Assembly: GCA_965652295.1 (NCBI GenBank)
Contig: CBFGTS010000006.1
Span: forward strand, 208,043 to 272,042
Direction: 5' to 3'
From: an uncultured Haloferula sp.
Lineage (GTDB): Bacteria > Verrucomicrobiota > Verrucomicrobiia > Verrucomicrobiales > Akkermansiaceae
DNA: 64,000 nucleotides
Shown: positions 1-64,000 of the stretch, piece by piece
Position numbering within the stretch: the first letter of the stretch is position 1
How the letters are laid out: each line of letters opens with the position of its first letter
Translations under genes and position numbers: made by a program
The notes under the pieces: model-generated
Seen by the model: the letters and a program-made list of their open reading frames with translations, nothing else
Database searches by the model: none
What the model was told of the DNA's origin: nothing

Positions 1-47
1 CGAAATGCATTCTTAACGATTTCAGACAATACCGAGCCAAGAATATG

Positions 48-70
48 CCCGTGATTATTATTATCACGGG
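48..70. promoter_or_regulatory. Palindrome containing a Fur-box-like 7-1-7 core (TGATTAT-T-ATTATCA)
   Basis: CCCGTGAT-TATTATT-ATCACGGG. The core has one mismatch to the canonical TGATAAT-N-ATTATCA. The target gene would lie off-window; it could instead be a hairpin downstream of menB. Confidence 0.4.
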
Positions 71-207
71 ATCCTCCGGAATTTCGAAAGTCCGGGATGC
101 GTCCGCCCGGGAAAGCCAAACGACCGCTCCGAGGATCACCTCGAAGCGGCCGCGGAAAGCTCCGGTTCAGTAACGCGTCAAAATATCCAACAGCTGCGCG
201 CCGCCGT

Positions 208-1023
208 TCAGGGCACCCTGGGGAACTTCGAAAAGTCGGGCTTGCGCTTTTCGACGAAGGCGTTTTTCCCCTCCTTCGCCTCCTCGCTCATGTAGTAGAG
301 CAGAGTGGCGTTTCCGGCGAGGTCGAGGAGACCCATCTGCCCGTCGCAGTCGGCGTTGAGGCACGCTTTGAGACAACGCAGCGCGAGCGGCGAGTGGGCG
401 AGCATCTCGCGGCACCATTGAAGGGTTTCCGCTTCAAGTCTTTCGAGCGGCACCACGGTATTCACGAGTCCCATCTCCAAGGCTTGTTGGGCGTCGTACT
501 GACGGCACAAATACCAAATCTCCCGAGCTTTTTTCTGACCGACGATCCGGGCCAGATAGCTGGAGCCCAGCCCACCATCGAAAGACCCCACCTTCGGTCC
601 TGTCTGACCGAAGCGTGCGTTGTCGGCGGCGATGGTTAGGTCGCACACGACGTGCAGCACATGACCGCCGCCGATGGCATAGCCCGCCACCATCGCCACC
701 ACCGGCTTGGGCATCTGGCGGATCTTCTTCTGGACGTCGAGGATGTTGAGGCGAGGCACGCCGTCATCGCCGACGTAGCCGGCATGGCCGCGCACCTTCT
801 GGTCACCGCCGGAGCAGAACGCCTTGTCGCCCTCGCCCGTCAGCACCACCACTCCGACCTGCGGGTCCTCGTGCGCGAGTTCGAACGCGATGAGCATCTC
901 CTTCACGGTCTGAGGCCGGAAGGCGTTGCGCACCTCCGGCCGATTGATGGTGATCTTGGCAATCTGCCCCTCATCCGTCGTCTCGTAGCGGATGTCCTCG
1001 AATTCACGCACTGCGGTCCACAT
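208..1023 (-). CDS. menB: 1,4-dihydroxy-2-naphthoyl-CoA synthase
   Basis: Crotonase fold: [37 protein letters not shown]-terminal [14 protein letters not shown]. Confidence 0.97.
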
Positions 1024-1040
1024 GGTGGCCGGAGTGTGGC

Positions 1041-1772
1041 TTAGGAAACGGACCGCTCAAGGAATTCCCCCACGATGCGGGGAAAGTCCGCGCTCTCCCA
1101 CGGCACGCGGTGGCCGGCTCCGGGGGCGATCCACGACTCGAAGCCGCCGCACGCCATCGCACGCGCGGCAAGCGTGCGGAACTTCGCGTCCTTTTCTCCC
1201 GCGACCCACAATACCGGGCATGCGATCTTTCCCAGCCGGTCCCACAGAGGCTCCTGCACGCCCAGCGACCAGTCCATGAAACTCCGCGCCACCGCGCCGC
1301 GACGCGTTTCCAGCGGGCGGCGGTCCGGCATGGCGAGCCCTTCGTTCCCTTCACGCTTCAAAACACCCTGCCCATCCCATGCCTCCAGAAAATCCCGCCA
1401 GTCTCCCTTGAGCGCCTTCGCCGCCCATGCCGCATCGTGTTTCCGGCGGGCGGCCTTTTCCCGCTCCTCCTCCAGCCCGGCGTGGGCCGAAACGATCACC
1501 GCCGCATCCCACGGACCGCCCGCAAGCAGCGCATGCAGTGCCAGCCGTCCACCCATCGAGTAGCCGAGCAGAACATTCCGCGCTCCGCACTCCGCACTCC
1601 GCGCTCGTTCCGCCTCTTCGTTGAGCGCTCCGCCGAAAGCCGGCATCGACATCGGGCAGCAGTCGAGGAAACGCCAGAGATCGACCCGTTTCACCGCCCA
1701 TCCCGGAACCGACAGCCCGCGCCAGTCCGCCGCCATCCCGACCGCTCCGTGCAGGCACCAGATCGACTTCAT
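1041..1772 (-). CDS. menH: Alpha/beta hydrolase, MenH (SHCHC synthase)-like
   Basis: CLHG oxyanion motif, GYSMGG nucleophile elbow, GEKD and GAGH. Adjacent to menB. ATG overlaps the upstream stop (TGATG). Confidence 0.72.
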
Positions 1773-3916
1773 CAAGCAACGTGGCGGGCGATGACGCGGT
1801 CCAGCTCGCCGAGGGTCAGAGATTTCGTCAGGTAATCGTCCATTCCGGCAACGAGGGCGGCTTCACGGTCCTCGTTGAAGGCGTGGGCGGAGAGGCCGAC
1901 GATGACCCGGCGCCCCCCCTCCCTGCCACCTTCGGCCTCACGGATTCGGCGCGTCGTTTCCAAACCATCCATCCCGGGCATCTCAACATCCATCAGGATC
2001 AGGGAGCAATCCTCTCCACCGATCATTTCCAAAGCGTCAGCGCCGCTGCCCGCCTCCATGACCCGCAAGCCGCGCCGCTTGAACAGCGCGGAAAGCAAGG
2101 ACCGATTCACTTCGTTGTCGTCCACGATCAGCACGGCGCCTTGCAGCGGACGGAGTTCGCCCGCCGCCTCGGACCCCGTTTCCGCGAAGTCGGCAGCGCC
2201 GTTGGCCGCGGGCAGATCGATCTCGAAGAAGAACGTACTGCCCGATCCCGGCCGACTGTCGAAATCGATCCTGCCGCCCATTTGATCCACCAAGCGTCTG
2301 CAAATCGCGAGGCCGAGGCCGGTACCCTCGAACGAGCGCGAACTTGAACGGTCGAGCTGGCTGAAGGGCTGGAACAGCAGCTCTTTCGCACCGGAATCGA
2401 TGCCGATCCCGGTATCGGTCACCTCGAAGCGGATCACGCTACCCGCGGTGGCTCCCACGTGGACGGTCACGCCGCCACTCGGCGTGAACTTGATCGCATT
2501 CCCCACGAGGTTGAAGAGCACCTGCCGGACTCGCCCGGCATCTCCTGTCACCCGCGCCGGCACGTTGCGATCGACGGAGCAATCCAGCGCGAGCCCTTTC
2601 GTCCCGGCAGCGGTGGAAAGCAGGTCGATCACCTCACGGGCGACGTCTTCCGGCGAGAACTCGTCCCGCCGGAGCGTCGCGGCCCCCGCTTCGAGCCGGG
2701 AAAAATCAAGGATGTCGTTGAGCAGCGTGAGCAGGTGGTCGCCGCAGCGCTTGACGATGCTGATGTGGCGCTCCTGCTCCTCCGACAAGCCGCTCTGGCG
2801 GAGCAGCTCGGCGTAACCGAGGATGCCGTGCAACGGCGTGCGGATCTCGTGGCTCATGGCGGCGACGAAGTCACTTTTCACCCGCGTGGCCATCTCCGCA
2901 TCCTTGCGTGCGGCCACCTCCACAGCTTCCGAGCGGCGGATCTGAAGGTAGGAAAAGCCGAACCACGCACCCAGTAGCAGCACGCCGCCGGAAAACACCA
3001 TCAGCATGAAGCCGGACAAGCGGTGGAGACTCGCCAAGTGGCGGTCCTTTTCCGTGGAAAACACCAACCCCAGCGGCTCACCCGCGAGACTCAGCGGGTT
3101 GAAAACCGAAATCACCTCCCGCTCGTCAGGGAAGGCCACCGTGTGCTCACGCATGCCTTCCAGGCCGTCGTTCATCAGGCGCTTGAAGTGCCGAAGGCAG
3201 CCCGGAGACACTTGGAAAGCGCTCCTCCGCGGATCGAGGGGATGGCGGATGAGATCCGGCCGCGAGTTCGCATCGAGCGCCCAGATCCATAGCTCCGACT
3301 GCCCCATCATGTAGCTTTCCAGCCCCGCTCCGAGAAAATCCCGGTGGCGGATGACCAGCTCGGCACCGGCCACCGGGGAATGGACACCGGCGGGAAGCCA
3401 CTCCGAGATCACGATGAAGTCGCCGCGCCGCGACACGCTGGAAGACCTCCTGGGAGGATGCTTGCTGCCGCCGGATGGCAACTCCGAGACGCTCAGGTAG
3501 TTCCCCGGCAGGATCTCGATGGCCATGGTTTTCCCCGAACGAAGTTCCACCTCGATCCGCTCCAGCGAATCCTGGTGACGCGCGAAAAACCGCCTCACCA
3601 TCGCCTGGTTGCGATGCCCGAGATCGGGCAGCCCATCATTCCCAAAGTAGCTGGCAAAGGCGTCGAGCGAGGCCAGCAGGCGGAAGTCGTCCCGCAAGCC
3701 GTCGAACTGGCTCTCAAGATGGCGTGAAGCCCCCGCGGTGAAACTCTGCAGGCGCGTGGTGGCGGCGTGCGTTTCCCTCCGTATGATCCGGCGGGAAAAG
3801 ACCATTGTCACGGAAACGAACAGCAGCGAGACCGCCAGCACATGCCACAGGGAGATCGGGCTGATCCATTGCAGGAAACGCCCGGCGGTGCCCCGCACTT
3901 CCCGCTCCGATCTCAT
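1772..3916 (-). CDS. Hybrid sensor histidine kinase/response regulator with two TM helices and a periplasmic domain
   Basis: H-box MSHEIRTPL, N-box NLVGNAIKFT, DTGIGI, GTGLGL, C-terminal REC (ILMDVEMPGMDG). Start chosen at the ATGA overlap with the upstream gene. Confidence 0.92.
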   Translation of the reverse strand: MRSEREVRGTAGRFLQWISPISLWHVLAVSLLFVSVTMVFSRRIIRRETHAATTRLQSFTAGASRHLESQFDGLRDDFRLLASLDAFASYFGNDGLPDLGHRNQAMVRRFFARHQDSLERIEVELRSGKTMAIEILPGNYLSVSELPSGGSKHPPRRSSSVSRRGDFIVISEWLPAGVHSPVAGAELVIRHRDFLGAGLESYMMGQSELWIWALDANSRPDLIRHPLDPRRSAFQVSPGCLRHFKRLMNDGLEGMREHTVAFPDEREVISVFNPLSLAGEPLGLVFSTEKDRHLASLHRLSGFMLMVFSGGVLLLGAWFGFSYLQIRRSEAVEVAARKDAEMATRVKSDFVAAMSHEIRTPLHGILGYAELLRQSGLSEEQERHISIVKRCGDHLLTLLNDILDFSRLEAGAATLRRDEFSPEDVAREVIDLLSTAAGTKGLALDCSVDRNVPARVTGDAGRVRQVLFNLVGNAIKFTPSGGVTVHVGATAGSVIRFEVTDTGIGIDSGAKELLFQPFSQLDRSSSRSFEGTGLGLAICRRLVDQMGGRIDFDSRPGSGSTFFFEIDLPAANGAADFAETGSEAAGELRPLQGAVLIVDDNEVNRSLLSALFKRRGLRVMEAGSGADALEMIGGEDCSLILMDVEMPGMDGLETTRRIREAEGGREGGRRVIVGLSAHAFNEDREAALVAGMDDYLTKSLTLGELDRVIARHVA

Positions 3917-4962
3917 CGGTTCAGGGAAAAGGCAAGAAGCCGCCAGTTGAGATTCCTGATCCGCCGGACGCGGACTTTCCACTCCCGGTCGTCGAGCCGC
4001 AGCAAGGCCTCGGAGCGGGCGGAGCCTCCGTCAACCAACACTTCGGCCGCCAGCCGCCGGATCGGCAACGAGCTGCTCTTGCAAAGATTGTATTGATCCG
4101 AGCGGAAGGTGTCCGAGCGCACCGTATCGACGTAGCGATGGCTCTTCAGTGGCGGGAGGCGCAGCACCTGCACCAGTGCCGCACCGGTCGCCACGACCGT
4201 GCCATCGTCCGTCAACAGCAGGCAGAAACGGTTGTCGCCTTCGAAGTCGAGACCACGCACCAGCGTCTCGATGGTGATGTCGAGCCCCGCCACGCCCTGC
4301 AGGTCGTTCCCGGTATAAACGGGAGCCACACACGAGACCATCCAACCCCGGCCGGCGGGATCGACGTACGGTTGCTTGACCCACACCGGAACCCGCGCCG
4401 GATTGTGGGCCTGATCCGCCAGGTAGTAGAAGTTGTAATCCTCCATCTTCATGCCCGGCGGATACTGCATCACCACGTCGAAGGGCGGGTAGATGCGGTT
4501 GAAGCTATGACGATCGTTGTAGTAGGCTTGGACCACCTGCTCGTTCTCCTCCACCGCACGCTTCAGGGCGGGATCCGCCGCCTCGGTGGCATGGACCACG
4601 CGGAGAATCTCCTCGTTCACCGGCACTACTCCGGACACGAAGACGGCGGAATCGCGGTTCGCGACCGCGGTGGGCCGGTGCAGCGTGCCATTTTCCTCCA
4701 GCACGTAGGCCGAGGGATCGGCCCGGGCGGCGAGTTCATCGAGGTTCCCGTAGATGCCGCGGATCTCCGCCGCCAGCGCGGCACATTCGGCCTCGGCCCG
4801 CATCACACCGCCCTCCAGCTTGACCGCCAGGGCATCCAGGCGGGAAAACGGCGGCTCCGATGCCTCGTCGCTCCCCCGGCACCCTGATGCCACGAGCGCA
4901 CCCAGAACCACCCCGAGGAGGGTCGCGCTACGGCGTGCTGTCGTGACGACTCCTGGCTTCAT
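3913..4962 (-). CDS. Cache-domain sensory lipoprotein with no kinase domain
   Basis: Hydrophobic N-terminus with lipobox ASGC; dCache-like segment FYYLAD...VWVKQPYVDPAGRGWMVSCVAPVY...GVAGLDITI. Confidence 0.75.
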   Translation of the reverse strand: MKPGVVTTARRSATLLGVVLGALVASGCRGSDEASEPPFSRLDALAVKLEGGVMRAEAECAALAAEIRGIYGNLDELAARADPSAYVLEENGTLHRPTAVANRDSAVFVSGVVPVNEEILRVVHATEAADPALKRAVEENEQVVQAYYNDRHSFNRIYPPFDVVMQYPPGMKMEDYNFYYLADQAHNPARVPVWVKQPYVDPAGRGWMVSCVAPVYTGNDLQGVAGLDITIETLVRGLDFEGDNRFCLLLTDDGTVVATGAALVQVLRLPPLKSHRYVDTVRSDTFRSDQYNLCKSSSLPIRRLAAEVLVDGGSARSEALLRLDDREWKVRVRRIRNLNWRLLAFSLNR

Positions 4963-5315
4963 GCATCGGGCAGGTGTTTCTCCAGAATGGCCTCCGCCTC
5001 GTCAAGCTGCCGCGCCAGCCACTCCAGCTCGGAGGGTGCCGGGGCTCGGCCGTTCGCGGCATCGGCCTCAAGGCGGGCGAAGCCTGCGGCGAGGCTTGTC
5101 AGGCCGAGCGACGCAGAAGCTCCCTTCAGCTTGTGGGCCAGCTTCGGGATCGTCGCCATCGGTGCCCGGGCGGAGAGCTGCTGCAGACCCTCGCGCGTCT
5201 GCATGAGGTACTTCCCCCAGATCGGGCGCAGCTCCGGGCCGATCATTTCCACGAGGGCTTCCAGCATCCTCTCATCCACTTCCCCCGCCGACCGCTCTTC
5301 GCTCCTATCCGACAT
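4959..5315 (-). CDS. Hpt phosphotransfer protein
   Basis: AHKLKGASASLG motif in a 118-aa helical protein. Confidence 0.88.
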   Translation of the reverse strand: MSDRSEERSAGEVDERMLEALVEMIGPELRPIWGKYLMQTREGLQQLSARAPMATIPKLAHKLKGASASLGLTSLAAGFARLEADAANGRAPAPSELEWLARQLDEAEAILEKHLPDA

Positions 5316-5330
5316 CCAATCAAGATCCTG

Positions 5331-6701
5331 CTAGAATTTCGCTTCCCGCAACTGGTGGCGGTCCAGCATGTTGTAAACGGTGCGCAGGCTGACGCCGAGC
5401 GTCTTGGCCGCGCGACGGCGGTTGCCCTTGACCGCCCTCAGCGTCTGAACGAGAGCCTCGCGCTCAAGCTCGCGCAGCCGGTTCTGCTCGCGCTCGGCCA
5501 GCGAACCACTGAGCTGCGCACTCCAGATTTTTTGTTTCTCCTCCAGCTCGCGCGCGGTGATCGGGCCATCTTCCCGGTCCGTCATCACCTCGGAGATGGA
5601 AAGGGACATCTCTTCCAGATTTCCCGGCCACGCGTGGTCGGCGATCCACTCCTGCGCCGGGCGATCGAGCGCCGGCCGTCGGATCCGGTGGCGGATGCAA
5701 TGCTCCGCGAGCCGGAATTCCCATAGGTTCACCAGGTCCTGGGAGCGCTCGCGCAGCGGCGGCAGGGCGAGGTGAAGAATGGACAGCATGTAAACGAGAT
5801 CGGCATCCAGTTCGGCGGTCCCGAGCAGATCGCGCAGCGTGCGCTCGCTGTGCACGATAACCCGGCAGGCGTCCGCCACCGCCGGCTGCTTGAGTGCGGC
5901 GAGCAGGCGTCGCTGGCAGATCTCCGGCAGCGCTTCCAGCCGGCGCAGCATCAGCGTGGAGGGCTGCCGCGCGTTCATGATGCCGGGAAGCCTCGTGACG
6001 AGCACGCCGGAGCCGGCGGCCGTCATTTCCCCGCCGAAGACACGGGCCATGAACTCCGCCGGCGGCACGACCGAGCAATCGAGTTCCAGCCAGCTGTCCG
6101 GCCCACCACCGGCCGCCTCGTGCAGCTGCATCGCCAGCCGGGATTTTCCCGTCCCCGCTTCGCCCTCGATGAAGACCGGCCTGCGGCTTCCGGACGCCTG
6201 GCGGAAGAGCTCCGCCACGCGCAGCATCGAGGGGGAGGCCCATGCAAAGCCGTCGTGACAAAGTCCGCTTTCCTCCGAAGCGGAGCCATCCACGAGCCGG
6301 GTCACCTTTTCGAAGAAACCTTCCGGATCGAATGGCTTCACCACGTAATCGACCGCTCCGCCCTTCATCGCCCGCACCGCATCGTCCGCGCAATCGCGAG
6401 CGGTGAGCACCACGCAGGGCAACCGCGGAAATCGATCCCGCACCCGCTTCAAAACCTCATGGCCGTCACAATCCGGCAGTCCCAGATCCAGCACCATCAC
6501 ATCCCACGGGCATTCGCCACCAGCGGCCTCGAAAGCCAGGTTCACCTGCTCACCGCACTCCATCACCAGCGGCTCGAAGCCGAAATGGCGCGAGGTCTGG
6601 AACAGCAGGTCGGCGGAAATCGGATCGTCCTCCACGATCGCCATCCGTCCGAGGCGCAAGGGAAGCCTGCCTCCGCTTTCTTGGATTGGAATCTTCCTCA
6701 T
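5331..6701 (-). CDS. NtrC/Fis-family response regulator (REC-AAA+-HTH) with a degenerate sigma54-interaction motif
   Basis: REC (IVEDD, VLDLGLPD), Walker A GEAGTGKS, LPPLRER, WPGNLEEM, Fis HTH GNRRRAAKTLGVSLRTVY. No GAFTGA. Start uncertain (6701 or 6644). Confidence 0.85.
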   Translation of the reverse strand: MRKIPIQESGGRLPLRLGRMAIVEDDPISADLLFQTSRHFGFEPLVMECGEQVNLAFEAAGGECPWDVMVLDLGLPDCDGHEVLKRVRDRFPRLPCVVLTARDCADDAVRAMKGGAVDYVVKPFDPEGFFEKVTRLVDGSASEESGLCHDGFAWASPSMLRVAELFRQASGSRRPVFIEGEAGTGKSRLAMQLHEAAGGGPDSWLELDCSVVPPAEFMARVFGGEMTAAGSGVLVTRLPGIMNARQPSTLMLRRLEALPEICQRRLLAALKQPAVADACRVIVHSERTLRDLLGTAELDADLVYMLSILHLALPPLRERSQDLVNLWEFRLAEHCIRHRIRRPALDRPAQEWIADHAWPGNLEEMSLSISEVMTDREDGPITARELEEKQKIWSAQLSGSLAEREQNRLRELEREALVQTLRAVKGNRRRAAKTLGVSLRTVYNMLDRHQLREAKF

Positions 6702-7098
6702 TTCGTTGCCAGGCGCAGCCCCCCGCCGGTGTGCGCGCAGAGGTTGGAGGAGAAAAAGAGTGCTCGGAGCAAGGGCCGACCCTGCATTCCATGGTAACTG
6801 CCGCGTTACATTGCTCTGCCGGCCATCCCTCCCTCCCCCTCGGGGATGCAAATTCTGCACGTTCCCGACCATCATTCCGTCGATTTTCCCGGCATGTGTC
6901 TCCACCCTGACAAAGCCGCTCGGGGGGGCGGCACGCTGCTGTCAAAGCAGCCAAGGGACCTCAGGGTCCCTGGTAAGAGCGTGGCCGGGTAGCACAATCG
7001 AGCAGCGGTTTTGAAAGCTGCCATTGGGGGAAGCTACCCGGCCGCCTGCCCCCTCCCGACCGTTTGACAGCACCTCGCCGCGCGGCACCTTAGCCGCC

Positions 7099-8241
7099 AT
7101 GCGCGCCATCCTGACCGTCCTGCTGTGCCTGCCCCTCGCCGCCGAAACGACCACCCGGGTCGTCGCCGAGGGCTTCGAGCGTCCGGTATGGATCGGCGCG
7201 CCGCCGGACGACCGCGACCACCTCTGGGTCGTGGAGCAGGCGGGAAAGATCTGGAAGCTCGATGCGCGGACCGGCGAAAAGGCCAACTCGCCGGTGCTCG
7301 ATATTTCCTCCCGCGTCAGCCGCCGCGGAAACGAAGAAGGTTTGTTAGGTCTGGCATTCCCGGCCGATTTCGCCACCAGCGGCCGGTTCTACATCAACTA
7401 CACCGGCAACGACGAAACCACTTACATCCAGCGGATCCACGCCCGCGGACCGGAATTCGATGCGGTGGACGACTCGAAATCCGAGACCCTTTTCGAGTTC
7501 AAGCAACCCTGGCGGAACCACAACGGCGGCTGGCTCGGCTTCGGGCCCGATGGCTACCTCTACGTCGGCACCGGCGATGGCGGCGCGGCCAACGATCCCC
7601 ACGGCAACGGCCAGAAACTCGACACCCTGCTCGGCAAGCTGCTGCGCGTCGATGTTTCGCCCGAACGCTCGATCAAGATCCCTCCGGACAACCCCTTCGT
7701 GGGCCGCGAGGGCGCGCTCGGCCACATCTGGGCCTACGGCCTGCGCAATCCGTGGCGTTGTTCGTTCGATCGAAAAACCGGTGACCTCTGGATCGGCGAT
7801 GTCGGTCAGAACCGCTGGGAGGAAATCAACTTCGTCCCTGCCGACGAAGGCTCCGGTGCCAACTTCGGCTGGCGGCAGCGCGAGGGCAACCGCAAGACCC
7901 CCGGCGTCGGCGGTGCCAGACCAGAGGGGGCGATCGATCCCGTTTACGTCTACGACCACGGCACCGGCCCGCGCGACGGTCTCTCAGTCACCGGTGGATA
8001 CGTTTACCGCGGGCCGATCCGGGAACTCCAGGGACGGTATATCTTCGCCGACTACCAGAACCGCCGTATCTGGTCGTTCGTCCTGAAAGCCGGCAAGACC
8101 TCCGATTTCCAGGACCACACCGACGACTGGCAACCGCAGAACCACCGCATCGGCCTTGTCTCCTCCTTCGGCGAAGATCCCGACGGCCACCTTTATTTCA
8201 CCTGTCTTGAAGGCACGGTCATGAAAGTCATCGAGCAGTGA
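7099..8241 (+). CDS. PQQ-dependent sugar dehydrogenase (glucose/sorbosone dehydrogenase family)
   Basis: Signal peptide; EEGLLGLAF, NHNGGWLGFGPDGYLYVGTGDGG, IPPDNPF, AYGLRNPWRCSFD, GDVGQNRWEEIN. Confidence 0.9.
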   Translation: MRAILTVLLCLPLAAETTTRVVAEGFERPVWIGAPPDDRDHLWVVEQAGKIWKLDARTGEKANSPVLDISSRVSRRGNEEGLLGLAFPADFATSGRFYINYTGNDETTYIQRIHARGPEFDAVDDSKSETLFEFKQPWRNHNGGWLGFGPDGYLYVGTGDGGAANDPHGNGQKLDTLLGKLLRVDVSPERSIKIPPDNPFVGREGALGHIWAYGLRNPWRCSFDRKTGDLWIGDVGQNRWEEINFVPADEGSGANFGWRQREGNRKTPGVGGARPEGAIDPVYVYDHGTGPRDGLSVTGGYVYRGPIRELQGRYIFADYQNRRIWSFVLKAGKTSDFQDHTDDWQPQNHRIGLVSSFGEDPDGHLYFTCLEGTVMKVIEQ

Positions 8242-8332
8242 TCCCCTGAACAGGGGAAATTGATGCATTGAGGCGCTTTTATCTCCTCATGGTGCGGACC
8301 CGTCCGGTAAGGGACCGGTAATCCCCACCACG

Positions 8333-11300
8333 ATGATCCGCTCGCTGATTTTTCTGGCTGCCCTCGCCGCGATTGCCCCCGCCGCTCCCGATACCGTCGA
8401 CACCACCTTTGCCAGCACGGCCGGGCAGGTGTTCACGCCGAACCACTACGGCGGCGTCGCATCGTTGCTCGTCCAGCCCGATGGCAGGATTCTCTTCGGC
8501 TCCAACGAAATACCCGGCACGGTCGGCGGCAATCCGCTCCGGCTCCCGCTCATCCGCTTCAACCCGGACGGCTCGGTCGACAACACCTTCTTCGCCGACA
8601 ACGAACCGAACGGCTCCGACGGCGGCATCTACTACGACGGTCAGGGCTGGTCCGAGGTCCACTCCCTGGGCCTGCTTTCGGACGGAAAAATCGTCGCCGC
8701 CGGGGTCATGCAGGGCGTGCGCACCGGCACCGTTTCCTCGCCCGGGACTTTCCTCCAATCGAACTCCATCGTCCGCTTCAACGCCGACGGCACTATCGAC
8801 ACCTCCTTCCAAACCGCCGGCACCATCGGCTGGCCGACCGGCGGACTGAATTTCATCGATGAAGTCACCATCCAGCCGGACGACAAGATCATCGCCGTCG
8901 GAGGCTTCGGAGGCTTCCGGGATTCGCTCGCGCTACCATCGGTAGCGCGCCACGGCATCGCCCGGCTGAATGTGGATGGCTCGCTCGACACGTCCTTCCA
9001 GATCAACCCGTCCGAATTCGGCGTGCCGACAGGAGCGTCCCTCGTCCGCGGCTGGTTCCAACAAGCGTCGCTCGATGCCTCGGGGCGGGTTCTGGTGGTC
9101 GGAGGTTTCGAATGGGGTCCCTCCTTTCCTCCGGCCGGCAGTGTCGAAGTTCTCGCCCGCCTGAACCCGGACGGCTCCCGCGACACCTCGTTCTCACCCG
9201 TACTTCCCGCCGATCTCGCCGGGTTCCGCAACGTCGTCGTGGAGCCCTCCGGCCGCATCACCGTGGTCGCCAGCCGGACCAATGATCAAACCTGGATGGG
9301 CCGCTTCCTGCCAGACGGCACACCGGATGCCACCTTCGTTCTCGATCCCTCGCTGACCACCTTTTCCGCCCGCCCGCTGCGCGTCGACGCCGCAGGCCGC
9401 TACCTCGTTGCCACCCGCAGCGCCAGCGGTGCCTACGACCGCCTCGTCCGCATTCTTCCCGATGGCTCGCTCGACACCGCCTTCGAAGCCCTCGCAACCT
9501 ACGTCAACGGCCCCTCCGGCAGTGGTCCAGGCTACTTCGGCACCTTCGACACCGCCCCCTCGGGGAAAATCTACTCCGGCTCGTTCTTCGACCGGGTGAA
9601 TGGCGAGGAAACCGTCAAGCTCGTCGCCTTCGAAGGCGACTACTCGCCCTCGGCCACCGGCCAGATCCGACTCGCCGCCACGGCGGTCTCCGCCGCCGAG
9701 CAAGACGGCATGATCCGTGTCGCCGTCACCCGCGACGGTGGCGTCGCCGGGATCGCGACGGTCCAGTTCGCCACCTCACCCGGCACGGCAAACAGCACCG
9801 ATTTCACCCTCACCGCCGGCACCCTCACCTGGCCCGCCGGCACCGGCGGCAGCCAGTTCATCGAGATCCCCATCACCCAGGACTCCATCGCCGAAGGCAG
9901 CGAGCCCTTCACCCTGGTCCTCAGCAACGCCACCGGAGCCACCATTTCCGGGGCTAGCGTGGCCACCGCGACCATCATCGATTCGAACTCACCGCCGATC
10001 ATTACCCGCCAGCCCCAGACGCTCTTCGTCCCGCCCGGCTCACCCTTCACCCTGAATGTCGGCGTCGTCTCCGGTGCCGGACCGGTCACCTATCAGTGGT
10101 TCAAAAACGGCAATCTCCTGTCCGGTGCCACCGCCCCGGTTTATTCCATCCCCTCGGCCGATGCCGCCGCGCACAACGGCAACTACACCGTCACCGTCAC
10201 CAACCCCAATGGTTCCACCCCCTCCGCGGCCGCCGGGGTCACGGTGAAAAACCCGGCCATCCTCGGCTTCACCAGCCCCACCGCCACGGCGGTCGAAAAT
10301 GATGGCACGCTTACCCTCACGCTCCAGCGCGCCGGCTCGAATGTCGGTGCGGTTTCCGTGGATGTCTCGCTGGTCGATGGCACCGCCACCAGCCCGGCCG
10401 ATTTCACCGCAGCCACCACCACCGTTTCCTGGGCCGATGGCGATACCGCCGACAAGACCATCGCCATCACCCTCACCAACGACGCCGCCGCCGAGTCTCC
10501 CGAAACCTTCCAGGTCATCCTCGAAAACCTCTCGCTCGACGCCATCTTCGGCGGTGCCACCACCGTCGTCACGCTGCTCGACGATGACTCCGGCCCCGCC
10601 ATCACCACCCCGCTGGCCTCGATGCGAGCCGTTACCGGTTGGAATGCCGCGTTTTCCGTAGGCGTCCAGTCGCAGACCACTGTCAGCTACGAGTGGTTCA
10701 AGGACGGCGAGTCCCTGCCCGGGGAAACGGGGGCCACGCTCAGCTTCGAGCCCGTTACCCTGGCCGACTTCGGCTACTACTCCGTCGAAGCCACCAACAC
10801 CGCCGGCACCGTCACCTCCGGTCCGGTCGAACTCGGCGCTCGACCGAACCCGCTCGACCGCGTCGCGCTGGATCTCAGCGTTTCCTCGAACCAGTTCTCC
10901 GGAATCTCCGCCCGGCCCGCCGGCGGCTATCTGATCTACGGTGCCTTCACTTCCGTCCCCACCTCCGGCGGCACCGTGAGCATCTCCCGCGTCATGCGCA
11001 CGCATCCGGACGGCTCGCTCGACACCACCTTCAGTCCGGCCCCCAACTCCACCGTCACCCACGCGCTTGAGCTGTCCGATGGTTCCACTATCCTCGGCGG
11101 CGGCTTCAGCCAGATCGGCGTCGTGTCCGTCTCCGGCCCTCTGGTCAAACTCCTGCCCGACGGCTCGGTCGATCCGGACTTCTCCTCGAACCTCCCCGCC
11201 GGCATCGGCTCCCTCCGTGATCTGGAGATCGGACCCGACGGGAGAATCTACGTCACCCACGCCGACGGCATCGATCGCCTCAACCTCGACGGCACCTACG

Positions 11301-14300
11301 ACGCCGCCTTCCGCGCCAACGTCATCGCCCCCTTCGAGCCCTTCGCCACCTACAACAACCTTGAGTTCGGACCGGGCGGAGAATTCTACCTCGCCGGCCG
11401 CGTCCAGCTTCCCGGCGTGGGCTATCGCAACCTCGTCAAACTCAACTCCAACGGCACCCTCGACCCCACCTGGAAGTTCACCTACGGCAACTCCACCTTC
11501 TCCAACATCGGCATCCAGCCGGATGGAAAACTCATCGTTCCCGGAAGCTCCAGCTCCACGGTCATCCGACTGCTGCCGGACGGCTCCACGGACGCCGGTT
11601 TCACCCCCATCACCGGCGTCTGGAGCCAGACCTTCGGCGTCGCCGCCGATGGCTCGGTTTACATCGCCAGCGGCAACAACTCCAATGCCAAGCTCCGCCA
11701 CTTCCTCCCGGACGGAACCCTCGACAGCGCTTTCAACGGCGGCATCGATCCCGCCGCGAACAACACCATCAGCTCCATCACGCCCCTGCCCGATGGCTCG
11801 ATCGCCATCCACGGTTCTTTCACTACCTTCAACGGCGCTTCCGCCGACCGGCCCTACCTGCTGACCGCCCAGAAGCAAGGCATCATCATCACCAGCCAGC
11901 CGCTGTCGCAAGCCGTCGATCCCGGTGACGACGTCTCGCTCCAGGTCGTCGCGACCTCCGTCACGCCGCTCACCTACCAGTGGTCCAAGAACGGCTCGCC
12001 GCTCCCCGGCGAAACGCTGCCGACCCTCCAGCTCGATGCCGTCGATACCTCCGACACCGCCGGCTACTCCGTCAAAGTCACGGCCGGCCCCCTTTCGGCC
12101 ACCTCGGAAACCGCCTCGCTCACCGTCCGGGACGAACCCGTCGTGCTCGCCACGCCCGACGACCTCACGCTGCTTCTCGGCAACCCGCTGGAACTCACCA
12201 TCGATTGGGTCGGCCTGACTCCGGCCACCTTCGAGTGGTTCCGCAACGGCTCGCCGGTCGGCGGCCAGGACACCGCCACCCTTTCCATCCCCTCGCCCAC
12301 CGCGGGCGACTCCGGCCTCTACACACTGCGCATCACCAACTCGCTCGGCCACACCACCAGCCACCCCGTGGTCGTCAACATCGTCCCCGACCCCGCCGCC
12401 ATCGCCGCAGGCTACGTCCCCGCCACCGCCGGCAGCCCACAGGTCTCTGGCATCACTCCCGCGCCGGACGGTGCCTATGTCCACCACGAGTTTTCCACCA
12501 TCACCCACCCCTCCGGAACCTATAACTCCGTCCTCGAACGCATCGACCTGAACGGCAACATCGCCGAGCCCTTCGCCTCCACGCCCAACACCAACCTCAA
12601 CAGGGTTTACCGTGATGCATCGACCGGCGACCTCTACCTCTACGGCCAGAGTCTGTTCCTCGATGGCATCCCCAGCCTCAGCCTCGCCCGCATCGCCGCC
12701 GACGGCACGGTCGACACCGCCTTCACCGCCGCCGCCACCGCCGCGCTGAACAGCATCGGCGTGAATCCCTTCGGCGTCGGCCTCGATGCCGACGGACGCG
12801 TCCTCGTCGGCGGCATCACCCACCTCGTCCGTCTCAACTCCGACGGCACCCTGCACGCCAACCTCAGCTCCGCCGTCAGCGATCTCTCCTTCATTCATCA
12901 AATGGAGATCGTCGAGGACGGGAAGATCCTCCTCGTCGCCAACCAAGGCATGCGCCGGGTGCTTCCCGATGGCACCATCGACCCCACCTTTACCATGCCG
13001 GCGCTCGGGGTCGGCGCCTCGTTCAGCCAATTCGAACTCGAACCGAACGGCAACATCATCCTGCCCTTCGGCGGCTTCACCGGGCAGGCGATCTTCCGCC
13101 TTTCGCCCGAGGGCTCCCTGCTCGAAACCCTCGACTTCCCCTATTCCACCTACGGCACTCTCCACCAGTTGAAGGTCACCCCGTCCGGCAAGTTCCTCAT
13201 CGCGCACAGTACCGGCACAAAGCTCACCCGCCTCAACCCCGACGGCACGCCCGACCCACAATTTTCCCTCACCACCGGCTTCGGCAACAGCCTCAGCACC
13301 ATCGCCCTCGGCCCCGATGGCAGCTACTGGGCCGGCGGCTCCTTCACCACCTTCGAGGGCGCGAACGTCCGTGGCCTCGTCCGCCTGAATGGCGAGCCAC
13401 TTGACGTCGTCATCTCCACCCAGCCCACCCCGCAGATCACCGACGCCGGGGAAACCGCCGCGTTCTCCGTCTCCGCCACCGCCTCCGGTGGGGCCACCCT
13501 TTCCTACCTCTGGCGCAGGGACGGCGTCCCGCTCGAAAACGGCGGCAAGATCTCCGGTGCCACCACCGCCACGCTCACGATCACCGATAGCCAGGACGCC
13601 GATGAAGGCAGCTACGACGTCATCGTCACCAACACCGTCACCGGCCGCCCTTACCTGTCCAACCCCGTCAACCTCACCGTCCTCCGCGAGCCCGAGTTCC
13701 TCGTCACCCCCGCCGCGCAGAACCTCGAAGTCGGCGATTCCCTGACCCTTTCCATCGAAGCCCGCGGTGCCGGCACCCTCGGCTACCAGTGGCTCCGCAA
13801 TGGCGATCCCATCTTCGGGGAAAACGCCGCCACCCTCACCATCTCGCCGGCCAAGGAGCAGGACAGCGGCACCTACACCGTGGAAATCAGCAACGCCTAC
13901 GGCACCTTCAGCTCCATCGACATCCCCGTCGTCGTCACGCTTCCCGCCGGAGGCATCCGCTACACCACGCCGCAGCTCACCTTCGGCAGCACCGTCGCCG
14001 CCGTCCTCCCGCTGCCCGACGGCCGCACCCTCGTCGGCGGCTATTTCACCAACGTCATCGCCAACTCCACCAACCACAACATCAGTGAACTCGCCCTGCT
14101 CGACGTGGACGGCAACCTCGTCACCACCTTCGATCTGAATCCGAGCAGCAGCGTCGATGCCCTCGCCCTCATGCCCGATGGCGGCGTCCTCGTCGGCGGC
14201 AACTTCACCTTCATCGGCGGCGTCTCCCGCAACCGCATCGCCCGCCTGAATCCCGACCTCACGCTCGACACCGACTGGACCGCCGACGCCGGAGCCAACA

Positions 14301-17059
14301 ACCGCATCAACGTCATCGAGCCCGCCCCCACCGGCTACTATGTCGGGGGTAGTTTCACCTCCTTCAATGGCGACACCCTCCTCGCCCACCTCTGCCGCAT
14401 CCTCCCCGACGGTTCGCCCGATCCCGGGTTCCTCCCCCATGCCCCCCTCGGCATCATTTACGACCTCCAGCGCGATGGCGACGGCGTCCTCGCCGGCGGA
14501 AACATGACCGTCGCCAACGCCGACACCGCCAACAACCAGATCGGCATCGTCCGCCTCCATGGCGATGGCTCCCACGACACCGGCTTCGTCTCCACAATGG
14601 CCTTCGGCACCACCGTCTACAGCATCGCCGCCCTGCCGGATGGCAAATGGCTCGCCGGCGGCACCTCGGGCCGCCTCCAGCGCTTCCTGCCGGACGGCAC
14701 TACCGATTCCACCTGGCTCGCCTCCGCCAACCAGACGATCCGCTCCATCGCCGTCCAACCCGATGGCCTCATCGTGATCGGCGGCAATTTCACCACCCTC
14801 GCCGGCACCTCCGTCAACCGCATCGGCCGCCTCTTCCCCAACGGCTCGCCCGATGCCTCCTTCGCTCAGGGCGCGGGAGCCGATGGCGAGATCAACGTCA
14901 TCGCCCGGGACGCGCTCGGCGGTCTTCACATCGGCGGCAGCTTCAACAACTACCGCTCCCAGCAACGCGGCCGCTACGCCCGCCTCAACGGCACCCCCGT
15001 TTCCATCGGCATTGCCATCCAACCCGTCGCCCAGATCGTCAACCCCGGCGACACCGCACAGTTCAGCATCACCGCCGTCGCCACCGAGACCATCAGCTAC
15101 CAATGGCGGAAAAATGGCACCCCCCTCAGCAACGGCGGCGATTTCTCCGGCGTGACGACCGCCACCCTCACCATCGCCAACGTCGAGGACACCGACGAGG
15201 CCGGCTACGACGTCGTCGTCACCCACAACGGCGACGCCACCGCCATCACCTCCGCCTCCGCCGAACTCGTCGTCCTCGGCGCGCCCGAGATCCTCACCCC
15301 GCCCGCCGCCGTCACCACCGAGGCCGGACTTTCCGCCACCTTCCGCGTCAATGCCCGCGGCGTCGCCCCCCTCACCTACCAATGGTATCGCGGAAACACC
15401 CTGCTCAGCGATGAGACCGGCATCGCCGGTACATCTACGGCGGAACTCGTACTTTCCGGCCTCGCCGTTGCCGACAGCGGCGACATCAAGGTCCGCGTCA
15501 CCAACCCGCTGGGCTTCGACGAAAGCAGCCCCGTCGCCCTGCTCGTCGAGAAGCTCCCCGCCGCCCGCGATCGCTCGATCGTCCTCCCCGTCAACGTGAA
15601 CACCACCATCAACGACGTGATCCCCTTCGCCGACGGCAGCTACCTCATCGGTGGCAACTTCACCTCCGTCTCCCACACCACCGGCAGCGCCAGCCGCCGC
15701 TACCTCGCCAGGTTCCATGCCGATGGCTCGCTCGATTCCGACATCCCCCAGATCAGCGGCAGTGGCACGGTCGAGATCCTCGCCCTCGCTCCCGATGGCA
15801 AGATCTACATCGGCGGCGGCTTCACCACCCTCAGCACCCCGGGAGGAAACATCAGCCGCACCCGCATCGCGCGACTCAACTCCGACCTCTCGCTCGACAC
15901 CACCTTCGCCGTCGAAGGCACCGGCCCGAACTCCGCGGTGAAATGCATCCTCCCCCTCGCCAACGGCAAGGTCCTCATCGGCGGGCAGTTCAATAACATC
16001 AACTCCCTCGCCGGCACCGGCTACCTCGCCCTGCTCAACTCCGACGGCAGCGTCGACACCGGCTTCACTTCCCTGGCCACCACCACCGTCAACGACATCG
16101 CCCCCGCCGGCGACGGCACCTACTGGCTCAGCCATTCCAACAGCTACGGCGGCCAGATGCGCATCGTCCGCATCGACGCCACCGGCGCCGTCGCCTCCGG
16201 CTTCTCCTATACCAGCAACATCAGCTCGGACCGCGTCAGCCCGCAGCCCGATGGCACCGTCCTCTCCATCGCCAGCTACGCCGTCCAGAAACTCGAAGCC
16301 TCCGGCACCATCGTCAACGGCTGGGGCGGCGGCGGCACCTATCTCGGCGTTTCCAATCCCAGCGCCATCACCACCCACACCGACGGCACCATCTATCTCG
16401 GCGGCAATTTCACCGGCATCAACAGCGTCACCCGCAACCGCCTCGCCGCGCTCGATAGCGATGGCTCCATCATTGATGCCTTCGACCCCGGCGATGGCCC
16501 CAACGGCCCCACCAGCCGCATCCGCATCGATGCCGCCGGCCGCGTCTGGGTCGTCGGATCCTTCACCACCTACCGCGGCGAAAGCGTGCCCTACATGGTC
16601 GTCCTCAACGGCCTCGGCGATGGCACCAGCGATCCCTTCAACACCTTCGTCGCCACCCTGCCGCCCGGCGAGCAGGGCGAAAACGACGACCCCGACGGCG
16701 ATGGCTTCCCCAACCTGATCGAGTTCCTCTTCGGCACCGACCCCGGCAACGGCGGCACCACCCCCACCCCCGTCTCCACGGGCAGTGCCCAGACCGGAGC
16801 CGCCCTCAATGCCACCTACAGCCTCAGCCTTGATCCGGGGAAAACCTACCGCCTCGTCGAAATCGAGATCCCCACCGATCTCATGGGCCTCGATGTCGAC
16901 CTCGAAGCCAGCCAGGACCTCGGTTTCAGCGGCGATGCCACCGCCACCGAAATCGGTGTTCCCACCGACAACGGCAGCACCGAAACCCGCCGCTACGTCA
17001 TCACACCCGCCCTCGAGGACGCCCCCGCAATGTTCTGGCGCCTCACCGCCACGAGGTGA
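8333..17059 (+). CDS. 2908-aa secreted surface protein: five delta-60-type repeat (beta-propeller) blocks, 2 Calx-beta and 8 Ig-like domains, C-terminal putative sorting domain
   Basis: Signal peptide; many QPDGKI..GG / RLNxDGSLDTxF repeats; ITxQP...YQWxKNG...Y Ig units; Calx-beta GTA...DF....GTLTW; DPDGDGFPNLIEFLFGTDP followed by a terminal FWRL. Confidence 0.88.
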   Translation: MIRSLIFLAALAAIAPAAPDTVDTTFASTAGQVFTPNHYGGVASLLVQPDGRILFGSNEIPGTVGGNPLRLPLIRFNPDGSVDNTFFADNEPNGSDGGIYYDGQGWSEVHSLGLLSDGKIVAAGVMQGVRTGTVSSPGTFLQSNSIVRFNADGTIDTSFQTAGTIGWPTGGLNFIDEVTIQPDDKIIAVGGFGGFRDSLALPSVARHGIARLNVDGSLDTSFQINPSEFGVPTGASLVRGWFQQASLDASGRVLVVGGFEWGPSFPPAGSVEVLARLNPDGSRDTSFSPVLPADLAGFRNVVVEPSGRITVVASRTNDQTWMGRFLPDGTPDATFVLDPSLTTFSARPLRVDAAGRYLVATRSASGAYDRLVRILPDGSLDTAFEALATYVNGPSGSGPGYFGTFDTAPSGKIYSGSFFDRVNGEETVKLVAFEGDYSPSATGQIRLAATAVSAAEQDGMIRVAVTRDGGVAGIATVQFATSPGTANSTDFTLTAGTLTWPAGTGGSQFIEIPITQDSIAEGSEPFTLVLSNATGATISGASVATATIIDSNSPPIITRQPQTLFVPPGSPFTLNVGVVSGAGPVTYQWFKNGNLLSGATAPVYSIPSADAAAHNGNYTVTVTNPNGSTPSAAAGVTVKNPAILGFTSPTATAVENDGTLTLTLQRAGSNVGAVSVDVSLVDGTATSPADFTAATTTVSWADGDTADKTIAITLTNDAAAESPETFQVILENLSLDAIFGGATTVVTLLDDDSGPAITTPLASMRAVTGWNAAFSVGVQSQTTVSYEWFKDGESLPGETGATLSFEPVTLADFGYYSVEATNTAGTVTSGPVELGARPNPLDRVALDLSVSSNQFSGISARPAGGYLIYGAFTSVPTSGGTVSISRVMRTHPDGSLDTTFSPAPNSTVTHALELSDGSTILGGGFSQIGVVSVSGPLVKLLPDGSVDPDFSSNLPAGIGSLRDLEIGPDGRIYVTHADGIDRLNLDGTYDAAFRANVIAPFEPFATYNNLEFGPGGEFYLAGRVQLPGVGYRNLVKLNSNGTLDPTWKFTYGNSTFSNIGIQPDGKLIVPGSSSSTVIRLLPDGSTDAGFTPITGVWSQTFGVAADGSVYIASGNNSNAKLRHFLPDGTLDSAFNGGIDPAANNTISSITPLPDGSIAIHGSFTTFNGASADRPYLLTAQKQGIIITSQPLSQAVDPGDDVSLQVVATSVTPLTYQWSKNGSPLPGETLPTLQLDAVDTSDTAGYSVKVTAGPLSATSETASLTVRDEPVVLATPDDLTLLLGNPLELTIDWVGLTPATFEWFRNGSPVGGQDTATLSIPSPTAGDSGLYTLRITNSLGHTTSHPVVVNIVPDPAAIAAGYVPATAGSPQVSGITPAPDGAYVHHEFSTITHPSGTYNSVLERIDLNGNIAEPFASTPNTNLNRVYRDASTGDLYLYGQSLFLDGIPSLSLARIAADGTVDTAFTAAATAALNSIGVNPFGVGLDADGRVLVGGITHLVRLNSDGTLHANLSSAVSDLSFIHQMEIVEDGKILLVANQGMRRVLPDGTIDPTFTMPALGVGASFSQFELEPNGNIILPFGGFTGQAIFRLSPEGSLLETLDFPYSTYGTLHQLKVTPSGKFLIAHSTGTKLTRLNPDGTPDPQFSLTTGFGNSLSTIALGPDGSYWAGGSFTTFEGANVRGLVRLNGEPLDVVISTQPTPQITDAGETAAFSVSATASGGATLSYLWRRDGVPLENGGKISGATTATLTITDSQDADEGSYDVIVTNTVTGRPYLSNPVNLTVLREPEFLVTPAAQNLEVGDSLTLSIEARGAGTLGYQWLRNGDPIFGENAATLTISPAKEQDSGTYTVEISNAYGTFSSIDIPVVVTLPAGGIRYTTPQLTFGSTVAAVLPLPDGRTLVGGYFTNVIANSTNHNISELALLDVDGNLVTTFDLNPSSSVDALALMPDGGVLVGGNFTFIGGVSRNRIARLNPDLTLDTDWTADAGANNRINVIEPAPTGYYVGGSFTSFNGDTLLAHLCRILPDGSPDPGFLPHAPLGIIYDLQRDGDGVLAGGNMTVANADTANNQIGIVRLHGDGSHDTGFVSTMAFGTTVYSIAALPDGKWLAGGTSGRLQRFLPDGTTDSTWLASANQTIRSIAVQPDGLIVIGGNFTTLAGTSVNRIGRLFPNGSPDASFAQGAGADGEINVIARDALGGLHIGGSFNNYRSQQRGRYARLNGTPVSIGIAIQPVAQIVNPGDTAQFSITAVATETISYQWRKNGTPLSNGGDFSGVTTATLTIANVEDTDEAGYDVVVTHNGDATAITSASAELVVLGAPEILTPPAAVTTEAGLSATFRVNARGVAPLTYQWYRGNTLLSDETGIAGTSTAELVLSGLAVADSGDIKVRVTNPLGFDESSPVALLVEKLPAARDRSIVLPVNVNTTINDVIPFADGSYLIGGNFTSVSHTTGSASRRYLARFHADGSLDSDIPQISGSGTVEILALAPDGKIYIGGGFTTLSTPGGNISRTRIARLNSDLSLDTTFAVEGTGPNSAVKCILPLANGKVLIGGQFNNINSLAGTGYLALLNSDGSVDTGFTSLATTTVNDIAPAGDGTYWLSHSNSYGGQMRIVRIDATGAVASGFSYTSNISSDRVSPQPDGTVLSIASYAVQKLEASGTIVNGWGGGGTYLGVSNPSAITTHTDGTIYLGGNFTGINSVTRNRLAALDSDGSIIDAFDPGDGPNGPTSRIRIDAAGRVWVVGSFTTYRGESVPYMVVLNGLGDGTSDPFNTFVATLPPGEQGENDDPDGDGFPNLIEFLFGTDPGNGGTTPTPVSTGSAQTGAALNATYSLSLDPGKTYRLVEIEIPTDLMGLDVDLEASQDLGFSGDATATEIGVPTDNGSTETRRYVITPALEDAPAMFWRLTATR

Positions 17060-17062
17060 GGA

Positions 17063-17083
17063 ATTTCAGATTTCAGATTTCCG
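17063..17083. repeat. Short heptamer tandem repeat (ATTTCAG)x2 plus ATTTCCG
   Basis: Directly visible just after the giant gene's stop codon. Confidence 0.5.
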
Positions 17084-17149
17084 ATTGAAGAACGCCAAGC
17101 GCCAGGCCCGCCCCCATGAATTGGACCGCGAGCTTCAGCTCGCTCTTCC

Positions 17150-17382
17150 TCAACTCACCTCCCGGCTGCCCTCGGTTTGAACTACCGGGGAATCCTCGGT
17201 AGTTGCCTCCCGGCTCAGCTCACCCTCCTCAAAGAGGATCTTGAGGTGGAGCCCCACGTTGTCCGTGCTCACATTAAAAGCTGGGCCATTTCCCGCTGGG
17301 TCAACCAGACCGTCTGATCCTTCGCCCGCAGCTGGATCTGACTCCGGCCGTCTTCCGTGGTGTAGAGAATCAAGTCGCTCAT
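17150..17382 (-). pseudogene. Frameshifted, truncated RhuM-family (virulence protein-like) N-terminal fragment
   Basis: MSDLILYTTEDGRSQIQLRAKDQTVWLTQREMAQL continues in another frame as FNVSTDNVGLHLKILFEEGELSREATTEDSPVVQTEGSREVS*. The shift lies in a T-run near 17277. Confidence 0.75.
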
Positions 17383-17489
17383 GAGGCAGAAGGAGATGGG
17401 ACAGGCATACGAACGAGCGCCGGATGGACAAGATGAAGGCGCGAAAACGACCGACGCACACCTATCGGGCAGCCGTTTCCGTGTCCCCC

Positions 17490-17594
17490 TCACACCCCCG
17501 GCTCGCGCGTCACGGTGGCCAGCACGCCGATGCCCAGGACGACCAGCCACAACGCGTAGGGGTCGAAGAAGGACAGGGCTTCCGAAATTTCCAT
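17490..17594 (-). pseudogene. 34-codon membrane-protein N-terminal remnant (MEISEALSFFDPYALWLVVLGIGVLATVTREPGV)
   Basis: Read by hand. One TM helix ending abruptly; resembles the start of a transporter. Confidence 0.3.
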
Positions 17595-17643
17595 CGTCCA
17601 CTCTGGCCCGGTTCCGCGATCCGGCAAATCGCAGGAAACGCGC

Positions 17644-17677
17644 GGCAAGCGAGCGTCCATCGTTGGCAAGCCAGCGT
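17644..17677 (+). promoter_or_regulatory. Tandem direct repeat with 21-bp period (GCAAGCGAGCG / GCAAGCCAGCG), candidate AraC-family site
   Basis: The same motif and spacing recur at 18388-18419 and 41378-41409. Confidence 0.6.
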
Positions 17678-17755
17678 TAGCTGAAACGGGCGCGGCCGGC
17701 GCATCGTCCTGCCGTCACCCCGCCATCCCGGCGACGGTGCGAACCCCGACCTACC

Positions 17756-18385
17756 ATGAAATACCTCATCGCCCTCGTCTCCCTCATCGGCGTCTCCCAC
17801 GCCGCCGTCCTGCTGGAAAACATCAACCTCCAGAGCACCCAGCAAACCACCACCGTCTGGACCGACCTCACCAGCGCCAACCCCACGCAGACGCCGGACA
17901 GCGGCGACGGCACCATGGCGGTCTCCGGTGCCTTCGGTGCCTCCGCCGGACTCTACAGCTTCTCCGGCGACTACAGCGCCACCATCGCCCAGTCGGTCGC
18001 CTTCGATATCGAATCGATGGTCCTGCAAATCGAAGCCTCACCCAACGGCGAATTCCCCTACTCCGGCGGCCCTCTTCTCACCCTGACCACCACCTCCGGC
18101 ACCGAAATCCTCGCCGCCACCAACTACGGTCCCGGCGCGTCCGAAGTCCGCTCCGGCGGCATGGGTCCCGCCACCTACACCGCTTACGCCTGGCAGTGGG
18201 ACCTCTCCGGCTATGGCGACACCATCACCTCGGTGAGCGTCGAAACGCCTTTCGCCGTCCACACCTCGGTCACCGCCGCCCGCATCGACGTGGGCGATTC
18301 CTTCAGCCCGGTCGTCGTGCCCGAGCCCTCCGCCACGCTGCTTTCGCTCGCGGGCCTCGGCTTCGCGCTGCGCCGCCGCCGCTGA
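17756..18385 (+). CDS. PEP-CTERM surface protein
   Basis: Signal peptide; C-terminal VPEPS + TM helix + RRRR. Confidence 0.9.
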   Translation: MKYLIALVSLIGVSHAAVLLENINLQSTQQTTTVWTDLTSANPTQTPDSGDGTMAVSGAFGASAGLYSFSGDYSATIAQSVAFDIESMVLQIEASPNGEFPYSGGPLLTLTTTSGTEILAATNYGPGASEVRSGGMGPATYTAYAWQWDLSGYGDTITSVSVETPFAVHTSVTAARIDVGDSFSPVVVPEPSATLLSLAGLGFALRRRR

Positions 18386-18387
18386 GC

Positions 18388-18419
18388 GCAATCCACCGCT
18401 CACAACACGCAACCGACCA
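18388..18419 (+). promoter_or_regulatory. Tandem direct repeat with 21-bp period (GCAATCCACCG / GCAACCGACCA), candidate AraC-family site
   Basis: In the intergenic gap upstream of 18461; matches the motif at 17644 and 41378. Confidence 0.55.
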
Positions 18420-18460
18420 CTAGCCCGCCGGGCACCGCGCCCGGCAGGCTCCGCGCTCTC

Positions 18461-19381
18461 ATGAAGCTCCATCCCGTCGCCTTCCTGTCCTTCGCCCTCC
18501 CCCTCTTCGCCGGCTCGCCGCCGGATGCCGATCGCGAAGCCATCCTCGCCATGGCCGGCACGCACACCGTGAACTTCCACTTCGAGGAAAACACGCCGGT
18601 CGCCGAAGACTACGAACTCCAACCGAAGCCCTACGACGAGAACGCCACCGAGATCGTCACGGTCGTCGAGGACACGCCGACCCGGATCGCGCTCCAGCAC
18701 CTGCTCGTCGTCCAGGGAAAGGAGAACAAGCCGATGGTGATCAAACACTGGGCCCAGATCTGGACGTGGGAGGACACCCGCCTGCTCGACTACACCGGCG
18801 AGGACCAGATCCACGATTGGAACATCGTCCACATCACTCCCGAGCAAGCCGCCGGCACCTGGACCCAGCTCGTCACACAGGTCGATGACACGCCTCGCTA
18901 CGAGGGTTATGGTAAATGGATCCACGCCCGCGGCGAAAGCTCGTGGGAGAGCAGCCTCACCCGCCGGCCGCTGCCACGACGCGAGTACACCAAGCGCGAC
19001 GACTACGACTACCTGCTCGTCACCAACCGCCACACGCTCACCAACGAGGGCTGGGTCCATTTCCAAGACAACCGCAAGGTCGTGGATCGCGAGGACGAAC
19101 CCGTTCAGGTCCTTTGTTTCGAAACGGGCATCAACACCTACACCCGCACCGAGAGCCCGTTCACCGAGGTCGCGATGAACTGGTGGAAGGAACACGGCGA
19201 ATTCTGGGACGGTGTCCGCAATTTCTGGAGCGAGTCCCAGGACAAGGCTTCCGAGCTGTTTTCCTACACCACTTCGAAGAACGACAAGTCCCTCAGCAAG
19301 CTCCTCGACCAACTCCAGAAAGACAACGCGTCCGCCGAGACCGTCGCCGCCGAGCTCACCCCCTTCGTCATCGCGAAATAG
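18461..19381 (+). CDS. DUF6607-like secreted protein
   Basis: Signal peptide; DREAILAMAG, IALQHLLV, IKHWAQIW, WTQLVTQVDDTPRYEG, RPLPRREYTKRDDY, GWVHFQDNRK. Confidence 0.75.
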   Translation: MKLHPVAFLSFALPLFAGSPPDADREAILAMAGTHTVNFHFEENTPVAEDYELQPKPYDENATEIVTVVEDTPTRIALQHLLVVQGKENKPMVIKHWAQIWTWEDTRLLDYTGEDQIHDWNIVHITPEQAAGTWTQLVTQVDDTPRYEGYGKWIHARGESSWESSLTRRPLPRREYTKRDDYDYLLVTNRHTLTNEGWVHFQDNRKVVDREDEPVQVLCFETGINTYTRTESPFTEVAMNWWKEHGEFWDGVRNFWSESQDKASELFSYTTSKNDKSLSKLLDQLQKDNASAETVAAELTPFVIAK

Positions 19382-19400
19382 CACCAACTACCACACCCCC

Positions 19401-20048
19401 ATGAGATCCGCCCTCGCCACCGCCGCCGCATTCGGCCTCGTCCTCACTGCCCAAGCCACCACCGTCGGCATCCCCGCCGCCGATGGCTCCTACGCCCTGT
19501 GGGACACTTTCACCGACGCGAACCCCGGCTACCCTGCCTTGGAATTCAGCGCCGCCACTCCCACCGTCGCCTCCACCAGCGACTTCTCCGCGTTGCTTTC
19601 CGCGAGTATGGGCGGATCCGTGACCGGCTCGGGTGACCGGATCTACAACGGTGTTGGTGCCGGCTCCGGAGCGTTCCGCCTCAGCATTGACGGCACCGCC
19701 ACCAGCCCACTCACGGATCTGATCCTGGTGCTGAAGATGACTCCTCCGTCCAGCGGCACCATTCAGGACTTCTTCACCGTCACCCTCGATGGCCATGCCG
19801 CGACGGGCTCATACCTTGGAACCACCGGTGAGACGATCGGCGGCGGCGAGATGAGCATCATCACCTTCAGTTGGACCGGCCTTTCCATCGCGGCCTCGGA
19901 GAACTTCGTGCTTTCCCTCACCAGCCCGGCCGACGGCCACGTCTCGGTGGACTCCATCCAGCTTTCCCCAGCCATCGTCCCCGAGCCCTCGGTGGCTCTC
20001 CTCGGTGGCCTCGGCATGCTGGGCATGCTCCGCCGCCGCCGCTGCTGA
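19401..20048 (+). CDS. PEP-CTERM surface protein
   Basis: Signal peptide MRSALATAAAF; C-terminal IVPEPS + TM + RRRRC. Confidence 0.9.
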   Translation: MRSALATAAAFGLVLTAQATTVGIPAADGSYALWDTFTDANPGYPALEFSAATPTVASTSDFSALLSASMGGSVTGSGDRIYNGVGAGSGAFRLSIDGTATSPLTDLILVLKMTPPSSGTIQDFFTVTLDGHAATGSYLGTTGETIGGGEMSIITFSWTGLSIAASENFVLSLTSPADGHVSVDSIQLSPAIVPEPSVALLGGLGMLGMLRRRRC

Positions 20049-20174
20049 CCGGCCTCACCTGTCCGTCGCCCCATCACCGCCGCGGACTCCCCCCGGCCGG
20101 TGGTGTCGCCTCAGCCCCACGACTCTTTCGCCATCACCCGCCGCATGCGCCGACTCTCCCGCCTTCAGCTTTCT

Positions 20175-22442
20175 GTGAACGTACCGCGCATCGCGTTCAC
20201 TTTGCTGGTGCTGGCGCTTCCCACCGTGGCGGAGGATCACTCCTCCGCCACGGTGTCGGAAGGCCTCGGCCAGCTCGACGAACTGGTCGTCACCGTCGCT
20301 TCGCGGAACGAAACCGCGTGGATCGATTCACCGGGCTCGGTGCTCCAGGCCAGCGCCGAGGACTTGGTCCGTCAAGGCACCTACGATCTCGCCGGCTTCG
20401 CCCAATACGATCCCACCGTCAGCCTGCCGTTCGATTTCACCAGTGGCGACGGCGCGTTCGCCTACGGCCAGAGCGGCTACGGCTCGATCAATATCCGCGG
20501 TATCGAAGGCAACCGCATCGCCGTCGAACTCGATGGCATCCGCCAGCCGCCGCAATACGTCTCCACCTCCTTCGACATGGGTGCCAGCGATGGTGCCGGC
20601 GGCATCGGCCGCGATTACTTCGATCCCGCTATGTTCGAAATGGTCGAAGTTCTCAAAGGCGGTGCCAGCGCCCTCTATGGCAGCGACGCGCTCGGCGGCG
20701 TGGTCGCCTTCCGCACGCCGGCTCCCGATTCCTTTCTGAAAGGGAACAACGCCGGTGGTCTCCTACGGACGCAGTACTTCTCTGCCAATGATAGCCTCGC
20801 CACGCAAGCCGGCGGAGCTTTGCGACAAGACGACACCGCCGTGATGCTGCTCTACGGCGGACGCTGGGGCGGGGAAACGGAGAACAACGGAAACCTGCCG
20901 CCCAATCCCGCCGACTTCCGCTCTTTTGCCACGCTCTTCAAGGCCGAGCACCGCATCAACGACCACCTCTTCCGGCTCGCCGTCGAGTTGTTCGAGCGCG
21001 AGACCTCCACCGACGCCCGCAGCGCCGTGACCTCCGCCTTCCCGGTCTTCACCGGCCACGTCTTCAACAAACAATACCTCGACCGCCAGCGTGTCAGCCT
21101 CTGCTGGGACCACGAATCCGGCCTCGACGCCCACCTCTACTGGCAGCACGCCGGTTCGCGCAGCGTCAACGACTCGGCCTCATTGCCGCTCGTCATCGGC
21201 GGCAATCCCATTCCCGGCACCGAACGCACCCGCGAGCAACGCATCACCTTCGATACCGACATCGTCGGCCTCTCCACCACAACCCGCCGCGAGTTCACCG
21301 GACCATGGCAGCACGGGCACCAACTCACCGCCGGGTTCGAGACCTCGCTTGAGTCCTCGGAGAACACCTTCGTCCGCTCCGACTCCGGTGCGCCGCTCGA
21401 TCAGAACCGCACCGGCTTCGCCCCCACCGACACCTTTCGCGCCGGGGTTTTCGTGCAGGATGAAATCGACCTCGGCAGCGGCTGGTCGCTCACCCCCGGG
21501 CTGCGCTTCGACTGGCAGTCGATCGATCCGAATCCGAACGCCGCCTACCTCGAACGTCTCGCCGCGCTCGGTCGTTTCAGCCAGGATCCGCCCGCCGGTT
21601 TCCAGAATCTCGCGGTATCCCCACGACTCGCCATTTCATGGAAACCGGCGGAGCCAGTCCTCGCCTACTTCACCTACGCCCACGGCGTGCGGAATCCCAC
21701 CGCCGAAGAGCTTTCGATGGTCTTCGACCACCCCCCGTCCGGCGGCAGCCCGACTGGCAGCATCACCGTGCCGAACCCGGATCTGGAGGAGGAAACCAGC
21801 GACTCCTTCGAACTGGGTGTGAAATCCGAAGGCGCGCCCGGCCGCATTCAAGCCGCCGCCTTTTACACGCACTATCAGAGTTTCATCGAGAACGGCGTTC
21901 CCACCGGCACCGCGCCCGATGGCCGCGACATCCTCACCACGCTCAACCGCGGCGAGGCCGAAATCTACGGTGTCGAACTCTCCGGCATCCTGGAAGCGGG
22001 ATACCTTCACCCCGCCGCCGATGGCTGGCAGCTCGGGCTTTCCACGGCCTGGACGCGCGGCACCAACCTGACCGACGACCAGCCGCTCAACTCCATCGAG
22101 CCCATGCAGGCCATCGGTTTCCTCGGCTACGATGATCCTGGTGGAAAATTCGGCGCACGCCTCACCGGCACCTGGACGGCGGCGGTCGATCGCATCGATG
22201 ACACCACCAACCAAGGCACCTACTTCCGCCCGCCTTCCTGGTTCACCCTCGATCTCGGCGCGTGGTGGCAGCCCACCGAGGACCTCCACGTCCACCTCGG
22301 CCTGAACAACCTGTTCGACGAAAAATACTGGACCTGGGGCAGCGTCCGCCGCGGCAACGGCCACCTCGGCGGCAGTGCCATCGACGATCGCACCACCGCC
22401 CCCGGTCGCAATTTCAGCCTCTCCGTCACCAAGACCTTCTAA
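20175..22442 (+). CDS. TonB-dependent haem/haemoglobin receptor
   Basis: TonB box DELVVT; plug INIRGIEGNRI and VEVLKGGASALYGSDALGGVV; FRAP/NPNL-like pair GVRNP...H...NPDL; terminal APGRNFSLSVTKTF. Start uncertain. Confidence 0.88.
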   Translation: MNVPRIAFTLLVLALPTVAEDHSSATVSEGLGQLDELVVTVASRNETAWIDSPGSVLQASAEDLVRQGTYDLAGFAQYDPTVSLPFDFTSGDGAFAYGQSGYGSINIRGIEGNRIAVELDGIRQPPQYVSTSFDMGASDGAGGIGRDYFDPAMFEMVEVLKGGASALYGSDALGGVVAFRTPAPDSFLKGNNAGGLLRTQYFSANDSLATQAGGALRQDDTAVMLLYGGRWGGETENNGNLPPNPADFRSFATLFKAEHRINDHLFRLAVELFERETSTDARSAVTSAFPVFTGHVFNKQYLDRQRVSLCWDHESGLDAHLYWQHAGSRSVNDSASLPLVIGGNPIPGTERTREQRITFDTDIVGLSTTTRREFTGPWQHGHQLTAGFETSLESSENTFVRSDSGAPLDQNRTGFAPTDTFRAGVFVQDEIDLGSGWSLTPGLRFDWQSIDPNPNAAYLERLAALGRFSQDPPAGFQNLAVSPRLAISWKPAEPVLAYFTYAHGVRNPTAEELSMVFDHPPSGGSPTGSITVPNPDLEEETSDSFELGVKSEGAPGRIQAAAFYTHYQSFIENGVPTGTAPDGRDILTTLNRGEAEIYGVELSGILEAGYLHPAADGWQLGLSTAWTRGTNLTDDQPLNSIEPMQAIGFLGYDDPGGKFGARLTGTWTAAVDRIDDTTNQGTYFRPPSWFTLDLGAWWQPTEDLHVHLGLNNLFDEKYWTWGSVRRGNGHLGGSAIDDRTTAPGRNFSLSVTKTF

Positions 22443-22444
22443 CC

Positions 22445-23227
22445 ATGAAAGTCCCCGCGCTCCTCCTTCTCCTCGCCGCCGCCTCGCTCCACGCCCAGAC
22501 ACTCACCCCGCTCCAGGACAGCGACGTTTACGCCTACCTCGACCGGCCCACCAGCTCGGTGGCGACCCTCGGCGTCAGCGCCAGCGGCACCGGAGCCCCC
22601 CACTCTCAGCGTTCGTTGATCCAGTTCGATCTCACCGGCGTCACCCTCCCCGCCAACCAGCTCGGCACCGCCACCCTCCGTCTTTACGTCGTCCAGCCCG
22701 ATCCGAACTACGGGAACCTTGGTACGGGAGATGTCGGGGTTTTCCGCCAGGGTAGCGCGTGGTCGGTGGGCACGCTGCGCTGGAGCCACCTCCAGCCCGC
22801 GGAGGCGCATGGCACCTTTGCCATCACCGCCACCTCCGGCGACACCTGGGTGGAGATCGATGTCACAAGTCTCGTCCGCGACTGGCTCGCCGACAGCTCA
22901 CCCAACCACGGTTTCCTCCTCCAAGCCGCCACCGAGGATCCCGCCACTCTCAACGTCACCTTCGCCTCGATGGAGGTCCCCGGTTTCCGGCCGCAGCTCG
23001 TCCTCACCAAAGTGGAAGCCACCCCCACCCTCACTATCGAGCGTGCCGGGGAAAACATCGTCCTCCGTTGGCCGTCCGCCACCACATGGGTCCTCCAGCA
23101 AAGCCCCACCCTCGCCCCCGGAAGCTGGTCCGCCGTGACCGCAGCGTCGGCCAGCGATGGCGATGACTCCGTCCTCCACCTCACTCCTTCCGCCACCTCC
23201 GCCTTCTACCGCCTGACGCGGCCCTGA
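22445..23227 (+). CDS. DNRLRE-domain secreted protein with C-terminal putative sorting domain
   Basis: QDSDVY, RSLIQFDL, ATLRLY, WVEIDVTSLVRDW, NHGFLL, FASME, PQLVL; tail WVLQQSPTL..W...AFYRL. Confidence 0.75.
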   Translation: MKVPALLLLLAAASLHAQTLTPLQDSDVYAYLDRPTSSVATLGVSASGTGAPHSQRSLIQFDLTGVTLPANQLGTATLRLYVVQPDPNYGNLGTGDVGVFRQGSAWSVGTLRWSHLQPAEAHGTFAITATSGDTWVEIDVTSLVRDWLADSSPNHGFLLQAATEDPATLNVTFASMEVPGFRPQLVLTKVEATPTLTIERAGENIVLRWPSATTWVLQQSPTLAPGSWSAVTAASASDGDDSVLHLTPSATSAFYRLTRP

Positions 23228-23239
23228 GCCCCTCTCCGA

Positions 23240-24970
23240 TCAGTTGGGGCCGGGATATTCGACGCGGGGATCGCTGAGGGTCTTGAGAAAGGCGACGAGG
23301 TCCGCGCGCGCTTCCGGAGACAGGTCGAGCCCGCCTGCGGGGTGTTTGGCGAGGTTGGGATCGAGGGTTTTACCGCGCCGCACGCCGGAGCTGTAGTGAT
23401 CGACGACCTCCTCCAAGGTGGCGAAACGTCCATCGTGCATGTAGGGCGCGGTGAGGGCGACGTTGCGCAGGCTCGGGGTGGCGAACTTGAAAGCATCGCC
23501 GGGATCGCGGGTGACTGCGGCACGTCCGCGATCCCGACTTTTGGGGGGAAGGCCGTTGTTGTGGAACTGGTGATCGGTGAAAAGCGCGCCGCCGTGGCAG
23601 TGGAAGCAGTCGGCACCGAAGCGGCCGGCGCGCGGCTCGTACTCGGTGAAGAAGAGCTGGAAGCCACGCTGCTCGGAGGCGCTGAGTTCGGCCTTGCCCG
23701 CCATGGCGCGATCGAACTTCGAATCGAAGGAGGTCAGGGTGAGTAGGAAATTCTCGAGAGCCATGGCGATCTTTTCCTCGTTGGCCTCGAGCGAACCGAA
23801 AGCCGCCGTGAGTTCGTCGGCGTAGGCAGCCTCGACTTTCTCAACGACGCGGGGCGGCGATTCGCCCATCTCCCGCGGGTGGCGCAGCGGCTCGAGAACC
23901 TGATCGCGCAGCGAAGGCGAACGGCCGTCCCAGAAGAACTCGCGCTTCCAGGCGAGGTTGAAGAGCGGCATCGAGTGACGGCGGCCGGCCCGGCCGTGGA
24001 TTCCGAGGCTGAAGCGGCGGTCATCGGAGAACCCGAGCGCGGGATCATGGCAGCTTGCGCAGGAGATCTCCCCGGTCCGTGAGAGCGATGCGTCGTGAAA
24101 GAGCTTTTTCCCGAGGACGACGCGGCTTTTGAGCAAGGGATTGTCGAGCGGCAACGACGGGCGGGGAAAGGTCGAAGCGATCCGCAGAGGAAGAGGCTTG
24201 GGATCGGGAGGGAGGTACTTCGGTGTGATCCTCGGTGAGGTGACCGCGGGCGTCGGAGCAGGTGCGGGGCGCAGGGAAAAGGCGGCGGCGAGGTTCGCGC
24301 GGAGCTTGCCAGCCAAAACATCGCCCTTGCCGGAATGCGTGGAATGCCCGTCCTCTTGAAAAGACAGGGTCAACAAGCGGGACAGATCGAAGTCGAGATG
24401 AAGTGCCGCGGCCGAGGGAAGAGAGAGCGACAACTCGACCGGGGTGAGGTTCCAGTTGTTGGCAAGGTGGAACACGTAGCCGCCGAGTTCGTGATCGGGT
24501 TTTCTGTAGCGACCTTCGAGGGCGAGGAAGATATAACCCTGCTGCCAGTTCCAGTGCAGGCGGTTGAAATTCGGATTGAGCGGATGCCCGCCGGGATAGC
24601 TTGCCGGATCGGCGTGGTTGACGTTTTCCGGAAGACCGACGTGGAAGCGCAGGCCGGTAACGGGCTCGCTCGTGCCAGTCGGCAGCTCGAAGCGGGTGCG
24701 GCGTTTCGAAAGATCGATGAAGGCGACGGCTTCCGGAACGGCGTGCCAGACACCGGAGACGTCGCGGGTCTCGAAGCCGGAAAGCAAGTAGCTCAGGCGG
24801 GTGACGGAGAGCGCATCACCGGTCGGATTTTCATAGCGCAGCGACGAGAGCCGGAGCGGCTGATCGCCGAAATGGTGGCCGACCTCAACGGTGAGGGCGA
24901 TCAGCGGCTGGGCGAGCAGGACGAGGCCCGCAGTGGCGAGGGCGACAAGCGAACGCCTTGGGGAATTCAT
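23240..24970 (-). CDS. MbnP-family domain fused to MbnH/MauG-family dihaem cytochrome c peroxidase
   Basis: N-half has LHWNWQQGYIFLALEG (MbnP WxW motif) and YVFHL. C-half has CASCH, FFWDGR, CFHCH, TPSLRNVALTAPYMHDG and VVDHY. Confidence 0.85.
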   Translation of the reverse strand: MNSPRRSLVALATAGLVLLAQPLIALTVEVGHHFGDQPLRLSSLRYENPTGDALSVTRLSYLLSGFETRDVSGVWHAVPEAVAFIDLSKRRTRFELPTGTSEPVTGLRFHVGLPENVNHADPASYPGGHPLNPNFNRLHWNWQQGYIFLALEGRYRKPDHELGGYVFHLANNWNLTPVELSLSLPSAAALHLDFDLSRLLTLSFQEDGHSTHSGKGDVLAGKLRANLAAAFSLRPAPAPTPAVTSPRITPKYLPPDPKPLPLRIASTFPRPSLPLDNPLLKSRVVLGKKLFHDASLSRTGEISCASCHDPALGFSDDRRFSLGIHGRAGRRHSMPLFNLAWKREFFWDGRSPSLRDQVLEPLRHPREMGESPPRVVEKVEAAYADELTAAFGSLEANEEKIAMALENFLLTLTSFDSKFDRAMAGKAELSASEQRGFQLFFTEYEPRAGRFGADCFHCHGGALFTDHQFHNNGLPPKSRDRGRAAVTRDPGDAFKFATPSLRNVALTAPYMHDGRFATLEEVVDHYSSGVRRGKTLDPNLAKHPAGGLDLSPEARADLVAFLKTLSDPRVEYPGPN

Positions 24971-24996
24971 GCCGGCTGAAGCCGGCGTTCCAGTCC
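24971..24996. repeat. REP-like palindrome GCCGGCTGAAGCCGGC
   Basis: Short GC hairpin in the 35-bp gap between the YHYH and MbnPH genes; single copy in the window. Confidence 0.35.
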
Positions 24997-25005
24997 ACGG
25001 GTGTT

Positions 25006-26817
25006 TCATGGCGCATAGGTGTTCTGCGATTGCAGGGTCATCGTGGTGCCGCCGGGCGGCGTGAAACTGAGATAGGCCGAGTAGGCTTGACCCGAAGTGA
25101 GGGAAGCGTCGTCGAAACTCAGGCCGACTTCACCACTGGTTTGATTGTAGCTGGTGATGGTCGCGGCGGGACCGGCAGGACCGATGGTCGCGCTTTCGAT
25201 GGCGTCCTGGGGTGGCAGCGGCGGATTGGTGGCGAACTGTGCGGTGAAGCTCGCCGTGCCGCCTCCGGTGCCTCCACCGTCATTACTACCATTGTCGTAG
25301 GTGGCGAGAGCGGTGCGGGTGATGCGGTAGAACTTGGTGGTCTCATCGGTCTCCGGCGTGTCACTGTGAGACAACTGGTCATCCGTCGCCACCTGATCGG
25401 TGGCGACATCGGTCCATTCATCGAGGTCAGCGGACGTTTGAACCGTGTAGCTGCCACCCTCGACCGCGCTCCACGTGACCACGATACCAACATCGTCGTT
25501 GATGGACTCCGCGCTCTCCACGCTGTCCGGGCCGCCGAGGAAGATCGTCGTGAGATTCTCCGGGAAGTCGTTGAGCGTCTCACTCAACGTCGGATCGCCA
25601 TGGTACTGCGCGGCGACGTTGTAGGGGAAGACCGGCTGACCGGTCGCATCCACATTCGTGAAGTAGGCCCAGGTGCCTTCGGGGAATTCGGGCGTCACGC
25701 AGAAGCGCGCGTTCTGTTCGTTGAGATCGTAATGAACGTCCTCGTCGAGTTCGCCGCTTTGATAGACGGAAAATCCGACAAGGTCTCCTTTGAACGCATA
25801 GTCCTCCATGTAGTACGGCAGCGGTGCGCTGGCTGAAACGTCGGGTCCCCACTGGTTGATCGTGACGTCGTATTGGTCCTGCGCCACGAAGGTCCCGACT
25901 CCCAATCGCCGCGCGGCCCACGCCGGCAGGGCATGGCGACCGTTGGTGTTGATGTCGTAGGTGCCATTCGAACCGTCGCGGACGATGAAGCCGCTGATCA
26001 TCCGGCGGACGCCGCTTTCCGCATCCATCGGCGAGCTGTAGCCATAGGGTCCGTAGAGCGGCAGGCCGTCGGCAAGCCAGCCGAGGATCGGCGAATGGGT
26101 GCCGTTGAAACTTTCCTGATAAGTGACCTCGCCGCTTGGCTGCTCGACCGCGTCGATCGAATCGCCGAGCAGATGTCGGATCTTCACCGGCGAGGCGTGG
26201 TAATGGAGCTGGTTGCCGGCGGCGTGGGCGTTGGATTTATCGAAAGTGTTGCCTTCGGTGATGTAGGCATCGTGGTTCCAGATACCATCGCCGCGGCCGA
26301 AGCCACCCGCGCCAGGACCGGTCTGGGTGCCGCTACCGGTGCCATTCTCGTTGTTGTCGTAGGAAAAGGTGTCGCTGGAGGAAAAGATGACCGTGCCATC
26401 GACCATCAGGCCGATCGTTGCCGCCGGAATGTCCGTCTTGGTCGTTGGAATGACCGGTTCGGCCGGCACCTTGAAGATGGTCTGGATGGCTTCCGGCCAG
26501 TTCCGGAACGCCTCCTCGCTGCCCCCTGGGCCGGTGTCGTTGTACCATGGGCCCATGACATGCCCCGCGGCGAGTCCGGTGGTGCGGACATAAACATTCG
26601 AGTCATTGTAGCGTATCTCCTGAACACCGCCGTAGGCCGGAATCGTCTGGGCGTAGGTACCGTTGTCCCAGGTGGTGACCGCATTCTGCGCCTCCTCGGC
26701 TTCGTAGGTCTCGAAAATGCGGGCGTAGCGGGCGGAGTCGTCGGTGTGCCAGGAATCAAGCAACGGCCCGGCGGCGAGAGGTGCGGCGAGGAACAGAAAG
26801 GAGACAAGACATTTCAT
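25006..26817 (-). CDS. YHYH-domain secreted protein
   Basis: Signal peptide; IGLMVDG, NAH...LHYH, HSPILGWLADGLPLYGPYG, DLNEQNARFCVTPEFPEGTWAYF; internal YTVQTSADL..W...FYRI domain. Confidence 0.85.
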   Translation of the reverse strand: MKCLVSFLFLAAPLAAGPLLDSWHTDDSARYARIFETYEAEEAQNAVTTWDNGTYAQTIPAYGGVQEIRYNDSNVYVRTTGLAAGHVMGPWYNDTGPGGSEEAFRNWPEAIQTIFKVPAEPVIPTTKTDIPAATIGLMVDGTVIFSSSDTFSYDNNENGTGSGTQTGPGAGGFGRGDGIWNHDAYITEGNTFDKSNAHAAGNQLHYHASPVKIRHLLGDSIDAVEQPSGEVTYQESFNGTHSPILGWLADGLPLYGPYGYSSPMDAESGVRRMISGFIVRDGSNGTYDINTNGRHALPAWAARRLGVGTFVAQDQYDVTINQWGPDVSASAPLPYYMEDYAFKGDLVGFSVYQSGELDEDVHYDLNEQNARFCVTPEFPEGTWAYFTNVDATGQPVFPYNVAAQYHGDPTLSETLNDFPENLTTIFLGGPDSVESAESINDDVGIVVTWSAVEGGSYTVQTSADLDEWTDVATDQVATDDQLSHSDTPETDETTKFYRITRTALATYDNGSNDGGGTGGGTASFTAQFATNPPLPPQDAIESATIGPAGPAATITSYNQTSGEVGLSFDDASLTSGQAYSAYLSFTPPGGTTMTLQSQNTYAP

Positions 26818-26845
26818 GGTGATTAGGGGAAGTATGGGAAGGCTT

Positions 26846-26864
26846 CCTGAACAGAAGATGAATC
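26846..26864 (-). promoter_or_regulatory. 11-bp-period direct repeat (coding strand GATTCATCTTCTGTTCAGG), candidate OmpR-family site
   Basis: 18/19 identical to 33708-33726; related to 32255-32273. Confidence 0.6.
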
Positions 26865-26889
26865 CGCCAAATAAATCCTCCGGCACCGC

Positions 26890-27609
26890 TCACTTCGAGG
26901 CCGCTGAGATGGTTTGTTTCCTTGGGGACGGGAAACTCAGGACCAGAGTGAGCGGGAGGCCTTTGGCGGGGAAGGTTTGCGGGAGCTGGGCGCGGTAGAT
27001 GTCGTCGCGCAGGTCTTCAGCGAGGAGTTGGTGGGTGGCGAGAGCGGAGGGGTCATTGATGAGGGAGAGAAGACTGAGTTCGCTGGCGGCGGCGAGTTTG
27101 CCATCGACGAGGGTCAGGGCTTGATAGGTCCAGGTGACGGGCTTGCTGTCGGTGGCGGTGATGTGGATCAGCTCGGTGAGATTGATCGATTGGGGTGGGC
27201 CGTTGACGTCCCAACTGACTTGGGCATGCAGCGGGGTGCCGGGTTTGACCGAGAGCAGGAGGGCGGCGATGTGGAGGTGGGTGGGGTGGACGTCGGTGAT
27301 CAGCAGCGACTCGTGGGCTTTGCCGGCGGAATGAACGAGGGCGTATTCGAGTGGGCTTTGGGTCTCGGCGAGGGCGACGGGAAAGCTGAGTTGGCGTTTG
27401 GTGGCGTCGATTTCGATCTGGCCGAGGCGGAATTTGCCATGGCCGAGGGGTTCGACTTTGAGGCCCTCGGCTGCGGGAGCCGGAGGGTCGCTGTGAGCGG
27501 GCTGGTATTTGCCGGAGGGGTCTAGCTGGGTTGGATCCATGCGCGGGTCCTGGGCCATGGCCGGGCCGGTCAGAACGCCGGCAACGAAACATGTGAGAAG
27601 GTGCTTCAT
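26890..27609 (-). CDS. YdjY-like secreted protein
   Basis: Signal peptide; LEYALVHSAGKAHESLL...PTHLHIAALLL; ATGA overlap with the upstream gene. Confidence 0.6.
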   Translation of the reverse strand: MKHLLTCFVAGVLTGPAMAQDPRMDPTQLDPSGKYQPAHSDPPAPAAEGLKVEPLGHGKFRLGQIEIDATKRQLSFPVALAETQSPLEYALVHSAGKAHESLLITDVHPTHLHIAALLLSVKPGTPLHAQVSWDVNGPPQSINLTELIHITATDSKPVTWTYQALTLVDGKLAAASELSLLSLINDPSALATHQLLAEDLRDDIYRAQLPQTFPAKGLPLTLVLSFPSPRKQTISAASK

Positions 27610-30600
27610 GGTGCCTCGGGGAGTTCGACGCGGAAGAACAGGGGCCCGGTTTGTGAGGGGAAATGCAGGTGGCGGATCTCGTAGTCGGCATCGATGGTTT
27701 CCACCGAGCTGCTGGCAGGTTGGGCGGGTGCTTCGGGGGCGGTGACCGGGTGCCAGGTGATCAGGTCGCTGCTGACGGAAACCTGGGAGTATATCTGGTT
27801 GTCGTTGCGGGGGTGGATGTAGGAATAGGTGCAAGTGCCGTCGAGGGCGGCCTGGATGGCGGGAGTGCCGGATGTTTCGCCTGGGGTGAGCGGGATGATG
27901 GACGGGTTTCGTGGGTCGCCGAGGTTGAAGAGATAGTAGAAGGCATTGGCGAGGCCATTGCCTGAGGCATCGCCATAGGTCCCGCCTTTTTCCGGATCGT
28001 AGTAGAGGGTGTCGCCGAGATAGTTGTGGAGGTGAAGCTCGTGAGGGAAGAACGGAGGGACGTTGCCGACGGTTTTGAAATGCCCGCCATTGAGGCTTTG
28101 GAAGTAGCTGCCGGGGATTTCGTCCTGGCCGTTGGTGGGCATAGGGTCGCCTTCTTTCTGCCAGGATACGGAGAAGTGGCTGGCGCCTCGGTCTTCCTTG
28201 TGGAGCAGCTCGATGTAGTAACGCTGGCCGGCAACGAGGGGGATGTAGTCTGATTTTCCGGTCCTGCCGTCACTCCAGCTGCGCTCGCCGGTGACGTCGG
28301 AGTTGGCGGCGATGAGGGATTTGTGTTCGGGGTATTCGTCACCGCTGAGGTAGAGTTGGACGCGGTCGTCACCGGAGGCGAAGAAGCGGTAGTTGGCGGT
28401 CTCGATGGGCACCAGCCACGCGGTGACGCGGTGGCCGAGGTGGTTGTCATTTTGGACGGCGGTTTTGTAGTAGAAGGAACCGAGCGTGCCGTAGCCGTCG
28501 ATGAGCCAAGGGTAGCCGGGATCGTCGGTTAGGTCGCTGATTTGGGTGCCTTCGGTTTCGGTGAAGTAGTGGATGGTCAGCGAGCCGGAGTTGGTGGTGT
28601 CCGCGTCTGTGATGGTGACGGTGGACGGGGTGGATGTGAAGACGTGGCCCACGGTGGTGGCGACGCAGTGGTATTCACCGGCGGATCCGTTGTTGAGCGG
28701 ATAGAGCGAGAGGACGTAGCTGGTCTTGGGATCGCCGATGGGCGCGCCGTCCTTATACCATTGGTAGAGGACGGCTCTCGGGCTGTTGACTCGGTAGGTC
28801 AGGCTTGCCGTATTGCCAACGGCACGATCGATGCTCGCGATGGGGTCGAAGGCGACGCTGGCCTCGGATTCATTGACGGCGTGGGCGAGCACGCTGGAGT
28901 CCATCAGCTCGATGTTGGAGTTCGACGGCGTGGTCCAGCCGACGGCGAGCGGGCCAGGCTGGAAGCGGTCGCAGCGGTGGAGAATCTGGATGGGATAAGC
29001 TCTTCCGGCTTCGAGATAGACCGGGGCGGATGCTTGTTCGGCGTTGGCGGTCCAGTCGTAATCTTCCGGCTCCTGGGTGCACTGGCAGAGGGTGGTGAAG
29101 ATGCTTTCATCTCCGAGGTCGATGTAGAAAACCGAGTCGTTGCGGGAGGCGAGGTAGAAGCGGTAGGTGCCGGATTCTCGGGGGATGAGGAAGCCGCTGA
29201 TCTTCCGGACCATGCTCTCGCTGATCGGTTGGAAATCGAGGATGAAGGCGGTGTCGATCCAATCGCCGGTGCCATAGATGTTGGCGACTGTTTCTCCGAC
29301 TCCGGTGCCGGCGAAGGCGCTGTTGTCGGCGCCGGGAGCGTAGCCGGCGGGGAGGGTGCGGATGTGGACGTGGACGCGGACTTTTTCCGAAATACTACGG
29401 CTGCCGTGGGTGGCGGTGAGCTGGAGCATGTAGGTGCCGTCGGCGGGGAAAGTGACCTGGGTCGAGAGGCTGTCCGGGCTGGCAATGTTCGATGCGGCCG
29501 GGCCGCTGAGTTGGGTCCAGAGCGCGCTGTCAGGCGTGAGCGCTTGGCCGAGGGAGTTGGTGAGGTCGAGCTGGAAATCGATGCTGCCGATGTCGGTGAT
29601 CAGGGTGCGGAATTCCGGCTGGTCCCAGGTGTGCGGCGTTTGGTGGAAATCGATGATCAGCTCGTCGGTGTCCCAGCCGGGAACGAGCGATAGCCCGCCT
29701 TTGGCGATGCCGTAAGGCAGGGCGGTGTAGAGTTCGCCGAGCAGGTAGTGGCAGTCATCGTCGTTTTCGAAAAGCGTGGTGAAGTAGGCGGGCGGGCCGT
29801 CGGCCACTTGGGCGAGGTGCCAGAAGAACTTCCAGTTCTCGAAGAAGTAGCGGCGTTGCTGGCTGGTCCAGTAGGGCATGGCCAGGTGGTTGAAGACGAC
29901 GCCGGAGATGGTGTGGGTGTGGGCGTATTGGTGCTCGCGGTTGAAGCGGACGGAGTAGTCGGTCATGCGCGCGAGCGGCTCCTGCTCGGAGGCGGGCACG
30001 GGATTTCCGCCGAGGAAGGTGTTGTAAGCGAAGGTGGCGGCGGCGGTGCGGGCGCTGCCATCGCGGGCGAAGGTGGCGTTTGCCAGCCCGTGCCAGTAGT
30101 GGACGGCGCCGAATTCCGGATGGGCGCTTTCCTTGAGCTGCTGCCATTGCCAGGCCATTTTCTGGGAGATCGAGGGATCCTCGTTGACGTCCCAACCCGG
30201 GGCGATTTCGGGGATGGCATTGGCGGGTTTGGTTTCGCCCGCGGCGTAGCCGAAATGCCGGCCGTCGCGCGGGGTTACTGTGAGGTCGAGCACCTTGTTG
30301 CCACTGATGTCGGTGACCTGGCTGGCCAGCGCGAGGGCGGCGAAGCTGCTAGAGGTGCAAATGTTGAAGCCGCAGTTGTTGTAGTCGCTATGCACGCCGG
30401 CATGGGCGCCCCCCGCGGGCGTGCGGCGACCGTAGCGGTCGCTCCACCACTGGACGCGGTTGGCGAGCTTTTCCGCGGCGGTCTGGAAGGCGGGATAGTA
30501 TTGTTCGTCTTTGGTCTTCTGCAGGTATTCGGAAAGGAAGATCATCGCGACATTCAGCGCCCAGTTCTCGTGGCCGCGGAATTGATCGACGAAATTCGGG

Positions 30601-31298
30601 TTGGCCGAGCCGTCTAACAAATACTGCTCGACCGGGGCGTATTGGGCGAAGTCGAGTTCATCCAGGCAGCGGTCCCGGATGGCATTGATGCTGAGCCGGT
30701 AGGGTTTGTCGCCTGTGGTGCTGTTCCAGTCCGGGTGGCTGAGCAGGGCGAGTCCGACCCAGAACGAGGCGTATTTCGTGCCGGAGTTCACGCGCCAGGT
30801 TTCGGCCATCGTGTTCTCGTGGATCGATTTCACCGCGCGTTCGTAGGTCTCCTCGAAAGCGTCGCTGCCGAGCGGGTAGGCCGGGCCGAGTCCGCCATCG
30901 GCGGGGAGCTGGATATGGAGGATCAGGTCACCGGTGCCGGGACGCAACACCATGAGCGGCAGGATGCCATCGGCGCGGCGTGCTTTTTCCATCGCCTCGC
31001 CGAGTCCCTTCATCGGGCCGACGTAGAAGTTCCAGACGTCATCGACCGCTTTCTCAAAAGGCGTGCCGAAGGCGCCGTAGATGAAGTCGTTGACCTGCAG
31101 GCCGGCGAGCGCTCCGGCGCCACCAGACCCGACCTCGCTGACCCGCACGAAATTTTCCCCCAACTGCAAGTAGCAACGCCCGCCGATCTGTCCGAGCGGG
31201 TAGTCCCAGTCGGTCTTCTCAGACGCCAAGCTCCACGGGGCCAGGCAGACCATGAGAGAGATCAGGATGGAGACTGTGGTGCGCATCGGGCGAATCAT
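27606..31298 (-). CDS. Large secreted protein: PDZ-like + DUF6288-like helical domain, PKD-like, two PA14 and one Ig domain, C-terminal putative sorting domain
   Basis: YPLGQIGG..VRVSEV..GLQVND; ENWAL; WTQLSGP; PA14-like SGFLIPRESGTYRFY and TAWLVPIETANYRFFASGDD; tail SSDLITW...LFFRV. Start 31298 or 31286. Confidence 0.7.
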   Translation of the reverse strand: MIRPMRTTVSILISLMVCLAPWSLASEKTDWDYPLGQIGGRCYLQLGENFVRVSEVGSGGAGALAGLQVNDFIYGAFGTPFEKAVDDVWNFYVGPMKGLGEAMEKARRADGILPLMVLRPGTGDLILHIQLPADGGLGPAYPLGSDAFEETYERAVKSIHENTMAETWRVNSGTKYASFWVGLALLSHPDWNSTTGDKPYRLSINAIRDRCLDELDFAQYAPVEQYLLDGSANPNFVDQFRGHENWALNVAMIFLSEYLQKTKDEQYYPAFQTAAEKLANRVQWWSDRYGRRTPAGGAHAGVHSDYNNCGFNICTSSSFAALALASQVTDISGNKVLDLTVTPRDGRHFGYAAGETKPANAIPEIAPGWDVNEDPSISQKMAWQWQQLKESAHPEFGAVHYWHGLANATFARDGSARTAAATFAYNTFLGGNPVPASEQEPLARMTDYSVRFNREHQYAHTHTISGVVFNHLAMPYWTSQQRRYFFENWKFFWHLAQVADGPPAYFTTLFENDDDCHYLLGELYTALPYGIAKGGLSLVPGWDTDELIIDFHQTPHTWDQPEFRTLITDIGSIDFQLDLTNSLGQALTPDSALWTQLSGPAASNIASPDSLSTQVTFPADGTYMLQLTATHGSRSISEKVRVHVHIRTLPAGYAPGADNSAFAGTGVGETVANIYGTGDWIDTAFILDFQPISESMVRKISGFLIPRESGTYRFYLASRNDSVFYIDLGDESIFTTLCQCTQEPEDYDWTANAEQASAPVYLEAGRAYPIQILHRCDRFQPGPLAVGWTTPSNSNIELMDSSVLAHAVNESEASVAFDPIASIDRAVGNTASLTYRVNSPRAVLYQWYKDGAPIGDPKTSYVLSLYPLNNGSAGEYHCVATTVGHVFTSTPSTVTITDADTTNSGSLTIHYFTETEGTQISDLTDDPGYPWLIDGYGTLGSFYYKTAVQNDNHLGHRVTAWLVPIETANYRFFASGDDRVQLYLSGDEYPEHKSLIAANSDVTGERSWSDGRTGKSDYIPLVAGQRYYIELLHKEDRGASHFSVSWQKEGDPMPTNGQDEIPGSYFQSLNGGHFKTVGNVPPFFPHELHLHNYLGDTLYYDPEKGGTYGDASGNGLANAFYYLFNLGDPRNPSIIPLTPGETSGTPAIQAALDGTCTYSYIHPRNDNQIYSQVSVSSDLITWHPVTAPEAPAQPASSSVETIDADYEIRHLHFPSQTGPLFFRVELPEAP

Positions 31299-31384
31299 GG
31301 GGCTGGAGTTTTCGAGGGTGGGGGCACCAGTGCCGTGCCGGACCGTGCCATGCACTGGCGTCGGGGGTGCGTTTCCGACATCTC

Positions 31385-32209
31385 TCAAACGCGACGGCGA
31401 CGAAAGAACCCGAGCACCGGTAGGGCGAGGCAAATGATCGTCGAAGGCTCGGGCACCGCCGTGGTGCCGGCGAAGGAGTAGTTCGTCACCGGATCGGTGC
31501 CGAAGGGGGTGACCACGGAGTAGGTCAGCTTGTATTCGAACATCTCGTGAACCGCGCTCAGATCGAGCCCTACCACGTCGCCGGACTCGCCCGGTCCGTA
31601 GGATTCCGAGACCATGACTCCATCATGGTAGGTCGTGTAGCTGGCGGTGAGAGTCTCGGAGCTGGTCGCGGCGGTCAGGGTCGGCAAATCGGGAAGTTGG
31701 ATGACCGCGCCGGGAATGACGGCGGGCGACCAGGTTCGCAGCGTGATGGTGGCTTCGAAGAAGGCGTCGGCATTCTCCAGGCCGTCGCCGAAATCAACCT
31801 GGGCCAGTTCGGCGCTGGTCAGGCTGTCGATGGTGAAGTCGAAACGGTCGTTGGTGGTGGCCGAACCGACCGTGAAGCTGGCGCTCAGGCTTCCCTGCGC
31901 AACGTCCTTCGCCAGGCCGGAGTCGGGAGCGACGCTGGCGCTCAGGCCGGGATTTCCGGAGGTGGTCGATGTGGCGGCGAGCACGTCACCGGCCTCATCG
32001 ACAAAGGGAGTGATGTAGGTGAAGCCCTGATCGCTGGTGACGATCTCCGAGGCGACGCCGGCGGTGCCGCCGGCCTGGCGGAAGCCAGCCCGGATGGAGG
32101 CGCTCAGTTCGAAGCCGTTCCAGCCACCCGGCGACCCGAGGATCAACGAAGCGGCATGTCCGGACGACGGGATGACGAATAGCAGGGCAAGGATGATGGG
32201 TCGTTTCAT
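31385..32209 (-). CDS. PEP-CTERM surface protein
   Basis: Signal peptide; C-terminal AVPEPST + TM + RRRRV. Confidence 0.9.
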   Translation of the reverse strand: MKRPIILALLFVIPSSGHAASLILGSPGGWNGFELSASIRAGFRQAGGTAGVASEIVTSDQGFTYITPFVDEAGDVLAATSTTSGNPGLSASVAPDSGLAKDVAQGSLSASFTVGSATTNDRFDFTIDSLTSAELAQVDFGDGLENADAFFEATITLRTWSPAVIPGAVIQLPDLPTLTAATSSETLTASYTTYHDGVMVSESYGPGESGDVVGLDLSAVHEMFEYKLTYSVVTPFGTDPVTNYSFAGTTAVPEPSTIICLALPVLGFFRRRRV

Positions 32210-32234
32210 GGTGGGATTGGGATGAGGAATGACT

Positions 32235-32273
32235 CTGAACCCTACCTGACTGAATCTGAACAGAACCTGAACA
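32235..32273 (-). promoter_or_regulatory. Array of CTGAAC/CTGAC half-sites at 10-11-bp spacing, candidate OmpR-family site
   Basis: Half-sites at 32235, 32246, 32256 and 32267, upstream of the 32209 start. Confidence 0.5.
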
Positions 32274-32329
32274 TCTGGAAAAATTGACTTTCGGTTCCTG
32301 CGTTTGGCGTTAGGGCCAGTTCCGCAGCG

Positions 32330-33685
32330 TCACTCGGCGGGCACGGGATAGATAAAGCGGAAATAGCGGGAATCGTGGTCCGTCTCGTCTGGCACCAGTG
32401 CGCTGAGAAGGCCGTCCTCGTCCGCCTTCAGCGGCACGGTCGACCAGGTGGCAAGATCATCGGATGTTTGGAGACCGTAGGTCACATTCGGCACTCCGAT
32501 GGCGGAGACAAGGGTTCCGCCCGTACCGTCTTCGTCGAATCGGCCGATCTCAAACGAGTCGGTTGGCAGGATGATGTAGCTGAGGTTGCCCTCGGCGTCG
32601 AACGGGTCCGACCACTTCTCGTCGGTGTAGAGATTCGAGCCGGTCAGTGTCTTGAGGAAGGCTTCGATCGCGTTCTTCTCCGTACTGGTGAGGTTCAGTT
32701 GTTGAGGCTGATCCAGCGGGCGCGCGAGGCGTTGGTCGAGGCCGGGGACGACGGCGGGGATGGCGTTGTAGTGGTCGATCACATCCTGCAGCGTCGCCAG
32801 GCTCGCGTCGTGCATGAATCCTCCGTGCGGAGTTCCGTCGGCGGCGACGAGGTCGCGCAGGCTGGGGGCGCGGGTGTTGGCCGTGTCGGTGCCGCCGGCG
32901 ATCACGCCGACCACGCCGTTGTTGCCGCTGGCGGGGTCGATCGAGAATTCCGGCGGCTGATGGCAACCGGCGCAGCCCGCGCCGCCGACGTTCGGCGGGC
33001 GGACGAAGAGGTTTTTGCCGTCGTTTTCCTGCTGGGTGAAATTCGGGAAGGACGAAGCGTCAGAGCCGGTCGAACTACGACCTTCATCGTAGCGACTGTC
33101 GAAGGACTGGATGCTGCGGACGAACTGGGCGAGCGATTTTCCGATCCGCTCCTCGGTGACGGCCGGGTCGCCATGGACCGCTTCGAACAGGACCTGATAG
33201 ACTTCGATTTCCGACAGCCGGTCGATGAGGTCGCTGAAGGCCGGATCGCCGTCGGTGCCGCTGAATCCCATTTCGACGTGATCCTGGATGGGCATCGTCG
33301 CCTGGTCTTCGGCGCTGTCGGCGCGCTCGTCCCAGAAAAAGCGGGATTCGTCGGAAAAGCGGGCGTTGACGAGGCGCATCGAGTGCCGGCCGGTGACGCC
33401 GGCCACCCCGGCGCTGGCCGTGGCGCTGTCACCGAAGGCCCGCTCCTGATGGTGGCAGCTGGCGCAGGAAACGGTGGCGTTCCGCGACAGACGTTTGTCG
33501 TAGAAAAGCACCCGCCCGAGCGTGGCACCGAGATCGGTGACCGGGTTGTCCGCCGGCGTGTTGTCGCGGGTGATATAAGCGGGAACCGGCTGGTTGGCGT
33601 AGTTGGCCGGCCGGGTGAGGTCCAGCATCGACTGAGCGCAGACAGGGAGGGAGGAAAGGAGCAGGAGGACGATATGGGGATTCAT
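32330..33685 (-). CDS. Dihaem cytochrome c peroxidase/MauG-family protein with C-terminal putative sorting domain
   Basis: LGRVLFYDKRLS, CASCH, FFWDER, CAGCH, APSLRD, FMHD, VIDHY; tail YGLQTSDDLATW...YFRF. Confidence 0.88.
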   Translation of the reverse strand: MNPHIVLLLLSSLPVCAQSMLDLTRPANYANQPVPAYITRDNTPADNPVTDLGATLGRVLFYDKRLSRNATVSCASCHHQERAFGDSATASAGVAGVTGRHSMRLVNARFSDESRFFWDERADSAEDQATMPIQDHVEMGFSGTDGDPAFSDLIDRLSEIEVYQVLFEAVHGDPAVTEERIGKSLAQFVRSIQSFDSRYDEGRSSTGSDASSFPNFTQQENDGKNLFVRPPNVGGAGCAGCHQPPEFSIDPASGNNGVVGVIAGGTDTANTRAPSLRDLVAADGTPHGGFMHDASLATLQDVIDHYNAIPAVVPGLDQRLARPLDQPQQLNLTSTEKNAIEAFLKTLTGSNLYTDEKWSDPFDAEGNLSYIILPTDSFEIGRFDEDGTGGTLVSAIGVPNVTYGLQTSDDLATWSTVPLKADEDGLLSALVPDETDHDSRYFRFIYPVPAE

Positions 33686-33707
33686 GCTTTCACATTGGCC
33701 CATTTTA

Positions 33708-33726
33708 CCTGAACCGAAGATGAATC
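33708..33726 (-). promoter_or_regulatory. 11-bp-period direct repeat (coding strand GATTCATCTTCGGTTCAGG), candidate OmpR-family site
   Basis: Near-identical to 26846-26864; about 23 bp upstream of the 33685 start. Confidence 0.6.
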
Positions 33727-33810
33727 GGCGGGCAGCGCGGAAAGCGAATGAAGAGTTCCAGTCAAGGAGCGGCGGAAGCCGTCTGCCGATGCGGCCGCGC
33801 GGAGGATGAA

Positions 33811-33870
33811 CCGCCCCCGAACGCCCTCGAACGCCCTCGAACGCCCTCGAACGCCCTCGAACGCCCTCGA
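33811..33870. repeat. 10-bp tandem repeat (ACGCCCTCGA)x5 plus one degenerate copy
   Basis: Perfect copies at 33821-33870. Confidence 0.95.
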
Positions 33871-33930
33871 AGCGAACTTCAAGAAATCCCTTGCGAAGCT
33901 CTGGTACTACTGACCCCTTTCACGACCCCG

Positions 33931-34074
33931 TTCATGCTCCCCATCGCCACCCCGCCGAACGCCATCGTCTTCGGCTCCGGCCTCGTCACCCAGCGCCAGA
34001 TGATGCGGGCCGGGCTGGTGCTCAACCTCGTCTTCGCCGTCCTGCTCACCCTGCTCGCCTGGTGGCTGCTCTAG
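33931..34074 (+). pseudogene. C-terminal remnant of a DASS/SLC13 anion symporter
   Basis: [33 protein letters not shown] is the family's C-terminal signature; the rest of the gene is missing. Confidence 0.8.
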
Positions 34075-34143
34075 TGGCCTCACTCCTTTGTCTGCCAGGC
34101 ACCCGCGCATCGATCCGCTGACCCCCTTCCCGAGTGACTCAGA

Positions 34144-34157
34144 TGTTCGCTTGAACA
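34144..34157. promoter_or_regulatory. LexA (SOS) box, Verrucomicrobia type TGTTC-N4-GAACA
   Basis: TGTTCGCTTGAACA is a perfect match, about 30 bp upstream of imuA. Confidence 0.9.
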
Positions 34158-34185
34158 TTTCATCCGCTTGTGTTCCCGTTTCCGG

Positions 34186-34803
34186 GTGACCAAGGCGATT
34201 GAGGAACTTCGAAAGGAGATGCGGGAACGTTTCCCGCAGGCGCATGCGTCGCCTCCCGTGGAGGCTTTCCCGGTTCTGACGCCGGTGGAATGCTTCACCC
34301 CGGACCTTTTCCCCGAAGGGGCTCTTTCGGAGGTGATCGGAACCGGTCTTGGCATGTTGGTCGCCCACCTGCTTGAGAGGGAAAAGGGGGTGGATTTCCC
34401 CGAACTGGTGCTGGTGGATAGCGACTGCTTTGATCCCGCTTCGTTCAGCACCGATGCATGCTCGCGCCTGCTTTGGGTCCGTTGCGCCACGACCGGCGAG
34501 ATGTTGAAGGCGACCGACCTGCTGGTGCGGGATGGCAACATTCCCTTCGTGCTGCTTGATACCTGCGGGATCGATTGCCGCGAGCTCCACCGCCTGCCCA
34601 CGGCGATCTGGTGGCGGCTCAAACTCGCGGCGGAGACGACGAATTGCCGGCTCGTCGTGCTTTCCCTCCAGCCTCACGTGCCGTGTGCCTCACTGCGAAT
34701 CGCCTTGGAGGCGCGGCTTTCGCTGGAAGATTTCGACCACCCGCGGCGCGGGTTATTGGAGCGGCTGGAAGTGACGCGCGAAAAGGAACGGAGGCTGGGC
34801 TAG
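34186..34803 (+). CDS. imuA: ImuA/RecA-like mutasome accessory protein
   Basis: GALSEV, LVLVDSDCFDP, LLWVRC, KATDLLVRDGN..VLLD; first gene of the cassette after the LexA box. Confidence 0.75.
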   Translation: MTKAIEELRKEMRERFPQAHASPPVEAFPVLTPVECFTPDLFPEGALSEVIGTGLGMLVAHLLEREKGVDFPELVLVDSDCFDPASFSTDACSRLLWVRCATTGEMLKATDLLVRDGNIPFVLLDTCGIDCRELHRLPTAIWWRLKLAAETTNCRLVVLSLQPHVPCASLRIALEARLSLEDFDHPRRGLLERLEVTREKERRLG

Positions 34804-36272
34804 TGTTCGCGGCCTTGCACCTGGTGGACCTCGTGGCCCTTGCCGCGATGAAGGAATGCCCGTCCTTGTGGCGAAAGCCTTTCGGCGTGATGGCGTTGCA
34901 AGAGAAGGCGCTGGTGGAAAGGGTGAAGCTGCCCCTGCTGGCAGTGAACGACGCGGCCCGCCGCGCTGGAATCGATGCCGGCTGGCCGCTCAACCGCGCC
35001 CTGGTCCGCTGCCCTGACCTCCGGATTCTGCCCCCGCAGCCGCGGCATGAGGCCGCTTTGCTTGCGGAAATGATCCGTCACGCCGAAACGCTTACGCCGG
35101 ACATCGAGATCGCGGCACCTGATACCCTCGTGCTCGATCTTTCCCGCGCCACGGCGCGGCAGAAGGAGCGGCTTGACTGGTTGGAGATGGCCGATGGCGG
35201 TGAGCTGCGACACGTCCGAGCCGCCACGCCTGATCTGGCCGCCCTCGCCGTCCGTGCGGAGAACTGCCACGGCGGGTTTGTCACGGCAGAGTCACTGCAT
35301 CCCCTGCCGCTGTCCTTTCTCGCGCCGCTTCCCGGAGGGGGCGAGCTGGTGGAGCGCCTTGAGGACTGGGGGCTCCATACCTTGGGCGAATTCATGAAAC
35401 TGCCGCATCAGGCGCTCACCGAACGGCTCGGGCCTGTCGCGGCGGAGTGGCACTCCCTCCTGCACGGGCGAAAGCGGCGGCTGCTCAGACTCCATCGCCC
35501 GCCGGAGAGCCTGGCGCAGGAGCTCGATCTCGAACACCCGCTTGCCGAGAGCGAACCACTGCTTTTCGCTTTCCAGCGTCTGCTGGGCCCTCTTTCGGCA
35601 CGGCTGCTCGCCCGCCACGTCGCGGTGCGGGCATTGAGGCTCGGATTCCACTTCGAAGATGGGGGGGAGATGTCCCGCACGCTGCGTTTGCCGGAGCCAC
35701 GAAGCGACGCACTGCTCGATCCCATCCAGCACCTGCTTGATTCCCTGATGCTTCCCGCTCCGGTTCTGCGCATCACCCTCGATGTCGAAACGTCGGAGCC
35801 GGCGGCCACGCAGCGCGATGCCTTCCAACGCCAGCTTCCGCGCCCCCGGCAATGGCAGGAAACCTTGGCTCGCCTGCATGCCTTGCTGGGCGAGGAGCGG
35901 GTGGGCATTCCCGTGCCGTCGGCCGATCACCGAAGCGAGGGCTTTCATCTTCGCCAACCAGGGGAGCCGTCCGAGGAAACGGAGGCCTGGCCCTCGTGTC
36001 CGGTTCCCCTCCGCCGCTTCCGCCCGCCCTACGAGGTTCACGTCGCCTTTTCTCCGGGACCGACACCGCTTGCCATCATCTCCGGGCCTCACCGGGGTGA
36101 GATCCTGCGTTTCCGCGGGCCCTTCCTCCACTCCGGTCAGTGGTGGGATGAAACGGAAGCGTGGAAACAGAGAGAGTGGGACATCCAGCTCGCCGCCGGA
36201 CTCTTCCGCCTCACCCACCGACCACCCGGGCAATGGCGTCTCGAAGGCTGCTACCAATTTTCCCCTCCATGA
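34803..36272 (+). CDS. imuB: ImuB, inactive Y-family polymerase-like protein
   Basis: AVNDAARRAGIDAG..ALVRCPDL, WGLHTLGEF, C-terminal PLRRFRPP..GPF..SGQWWD..REWD. Confidence 0.8.
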   Translation: MFAALHLVDLVALAAMKECPSLWRKPFGVMALQEKALVERVKLPLLAVNDAARRAGIDAGWPLNRALVRCPDLRILPPQPRHEAALLAEMIRHAETLTPDIEIAAPDTLVLDLSRATARQKERLDWLEMADGGELRHVRAATPDLAALAVRAENCHGGFVTAESLHPLPLSFLAPLPGGGELVERLEDWGLHTLGEFMKLPHQALTERLGPVAAEWHSLLHGRKRRLLRLHRPPESLAQELDLEHPLAESEPLLFAFQRLLGPLSARLLARHVAVRALRLGFHFEDGGEMSRTLRLPEPRSDALLDPIQHLLDSLMLPAPVLRITLDVETSEPAATQRDAFQRQLPRPRQWQETLARLHALLGEERVGIPVPSADHRSEGFHLRQPGEPSEETEAWPSCPVPLRRFRPPYEVHVAFSPGPTPLAIISGPHRGEILRFRGPFLHSGQWWDETEAWKQREWDIQLAAGLFRLTHRPPGQWRLEGCYQFSPP

Positions 36273-39200
36273 TGGCTGAATTCCACGCCCGTTCCGCCTT
36301 CTCCTTCCTGCGCGGAGCCAGCCAGCCCGAGGTGATGGTCCGTCGTGCCGCCGAACTGGGTCTTTCGTCCATCGCCTTCACCGATCACCATGGGCTTTAC
36401 GGGTCCGCCCGTGCCCACCACGCCGCGCAGGAATGCGGTATCCGCGCCCTCGTCGGCGCCACCGTCGAGATCGGGGGCGCCCCCGTACCCCTCCTTTGTT
36501 CCACGCGGACCGGCTATCGCACGCTTTCCCGGTATCTCACCAATCGCCACCTCGGTGCCCTCGCGCCGCACGCCCGGCTTGATGGCGGCGACCTCATCGC
36601 ACTCACCGGTGACCGGGAGGGCCCGGTGATCCGCCACCTGCTCCGTGATGACCGCAAGGCCGCGCTGCAAGCCGCGCAGGGGCTCGTCGAACTTTTCGGT
36701 CACGGCAATGTTTACGTGGAAATCCAGCGCCACGGTTTGCGCGATGACGGGCGTCTCGGCCGCCATCTCATCGACCTCGCCGCGCATCTGAAGCTGCCGC
36801 TGCTCGCGACGAATGCGCCGCTCCATGCCGGGCGGACGGATCGCTTGCTCGCCGATGCCTTCACCTGCCTGCGCCACCACCTTCCGCTCGATCAAGCCGG
36901 GCGGCTGCTCGCCCCGAATGGCGAGCGGCACCTCAAGCCCCCTTGCGAGATGGCCCGCCTCTTCGCCGATCTGCCCGAGGCCCTGGCAAACATCCGCCGC
37001 CTCGATGAACGTCTGGGTTTCACGCTGCACGACCTCGGTTACCGTTTCCCCGACTTCCTGGGTGAGGATGGGAAACCGATGTCCCTCTCCGAGCAAACCG
37101 TCCTCTTGCGCCAACGCAGTCTGGAAGGAGCCCGGGAAAGATACGGCAAACCTCGTAGCGAAGCGCTCGCCCAGATCGGCAAGGAGATCGATCTCATCGA
37201 CCGGCTTGGATTTTCCGGCTATTTCCTCATCGTCCAAGACATCGTCCGCTTTGCCCGCAGCCAGGGAATCCTGTGCCAGGGCCGCGGTTCGGCGGCCAAC
37301 TCGGTCGTCTGCTTCGCCCTCGGCATCACGAATGTCGATGCCTTCCACCAACGTCTCGTCTTCGAGCGCTTCCTTGCCGAAAACCAACGCAAGTGGCCGG
37401 ATATCGACATCGACTTCCCCTCGGGAGAGCGACGCGAAGCCGTCATCCAGTATGTCTTTCAGAAATACGGAGCCCGCGGCGCGGCGATGACCGCCAACGT
37501 CATCACCTACCGTCCGCGCTCCGCTTTCCGGGAAATGTCGAAAGTGCTCGGGTTCCCTCCTTCGTTGGCCGATCGGTTTTCCACGCAGGGGTATCACTCG
37601 CAACACGATGACAAGGAGGACCGTGATATCTTCGGCGGGCTGATCCCACCCTCGCATCCGCGGGCGGGGGCCATGGAGAAACTCTACCAGGCCGTGCTCG
37701 GCATGCCCCGCCACCTCGGTCAGCATTCGGGCGGGATCATCATCTGCGATCGCGGGCTGGATGAAATCGTCCCCATCGAACCCGCCACCATGCCCGGACG
37801 CACCGTCGTCCAGTGGGACAAGGACGACTGCGAAGACCTCGGCATCGTCAAAATCGACCTCCTCGGCCTCGGCATGCTCGCCGCGATGCAGGATGCGTTC
37901 GCGCTTTGTGAAAAGCGCGGCCGACCCATCGACCCCGCCCGCATTCCCCTCGAGGACCCCGCGGTTTATGAAATGCTTCATCGTGCGGACACGGTCGGCA
38001 CCTTTCAGATCGAGTCGCGCGCCCAGATGGCCACCTTGCGCATCCTGCGGCCGAACCATTTCTACGAGCTCGCCATCCAGGTCGCCATCGTCCGCCCCGG
38101 CCCCATCGTCGGCGACCTGCTCCATCCCTATCTGCGGCGACGCAATGGATTGGAGCCCGTCGATTGCATCCACCCCGATTTTGAACCCGTGCTGGCCCGC
38201 ACCCTCGGAGTGCCCCTGTTTCAGGAACAGGTGCTCAAGATGGCCATGATTCTCGCGGGCTTCACCGGCTCAGAGGCGGATGATCTGCGCCGTGCCATGT
38301 CCTTCAACCGCACCGATGAGCGGATGAAAAAGGTCACCGCCAAGCTGCGCGAGCGCATGGTGCAGGCCGGCGTGGCGGAGGAGGTGCAGGAAAAACTCGT
38401 CCATGCCATCGGAAACTTCGCCCTCTACGGGTTTCCCGAAAGCCACGCGCTGGCCTTCGCGCTCATTGCCTACCATTCGTGCTGGCTCAAGGTGCATTTC
38501 CCGGCCGAGTTCTTCACCGCGCTCCTCAACAACCAACCGATGGGCTTCTACTCGGCTCATTCACTCTTGCAGGACGCGCGCCGCCACGGCATCCGTGCGC
38601 TCCCCGTCTCCTGCGTTCATAGTAGCAGGGAAGCCGAGGTCGTTGATGACCGGACCATCCGCGTGGGACTGGCGCAGCTCAAAGGCTTGTCCGGGCACAC
38701 CCTCGAACGACTGCTCGTCCAGCGGCAGCTGCGCGGCTTCGAACATCTGGAGGATTTCCTCCGCCGCGTGGCACCGAATGAGCGCGAACGACGCCTGCTG
38801 GCCAAGGCCGGGGCGTTCTACGATCTTCCTGACAAGCCTCATCGCCGCGAAGCTCTTTGGCAGGTGGAACTGCCGCTCCACGACGACCTCATCTCCCCTG
38901 CCACGCCCGCTGCCTCCCCGGCGGTTCTTCCAGCCATGTCGCTGAACGAGCGGCTCGCGGCCGACCTCTCGACCCAGGGCCTTTCCACCGGCCCCCACCC
39001 CATGAAACTGTGGCGGAAATCCAGCACGCTCCGGCTCGTCGATGCCCGAACGCTGCAAACGCTGCCGCACGGCAAACGCATCCATGTTGGAGGGCTCGTC
39101 ATTTGCCGCCAGCGTCCCGGCACCGCGAAGGGACATTGCTTCATTTCACTCGAAGACGAAACGGGCATCCTCAGCCTTTTCGTCCCCCGAAGAACCTTCG

Positions 39201-39358
39201 AGGAGCTACGGCGGGTGATCGTGAGCGAACCCTTTCTCCAAGCCTCCGGCAGGGTTCAGATTTCCGAGGGCCACCAGCGGACGGTCTATGTCACCGGCAT
39301 CGCCCCACTTCCGGGAGCTCACCAAGAGCACCAGGGGCACTCACACGATTTCCATTGA
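36269..39358 (+). CDS. dnaE2: Error-prone DNA polymerase III alpha subunit DnaE2
   Basis: HARSAFSFLRGAS, GRGSAANS, PDIDIDF, PRHLGQHSGG, IESRAQM, YGFPESHA, CRQRPGTAKG. Confidence 0.96.
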   Translation: MMAEFHARSAFSFLRGASQPEVMVRRAAELGLSSIAFTDHHGLYGSARAHHAAQECGIRALVGATVEIGGAPVPLLCSTRTGYRTLSRYLTNRHLGALAPHARLDGGDLIALTGDREGPVIRHLLRDDRKAALQAAQGLVELFGHGNVYVEIQRHGLRDDGRLGRHLIDLAAHLKLPLLATNAPLHAGRTDRLLADAFTCLRHHLPLDQAGRLLAPNGERHLKPPCEMARLFADLPEALANIRRLDERLGFTLHDLGYRFPDFLGEDGKPMSLSEQTVLLRQRSLEGARERYGKPRSEALAQIGKEIDLIDRLGFSGYFLIVQDIVRFARSQGILCQGRGSAANSVVCFALGITNVDAFHQRLVFERFLAENQRKWPDIDIDFPSGERREAVIQYVFQKYGARGAAMTANVITYRPRSAFREMSKVLGFPPSLADRFSTQGYHSQHDDKEDRDIFGGLIPPSHPRAGAMEKLYQAVLGMPRHLGQHSGGIIICDRGLDEIVPIEPATMPGRTVVQWDKDDCEDLGIVKIDLLGLGMLAAMQDAFALCEKRGRPIDPARIPLEDPAVYEMLHRADTVGTFQIESRAQMATLRILRPNHFYELAIQVAIVRPGPIVGDLLHPYLRRRNGLEPVDCIHPDFEPVLARTLGVPLFQEQVLKMAMILAGFTGSEADDLRRAMSFNRTDERMKKVTAKLRERMVQAGVAEEVQEKLVHAIGNFALYGFPESHALAFALIAYHSCWLKVHFPAEFFTALLNNQPMGFYSAHSLLQDARRHGIRALPVSCVHSSREAEVVDDRTIRVGLAQLKGLSGHTLERLLVQRQLRGFEHLEDFLRRVAPNERERRLLAKAGAFYDLPDKPHRREALWQVELPLHDDLISPATPAASPAVLPAMSLNERLAADLSTQGLSTGPHPMKLWRKSSTLRLVDARTLQTLPHGKRIHVGGLVICRQRPGTAKGHCFISLEDETGILSLFVPRRTFEELRRVIVSEPFLQASGRVQISEGHQRTVYVTGIAPLPGAHQEHQGHSHDFH

Positions 39359-39638
39359 GGCTGGCGAGCAGCGAAGATTGGGACGGGCGGGCATTGTTTC
39401 GGCGGCATGCGCGACCAACGCACCGTCTCTCGCCTTGGATTGAGAAAGTTGAATCAATTCTCCTCAATACATCTTGGGCAAAACATTTCCTCTCACCGTC
39501 CTATCACGGCCGTCACCCAACCTGACGAAGATCCTTTGGAGTGCCGAAATCCAGACCGCAAGCTGCGAAATCCTTATCAAAGGAGGGAGATCTCGGGGGA
39601 GAGGCGGACCGATTCACCATCGCGCTCCCGATGTCGAT

Positions 39639-40523
39639 TCACGACCCTTCACGCTTCCCACTCCGCCCCCACTCGCCCGGGGACTTTCCGGTTTCCTCGC
39701 GGAAGGCTTTGGCGAAATGACTGAGGCTTTGGTAGCCGACTTCGAGCGCCACTTCGGTCACCGTCGCACCGTTCACGGAAAGCAGTTCGCACGCATGCGC
39801 GATGCGGATTCTCCGCAGGTGTTCGCGCAGCGTTTGTCCGGTGCGCTGCTTCACCATCCGGCTGAGGTGGGTGGGCGAGACCCCACACTCGCGCCCCAGG
39901 GACTGGAGATCCATCGGCTCCGCGAGCCGCGCCTCCAGCACGCCCAGGGCCCGCATCACCGGATCGGTGCGGCTGCGGATGGCGTGGCAAAAGCCCGCAC
40001 CGGCATCGGACCGGCCGGTCCGGAAAAGCCTCACCGCGGCCCACTCCAGCACCCGCGCCTCGACCCGCAATGCCTCCGAGGGGCCCTTGCCGGTCAAGCC
40101 GCGCAATCCATCGAGCAGCTCTTTTTCCGGACGACTCATCAACCCCGCGAACGCGATCTTCCCCCCGCCCCGCAACCATTCCGCGAAGCGCGGATGCACG
40201 TGCCGGCTGCTATCGCCGAGCCTGCGCGCGATCCATGCCCGGGAAATCACCACCACCTCCGCCTCGTGACTGCCGGGCAGTCGCGTCCAGCGCCACTTCT
40301 CCTCCGAATCCTCGCCGAAAATCGCATACATCCCCGGCCGCAGGAACATCCGGTCCTCCGCCCCCCAGATCACCCCCTCGCCGGAGCCATTCAGCCACAG
40401 CCAGATCTCCCCGGAAATCCTTGTCTGCCAAGTGCTACCCGCATGCACAGACCTCCCCGCCAGCCGCCAGCACGACAAGCCTCCGAGATCCATCCAGCGT
40501 TCCAGCTCCACGCGACGCTTCAT
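39639..40523 (-). CDS. AraC-family transcriptional regulator
   Basis: C-terminal double HTH GVSPTHLSR...TVTEVALEVGYQSLSHFAKAFREETGKSP; FCH motif just before it. Start uncertain. Confidence 0.92.
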   Translation of the reverse strand: MKRRVELERWMDLGGLSCWRLAGRSVHAGSTWQTRISGEIWLWLNGSGEGVIWGAEDRMFLRPGMYAIFGEDSEEKWRWTRLPGSHEAEVVVISRAWIARRLGDSSRHVHPRFAEWLRGGGKIAFAGLMSRPEKELLDGLRGLTGKGPSEALRVEARVLEWAAVRLFRTGRSDAGAGFCHAIRSRTDPVMRALGVLEARLAEPMDLQSLGRECGVSPTHLSRMVKQRTGQTLREHLRRIRIAHACELLSVNGATVTEVALEVGYQSLSHFAKAFREETGKSPGEWGRSGKREGS

Positions 40524-40556
40524 TTCACAATCGGAGATGACGCGCAAAAGTTTTTA

Positions 40557-40573
40557 TTGCGACTCAGTCGCAT
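40557..40573. promoter_or_regulatory. Palindrome TGCGAC-TCA-GTCGCA between divergent araC and 40593
   Basis: The same 6-3-6 arms occur at 57896-57912. Confidence 0.6.
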
Positions 40574-40592
40574 TTAAGCTTGAGTCCTCGCC

Positions 40593-40979
40593 GTGACGCC
40601 AGCCGATCTTCACCGCCTGCTCGCCTCCGTAACGCCATCGACCTCCGAGGGGGCCGATCAGTTGCTGGATCTGCGCGAGCTGCTTCTTTCCCGCGGCCAC
40701 GCCGGCAAGTGCGTCCGCTGCTTCTTTGGGCTGCTGGGCGACCTCCGCCAACCGGGAGCCCTCGCTCCGCTCCGCCACTGGCTCGAGCATCATGTGGAGG
40801 TGGAAGTAACGGCGGACGGACGGGAGATCGACACACTGCCGGTGCGCCTCGACCGCGCGGCGGATCTCGTCAGCTTCTGCCACCAGGCCATCGACACGGT
40901 CCGCCACGACCGGTCTTTTGAAGATCGCAGCATCAAGCTGAGTTTCCGTTTCAAGAACGCCGTCGCGACGACCTCCTGA
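40593..40979 (+). CDS. Hypothetical protein with CxxC (CVRC)
   Basis: Clean 128-aa ORF with typical codon usage; GTG start 20 bp after the palindrome. Confidence 0.65.
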   Translation: MTPADLHRLLASVTPSTSEGADQLLDLRELLLSRGHAGKCVRCFFGLLGDLRQPGALAPLRHWLEHHVEVEVTADGREIDTLPVRLDRAADLVSFCHQAIDTVRHDRSFEDRSIKLSFRFKNAVATTS

Positions 40980-41000
40980 GAACAAAAGGCGGGTCCCTGT

Positions 41001-41015
41001 TGAGATAACATCTCA
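41001..41015. promoter_or_regulatory. Palindrome TGAGAT-AAC-ATCTCA
   Basis: 6-3-6 palindrome related to 40558 and 57897, upstream of the small Cys protein. Confidence 0.5.
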
Positions 41016-41093
41016 CTCAGCCTTTCCTTGAGTTGCTTTGGAAAGTGGGCCATGGTCCTCTCACTTGTTGAGATAGAGACCTGACAATTGACC

Positions 41094-41291
41094 ATGAAAA
41101 CCACCACTCAAACCAAAGCCTGCGGCGATTGCATCCACTGGAATGCCGGCGCGGAAGAAGAAGGCGAATGCCGCCGCCACGCTCCGCAGATGATCGCCTT
41201 CGAAGTGGACGAGGAAGTCCACCTCGAGTCCCGCTTCCCGATGACCGCCGCCGATGACTGGTGCGGCGACTTCGAGCCCGAGCAGAAGTAA
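41094..41291 (+). CDS. 65-aa four-cysteine protein (CGDC...CRRHAP...WCGDF), possible Fe-S or metal binder
   Basis: Biased codon usage, own upstream palindrome and downstream terminator. Confidence 0.75.
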   Translation: MKTTTQTKACGDCIHWNAGAEEEGECRRHAPQMIAFEVDEEVHLESRFPMTAADDWCGDFEPEQK

Positions 41292-41313
41292 GCCGCTGCC
41301 GAAGCTTCTCCCC

Positions 41314-41348
41314 AAGCCCGCCTCCGATTCCGGAGGCGGGCTTTTTTT
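41314..41348 (+). terminator. Intrinsic terminator
   Basis: AAGCCCGCCTCCG-ATTC-CGGAGGCGGGCTT stem running into a T7 tract. Confidence 0.9.
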
Positions 41349-41377
41349 GTCCCGCGCCCTCAGGAGACGGGGAAAAA

Positions 41378-41409
41378 GCAATCCACCGCCCGAAACGCGC
41401 AAGCCAGCG
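41378..41409 (+). promoter_or_regulatory. Tandem direct repeat with 21-bp period (GCAATCCACCG / GCAAGCCAGCG), candidate AraC-family site
   Basis: Each half is identical to a half-site at 18388 or 17666. Confidence 0.6.
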
Positions 41410-41448
41410 CGCGCGCGCCGTGACTCCCTGCGCCAGGTTCCGGGCCGC

Positions 41449-42111
41449 ATGGGGATCTTTCCACGACATTCCGGCCCACCGCCCTTGCCGCCGGTATTTC
41501 GCAGCGCGGTGACCATTGGGGAAATCCTGCCGCTGCTGCCGGACACCGCGCGGATCGTCCTGCGGGCGGCAGGCATCGCGCTTTCCAAGGTCACTTCGCT
41601 CACCGCCGGGCACCACGGCCTCCAACTCGACCCGGGAGCCGGCCTCGGCGTGCATTTCCTCCGCTGCCCGGTCGATGCCTCCCTGACGTGCGCGCTACGG
41701 GGGGCATCCCACCACACCCCGCTTTCCCTTCATTTTCCCGGCACCGCTTGGGAATCGCCCGCGACCCGCCAGCTTCTCAACCGCTGCAAGGCCATTCCGA
41801 CCGCGGCACCGGGAATCTGGTCGACCGGTGCCGGTGCGTGGCTTGACGAAGGCCTGCGCGACGACCTCCGCATCCAGAGCGAGATGCTCTATCTCCTCTC
41901 CCTGCTCGACGAGTCCCGCACCGTGAACGTCCACGCCGTCGCCGCCGGCTGCTCGCTGGAAGCCAGCTTCCGGCCGACTTTCATCGACCTCGATGGCAGC
42001 CTGCTCCGCATCGCTGATCGCCACGGGCAACATGCCATCTACCTCCACCCCGAACGCATCCGCGCCCGTCAGGACCGCCATCAACTGCATCTCCACTCGC
42101 TCCCCGCATGA
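41449..42111 (+). CDS. Hypothetical protein, possibly a very divergent HemS/ChuX-fold protein
   Basis: ATGA-coupled to 42108; only weak pattern similarity (EILPLL..ARIVLR..GIALSK). Confidence 0.5.
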   Translation: MGIFPRHSGPPPLPPVFRSAVTIGEILPLLPDTARIVLRAAGIALSKVTSLTAGHHGLQLDPGAGLGVHFLRCPVDASLTCALRGASHHTPLSLHFPGTAWESPATRQLLNRCKAIPTAAPGIWSTGAGAWLDEGLRDDLRIQSEMLYLLSLLDESRTVNVHAVAAGCSLEASFRPTFIDLDGSLLRIADRHGQHAIYLHPERIRARQDRHQLHLHSLPA

Positions 42112-42929
42112 CTCCTCCCCTGCTCGAACGACCCATCCGGCTCGATACAAAAGCCTCCGACCTCCTCCCGGCTCTCGCCTCCTTCGGACCCTTCTGCCTT
42201 CAGGCACGGACCCGTCACCTCCAGCTTTCCGTATGGGGCGATCCCGCGGAAACCCTCATGACCACAGGCCCCCGGGCGTGGTTTCCCGCCCTCGGGCTTG
42301 AGATCAACCGCGACTTCATCGCCGCCGTCCATGCCAGTCCGCTGCCCACGCTTCCGGATCACGCCGGCATCGTCGAACTCGACTCCGGCGACGGCCGCGG
42401 CCGCGTGGGCTTCGCGGTCGGGACCGAATCCACGTCCCGCGACCGGTTCCACCGCCTCATCGGGGACTTCGGCCTGGAGGAAATCGAGAGCCGCCACCTC
42501 ATCGAGTGGCGTCGGGGCCTCGACGCCGGATTCCAGATGTGCCCCTGCTGTCAGCAAGCGGCCCTCGAGCGCCGCGAACGCCCCGACCTCCATCCACTGA
42601 CCGACATCCTCACCCATTGCGCCCAGCTCGACCTCGAGTTGCTCGTCGAGTTCGGCGACGAAATGTTCTCGCTCTCCACCTTTTTCGTGCCAGGCGACCT
42701 CGACACGCGCGGAGCCATCACCGTCACCTCGGCGGATGAAAAAGGGATCCTGCGCATCGACCCCTTGCTCCTCCACGCCCTGTGGATCCTGCCGAAAGCC
42801 ATCGATGGGGAACTTCGCACCGTGCTCCAGGCCTTCGACCCCCTGGGGCGGCGGATTTTCTCCCTGTCCTGCCCGGATGCCGACCAAATCCTCCCGTGGC
42901 AGGACTACGCCCGCGCCTTCTACGGCTGA
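42108..42929 (+). CDS. Divergent HemS/ChuS/PhuS-like haem-handling protein with a CPCC linker
   Basis: IRLDTKASDLLPALASFG and LLHALWILPKAIDGELRTVLQAFDPLGRRIFSL echo the HemS N- and C-domain patterns. Confidence 0.5.
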   Translation: MTPPLLERPIRLDTKASDLLPALASFGPFCLQARTRHLQLSVWGDPAETLMTTGPRAWFPALGLEINRDFIAAVHASPLPTLPDHAGIVELDSGDGRGRVGFAVGTESTSRDRFHRLIGDFGLEEIESRHLIEWRRGLDAGFQMCPCCQQAALERRERPDLHPLTDILTHCAQLDLELLVEFGDEMFSLSTFFVPGDLDTRGAITVTSADEKGILRIDPLLLHALWILPKAIDGELRTVLQAFDPLGRRIFSLSCPDADQILPWQDYARAFYG

Positions 42930-43020
42930 AGGCGTAGCTCATGTCACAGATCGGCACCTCGCCGCAGCCTCCCGGCTTGCCTTGACGGCCGGGCCGGAGT
43001 TTCCTCGTGGCGACGCTGGC

Positions 43021-43168
43021 GCCGGGATGCATGGAATCCGGTGAAAGTCCGGAACAGACGCGCTGCGGTAACTGGTCACGAATTCCCACACAGAGCCAAT
43101 CCTCGCCATAGCGGGGGTGAAGGCGGGAAGGAGGCTTGGAACCAGGAGTCCGAAAACTTCATCCCGCT
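43021..43168 (+). ncRNA. Cobalamin riboswitch
   Basis: GGAATCCGGTGAAAGTCCGGAAC..CGCTGCGGTAA...GCCAAT...GAAGGC...GAGTCCGAAAAC. CGGGATG pairs with CATCCCG. TTGACG lies upstream; B12-uptake genes lie downstream. Confidence 0.85.
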
Positions 43169-43306
43169 GGCTGCCGTCCGATTCCGTGGAATCCGAGCCG
43201 CGGAAATCGTCACACTCCTTCGCGATCCAAGGAGTGACGGGACATGCCCACCAGGCCTTTCGCCCGGTGTGTTCTCGCTCGGTCCAACGAGAACCAATAC
43301 ATCCAA

Positions 43307-44077
43307 ATGAAACACCGTTTCCTGACGCTCGCCGCGTTCGTGGCGTCCCCGCTTGCCCACGGCGCGACCGTGACCTTCGAAGACCTCAGCCCGGGCATCC
43401 CCTACGCTGGCGGAGGCAGCTATGAAAACGGGGCCAACCTCTCCGGCTCCTTCACCTCCGGCCCGCTCACGCTGTCGAACAGCTACAACGCCACCTGGGG
43501 TTCGTGGTCCGGCTGGAGCTACTCCACCACGACCGATGACACCACCGCGGGCTTCGACAACCAATACAGCGCCTTTCCCGGTTCCGGAGCCGGTGGCAGC
43601 GCGACCTATGCCATCGCCTATGCCGATGCCGCCATCGAGATTCCCACAGGCTACAGCATCGGCTCACTGGCGATCGCCAACACCACCTACGCCGCGCTCT
43701 CGATGCGCGATGGCGATGCGTTCTCCAAGCAGTTCGGCGGCCCGAGCGGCGACGATCCCGACCTGTTCCAGATCACCTTCACCGGCTACCTGGCGGGAAA
43801 CCCCATCGGCAGCGTGACCGCCGACCTCGCCGACTTCACCTTCGCCGACAACAGCCAGGACTACATTCTCGGCGACTGGTTGCAGGTGGATCTGTCCTCG
43901 CTCTCCTCCGCCGACCTCGTCCGGTTTTCCTACTCCTCCACCGATGTCGGCGACTGGGGCATCAACACGCCCACCTACATCGCCGTCGACAGTATCGTCC
44001 TCACTGCCGTGCCCGAACCCTCCGCGCTGCTGCTCGCCGCCCTCGCACCGCTCGCCGTCCTGCGCCGCCGCCGCTGA
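43307..44077 (+). CDS. DUF4465-domain PEP-CTERM protein, likely corrinoid-binding
   Basis: WSGWSYS, NQYSA, NTTYAALSMRDGDAFSKQFGG, WLQVDLSSL, SSTD..WGINTPTYIAVD; VPEPS tail. Confidence 0.85.
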   Translation: MKHRFLTLAAFVASPLAHGATVTFEDLSPGIPYAGGGSYENGANLSGSFTSGPLTLSNSYNATWGSWSGWSYSTTTDDTTAGFDNQYSAFPGSGAGGSATYAIAYADAAIEIPTGYSIGSLAIANTTYAALSMRDGDAFSKQFGGPSGDDPDLFQITFTGYLAGNPIGSVTADLADFTFADNSQDYILGDWLQVDLSSLSSADLVRFSYSSTDVGDWGINTPTYIAVDSIVLTAVPEPSALLLAALAPLAVLRRRR

Positions 44078-44132
44078 ATCAGGAGAGCGGTTTTGCAAAC
44101 CGCTTCCCCGTTCTCCTTTGCCGTTTGGTTCC

Positions 44133-46124
44133 GTGAAACACCGGCTCCTCCTCATCCTCGCCCTCGGCCCGTTCCTGCGGGCCGGGGCACAGGAACGTGA
44201 AGAAGACGGACGACTCGATCCATTGGTGGTCGAGGCGGACGAGCAGAACGAGGACACCGTTCTTCCGCTCCATTTCGCCGGCAACGCCACCGTGATCGGC
44301 CCGGAAGCCATCGCCCGATCCGGCGCGCGCTCCGTCGCCGATCTCCTCGTTTCCAAAGGCGGCCTCCGCCTCACCAGCGCCACCGGGAATGCCGCCGACT
44401 CGTCCGTTCACCTCCGCGGCTTCGGCGAGAACTCCGCTTCCCGCGCGCTGGTCCTCATCGACGGCCGCCCGATCAACCGCGCGGACATGGCCTCCGTCTC
44501 CTGGCTCGAAGTCCCGCTCGCCCGCATCGAGCGCGTCGAGATTCTCCGCGGCAGCCACAGCGCCCGCTTCGGCGACAACGCCGTGGGAGGCGTGATCAAC
44601 CTCATCACCAAGTCGGGACCTACGACATCCACCGTAGTAGAAGCCGCCGGCGGCAGCGACGGCACCCTGATCGCCCGCGCCTCCCATCAGGACACGCTCG
44701 ACGGCCACGGCATCGGCTTTGATTTCGAAAAAAACCTCACCGACGGCTGGCGCGAAAACGCCTTCAGCGATCTCGAAAGTGCCTCCGTCCGCTGGGACAA
44801 GTCGCTCGCCCGAGGTATTGAAGCCGATCTCTCCCTCTCCTGGGCCGACGAGCGCAACGGCTTTCCCGGCCCGCTCGGCAAGGACCGCTACCTCGCCGAT
44901 CCGCGGCAATCGATCTACGCCCGTTTCGGCCAGGCCGATCAGTATTTCAGCGAGGAAACCCGCTGGCGCGCCGGGGGCTCGATCCTGCTCGGCGACCGCT
45001 CCGACCTCGCCTTCGAGCTACCCGTTTCCCTCTACCAGCGCGACCTCGCCTGGAACTTCGGGCCCGGTTTCCACAGCGACAACCTCCTCGAAACCCTCGC
45101 CCTTTCGCCCCGCCTCACGCTGCGCCGCGACACCTGGTCGGCCGAGGCCGGCATCCAGCTCCGGCGCGACTCGCTCGAGCTCTCCCAATTCGCCGAAATC
45201 CAGCGCATCAATCGCACCACCGATGCCTCTCTCGCCCGCGACATCTTCGGCGTCTTTGCCAGCGGCGAGTGGGAGCCGTTGGAAAACTGGCACCTCAACG
45301 CCGCCGCCCGCTGGGAGCGATCATCCATCGAGGCCCACTCCAGTAGTTACATCTTCCCCGCCGACCCCGCCCTCAACTTCGCCCGCACCAACGCTGAATC
45401 CAACACCGCCTTCCAGGCCGGAATCCGCTGGGAACCCACCGCCACCCTCTCCTCTTGGTTCCGCTACGACCACCTCTACCGGCTCCCCTCGACCGACGAG
45501 ATCGCCTCCTATCAGGGCTTTCCGCTCGCCATCCCCTTCAACGACCGGCTCCACGCCGAAACCGGCCACAACCTCGAACTCGGCGGCGAGTGGACACCGG
45601 GTCCGTGGACCCTCGGACTCAACGCCTTCGCCCAATGGCTGGAGGGCGAGATCGCCTACGACTACACCCAGAACCTCAACACCAACCTCGCCGACACCCG
45701 TCGCCTCGGCCTCGAAACCACCGTCGGTTATGAGACCGAAAGGTGGAGCGCCGACCTCCACTACACTGCGCTGAAGGCAGAGTTCGAAAGCGGCCCTTAC
45801 ACCGGTCGTGAAGTCTATCTCGTCCCCAACCACGAACTCACCGCCACCCTCGCCTGCCGGCCCACCGAATGCATCACCCTCCAAGCCGAGTACCAGTGGA
45901 TCGGCAGCTCGTTCGAGGGAAACGACTTGCTCAACACCGCCGAAAAGCTCCCCGCCTACGACGTCGTCAATCTTCTCGTCCGCTACGAACCGAAGCCCGG
46001 GCTCTCCCTTTACTGCCGCATCAACAACCTCCTCGACGAACGCTACGCCACCGTGAAATACGGCGGCCTCTGGTATCCCGCCGCCAGCCGCCAGTTCCTC
46101 CTCGGCGTCCGCCAGGAGCTCTAA
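44133..46124 (+). CDS. btuB: TonB-dependent receptor, BtuB-like
   Basis: DPLVVEA TonB box; plug VHLRGFG..LVLIDGRP..IERVEILRG..GGVINLIT; located in a riboswitch operon. Confidence 0.75.
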   Translation: MKHRLLLILALGPFLRAGAQEREEDGRLDPLVVEADEQNEDTVLPLHFAGNATVIGPEAIARSGARSVADLLVSKGGLRLTSATGNAADSSVHLRGFGENSASRALVLIDGRPINRADMASVSWLEVPLARIERVEILRGSHSARFGDNAVGGVINLITKSGPTTSTVVEAAGGSDGTLIARASHQDTLDGHGIGFDFEKNLTDGWRENAFSDLESASVRWDKSLARGIEADLSLSWADERNGFPGPLGKDRYLADPRQSIYARFGQADQYFSEETRWRAGGSILLGDRSDLAFELPVSLYQRDLAWNFGPGFHSDNLLETLALSPRLTLRRDTWSAEAGIQLRRDSLELSQFAEIQRINRTTDASLARDIFGVFASGEWEPLENWHLNAAARWERSSIEAHSSSYIFPADPALNFARTNAESNTAFQAGIRWEPTATLSSWFRYDHLYRLPSTDEIASYQGFPLAIPFNDRLHAETGHNLELGGEWTPGPWTLGLNAFAQWLEGEIAYDYTQNLNTNLADTRRLGLETTVGYETERWSADLHYTALKAEFESGPYTGREVYLVPNHELTATLACRPTECITLQAEYQWIGSSFEGNDLLNTAEKLPAYDVVNLLVRYEPKPGLSLYCRINNLLDERYATVKYGGLWYPAASRQFLLGVRQEL

Positions 46125-46153
46125 CCGTGGCGGCGGATTTCATCCGCCATGCC
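46125..46153 (+). repeat. REP-like palindrome family A (GTGGCGGCGGATT(T/G)CATCCGCCA)
   Basis: Other copies at 52373-52395 (minus) and 62955-62983. Confidence 0.75.
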
Positions 46154-46165
46154 ATCCATCTCCTC

Positions 46166-47071
46166 ATGAAGCCACTTCCCTCCCTCTTCCTCCTCCCCAC
46201 CCTCGCCCTCGCCGGCCCCTATCCCGGAGCCGCAGGCACCGCCGCCAGCGACGCGATCCCCAAAGCCGACCCCCGTATCCTCGCCTGGGCCGCCGGCCAC
46301 AGCGAAATCGTCTATGGCACCGACGTCGACGCCACCTGGCGCACCCCCGCCAAAGCCACCGGCCCTGCCGTCGGCGACTCCTTCGACATCGTTTCCCTCG
46401 GAAACGGCGGCCGCATCACGATGTATTTCCCCCACCCCGTCAGCGACGGCTCCGGCCCCGACTTCGCGGTTTTTGAAAACGGCATCAGCCACACCTTCCT
46501 CGAACTCGCCTTCGTCGAGGTCTCCAGCGACGGCGTCAACTTCCACCGCTTTCCCAACGACTCACTTACTGCATCCGCTGTAGGTGCATTCGGTTCCGTG
46601 GATCCCACCAACCTCTCCGGCCTCGCCGGGAAATACATACAGGGCTTCGGCACGCCCTTCGATCTCGCGGCCGTTCCCGACTCGCCCACGCTCGACAAAC
46701 AACGCGTCGTCTTCATCCGCCTCATCGACATCATCGGCAACGGTCAGACCAAGGACAGCGGCGGAGACCCCATCTACGACCCGACGCCGACCATCGGCAG
46801 CGGTGGCTTCGACCTCGACGCCATCGCCGTCCTTCACCTCAACGACGGCCCGTTCCCCATCGTCACCCACGGCTTCGAAGACGAAGAGTTCGTCCTCGAA
46901 TGGCGCAGCAACCCCGCCAGCAGCTACCGCATCGAAACCGGCATCACCCTCGACGATTGGCAGCCCGCCGACACCCCGGCCACCTCCACCACCACCGCCC
47001 TCACCCGCTGGACCACCTCTGCCCCAGGCGACTCGAAGCGCTTCTGGCGCGTCGTGCGGATCGATCCCTAA
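46166..47071 (+). CDS. Secreted cell-surface protein in the B12 locus, with C-terminal putative sorting domain
   Basis: Signal peptide; VSLGNGG, GPDFAVFENG, ELAFVEVSSDG, GGFDLDAI; tail YRIETGITLDDW...RFWRV. Confidence 0.8.
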   Translation: MKPLPSLFLLPTLALAGPYPGAAGTAASDAIPKADPRILAWAAGHSEIVYGTDVDATWRTPAKATGPAVGDSFDIVSLGNGGRITMYFPHPVSDGSGPDFAVFENGISHTFLELAFVEVSSDGVNFHRFPNDSLTASAVGAFGSVDPTNLSGLAGKYIQGFGTPFDLAAVPDSPTLDKQRVVFIRLIDIIGNGQTKDSGGDPIYDPTPTIGSGGFDLDAIAVLHLNDGPFPIVTHGFEDEEFVLEWRSNPASSYRIETGITLDDWQPADTPATSTTTALTRWTTSAPGDSKRFWRVVRIDP

Positions 47072-48846
47072 GGCGACCTTCTCAAGCCCATCACCCACTC
47101 GGCCAGCGCCTCCGTTTCCCCGTCCGAGAACAACTCGTGCCCCGGCATGTCGGTACCTGGCAGGCCCCAACGGATCGCCCGCGCCACCGTGATCCGATCC
47201 GCCGTCCAAACAAAAGGCCCCTCCACCAGGTTCGTCGGGCGCTTCGCGAAGCGCGCCGCCAGCTCGCCATCGCCGCTGCCGCCCTCGCCATGGCACACCG
47301 CACAGTGTTTCGAAAAAAGCACTCGCCCGTCTCCACGCGGCTCGCCCTCAGGCACCCAGCTTGCCGCCCGCTCCGCGCGCCACAGCCTGGCCGCATCCTG
47401 GCCGCTCCTCAGCCAATCGATCAGGTCCTCGCCACGCCTGTCCTCGAACAAGTGCGCGTAGGAAGGCATCGCGCTGCTCTTCACGAATTTCCGTGGAGCC
47501 ACGAAATGTTCCCGCAACCACGCGGCCGACCGGCGCGCTCCGACGTGCGCAAGATCCGGCCCCTGCCGCCGGTTGCCGATCACGACCGGCCTCTCATTTA
47601 ACACCTCCTCCGTCACCGATGGCGGTCCCCAGCCGTCCGGATCACCCTCCCTCACGTAACGCGAGTGGCACCCGATGCATCCCTCCGCCAGGTACACCGC
47701 CCGGCCCCGGTCCACCGCCGAACCCGATTTATCATCGCCCGGAGTCACGGCAAGCCACCCCACCGCCAGTGCCACGCCGCCCACCGCCGCCAGCATCCGC
47801 CACTTCCGGAAACCAAAAACCGCCAACGCCACCACAAAGCCGGAAGCTACGACGAACATCGTAGGGACCCGGTGAAGGCTCTGCGCCATACCGATGCCAT
47901 TAGCCGAGCCGAACCAACCCGCCACCGCGAATACCCACGCCGCCCGCGTGGCGGCGGAATTCAGCCGCCAAGCCTCCCCCATCCCGAATCCCGGCCATGC
48001 CACCAGCGCCGTCGAGTAAAGCGAAACCCCCACCGGATACAGCCAACCCGCCGCCGTCCTCGATTCCGCCTCGTTCACCGCCAGCGCGGCTGCCGCAAGG
48101 ATCGCCCACGCGGCGAACAACAGACCCTTCCCTCCAGCCTTCGCCAGCCACCAACCCGCCACCAGCGCCGCCCCCAGGTGCAGCCCTGCGTTCCTCCACA
48201 GCATCGCCGGGCCCCACGTCCCCTCCTTCAGCTCCCGCTCATGCTGAATGATGAAAAATGCCGCCGAGTCCAGCCACACCAGCGCCAGAAACGCCAGAAC
48301 CGTGGCTGCCCCGGCCCGGGGCAGGCCGTGGCGACGGCGGCCCGCCGTCACATCCACACCCGGCACCAACCCCGCCCCCACCAACGCGAACCCCACGCTC
48401 ACCCACGCCTGTTGATCCGGCGTCGCCGAAAACACCCACGGCACATTGCACACCGCATAACCCAACCCCGTTCCCAGCCCTGTCCAAGCCACCGTGCACC
48501 ATCCCGGCAACAAGGCCGCCAGAGACACCGTGGCAGCTCCAACACCCATTCCCGTGATCACGGCAACCAGCGCCAGCCCGGCACAACCGTGCGCCCACGG
48601 TGCCAGCGCACCCGCCAACGCGCACAGACCCAGCGAAGCCCGCAGAGCCGACGTCGTTGCACCGCGCCTCGCAACCGCAAAGCCCGCCGCCACTCCCGCG
48701 ACGGCCATCATTCCCAACATGACTTTTTCTCCCCACGCACCCACGCCCACCCCGCGCAGCAACTCGACGAAGGCGAACTGCGCGAAGATCAGGAAATAGC
48801 CATACACCGCCGCCACCGCGCCGACCGCCCGCAACTTCGTTCTCAT
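47068..48846 (-). CDS. Polytopic membrane domain fused to a CcoO (cbb3 subunit II)-like haem c domain and a second cytochrome c
   Basis: About 12 hydrophobic segments, then EGCIGCHS...GNRRQGPDLAHVG...MPSY, then CAVCHG...MPG. Confidence 0.8.
   Translation of the reverse strand: MRTKLRAVGAVAAVYGYFLIFAQFAFVELLRGVGVGAWGEKVMLGMMAVAGVAAGFAVARRGATTSALRASLGLCALAGALAPWAHGCAGLALVAVITGMGVGAATVSLAALLPGWCTVAWTGLGTGLGYAVCNVPWVFSATPDQQAWVSVGFALVGAGLVPGVDVTAGRRRHGLPRAGAATVLAFLALVWLDSAAFFIIQHERELKEGTWGPAMLWRNAGLHLGAALVAGWWLAKAGGKGLLFAAWAILAAAALAVNEAESRTAAGWLYPVGVSLYSTALVAWPGFGMGEAWRLNSAATRAAWVFAVAGWFGSANGIGMAQSLHRVPTMFVVASGFVVALAVFGFRKWRMLAAVGGVALAVGWLAVTPGDDKSGSAVDRGRAVYLAEGCIGCHSRYVREGDPDGWGPPSVTEEVLNERPVVIGNRRQGPDLAHVGARRSAAWLREHFVAPRKFVKSSAMPSYAHLFEDRRGEDLIDWLRSGQDAARLWRAERAASWVPEGEPRGDGRVLFSKHCAVCHGEGGSGDGELAARFAKRPTNLVEGPFVWTADRITVARAIRWGLPGTDMPGHELFSDGETEALAEWVMGLRRSP
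48301..48347. repeat. Palindromic element family B, in-frame inside a CDS
   Basis: GCTGCCCCGGCCCGGGGCAGGCCGTGG..CGGCGGCCCGCCG; other copies at 49245-49291 and 50434-50476. Confidence 0.8.
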
Positions 48847-49223
48847 CGGCACCAGCCTTTCCGGAGTCCATAAACCTGAACTGCGGCGATGAAGGCGTCG
48901 GTCGCCGCCACGCCCATCCACGCGGCTTCAAGTTCCCCCACCCATATGTTAACTCCTACAAATACCGCCACCAGCGATCTGACCATGGCGGTGTAGGCCC
49001 AAACCACCGTCGCCTCGCGGCTACCGCGGAACGCCCATAGATAGCTGAAGCCCACGCTCCCGACGAAGATTCCGATCCAACGGACGAAGACGAAGGAAAG
49101 CGGGGAAACCGCCTCGATCCGCAGACTCGTCAGCACGAGCTCGGGACTCACCAGCAACGCGATTCCCGTCAACGCATCGATCGCCCCGACGCCAGCGCTC
49201 CACTTCACACAAAAACTTCTCAT
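48843..49223 (-). CDS. Small 4-TM membrane protein
   Basis: 126 aa, hydrophobic; ATGA overlaps on both sides. Confidence 0.75.
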   Translation of the reverse strand: MRSFCVKWSAGVGAIDALTGIALLVSPELVLTSLRIEAVSPLSFVFVRWIGIFVGSVGFSYLWAFRGSREATVVWAYTAMVRSLVAVFVGVNIWVGELEAAWMGVAATDAFIAAVQVYGLRKGWCR

Positions 49224-50497
49224 GCCAGCACCTCCTTCGCCAAACGTGGCTGCCCCGGCTCGGGGCAGGCCGTGGTTGCGGCGGTCCGCCGCAGATCGAA
49301 GAACCATCGGACCGAAACCCCCGACATCACGGCCCCGCACGTTGCCCTCACCCCCAGCCCCGTCTCCCTCCAAAGGGGCTGCTCCACCATCCACCCATAT
49401 CCCTCACCCTCCAGCCAACCCATCACCGCCAACACCCCCACCATCGACAGCGCGGCCGCATTCCAAACCACGATCGATCTCGTACTTCCCACCTTCACCC
49501 CCAGCAGCGTCAGCAGCAGCGCGCAGAACGAGGTCGTGAAGCCAGCCATCGCCAGGTGCGAATGCGCCACCAGCCCTTGCGTGAATTTCAACCGGTCCAG
49601 CACCCAGGGGAAATACGCGGTCACTCCGCTCAGCACCAGCAGCACCCACCACCCGAACATCGACCGCCGCCACACCGCCGAAGCCTCCGGCCAATCGTAG
49701 CCGCGCCACCATTTCGGCAGCAGCACCACCCACGGCACCAGCATCAGCATCGCCCCCATCTGCCACGCATCGTGGTGCGTCCCGCCGAGCCATTCGGTCA
49801 CGCCGAAAACCACCCCTGAGCTCGCGAAGAAAGCCATCACCGCACGCCGCGATCCCCCCGCGTTGCGCTTCAACCTCACACTCGCTGGCAGGAACAGCAT
49901 CAGCGCCACCACGAACAGGGTCGACCCCAGCAGGCTCGATCCCGTGGGCCCGCCCGTCGACACATCCACCGGTGGATACACCCCGGGCGACGACGCATAG
50001 GTCATTCCGAAAGGCACCACCGCTAGCAAACCCAGTCCGCACCAGCGCAGCGCCGACTTCCGACCACTCAGCAACGCCAGCCACAGCACCCCCATCGCCA
50101 CCAGCAATCCGGCCAGCGCCCCGCCCTTCCAGTCCAGGAAGATCTTGCCCGAACTCCCTCCCTGAAGCCAACCGACGCATCCCAGCGCCAGCGCCGTCGT
50201 CCACGCCCACAGCGACGCCTCCACCCATCGACGGCGCACCTCGTAGATCCGGAAAAGCCACGCCACCAACGGCAGCGCCGTCCAACCATAGAGCTGGCCA
50301 TTCAGATGGACCGGGATCCAGCGTCCATACGTCCACTCCCCCACCTGCCAACCGGGAAAAAGCAACAGCAGCGAGAGCCACAGCCCCACCGCGTTCGCCA
50401 CCACCAGCCACCCCAGCGCATGCCCCGCCGCCAGCTGCCCCGGCCCGGGGCAGGCCGTGGTCGCGGCGGCCCGCCGCGTGTGGATTCCCTCCTTCAC
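49220..50497 (-). CDS. Highly divergent haem-copper oxidase subunit I (CcoN/NOR)-like membrane protein
   Basis: TYGRWIPVHLNGQLYGW corresponds to CcoN YGRLRPLHTN; KFTQGLVAHSHLAMAGF corresponds to the HxH haem ligands. About 12 TM helices; GTGA overlap. Confidence 0.65.
   Translation of the reverse strand: MKEGIHTRRAAATTACPGPGQLAAGHALGWLVVANAVGLWLSLLLLFPGWQVGEWTYGRWIPVHLNGQLYGWTALPLVAWLFRIYEVRRRWVEASLWAWTTALALGCVGWLQGGSSGKIFLDWKGGALAGLLVAMGVLWLALLSGRKSALRWCGLGLLAVVPFGMTYASSPGVYPPVDVSTGGPTGSSLLGSTLFVVALMLFLPASVRLKRNAGGSRRAVMAFFASSGVVFGVTEWLGGTHHDAWQMGAMLMLVPWVVLLPKWWRGYDWPEASAVWRRSMFGWWVLLVLSGVTAYFPWVLDRLKFTQGLVAHSHLAMAGFTTSFCALLLTLLGVKVGSTRSIVVWNAAALSMVGVLAVMGWLEGEGYGWMVEQPLWRETGLGVRATCGAVMSGVSVRWFFDLRRTAATTACPEPGQPRLAKEVLA
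49245..49291. repeat. Palindromic element family B, copy 2 (C-terminus of the CcoN-like gene)
   Basis: Near-identical to 48301-48347. Confidence 0.8.
50434..50476. repeat. Palindromic element family B, copy 3 (N-terminus of the CcoN-like gene)
   Basis: Near-identical to 48305-48347. Confidence 0.8.
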
Positions 50498-51159
50498 GCC
50501 TCCACCCTCCCGTCCCGCATTCCCACGACCCGTTGGCAACGCTCCGCCAGCCCGATGTCGTGCGTCGCCATCACCAGCGTCAGTCCCTTCTCCGCGACCA
50601 ACCCCATCAGCAACCCGAACACCGCCTCCCGGTTCCGCTCGTCCAGCGCCCCGGTCGGCTCGTCCGCCAGCAGCACCCGCGGCCGGTTCATCAGCGCGCG
50701 GCACAGCGCGCCCCGTTGGCGCTCGCCACCTGAAAGCTCCCGCACCCTCCGGCCCAGCCGGTCCGCAAGCCCCGTCTCGTCCGCCAACTCCCGCACCCGC
50801 TCCCGCGCCTTCCTGCGCGCCATCCCCACCGCCACCGCCGGCACCAGCAGGTTTTCCTCCAGCGTCAGCCCGGGCATCAGATGGTGGAGCTGAAATACGA
50901 AACCCACCGTATGTCGAAGCAACCCGCGGCGGGAACCCTCGTCGACCACGCCGCGCCCGGCCACCGTCACCCGCCCCTTCTGCGGGATCTCAAGGCCGGC
51001 GATCACATTGAGCAGCGTCGATTTCCCACAGCCCGAGCTACCCACCAGCGCGACCGTCGAGCCTTCCTCCACCGTCAGGTCCACGCCCTTCAGCACCTCG
51101 ATACGGCCTTCGTCGTAGCTCCGCCAGACGTCATTCACTTCCACGATCGCTTTCATCAT
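50494..51159 (-). CDS. ABC transporter ATP-binding protein, LolD/MacB type
   Basis: GSSGCGKSTLL, GFVFQLHHL, LSGGERQR, LLADEPTGALD, ATHD. Confidence 0.95.
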   Translation of the reverse strand: MMKAIVEVNDVWRSYDEGRIEVLKGVDLTVEEGSTVALVGSSGCGKSTLLNVIAGLEIPQKGRVTVAGRGVVDEGSRRGLLRHTVGFVFQLHHLMPGLTLEENLLVPAVAVGMARRKARERVRELADETGLADRLGRRVRELSGGERQRGALCRALMNRPRVLLADEPTGALDERNREAVFGLLMGLVAEKGLTLVMATHDIGLAERCQRVVGMRDGRVEA

Positions 51160-52268
51160 TCGAATCTCAAGGCCTCCGCGGGTTTCAACCTCGCCGCATG
51201 CACCGCCGGATACAGCGCCCCGCCGATCCCCGTCAGCAACGCCAGCCCGACCGCTCCCAGCACCTCCACCATTCCCACCTGCGGCTCGATGTATCCCTGC
51301 AGGGCCGGCAACGCTTTCAGCAATCGCAGTCCCCCGACCGAAAGCAACCAGCCCGCCAGCACTCCGATCACCGACAGCGCCAGCGATTCACCCAGAATCA
51401 TCCGCGCCACCTGCCCGCGCGAAAATCCGCACACCCGCAGTACCGCCAGTTCGCGGATGCGGCTGAAAACCGAGAGGATCATCGTGTTCGTCACGCTCAA
51501 CCCGCCAAGAAGAAAAGCGCATCCACCCACCACCCACGCGGTCGTCTTCATGATCTTGAACTGCGAGTAGCTCTTGCTGAATTCCTCGTTTTCCAAAGCT
51601 GTCAGCCGCCCGTGGTTCGCCTCGATCCACGATTTCACCTCGCCCGCTTCGTGACCGTCGGCAAGCGCCACGGTGACCACCGATGACACCCCTTGCTTGT
51701 GGAACGCCCGCTGGCACTCCTTCAACGGCATGAACACTCCGCCATTCTCAAAACCGTTCTCCATCCGCACGACCCCCGCCACCGGGTAGCTTTCCTGGCC
51801 GAGCTGGACCTCCTCTCCGGCCACCGCAGTGAGGAAATCCGCCGCCCTTTCACCGAGCACCACAGAGCGTCCGTCATCGGAGAATCCCGACACGTCCCCG
51901 CCCAACCACTGCGCTTTCGAAAGCCGTCCGTCACTGGCGCGGACGCCGAAGCACGTGACCACGGGACGATCCGGCGCGGTGATGATGGTGAACAAAACCG
52001 GCTGCGCCTCCTTCACGAAAGACTGTCGCTCCAGCTCGTCCACCAGCGTTTCCGGCACGTTGCTGAAGAACAGGTCCGAGACGTTCTTCTCGAACACCAC
52101 CATCTCCGCATCGCTGCGAAGGATCTTCTCGAACATCTTCACCGCGCCGCCGAGCAGCCCCACCACGCTCAGCATCGTCGCCACACCCAGCGCAATACCT
52201 GTGGCCCCGATCGCCGTGCGCACGCGGTGCCGCCGGAGGTTGGTTAAAATCAATTTCCAGAGACTCAT
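51156..52268 (-). CDS. ABC transporter permease, MacB/FtsX/LolC type
   Basis: NLRRHRVRT..GIALGV, NTMILSVFSRIRELAVLRVCG, YPAVHAARLKPAEALRFE. Confidence 0.93.
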   Translation of the reverse strand: MSLWKLILTNLRRHRVRTAIGATGIALGVATMLSVVGLLGGAVKMFEKILRSDAEMVVFEKNVSDLFFSNVPETLVDELERQSFVKEAQPVLFTIITAPDRPVVTCFGVRASDGRLSKAQWLGGDVSGFSDDGRSVVLGERAADFLTAVAGEEVQLGQESYPVAGVVRMENGFENGGVFMPLKECQRAFHKQGVSSVVTVALADGHEAGEVKSWIEANHGRLTALENEEFSKSYSQFKIMKTTAWVVGGCAFLLGGLSVTNTMILSVFSRIRELAVLRVCGFSRGQVARMILGESLALSVIGVLAGWLLSVGGLRLLKALPALQGYIEPQVGMVEVLGAVGLALLTGIGGALYPAVHAARLKPAEALRFE

Positions 52269-52291
52269 ATCTTGAAGATCCTTTTCACTAA

Positions 52292-52350
52292 CAGTGGCAT
52301 GACCGGGACCACCGACTTGTCGGGGCACGCGGTCATGCCACTGGCAGGTG
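52292..52350. repeat. REP-like palindrome family C (CAGTGGCATGACCG...CGGTCATGCCACTG)
   Basis: Inverted near-identical copy at 60884-60936. Confidence 0.8.
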
Positions 52351-52356
52351 ACACGT

Positions 52357-53283
52357 TCATCTCGATCCGGCTTGGCGGATGCAATCCGCCGCCACATTTT
52401 CCGGCACCCCTACCCGCAGCGCGGACAGCATGCCCCACCGCTCGGGAGGTCCGGGAAGCTTCGACTGCACCCGATCCCCGATTTCCACCAGACGCTCCAG
52501 GCGGCAAAGCGCCGCGGAAAACCCCTCGGCCGCCACCAGGTTCGGACGACCCAGTTCCTCGTCGCGTCCGGCCGATTTCCCGGCTCCGCCGATCACGTCC
52601 TTGACGTCGTCCGCCGCTTGGTACGCCAGCCCCCGTAGCAAGGCCAGCCGGTCCAGCAGCCGGAGTTCCCTGCCGGTGCCGCGTCCGACCATCGCCGGCA
52701 GGACGATCGTCAACCGCAGCAGATCGCCGGTCTTTCGCGCGGCCACCTCGCTGACGTCCGCCACGCTCTGGCCCCCGTGCCAACCGGCAATGTCGTGCGC
52801 TTGTCCACCGATCATCCCGTGGGGGCCAAGACAGCGGTCCACCAGCTCGCCGCCCAGCTCGCGGCGCCCACGGCTGGCCCCGTTCATCCCCTGCCAGAGC
52901 AACACGTAGCCGCGGTTGACCATCGCCAGCGCTGCAAGCATCGCCACACCCTCGCCATGCAGCAGATGCAGGGCAGGCATCCCCCGGCGCTCGCGGGCGT
53001 CATCCATCGCAGGGAAGTCATCGAAAACCAGCGAGGCCGTGTGCAGGTACTCGATCCCACAGGCCATGGCCCGCGCCGCGCCCTCGGCCACACCCATCTC
53101 GATCCCGACCAGGTAGGCCGTCACCGCCCGGGTCAGCGATCCCGGCCGCGCCAACAGGTCGCCAACGGCCGCCGCCAAGCGCGGCTCGATCCCATGGGGC
53201 CGGCCCATTCCCTGGCGATAGCTTTCCGCCATCAGCGCCTTGGCACACCCGGCCCTCTTCGCCCACCACTGTTCGGGATTCAT
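52357..53283 (-). CDS. Polyprenyl diphosphate synthase family protein (IspA/CrtE-like)
   Basis: EYLHTASLVFDDFPAMDDARERRG (FARM), GMIGGQ, KTG, YQAADDVKD (SARM). Confidence 0.9.
   Translation of the reverse strand: MNPEQWWAKRAGCAKALMAESYRQGMGRPHGIEPRLAAAVGDLLARPGSLTRAVTAYLVGIEMGVAEGAARAMACGIEYLHTASLVFDDFPAMDDARERRGMPALHLLHGEGVAMLAALAMVNRGYVLLWQGMNGASRGRRELGGELVDRCLGPHGMIGGQAHDIAGWHGGQSVADVSEVAARKTGDLLRLTIVLPAMVGRGTGRELRLLDRLALLRGLAYQAADDVKDVIGGAGKSAGRDEELGRPNLVAAEGFSAALCRLERLVEIGDRVQSKLPGPPERWGMLSALRVGVPENVAADCIRQAGSR
52373..52395 (-). repeat. REP-like palindrome family A copy inside the 3' end of the polyprenyl synthase gene
   Basis: The reverse complement is GTGGCGGCGGATTGCATCCGCCA. Confidence 0.7.
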
Positions 53284-53289
53284 GCGTCG

Positions 53290-53829
53290 CTAGATTTTAC
53301 CCACCAGGTGGAAACGAATGCTCAGACCCGGCTTGACCGTCATCACCGCCATCGAGCGGATCACCGGCAGGCCGAAGTTCGTGTAGTCCATGCTCGCCGT
53401 GCCATCGATCGTGACCCAGTCGCCTTCCTTTTTCACCGTGTAGGGAAAGGCGATCGTCTTGCCCACGCCGTGGACCGTCAGGGTGCCCATCGCCAGATGT
53501 TCGCCACCCTCGTCCCAGGTTTTGATGAACTTAAAACTCCCGGCAGGCTTTCCGCCGCCCAGCCACTTGATCATCTCCCTGTCGCGATCCGCCTCGCCCG
53601 TTTTCAGATCATCGAAGGTCCACGCCAGCTCCAGGGCCTGCGGTTTCAGCGTCGCCGCATCCCCCCTGACTTTCGCCGTGTAGTCCTCCAGCGTCGCCGT
53701 GAACGCATGTCCGGTCGCCTTCGCATCCACTTGGATGCGGCTCCGGTTTTTATCGACCTTCATCGGTGCGGCATCCGCCGCAGCGCCCAGCATCAGCCCG
53801 CAAAGCGCGAGGCCGATCGATTTCGTCAT
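53290..53829 (-). CDS. YceI-family periplasmic (polyisoprenoid-binding) protein
   Basis: Signal peptide; LKTGEADRDREM, GTLTVHGVGK, DYTNFGL. Start may be up to 53898. Confidence 0.85.
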   Translation of the reverse strand: MTKSIGLALCGLMLGAAADAAPMKVDKNRSRIQVDAKATGHAFTATLEDYTAKVRGDAATLKPQALELAWTFDDLKTGEADRDREMIKWLGGGKPAGSFKFIKTWDEGGEHLAMGTLTVHGVGKTIAFPYTVKKEGDWVTIDGTASMDYTNFGLPVIRSMAVMTVKPGLSIRFHLVGKI

Positions 53830-53935
53830 CGCCTTTCCGGCACGCGGGTGCTTGTTCTCGCCAAGCATCCCGCAGGTGGTTTTCGTTTTCATTTCCATCT
53901 CGGGGTTCGTGTTTTCAGTTCAAAAATTCATCGCC

Positions 53936-54406
53936 ATGAAGATCCGGTCTTTGCTCGTTCTGCTTCTCGCCTTCCTCGCCCTCCCCTGCCTTGCCGAGCC
54001 CTACAAGCCCGGGCAGAAGATCGACGTCTTCTCGGCCCGTGACGCCGATAAGAAGGAGTTCACGCTCGATCCCTCCGGCACCCGCTACCTGCTCGTCAGC
54101 CATGACATGGAAACCGGCAAGGCGGCCAACAAGGCACTCGACGCCAAAGGTGCCGCCTACCTGCCCTCGAAGAAGGCGGTCTTCGTGGCGAACATCCACG
54201 GCATGCCCGGCATCGGCCGCATGTTCGCCCTGCCGAAGATGCGGAAATACGCCCACCGCATCATCCTCGGCGACGACGCCGCGATGATCGCCCGCTTCCC
54301 CCAGCAACAGGGAAAAGTGACCGTGCTCAAACTCGCGGGCGGCAAGGTCGCCTCGATCCAATATTGGAACCCCGCTTCCGAAGCGGTCGATGGCTACCTC
54401 AAGTGA
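53936..54406 (+). CDS. Secreted thioredoxin-like-fold hypothetical protein
   Basis: Signal peptide; FVANIHGMPGIGRMFALPKMRKY; strong codon bias. Confidence 0.7.
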   Translation: MKIRSLLVLLLAFLALPCLAEPYKPGQKIDVFSARDADKKEFTLDPSGTRYLLVSHDMETGKAANKALDAKGAAYLPSKKAVFVANIHGMPGIGRMFALPKMRKYAHRIILGDDAAMIARFPQQQGKVTVLKLAGGKVASIQYWNPASEAVDGYLK

Positions 54407-54548
54407 TCCGGCGGGCGCCGGCAGAAGGAAATCGGGTCGTGTGGGATGCTCCATGGCATGGGTGAAGGAAATCTGAAGGGAGGAAGCGGCTCCGGCCACA
54501 CAGGCCGGACCGGCACGCCCGCAGGAACGGGCGCTTCATCTCCGCTTA

Positions 54549-55064
54549 TCAGATCCGCATCACTCCACCCCGCCACGACGGCGGCCCGTCCCGCGGGCTC
54601 ACCGTGACCCGCGCAAGCACGTGTGATTCTTCCCGGAACTCCGGAGCCGGCACCGGCTCCGCTGTTTTCACAGAAAGCGCCCCGGTATCACCGGGATGTT
54701 CCGCAGCCATCTCCTCCGGATCCGGGCCGGCGGTTCCGCCGCCCCACCGCAAGTGGTGGTCGCCGCGTCCGGCCTCATCGGTGCCGACCATCAGCGTCTC
54801 CAGCAGGTTGTGGTGCCTCGGGCCACTCGTTGCCTCCGGGTGGTGCAGCGTCAGGACGAAAGCGCCACGCTCATCGATTTCGCAGCGGACATCGTGATTT
54901 CCGCTGCATCCGAAAAACGCCACCAAGCTGCCGAGCAAGCTCGGCAAAAAGGCCAGCGCCAACAGGATCATGCCCAGCCAAACCACCACCCCACCCCGCC
55001 CCGCACGAGCCCGGCTCCGGGCAAGGCCGGAGAGGCGCGGAAAGGTGGGGATCACCGGGTTCAT
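54549..55064 (-). CDS. Hypothetical membrane-anchored His-containing protein
   Basis: TM helix, then H/C-containing segments (NHDVRC, LHH, RHH, DHH). Confidence 0.5.
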   Translation of the reverse strand: MNPVIPTFPRLSGLARSRARAGRGGVVVWLGMILLALAFLPSLLGSLVAFFGCSGNHDVRCEIDERGAFVLTLHHPEATSGPRHHNLLETLMVGTDEAGRGDHHLRWGGGTAGPDPEEMAAEHPGDTGALSVKTAEPVPAPEFREESHVLARVTVSPRDGPPSWRGGVMRI

Positions 55065-55152
55065 ACAGCGGTAGCGACCGGACACTGCCGAATCGTTTAC
55101 AGCATCCGCATTTTTTTCAAGGCATCGCTCGTAACGGACACCACTACGGGAT

Positions 55153-56103
55153 TCACCCGCCCCCCGCCCCGACCCGCCAGCTCTCTCCGATCCTTCCCGT
55201 AAAAAACCCCTCCACTCCTGTGGCCGCCAGCCTCAGCGGCGGCTCCCCCAGCGGCTCATCGGTCAGGCGAAACGTGCCCCAGTGCATCCCCACCGCCCTC
55301 CGGCACCTGGTTTCATGGAAAACCCGCACCGCCTCCTCCGGAGTCATATGGACCGGCTCCATGAACCAGCGCGGCGCGTAGGCACCGATCGGGATCATCC
55401 CGAAATCCACCGGCCCCAGCCTTTCTCCAATCTCCCGGAATCCCGGTGTGTAACCGCTGTCCCCCCCATGCCATAGCGACACCCCGCCACCTTCCACCCG
55501 GAAGCCGCAACACCGCCCCCGTCCGCGATCGAACGGCGTCCGCGCCGTGACATGGCGCGCCGGGGTCGCGGTGATCCGCACCCCTGGCAGGACCTCGGCT
55601 TGACCGAACCACTCCAGCTCCGTCACTTGCGAAAACCCTTTCCGTTTCAGCCACCCCTCGTGCCCGTGGGCCACCACCAGCGGCAACCCGGTTCCCAGCG
55701 CCCGCAGGGTGGGAAGATCCAGATGATCGTAGTGCGTATGGGTCAGCAACACGGCATCGACCCTTCCCAATTCCCCGGCTCCGCATGCAGGCGGGGCCAA
55801 CCGTTTCATCCCTTTCATGGGAACAGGGGCGCAATGGGCGGAAAGCATCGGATCCACCACCAATCGCAACCCGCATCCTTCCAAAAGGAACGAGGCGTGA
55901 CCCAGCCAGGTCACGCGCCAACCGGACGACGGAGCTTCCTCGCGCACCCACGGCAGCACCTCCGCCGGAAGATCCGGAGCGGACGATGCAGGCTCCCGCG
56001 GACCGAGTCGGAGCTTCCATCGCAACACATCGCCCCAGCCCGGGCCTTTGCAGTGCCATGACTTGTCCAGACTCTCACCGTGGCCCCTTTCCCGCTCCAT
56101 CAT
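55153..56103 (-). CDS. MBL-fold metallo-hydrolase (NAPE-PLD/RomA-like)
   Basis: WLGHASF, THTHYDHLD, PARH, GGDSGY, PIGAYAPRWFM..VHM, MHWGTF. Confidence 0.9.
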   Translation of the reverse strand: MMERERGHGESLDKSWHCKGPGWGDVLRWKLRLGPREPASSAPDLPAEVLPWVREEAPSSGWRVTWLGHASFLLEGCGLRLVVDPMLSAHCAPVPMKGMKRLAPPACGAGELGRVDAVLLTHTHYDHLDLPTLRALGTGLPLVVAHGHEGWLKRKGFSQVTELEWFGQAEVLPGVRITATPARHVTARTPFDRGRGRCCGFRVEGGGVSLWHGGDSGYTPGFREIGERLGPVDFGMIPIGAYAPRWFMEPVHMTPEEAVRVFHETRCRRAVGMHWGTFRLTDEPLGEPPLRLAATGVEGFFTGRIGESWRVGAGGG

Positions 56104-56167
56104 TCCTTGCGCAGCCTGGAATCCAGACGACCCGGTGCGCAAGCGCCGCGATGACCGCCGGTGTCGC

Positions 56168-57559
56168 TCAGAACGAGCCCGTCATCTCCGAGGGCACGAC
56201 CCATTGATCGAACTGCTCCGCCGTCAACAGACCCTGCGCCAGCGCCGCTTCCTTCAGTGAAACGCCTTCCGCATGCGCCTTCTTCGCGATCTTCGCCGCG
56301 TTGTCGTAGCCGATGTGGCGGTTGAGCGCGGTGACGAGCATCAAGGAATTCCGCAGGTGCTCGTCGATGCGCGCCTGGTTCGGTTCGATCCCGACGGCGC
56401 AACGGTCGTTGAAAGCCGCGCAGGCATCGGCCAGAAGCGAGGCCGATTGGAGAAACGCGTGAATCATCACCGGCTTGAACACGTTCAGCTCGAAGTGCCC
56501 GTTCGAGCCGGCAATGCCGATCGTGACATCGTTGCCCATCACCTGCGCGCACACCATCGTCAGTGCCTCGACCTGAGTCGGGTTGACCTTGCCCGGCATG
56601 ATGGACGAGCCGGGCTCGTTCGCCGGGATCAGGATTTCTCCGATACCGGACCGCGGACCCGATGCCAGCAGGCGGACGTCGTTGGCGATCTTCATCAGGC
56701 TCACCGCGAGCTGCTTCAGCGCCCCGTGCGAGGCCACGAGCGCATCGTGCGCGGCGAGCGATTCGAACTTGTTCGGAGCGGTCACAAATGGATGCCCCGT
56801 CAGCTCCGCGATCTTCGCCGCCACTTTTTCGGCGTATCCAGCTGGCGCGTTAAGCCCGGTGCCCACGGCCGTGCCGCCGAGCGCGAGTTCGGAAAGATGG
56901 TCGAGCGACCGCTCCAGCGCACGCAATCCGTGGTCGAGCTGCGCCACGTATCCGGAAAACTCCTGCCCGAGGGTCAAAGGGGTGGCGTCCATCCAATGGG
57001 TGCGCCCGATCTTCACCACGCTTCTCATCGCCTCCGATTTCGCTGCCAGCGTGTCGCGCAACCCGCGCACCTTCGGCAGCGTCTGCTCCACCAGCACCTT
57101 GTAGCCGGCGATGTGCATGGCGGTGGGAAAGGTGTCGTTCGAGGACTGCGACTTGTTCACGTCGTCATTCGGATGAATGTCCGGCTTGCCGCTGCCGAGT
57201 TCATGACCCGCCAGGACGTGGGCGCGGTTGGAGATCACCTCGTTGGCATTCATGTTGGACTGCGTGCCGGAGCCCGTTTGCCAGATGACGAGCGGGAAAT
57301 GATCGTCCAGCTCGCCGGCGATGATTTCGTTGCACACCTCCGCGATCCGCTCCGCTTTCTCCGCCGGGAGAACTCCCAACTCCGCGTTCGTCAGCGCGGC
57401 CGCCTTCTTGAGATAACCGAACGCGCGCACGATCCCGACCGGCATCGAAGCCGGCGGGCCGATGGGAAAGTTCGTGATCGAGCGCTGCGTCTGCGCCCCC
57501 CAATATTTGTCGTCGGGCACTTCCACCGTGCCCATCGTGTCGCTTTCCGGCCGGGTCAT
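56168..57559 (-). CDS. fumC: Class II fumarate hydratase
   Basis: [46 protein letters not shown]. Confidence 0.97.
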
Positions 57560-57670
57560 GCTGGCACTATACCCGAGCCTACCCGGGGCACGAGCGCCGG
57601 CTTTCTCAGCGGATCCTCGCCAGCCACCAGAATGTCGGGAGCAGGACGATGGCAAAGAAAGCCGTCACCA

Positions 57671-57830
57671 TCAGCTTGAGGCCGCGCGGAACCACCAGAT
57701 CGCCGAGCCCGCGAGAATACCTCCGGCGAGAAACAACCCCGCAGCCGTCCAAACGAGCTTGGTGGCCAAGCCTCCGAAGCGACCGAAATGCAGCGGGTTG
57801 ACCCGCGATTCGAGCCGCAGCCTCCGAACG
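57671..57830 (-). pseudogene. C-terminal remnant of a PepSY-associated TM protein
   Basis: PLHFGRFGGLATKLVWTAAGL...GSAIWW matches the PepSY_TM C-terminal pattern; there is no N-terminal part. Confidence 0.65.
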
Positions 57831-57895
57831 CAGCCAACCTCATCGCCCGCTCGCAAAAACCGTTGCCATTTCAGCCGCTTCGCCCCAAAAGCCTC

Positions 57896-57912
57896 TTGCG
57901 ACAGCGTCGCAA
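57896..57912. promoter_or_regulatory. Palindrome TTGCGAC-AGC-GTCGCAA upstream of the PepSY operon
   Basis: Same arms as 40558-40572; 11 bp before the ATG. Confidence 0.6.
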
Positions 57913-57923
57913 TAGCGATTTTC

Positions 57924-58568
57924 ATGAGCGTGAGCCCATCCAACTCTGCCAAGAAACGCCGCAAGGCGTTTTGGACCAAGCAGTTCTATGCCTGGCACTG
58001 GATCAGCAGCGCGATCAGCCTCGCCGGCATCCTGCTTTTCGCAATCACCGGCATCACGCTCAACCACGCCGCCGACATCCCCGCAAAACCGGACGTCACC
58101 CGCCTTTCGCCGAAAATCCCGGCCGGGCTTGAGAAAACGATCGCCGCCGAAGAAGGCGCGCCTGATCGCGAGGCACCGCTGCCCGATGAGCTGGCGAAAT
58201 GGCTCGGCCGCGAACTGCGGACACCGATCAAGGGCAAAGCCGCCGAGTGGACCGAATATGAGATCTACCTGAGCCTGCCGCGCCCCGGCGGGGACGCCTG
58301 GCTCGCCATTGATCGGGAAACCGCCGAGGTCAGCTACGAACTCACCCGGCGCGGGGCCATCTCCTACCTCAACGACCTCCACAAAGGCCGCCACACCGGA
58401 ACCGTCTGGGCGTGGTTCATCGATATCTTCTCGGTCGCCACCATCATCTTCTCCCTCACCGGTCTCGCGCTCCTCTGGGTCCACTCCCGCCGCCGCCCCT
58501 CCACCTGGCCCATCGTCGCCGCCGGTGTGCTCCTCCCCATCGTTCTCATCATCTTCTTCGTTCACTGA
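57924..58568 (+). CDS. PepSY-associated TM helix protein
   Basis: WHWISSA..LFAITGITLNH, LPRPGGDAW, LNDLHKGRHTG..W.WFIDIF. Confidence 0.9.
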   Translation: MSVSPSNSAKKRRKAFWTKQFYAWHWISSAISLAGILLFAITGITLNHAADIPAKPDVTRLSPKIPAGLEKTIAAEEGAPDREAPLPDELAKWLGRELRTPIKGKAAEWTEYEIYLSLPRPGGDAWLAIDRETAEVSYELTRRGAISYLNDLHKGRHTGTVWAWFIDIFSVATIIFSLTGLALLWVHSRRRPSTWPIVAAGVLLPIVLIIFFVH

Positions 58569-58589
58569 GCTACTCTCCCACTCCCACCC

Positions 58590-59090
58590 ATGAAACGCCT
58601 CGCCCTCCTCATCCCCGCCGCCGGTGCCGGTGCCGCGGATCTCGAACTTTCCATCGAGATCCCGCGTCTCGACGTCGCCGAATACCACCGCCCCTACGTC
58701 GCCGCCTGGATTGAAAAACCCGACCGCTCCGTCGCCGCCGACCTGACCGTCTGGTACGACGTGAAGATGAAGGATCAGGAGGGCGAGAAGTGGCTCAAGG
58801 ACCTCCGCCAGTGGTGGCGCAAGTCCGGCCGCTCAAAGGACCTCCCTCTCGATGGCCTCAGCAGCCCCACCCGGCCCGTCGGCACCCATTCCGTGAAATC
58901 GACCGCCCTCGACCTCCCGGTGCTGACCGAGGGCGAATACACCCTCGTCGTCGAAGCCTCGCGCGAAGTCGGCGGCCGCGAACTCATCAAGATCCCCTTC
59001 ACATGGGACGGCGAAACCGCCGTCTCCTCCCAAGCCGCGGGTAAAACCGAACTCGGAGAAATCACCCTGTCCATCCAATCCCAACCCTGA
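58590..59090 (+). CDS. DUF2271-family protein
   Basis: IPRLDVAEYHRPYVAAWIE, KWLKDLRQWWR, VEASREVGGRE. Confidence 0.88.
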   Translation: MKRLALLIPAAGAGAADLELSIEIPRLDVAEYHRPYVAAWIEKPDRSVAADLTVWYDVKMKDQEGEKWLKDLRQWWRKSGRSKDLPLDGLSSPTRPVGTHSVKSTALDLPVLTEGEYTLVVEASREVGGRELIKIPFTWDGETAVSSQAAGKTELGEITLSIQSQP

Positions 59091-59095
59091 CTTCC

Positions 59096-59887
59096 ATGAA
59101 ACACCTCCTCATCCTCACCGCCCTCCTTGCCGCCCAGCCCGCCCTCGCCCACCGCTTCTGGATCGTTCCCTCCAGCACCGTCCTTTCCGGCGAGGACCCG
59201 TGGGTCTGCTTCGACGCCGCCGTTTCCAACGACCTCTTCTTCCCCAATCACCACGCACCCGCCCTCGATGTCTTCACCGCCACCGCGCCCGATGGCTCGA
59301 AGCTCGAACTCAAGAATGGGCAGGTCGGCAAATTCCGCACCACCTTCGATCTCCAGCTCGAAAAACCCGGCACCTATCGCATTGCCACCGTCCGCTCGCT
59401 GATTTTCGCGCGCTGGGAGGAAAACGGCGAACGCCAGGGCTGGCGTGGCCCAGCGGAGGATCTCGGCGACGTGAAGGACAAGCCCGGCGTCACCCTCATG
59501 GCCAACCGTTCCCGCGTCGAAACCTTCGTCACCGCCGGTGAGCCGACCACCCCCACCCCCACCGGCGAGGGCCTCGAACTCGACTTCACCGAAACCCACC
59601 CGAACGACCTCTACGCCGGCGAGCCCGCCACCTTCACCCTCCACCACAACGGCAAGCCCGCCGCCGGAGTCGAGGTGACCGTCATCAAGGGCGACGACCG
59701 CTACCGCAACGAAGTCGGCGAAATCAAAGTGACCACCGGCGAGGACGGCACCTTCCAGGTGACCTGGCCCGAGGCCGGCCGCTACTGGCTCAACGCCTCA
59801 CTTGAGGGCGGCACCACCGAGGTCCAGGGCATGCAGGCCGACAACCGCTCCGCCTACACCGCTACCTTCGAGGTCCTGCCCGAGTGA
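59096..59887 (+). CDS. DUF4198-family periplasmic protein
   Basis: AHRFWIVPSST, DAAVSNDLF, HPNDL..GEPATF. Confidence 0.88.
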   Translation: MKHLLILTALLAAQPALAHRFWIVPSSTVLSGEDPWVCFDAAVSNDLFFPNHHAPALDVFTATAPDGSKLELKNGQVGKFRTTFDLQLEKPGTYRIATVRSLIFARWEENGERQGWRGPAEDLGDVKDKPGVTLMANRSRVETFVTAGEPTTPTPTGEGLELDFTETHPNDLYAGEPATFTLHHNGKPAAGVEVTVIKGDDRYRNEVGEIKVTTGEDGTFQVTWPEAGRYWLNASLEGGTTEVQGMQADNRSAYTATFEVLPE

Positions 59888-60876
59888 CCCGCGACCGACA
59901 GGTGCTCATTCCTCCGCACGTCGCGCAGGGCGACCTCCGCGGGGCTGGTTCCGGCCTCCCGGTGCGGCAGACACACGGCGAGGCGATGGGCACCACCTGG
60001 CGGCTCCGTTTCCAGGCGGAGTCGTCCGTGTCCACCGACACCGTCCACCGCGCCGTCGACAGCGCCATCGCCCTCGTCGTCCGCGAAATGAGCCACTGGG
60101 ACCCCGCGTCCCACCTCGGTCGCTTCAACCGCGCCGCCCCCGGCACCTGGCAGCAGCTGCCGGAGAATTTCTTCCACGTCCTCCAGCGCGCCGTCGAAAT
60201 CGCCGACCGCAGCGAAGGCGGCTACGACCCCACCCTCGGCCGCCTCGTCGATCTCCACGGCTTCGGCCCGCCCGGTCCGGTCGGCTCTCCTCCTGACCAG
60301 GAGGAAATCCACGACGCCCGCCGTACTTCCGGTTTCCGCCGGCTCGTCCTCGATCCCCCCTCCCGCTCCGCCCTCCAGCCCGGCGGCGTCCAGCTCGACC
60401 TTTCCTCCATCGCCAAAGGCCATGCCGTTGATCTCGCCAGCCGCGCGCTGCTCGACCACGGCGTCTCCGACTTCGTCCTCGAAATCGGCGGCGAAGTCCG
60501 CGGCCACGGCTGCAAGCCAGATGGCCAACCGTGGTGGGTCGAAATCGAGACTCCGCCCGATCTCCCCGAAACGATCATCGCCCTCTGCGGCCTGTCCCTC
60601 GCCACCTCCGGCATCACCTACCGGAAATCGGGGAACGCCAGCCATCTCATCGACCCCGCCACCGGCGCGCCTACGATAAACGCCGTACTCAGCGTTTCCG
60701 TCGTCGCCCCCGCCTGCATCGAGGCCGACGCCTGGGCCACCGCCCTCCACCTCGCCGGCTCCGAGCGCGGCCCCGCCCTCGCCGAAAAACACGGCCTCGC
60801 CGCCCTGTTCATCATCCGCACCGCCGATGGGCACCGGCAGGTGCTTTCACCGGCCTGCCAATCGCTCCTCGACTAG
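59884..60876 (+). CDS. apbE: FAD:protein FMN transferase
   Basis: MGTTW, MSHW, YDPTLG.LVDL.GFG, LDLSSIAKG, EIGGE, ATSG, HLIDP.TG, ADAWATAL. Confidence 0.93.
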   Translation: MTRDRQVLIPPHVAQGDLRGAGSGLPVRQTHGEAMGTTWRLRFQAESSVSTDTVHRAVDSAIALVVREMSHWDPASHLGRFNRAAPGTWQQLPENFFHVLQRAVEIADRSEGGYDPTLGRLVDLHGFGPPGPVGSPPDQEEIHDARRTSGFRRLVLDPPSRSALQPGGVQLDLSSIAKGHAVDLASRALLDHGVSDFVLEIGGEVRGHGCKPDGQPWWVEIETPPDLPETIIALCGLSLATSGITYRKSGNASHLIDPATGAPTINAVLSVSVVAPACIEADAWATALHLAGSERGPALAEKHGLAALFIIRTADGHRQVLSPACQSLLD

Positions 60877-60883
60877 CTCGCCC

Positions 60884-60936
60884 CACCTGTCAGTGGCATG
60901 ACCGCGTGCCCCGACCTGTCGGTGGTCCCGGTCATG
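60884..60936. repeat. REP-like palindrome family C, copy 2 (partial further arm near 61003-61028)
   Basis: Reverse complement of 52298-52350 with 3 mismatches. Confidence 0.8.
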
Positions 60937-61105
60937 AGCGGAAGGACCGGTTTCGGGCCGCAAGACGTTGCATCCCAGAGAGGCGGTACGAGCTGCATCC
61001 TTCATGCCCGGGACGGTCATGCCTCTGATAGAGAGAACCTGCTGATCCGGGTTGTCCGACTTCCCCCTCGACAAATCCCGTCTCCTCGCGCATTCCTCGG
61101 TCCAG

Positions 61106-61171
61106 ATGACTCTCATCCTCAGCGGACGACTTGAACTGACCGCCCTCCTTCTAGGGCTGGCCACCCGCTGA
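61106..61171 (+). CDS. Leucine attenuator leader peptide MTLILSGRLELTALLLGLATR
   Basis: 8 of 21 codons are Leu, including a CTC-CTT-CTA run; about 100 bp upstream of leuA. Confidence 0.75.
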   Translation: MTLILSGRLELTALLLGLATR

Positions 61172-61273
61172 GTATTCCTTTTTCCTACCCGCCGTCTCTC
61201 CGGCCGCCGCGCATTCCGCGGCCTCCTTCGGGATTTTCCACTTTCCACTTTCTCCTTTTTACTTTTCACGCTC

Positions 61274-62950
61274 ATGAACCCCGCCTCGACCGCCAAATAC
61301 CGGCCCTTCCCGCCGGTCGACCTGCCCGACCGCACCTGGCCCGACCAGGTCATCGACCACGCTCCCATCTGGTGCTCCGTCGACCTCCGCGACGGCAACC
61401 AGGCGCTCCCCCAACCGATGTCGATCGAGGAAAAGCTCGAGTTCTTCGACCTGCTGTGCCGCGTTGGCTTCAAGCAGATCGAGATCGGTTTCCCCTCCGC
61501 CGCCGACACCGAATTCAACTTCTGTCGCCGCCTGATCGAGGAGGGCCGCATCCCGGACGACGTCACCATCCAGATCCTGGTCCAGACCCGCGACCACCTG
61601 ATCCGCCGCTCCTTCCAGGCCATCGCCGGGGCGAAGCGGGCCATCGTCCACATCTACAACTCCACCTCCCCGCTCCAGCGCCGCGTCACCTTCGGCGATG
61701 CCACCCGCGAGCAGATCCGCGACATCGCGGTGGCTGGCGCGAAGCTGGTCAAGGAGCTCGTTCCGACCATCCCGCAGACCGAGGTCGTGCTTCAATACTC
61801 GCCCGAATCCTTCTCCGATACCGAGCTGGATTTCGCCGCCGAGTGCTGCAACGCCGTCATCGACGTCTGGCAGCCGACGCCAGAGAAGAAGATGATCATC
61901 AACCTGCCGGACACCGTCCAGTGGGCCACTCCCAACGTCCACGCCGACCAAATCGAGTGGATGGGCCGTCATTTGAAAAACCGCGAGTCCCTGTGGATCT
62001 CGCTGCACACCCACAACGACCGCGGCACCGGCACCGCCGCCACCGAGCTGGGCCTGATGGCCGGGGCCGACCGCGTGGAAGGCACCCTCTTCGGCAACGG
62101 CGAACGCACCGGCAATCTCGACATCGTCAACGTGGCGCTGAACATGAACAGCCACGGCATCGACACCGGCCTGGATTTCTCCGACCTGCCCTCCATCCGC
62201 GCCGTTTACGAACGCGTCACCCGCATGACCGTGGGCGAACGCCAGCCCTACGCCGGCGAACTGGTTTTCACCGCCTTCTCCGGCTCCCACCAGGACGCCA
62301 TCAAGAAAGGCCTCGACCGCCGCGAGCGCGAGAAAGCGCCCGATCTGCCGTGGGGTGTTCCCTATTTGACCATCGATCCCCAGGACATCGGCCGTTCCTA
62401 CGAAGCCATCATCCGCATCAACTCCCAGTCCGGAAAAGGTGGCGTCGCCTACATCCTCGATCGCGAGCACGGCCTCGATCTGCCGAAAACCATGCACCCG
62501 CAGGTTGGCAAGACCATCTACGACCTCGCCGACCAGCAGGGCCGCGAGCTGACGCCCGATGAAATCCGCGACGCGTTCTACGAACTCTTCGCCAACGTCG
62601 AGACCCACCTCTCGGTGACCGACTACGAGCTGGTCCACTCCGCCACGGAAAAGGGCCGCGTCGAATGTACGGCAACCATCGTATTGGACGGTGACATCAG
62701 GACGATCCGGGGCTCCGGCAACGGCCCGATCAACGCCTTCGTCCACGCCATGGAAAACGCCGGCCTTAAGGACGTGAAAGTCACCGACTACCGTTCCCAC
62801 GCGATCCGCGGTGGCTCGGACGCCAGCGCGGCGGCCTACGTCCAGGTCCAGCACGATGACGGCCGCATCCTCTGGGGCTGCGGCATCGATCCCAGCATCG
62901 AAATGGCCGGCCTCAAGGCCCTCGTCACCGCCTGGAACCTCTTGCGGTGA
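61274..62950 (+). CDS. leuA: 2-isopropylmalate synthase
   Basis: WCSVDLRDGNQAL, YSPESF, SLHTHNDRG, GNGERTGN, FSGSHQDAI, INSQSGKGG, GNGPINAF. Confidence 0.97.
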   Translation: MNPASTAKYRPFPPVDLPDRTWPDQVIDHAPIWCSVDLRDGNQALPQPMSIEEKLEFFDLLCRVGFKQIEIGFPSAADTEFNFCRRLIEEGRIPDDVTIQILVQTRDHLIRRSFQAIAGAKRAIVHIYNSTSPLQRRVTFGDATREQIRDIAVAGAKLVKELVPTIPQTEVVLQYSPESFSDTELDFAAECCNAVIDVWQPTPEKKMIINLPDTVQWATPNVHADQIEWMGRHLKNRESLWISLHTHNDRGTGTAATELGLMAGADRVEGTLFGNGERTGNLDIVNVALNMNSHGIDTGLDFSDLPSIRAVYERVTRMTVGERQPYAGELVFTAFSGSHQDAIKKGLDRREREKAPDLPWGVPYLTIDPQDIGRSYEAIIRINSQSGKGGVAYILDREHGLDLPKTMHPQVGKTIYDLADQQGRELTPDEIRDAFYELFANVETHLSVTDYELVHSATEKGRVECTATIVLDGDIRTIRGSGNGPINAFVHAMENAGLKDVKVTDYRSHAIRGGSDASAAAYVQVQHDDGRILWGCGIDPSIEMAGLKALVTAWNLLR

Positions 62951-62954
62951 TTTC

Positions 62955-62983
62955 CCGTGGCGGCGGATTGCATCCGCCACGCC
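62955..62983 (+). repeat. REP-like palindrome family A copy between convergent leuA and DUF4405 genes
   Basis: CCGTGGCGGCGGATTGCATCCGCCACGCC. Confidence 0.75.
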
Positions 62984-62993
62984 CCAGCCCACT

Positions 62994-63407
62994 TCAACGC
63001 CCCCGCTGGTGATTCCCCGGCCGCCCGGGACCTTCTCCCTGGCGGTCCTTGTGCACCGGCACGAAGAAGGCCGCGACGATCAGCGCGACCCCCGCGCCCG
63101 TGCCGAGCAGGATCGGCAAGAGTTTTCTCCGCCCCGCCACCTGCCAGAACCACCGCCAGTGCAGCGCCAGATGAACGACGATCAGCGCGAGAAACGCGTA
63201 CGAAACCCACGAGTGGAAATCACCCCAATCATGCCTGCCCCACCCGAAAGCCGACAACCCGCGGCCTCCCCGTGAACCGGGAGGGAGACGGAAAGCCATC
63301 AGCAGGCCCGTTCCAGCCAGGACGCAGAACGCCAGCCAGATCGCGAGGTTGCAGATCCGGGGAACCGAGGTGCGTGCCGAAGGTCGGCGCGGTGCTTTGG
63401 CCTCCAT
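62994..63407 (-). CDS. DUF4405-domain membrane protein
   Basis: GTGLLM..LPPG, GWGRHDWGDFH, HLALHWRW. Confidence 0.8.
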   Translation of the reverse strand: MEAKAPRRPSARTSVPRICNLAIWLAFCVLAGTGLLMAFRLPPGSRGGRGLSAFGWGRHDWGDFHSWVSYAFLALIVVHLALHWRWFWQVAGRRKLLPILLGTGAGVALIVAAFFVPVHKDRQGEGPGRPGNHQRGR

Positions 63408-63480
63408 GCGAGCGGAAAGCTGACGGAAAGTCCGTCGGCCGTCGCCGCAGTTCATTTCAAATTCAGCCCGTTATCTGCTA

Positions 63481-63684
63481 GTGTGCTGTTTGCGAAATAG
63501 CTGCGCGAAATCCGCGAGGATTCTTTCTCAAATTCAAGGCGCGAGGAGGGCGCGAATTAAAATTCGCGACCGGCGAGCAACGCAGAAGTTGGAAGACCGC
63601 GGCCTCCAATCACCGGAACGAAGTGACCCGACTCCAAAAAATCCAGGAATCTGATTTCGGGTAGATATTTCGCAAACAGCACAC
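63481..63684. mobile_element. MITE-like non-autonomous element with terminal inverted repeats
   Basis: 19-bp perfect IR GTGTGCTGTTTGCGAAATA (29/32 when extended); flanks CTAG and CGAG; no transposase. Confidence 0.75.
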
Positions 63685-63695
63685 GAGGTGCAGGC

Positions 63696-63983
63696 TCAGT
63701 TCGCGCCCTCGACCGCGGGCAGGTTCCGCAGGAGTTCGCCGAAGTAGTCCGGGCCGAGATCACTGAACAGCTCGTTGGCATTTCCAGAAACGGGCAGCGA
63801 ATCGCAGTCCCACGTCGAGACCGCACTTGGCTGACTGGGAGGCATCGAACTGACCTCGATCCCGGTGCCCGTCAATGCGGGGCCGGAACAGGAACTCGTG
63901 ATGAGGCCGACGAAAGAAAGCACCACGGACCGGCGCACGAAGCGACGCCGCGGGGCCTCCGGTGGGGAGGGATGGGGAATCAT
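63696..63983 (-). CDS. Hypothetical, possibly exported protein (may be truncated)
   Basis: RRRFVRR plus a hydrophobic stretch and SSC; lies at the window edge next to the MITE. Confidence 0.35.
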   Translation of the reverse strand: MIPHPSPPEAPRRRFVRRSVVLSFVGLITSSCSGPALTGTGIEVSSMPPSQPSAVSTWDCDSLPVSGNANELFSDLGPDYFGELLRNLPAVEGAN

Positions 63984-64000
63984 GGGGGGCGGGGGGGTGG

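Follow-up and report, generated by a model that had tools for sequence, protein, structure and literature searches.

A conserved operon links a haem-copper-oxidase-fold protein without the copper ligands to a prenyl synthase, a predicted exporter and a YceI lipocalin

All haem-copper oxidase (HCO) families described in the survey of Murali et al. 2024 keep a binuclear centre and the chemistry of O2 or nitrogen oxides (PMC11214002). According to the same source, the FeB ligands of nitric oxide reductases (NORs) are three histidines and a glutamate, or two histidines and an aspartate in gNOR (PMC11214002). YceI genes have been reported as linked or fused to di-haem cytochrome b561, which is proposed to re-reduce the quinone bound by the YceI protein (PMC9113575). 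One such protein, BcnA (5IXH_A; PMC9113575), is described as binding menaquinone tightly (PMC5350466). In our search of the mainly open-access literature, which covered the system, copper-less HCOs and YceI, no description of the cluster reported here was found; the supplementary datasets of PMC11214002 could list the family.

The cluster lies in a stretch of 64,000 nucleotides from an uncultured Haloferula sp. (the window). It consists of seven ORFs, all on the minus strand, which span 47068-53829 and are numbered g1 to g7 in the direction in which they are read; g8 and g10 are neighbours. Locus counts out of 86 refer to the informative non-redundant loci of relatives.

53290..53829, minus strand: g1, secreted YceI-family lipocalin, predicted quinone/isoprenoid carrier (PF04264, E = 8.3e-11; 80 of 86 loci)
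52357..53283, minus strand: g2, short-chain trans-prenyl diphosphate synthase, likely C20 GGPP-type (PF00348; 80 of 86 loci)
52290..52345, no strand: REP-like palindrome in the 88-nt gap between g2 and g3 (11 BLAST matches in the genome; hairpin of -38 kcal/mol)
51156..52268, minus strand: g3, MacB/LolCE-type ABC permease, predicted exporter or extractor (MacB_PCD and FtsX; 78 of 86 loci)
50494..51159, minus strand: g4, LolD-like ABC ATPase (ABC_tran)
49220..50497, minus strand: g5, HCO-fold membrane protein of 425 aa (fold and profile match to CcoN)
48843..49223, minus strand: g6, small protein with 3-4 TM helices, likely g5 subunit (C-terminal fusions of g5; 80 of 86 loci)
47068..48846, minus strand: g7, MFS-fold domain, anchor helix and two c-haem domains (Pfam, fold and motifs)
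53915..54406, plus strand: g8, small secreted protein, divergent, accessory, likely start 53936 (close to g5 in 48 of 86 loci)
55153..56142, minus strand: g10, metallo-beta-lactamase-fold hydrolase, accessory (Lactamase_B_2; close to g5 in 52 of 86 loci)

The spacing is 6 nt between g1 and g2 and 88 nt between g2 and g3, and at each of the four junctions from g3 to g7 the genes overlap by 4 nt. Pfam identified YceI, polyprenyl_synt, MacB_PCD with FtsX, ABC_tran, and FixO with Cytochrom_C in g1, g2, g3, g4 and g7, respectively, while no Pfam or NCBIfam family matched g5 or g6. A sequence-only reading of this DNA had proposed seven co-oriented genes, the last five overlapping, for a YceI protein, a prenyl synthase, an ABC permease and ATPase, and a CcoO-like protein with a second c domain; ORF coordinates and Pfam bear this out. 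As that reading had also stated, a separate ccoP, ccoQ, ccoG, ccoH, ccoI or ccoS gene is absent from the ORF list of 40000-60000, and scanning 17 ORFs of this region for families revealed none either. Immediately upstream of the window there is an intact ccoNO fusion. A sigma-70-like promoter was not detected.

The complete seven-gene set was present in 67 of the 86 loci and stays together despite shuffled gene order, and its co-occurrence exceeds chance. Breadth across phyla is partly shown, with genome-level synteny within Verrucomicrobiota and distant loci on metagenome contigs. Insertions within the operon at L036, L043, L071, L074, L076 and L098 appear unrelated. The hairpin at 52290-52345, absent from the list of terminator-like sites, is a host-specific genome-wide repeat and no conserved part of the system. 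A split of the operon at 52292, which had been considered possible, was rejected as a conserved feature because the repeat is genome-wide and the g2-g3 gaps in relatives are short.

Among the neighbours, g10 travels with the set on either side of it, and a two-component pair of the OmpR type lies beside the cluster in 37 of the 86 loci. Some Verrucomicrobiota loci also carry PAP2, LTA-synthase-family and NUDIX (IDI-like) genes. For g8, there was no Pfam or NCBIfam family and no solved relative; a Pseudomonas homologue is automatically named "FAD/FMN-containing dehydrogenase", and two plasmid homologues were set aside, as they lie in unrelated gene contexts.

The AF2 model of g5 (pLDDT 92.7) matched CcoN best (3mk7_A, Z 27.1), with NorB at Z 26.3. 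The top 10 fold matches were all HCO subunits (Z 27.1-15.7), and the next match had a Z of 9.8. A profile search led to CcoN as well (9g6b_A, E = 8.8e-11), in agreement with the earlier description of g5 as a CcoN-like membrane protein. With single templates, hhalign gave low probabilities (7% for the host CcoN and 0.2% for NorB), and a single-sequence PDB search gave no meaningful match. Judged by the model, g5 has the 12-helix subunit I fold of the HCO superfamily and is derived from, or sister to, CcoN; in a tree with CcoN and NorB outgroups, the outgroup branches were very long and the family root was not placed. The family comprises 213 clusters at 50% identity with E<=1e-30. Weaker matches (E 1e-6 to 1e-19) were not counted, since they resemble another CcoN-like paralogue, as judged in the host alone. 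No g5 relatives were found in viral contigs or plasmids. Genes of the g5 family and their partners are often automatically annotated as "cbb3-type oxidase subunit I/II".

Residues of g5 were mapped by gapless HMMER alignments (hhalign put a gap in loop VII). H64 and H312 are present in 103 of 103 diverse homologues and H314 in 101 of 103, and they align to the haem histidines of CcoN. The cbb3 ligand pattern, two histidines for a low-spin haem b and one for a high-spin haem b3, thus appears to be kept, and we infer haem binding. The CuB positions are S187, E235 and W236 in the window, none of them a histidine; close homologues have no histidine there (0 of 120). Among the 103 diverse homologues, 40 have no histidine at these positions, 53 have only one and 2 have all three, and the helix VI histidine is kept in 10. 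The position of the cross-link tyrosine is V229; a tyrosine occupies it in 0/103 and lies at most one residue away in 6/103. At the NOR glutamate position (191), a glutamate was found in 1/103, and 93/103 have at most one histidine of the triad. By its residues, g5 would therefore pass neither for an O2 reductase nor for a NOR. The earlier claim that it is not a respiratory oxidase is well supported, because the CuB histidines and the active-site tyrosine are missing and intact cbb3, aa3-like and cNOR enzymes are encoded elsewhere in the host genome.

Other positions of g5 are strongly conserved: G183, T185 and S192 in 102/103 each and Q246 in 96/103, suggesting a new constraint, not decay. 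Alignments and secondary structure suggest a pocket in which a conserved Gly-rich loop, usually together with one polar residue, takes the place of CuB, the tyrosine and the bulky start of helix VI. An acidic residue or histidine is present at 235/236 in 78/103 and absent in 25/103; E235 and H241 are found in 120/120 members of the window's clade, and H236 in 63/103 elsewhere. A residual metal site may therefore exist.

Of 8 proteins inspected, 7 of which were long g5 matches chosen for length, 5 carry the small protein g6 as a C-terminal extension of g5, and 6 of 13 g6 homologues had a weak DUF4345 match. A 1130-aa protein (P0242) was rejected as a true fusion of g5 and g7, as its linker resembles out-of-frame g6. 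In g7, an MFS domain (1-351) and an anchor helix precede a CcoO-like c-haem domain (CIGCH 390-394, M460) and a second c-haem domain (CAVCH 515-519, M567). The N-terminal domain, which the first reading had left unnamed as a domain of about 12 TM helices, is a 12-TM two-bundle MFS fold, and a complete one (Z 28.8, rmsd 3.2, 333 residues aligned). The conserved residues D193, S194, H223 and W311 suggest a transport site in it. No relative of this domain was found in plasmids. The FixO domain scored 82 bits against a cut-off of 29.6, the second c domain scores to CcoP-like models, and both CxxCH motifs are kept in 119/120 homologues.

In the predicted complex, the cytochrome part of g7 (345-590) docks on g5 with an ipSAE of 0.87, compared to 0.00 for the best control. 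At least 78% of contacts were shared between runs, the partner had a pLDDT of 82 or higher, and the ipSAE mark was calibrated as one reached by 116/157 solved pairs and 2/215 mismatched pairs; it is possible that g5-g7 pass through their likeness to solved cbb3. On the g5 side, the predicted interface contains the highly conserved Y57/G58/R59/K304/F305/T306, and on the g7 side the invariant E388/G389/C390/C393, R426, R427, M460 and P461. The model had no confident contact of g6 with the scored partner, g5-g6 pairs being outside the scoring.

The locus thus shares with cbb3 (CcoNOP) the CcoN fold and haem ligands in g5, a CcoO-like mono-haem domain followed by a second c domain in g7, and, according to the models, the N-O interface. 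Unlike cbb3, it is without the CuB triad and the cross-link tyrosine, helix VI begins with a Gly-rich loop, the CcoO part and an MFS fold are joined in one protein, ccoQ/G/H/I/S were not seen nearby, and the genes are linked to a prenyl synthase, an exporter and YceI. To the NORs, as described in PMC11214002, it is similar in superfamily and in the missing tyrosine, and cNOR too uses a c-type subunit.

Both Asp-rich motifs of g2, previously reported as an intact DDxxxxD/DDxxD pair, were seen (DDFPAMD, 88-94; DDVKD, 225-229). All 14 aligned homologues share their aspartates, except for the one that ends the first motif, which belongs to the consensus only. RRG, GQ and KT are conserved, and the first motif has a two-residue insertion. 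These motifs argue for a short-chain trans-prenyl diphosphate synthase. An Ala-Ser pair at -5/-4 of the first motif is also invariant (14/14), and small residues at these positions presumably speak against a C15 product. The protein falls below every NCBIfam cut-off; its profile matched FPP/GGPP synthases best (E 1e-51, versus 8e-23 for octaprenyl synthases). The host genome has three prenyl synthases, namely a long-chain type, an IspA type and g2.

Menaquinone genes adjoin 12 of 173 non-redundant loci, many of them short contigs; the cases are spread over several distant lineages, with none at the window's locus. In L140, g2 is fused to an isochorismate synthase (281.9 bits, cut-off 224.75), directly before g5. 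MqnP-like UbiA proteins occur in L133, L153, L178, L131 and L141, on three separate branches, and MqnE, above its cut-off, lies inside the operon in L131 and L141. The MqnP-like and UbiE-like proteins score under their named cut-offs. In 5 close relatives menD abuts g10, and the host genome encodes MenA and MenD. PabBC beside L143 was not counted as a menaquinone link, and neither was an isochorismate-synthase-like gene in L103, which is below cut-off and separated by other genes. Menaquinone neighbours could be housekeeping genes moved there by rearrangement, and 6 of 86 loci have no g2 nearby, with one branch keeping the ABC genes, g5 and g6 without it. Of the products considered originally, a lipid, a quinone or a prenylated cofactor, a short-chain menaquinone is now the likeliest.

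The sole solved match of g1 was BcnA (E 0.0012). Like the LcoA-BcnA system as presented in PMC9113575, the cluster ties a YceI carrier gene to a membrane di-haem b protein (in 80 of 86 loci yceI lies close to g5, the haem of g5 being predicted), and quinone redox cycling and envelope protection are proposed there. L130 has this link in a minimal form, with the order yceI-g5-cytochrome c. Unlike LcoA-BcnA, the partner has an HCO fold with c-haems and is unrelated to b561, no b561 family occurs in the operon, and the cluster further includes a dedicated prenyl synthase, an MFS domain and an exporter. The exporter proteins g3 and g4 are under equivalog cut-offs (79 bits versus 362 for the lolCE model and 206 versus 308 for LolD). 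By locus, 83 had ABC only, 8 MMPL only, 0 both and 2 neither, and the ABC was found in none of 12 MMPL loci. The MMPL proteins of ABC-less loci score best to HpnN and BstA, and a gene with a weak likeness to BstC was seen in one locus. The replacement of the ABC by an HpnN-like MMPL in some loci supports a role in lipid export. Like LolCDE-LolA, HpnN and BstABC, the system would pair an inner-membrane extractor with a soluble periplasmic carrier, ABC and MMPL being interchangeable here; unlike in those systems, all scores are under the named cut-offs, the carrier is a YceI protein and the operon also encodes a redox complex.

We propose, at chances that we regard as evenly balanced, that g5 represents a new, copper-free HCO family, which acts by oxidation, reduction or oxygenation on a short-chain menaquinone made for the purpose and exported by the same operon to a soluble periplasmic carrier. 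The cell would have a pool of quinone beyond the inner membrane, served by a dedicated electron wire, and the family would have given up binuclear O2 or NO chemistry. The more specific version, for which we rate the chances as somewhat less than even, is that the cluster makes a short-tailed menaquinone, loads it onto periplasmic YceI and redox-cycles it via a copper-free c-c-b-b3 haem chain. In this scheme, g2 would supply a C20-type prenyl diphosphate, and host MenA or MqnP (sometimes operon-encoded) would attach it to the naphthoquinone ring. The MFS domain of g7 would carry precursor or product over the inner membrane, and the MacB/LolCDE-type ABC, or the HpnN-like MMPL in other lineages, would extract the quinone and load YceI. 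As one complex, g5-g6-g7 would form the haem chain, and the quinone head would react in the g5 pocket vacated by CuB, the tyrosine and the bulky start of helix VI. Menaquinone has a low potential and CcoO-type c haems have high potentials; quinol oxidation, with electrons passing to periplasmic c-type cytochromes, would therefore be the likelier direction. This is opposite to the direction needed for antioxidant recharging, unless haem potentials are shifted. The system would probably answer to two-component control and serve to manage redox state or antioxidants in the envelope. Of the earlier proposal that the system makes, redox-modifies and traffics an isoprenoid lipid or quinone, making and trafficking are backed by synteny, the ABC/MMPL swap and the menaquinone genes, while redox-modification, taken as a biosynthetic tailoring step, is only one of three readings.

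It is less probable, though the strongest alternative, that g5-g7 form a tailoring enzyme, in which cytochrome c feeds electrons to a His-ligated haem. With O2 activated at this haem, a prenylated naphthoquinone or another C20 product would be hydroxylated, epoxidised or cyclised and then exported on YceI. The electron direction would be as in cbb3, the pocket is open with its conserved Gly loop, and the order runs synthase, (exporter), g5, g6, g7; where the ABC is missing, g2 immediately precedes g5. Styrene oxide isomerase, a membrane enzyme with haem b and organic substrates, is in the fold list of g5 as a weak helical match (Z 8.6). However, oxygenases with a His-ligated haem and no proximal thiolate are uncommon, and there are loci that retain g5 and the cytochrome domain but have no g2 or no MFS domain (L019, L130). 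Reversible redox cycling of a carried quinone fits at least as well as biosynthetic tailoring.

We consider it improbable that g5-g7 act as a membrane peroxidase for lipid hydroperoxides or H2O2 with cytochrome c as donor, YceI and the exporter separately ferrying a quinone antioxidant or damaged lipids. Loss of CuB and the tyrosine would remove the four-electron chemistry and leave a high-spin haem. Bacterial cytochrome c peroxidases have a distal Glu/Gln, which Q246 and the residues at 235/236 resemble, but the latter are missing in the 25 homologues mentioned above. The two-component pair fits this reading, as does the protection against lipid peroxidation ascribed to the YceI-b561 system (PMC9113575); the tight link to the prenyl synthase and menaquinone genes would be left unexplained by a peroxidase alone.

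Equally doubtful is another C20-derived envelope lipid as the product, such as a prenyl phosphate or alcohol formed via the g10 hydrolase or PAP2 for envelope stress, with incidental menaquinone neighbours. It would account for the frequency of g10, for the PAP2, LTA-synthase-family and NUDIX genes, for MMPL proteins resembling hopanoid and sterol transporters, and for the majority of loci without a menaquinone gene nearby. Against it, an aromatic head group is indicated by the fusion of g2 to isochorismate synthase and by the genes for MqnP-like proteins, MqnE and methyltransferases that were recruited repeatedly, and the haem chain requires a redox-active partner. Finally, g5 could have remained an O2 or NO reductase whose metal site is remodelled (Glu/His/Gln), with prenylated haem or a quinone donor supplied by the isoprenoid genes. 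This reading could draw on E235 and H241, invariant in the 120 close homologues, the occasional helix VI histidine or full triad and the aspartate substitution in gNOR (PMC11214002), but is very improbable given the loss of triad, tyrosine and NOR glutamate, the lack of a haem O synthase among the operon genes and the intact enzymes elsewhere in the genome.

If the proposed copper-free redox system is true, more than 200 clusters keep the haems and the cytochrome c wire and drop the metal site, and the HCO scaffold has been put to another use. The g5 family would then be a natural control for the contribution of CuB and the tyrosine. The operon unites synthase, exporter, carrier and redox partner, and can be expressed as a whole, which makes the in vivo cargo of YceI lipocalins and the exit of quinones from the inner membrane testable. 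For Verrucomicrobiota genomes, automatic annotation of these genes as cbb3 subunits can inflate calls of microaerobic respiration.

The sequence-only reading had described seven co-oriented genes, the last five overlapping, and these are present: the ORF listing of the window contains a minus-strand run of seven genes from 53829 to 47068, whose junctions are, in order, a gap of 6 nt, a gap of 88 nt and four overlaps of 4 nt each. The family scan gave the following assignments.

g1, (-): YceI
g2, (-): prenyl diphosphate synthase
g3, (-): MacB/LolCE-type permease
g4, (-): ABC ATPase
g5, (-): 425 aa, no Pfam family
g6, (-): 126 aa, no family matched
g7, (-): 592 aa, FixO and cytochrome c domains

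The gap between g2 and g3 is filled by a palindromic repeat, and a different repeat occurs in frame in g5 and g7, in three copies. Both types recur across the genome that holds the window (the host), and the peptides they encode were absent from all other stored proteins compared. Inside g5, g7 and the tail of g2, REP-like palindromes keep the reading frame and sit at termini and loops (window 48298-48347, 49242-49291, 50427-50476, 52369-52395 and 47948-47974).

The nearest named homologues of g5 were from Haloferula (67-69% identity). Of 300 other genomes from the phylum, 15 had a relative, as did 25 of 401 genomes at class level and 6 of 401 from a different class; at family level, 27 full-length relatives and one partial relative were found among 201 genomes. 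A g5 profile retrieved 213 proteins at E<=1e-30 from 1.84 billion representatives. In collection scans, genomes contributed 337 relatives and a set of 600 metagenome stretches another 475; 80 from each source were kept. The 189 loci fetched were reduced to 173 non-redundant ones (95% g5 identity), of which 86 were informative (at least 4.5 kb upstream and at least 3 kb downstream). All seven genes occurred in 67 of these 86 loci, a sample drawn mostly from two Verrucomicrobiota families in which related loci are not independent, and the expectation that the genes are conserved together held in this synteny check. Individually, g1, g2 and g6 were each present in 80 loci, the ABC genes in 78, the MFS part of g7 in 84 and its cytochrome part in 85. 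The set persists despite reshuffled order, as in family f8 (g2 g3 g4 g6 g7 g1 g5 g10). Two leads suggest that it may extend beyond the Verrucomicrobiota: in ESM Atlas clusters most members are Acidobacteriota, and some homologues of g5 and of g7 are named as Bdellovibrionales.

Accessory neighbours in the 86 loci were g10, an MBL-fold hydrolase (52 loci), g8, a small secreted protein (48), and an OmpR-type two-component pair (37). Around the operon, the window also contains the following.

39639-42929: AraC regulator divergent from three ORFs (40593, 41254, 42108) without Pfam or NCBIfam match
43033-47071 (+): Cobalamin riboswitch (43033-43157), then DUF4465 PEP-CTERM protein, TonB-dependent receptor and secreted protein; likely a B12-uptake unit
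54549-55085 (-): His-containing ORF between g8 and g10, in 3 of 95 loci only, all close relatives
57462-60876 (+): ORFs that, from their translations, we take to resemble a PepSY-TM, DUF2271, DUF4198, ApbE flavinylation cluster

The likely B12-uptake unit converges on g7 with an overlap of 4 nt, and was not among the recurring operon neighbours in relatives.

The AlphaFold model of g5 (pLDDT 92.7) has an oxidase fold. Haem-copper oxidase (HCO) subunits made up the entire top ten of the fold search, CcoN being the best match (Z 27.1, rmsd 4.1, 379 aligned) and NorB the second (26.3). Profile alignments to CcoN place H64, H312 and H314 at haem ligands, positions 187, 235 and 236 at the CuB histidines and position 229 at the cross-link tyrosine. 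Among 103 diverse family members, H64 and H312 are kept in all and H314 in 101; 40 members have no histidine at the CuB positions, 53 have one, 8 have two and 2 have three. Since 101 of the 103 thus lack the triad and position 229 is never tyrosine, the view that this is not a respiratory oxidase is well supported; the NOR glutamate position holds glutamate in a single member. Very probably, the scaffold no longer performs binuclear O2/NO chemistry. The motif GG(A/P)TGxS stands where CcoN has WWYGHN (G183, T185 and S192 each in 102/103), and helix VI of the model begins only at 186, which suggests that the distal pocket has been opened and is under new selection. Two members of the family alignment A5, P0265 and P0278, retain all three CuB histidines and miss the tyrosine, and are possible intermediates in metal-site loss.

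By the definitions of Murali et al. (2024, PMC11214002), oxygen reductases have CuB with three histidines and a tyrosine, and gNOR is the first family with one histidine replaced; g5 matches none of the HCO families as described there. Besides g5, the host encodes an intact CcoNO fusion, a cNOR and an aa3-like oxidase. Outside the window, locus L116 (G000:C24:9552-11027 (-)) holds a second CcoN-like paralogue in an apparent alternative-complex-III/aa3 operon, adjoined by a CcoO-like gene and without CuB histidines or helix X haem histidines. Most genomes in the family give similar weak matches, and this paralogue possibly represents a separate degenerate HCO family. Database labels for the proteins of the cluster read cbb3 subunits or hypothetical. 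A literature search that covered few subscription journals, and PMC11214002 without its supplementary datasets, turned up nothing published on this cluster or on any HCO family that lacks the whole CuB triad; as far as searched, the cluster is undescribed.

A complete MFS fold spans residues 1-351 of g7 (Z 28.8). Behind it come an anchor helix, then a domain resembling CcoO and finally another c domain. Of 120 homologues, 119 have both CxxCH motifs; M460 is found in 121/121 and M567 in 120/121 rows. Modelled together with g6 and four haems, g5 and residues 345-590 of g7 gave a score of 0.87 (best control 0.00), with at least 78% of the contacts in agreement and partner pLDDT of at least 82. 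Solved complexes reached the mark for this score in 116 of 157 cases, mismatched pairs in 2 of 215; similarity to solved cbb3 may account for the pass. The predicted g5-g7 interface holds highly conserved residues from both partners, and g5 and g6 are fused in five homologues. The cytochrome part of g7 stands alone, without the MFS domain, in L019, L121, L130, L135, L136 and L154.

All catalytic motifs are kept in g2, and by profile FPP/GGPP synthases are far nearer to it than octaprenyl synthases are; small residues ahead of the first motif suggest C20 rather than C15. It is the third prenyl synthase of the host, beside long-chain and IspA types. One distant clade lacks the ABC genes; there, g2 immediately precedes g5 and an HpnN/BstA-like MMPL gene follows g7. 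By locus, the exporter was ABC only in 83, MMPL only in 8, both in 0 and neither in 2. Two unrelated lipid extractors thus occupy one slot, the best evidence for the predicted export of a hydrophobic product. The MMPL loci form one clade in the g5 tree, so the exchange of ABC for MMPL probably happened once. Seven ABC-less loci carry, between yceI and g2, a secreted protein of about 210 aa that belongs to no family.

L027:11693-12328
L143:6484-7116
L171:8380-8997
also L213, L215-L217

In two related loci, the gene after MMPL encodes an M48 peptidase that resembles Ste24/CAAX prenyl proteases (L127:8358-9617, L150:8889-10169).

Of the 173 loci, 12 have menaquinone-pathway genes adjoining the operon; they represent about five lineages, on separate branches of the g5 tree. 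In L140, g2 and isochorismate synthase are fused in one ORF immediately ahead of g5; MqnP-like UbiA genes occur at L133, L153, L178, L131 and L141, L131 and L141 also have MqnE, placed between g8 and g2, a UbiE-like methyltransferase is found in L119, L153 and L178, and menD abuts g10 in five close relatives. The UbiA-like and methyltransferase scores fall below named cut-offs. Host MenA and MenD are encoded elsewhere in the genome. The sole solved sequence match of g1 was 5IXH (BcnA), which binds menaquinone tightly according to PMC5350466.

The loss of binuclear chemistry is common to a quinone module and to two other readings, a tailoring oxygenase fed by cytochrome c, which we consider unlikely, and a lipid-peroxide reductase, which appears improbable. 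Menaquinone-pathway genes were found in none of the fetched flanks of the other 161 of 173 loci, the window included; a non-quinone envelope lipid is a doubtful candidate for the product. Glutamate at position 235 (120/120) and the invariant H241 in close homologues, none of which (0/120) has histidine at any of the three CuB positions, leave room for a remodelled metal site, and a remodelled O2/NO reductase is very unlikely.

We read g1-g7, tentatively, as a quinone module. In such a module, g2 with host or operon enzymes would likely yield a short-tailed menaquinone, the MFS domain with the ABC or MMPL exporter would likely move it outward to YceI, and g5-g6-g7 would likely trade electrons with it along c-c-b-b3. 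Typical redox potentials, low for menaquinone and high for CcoO-type c haems, would favour quinol oxidation, a direction that fits awkwardly with antioxidant recharging. On the 2.2-kb contig of L130, yceI, g5 and cytochrome c follow one another with no intervening gene. In the LcoA-BcnA system, the YceI gene is linked to, or fused with, a cytochrome b561 that is proposed (PMC9113575) to recycle the bound quinone; g1-g7 may work similarly, yet is not a member of that system. The cluster is real and conserved, and the function that we infer for it would be that of a quinone module.
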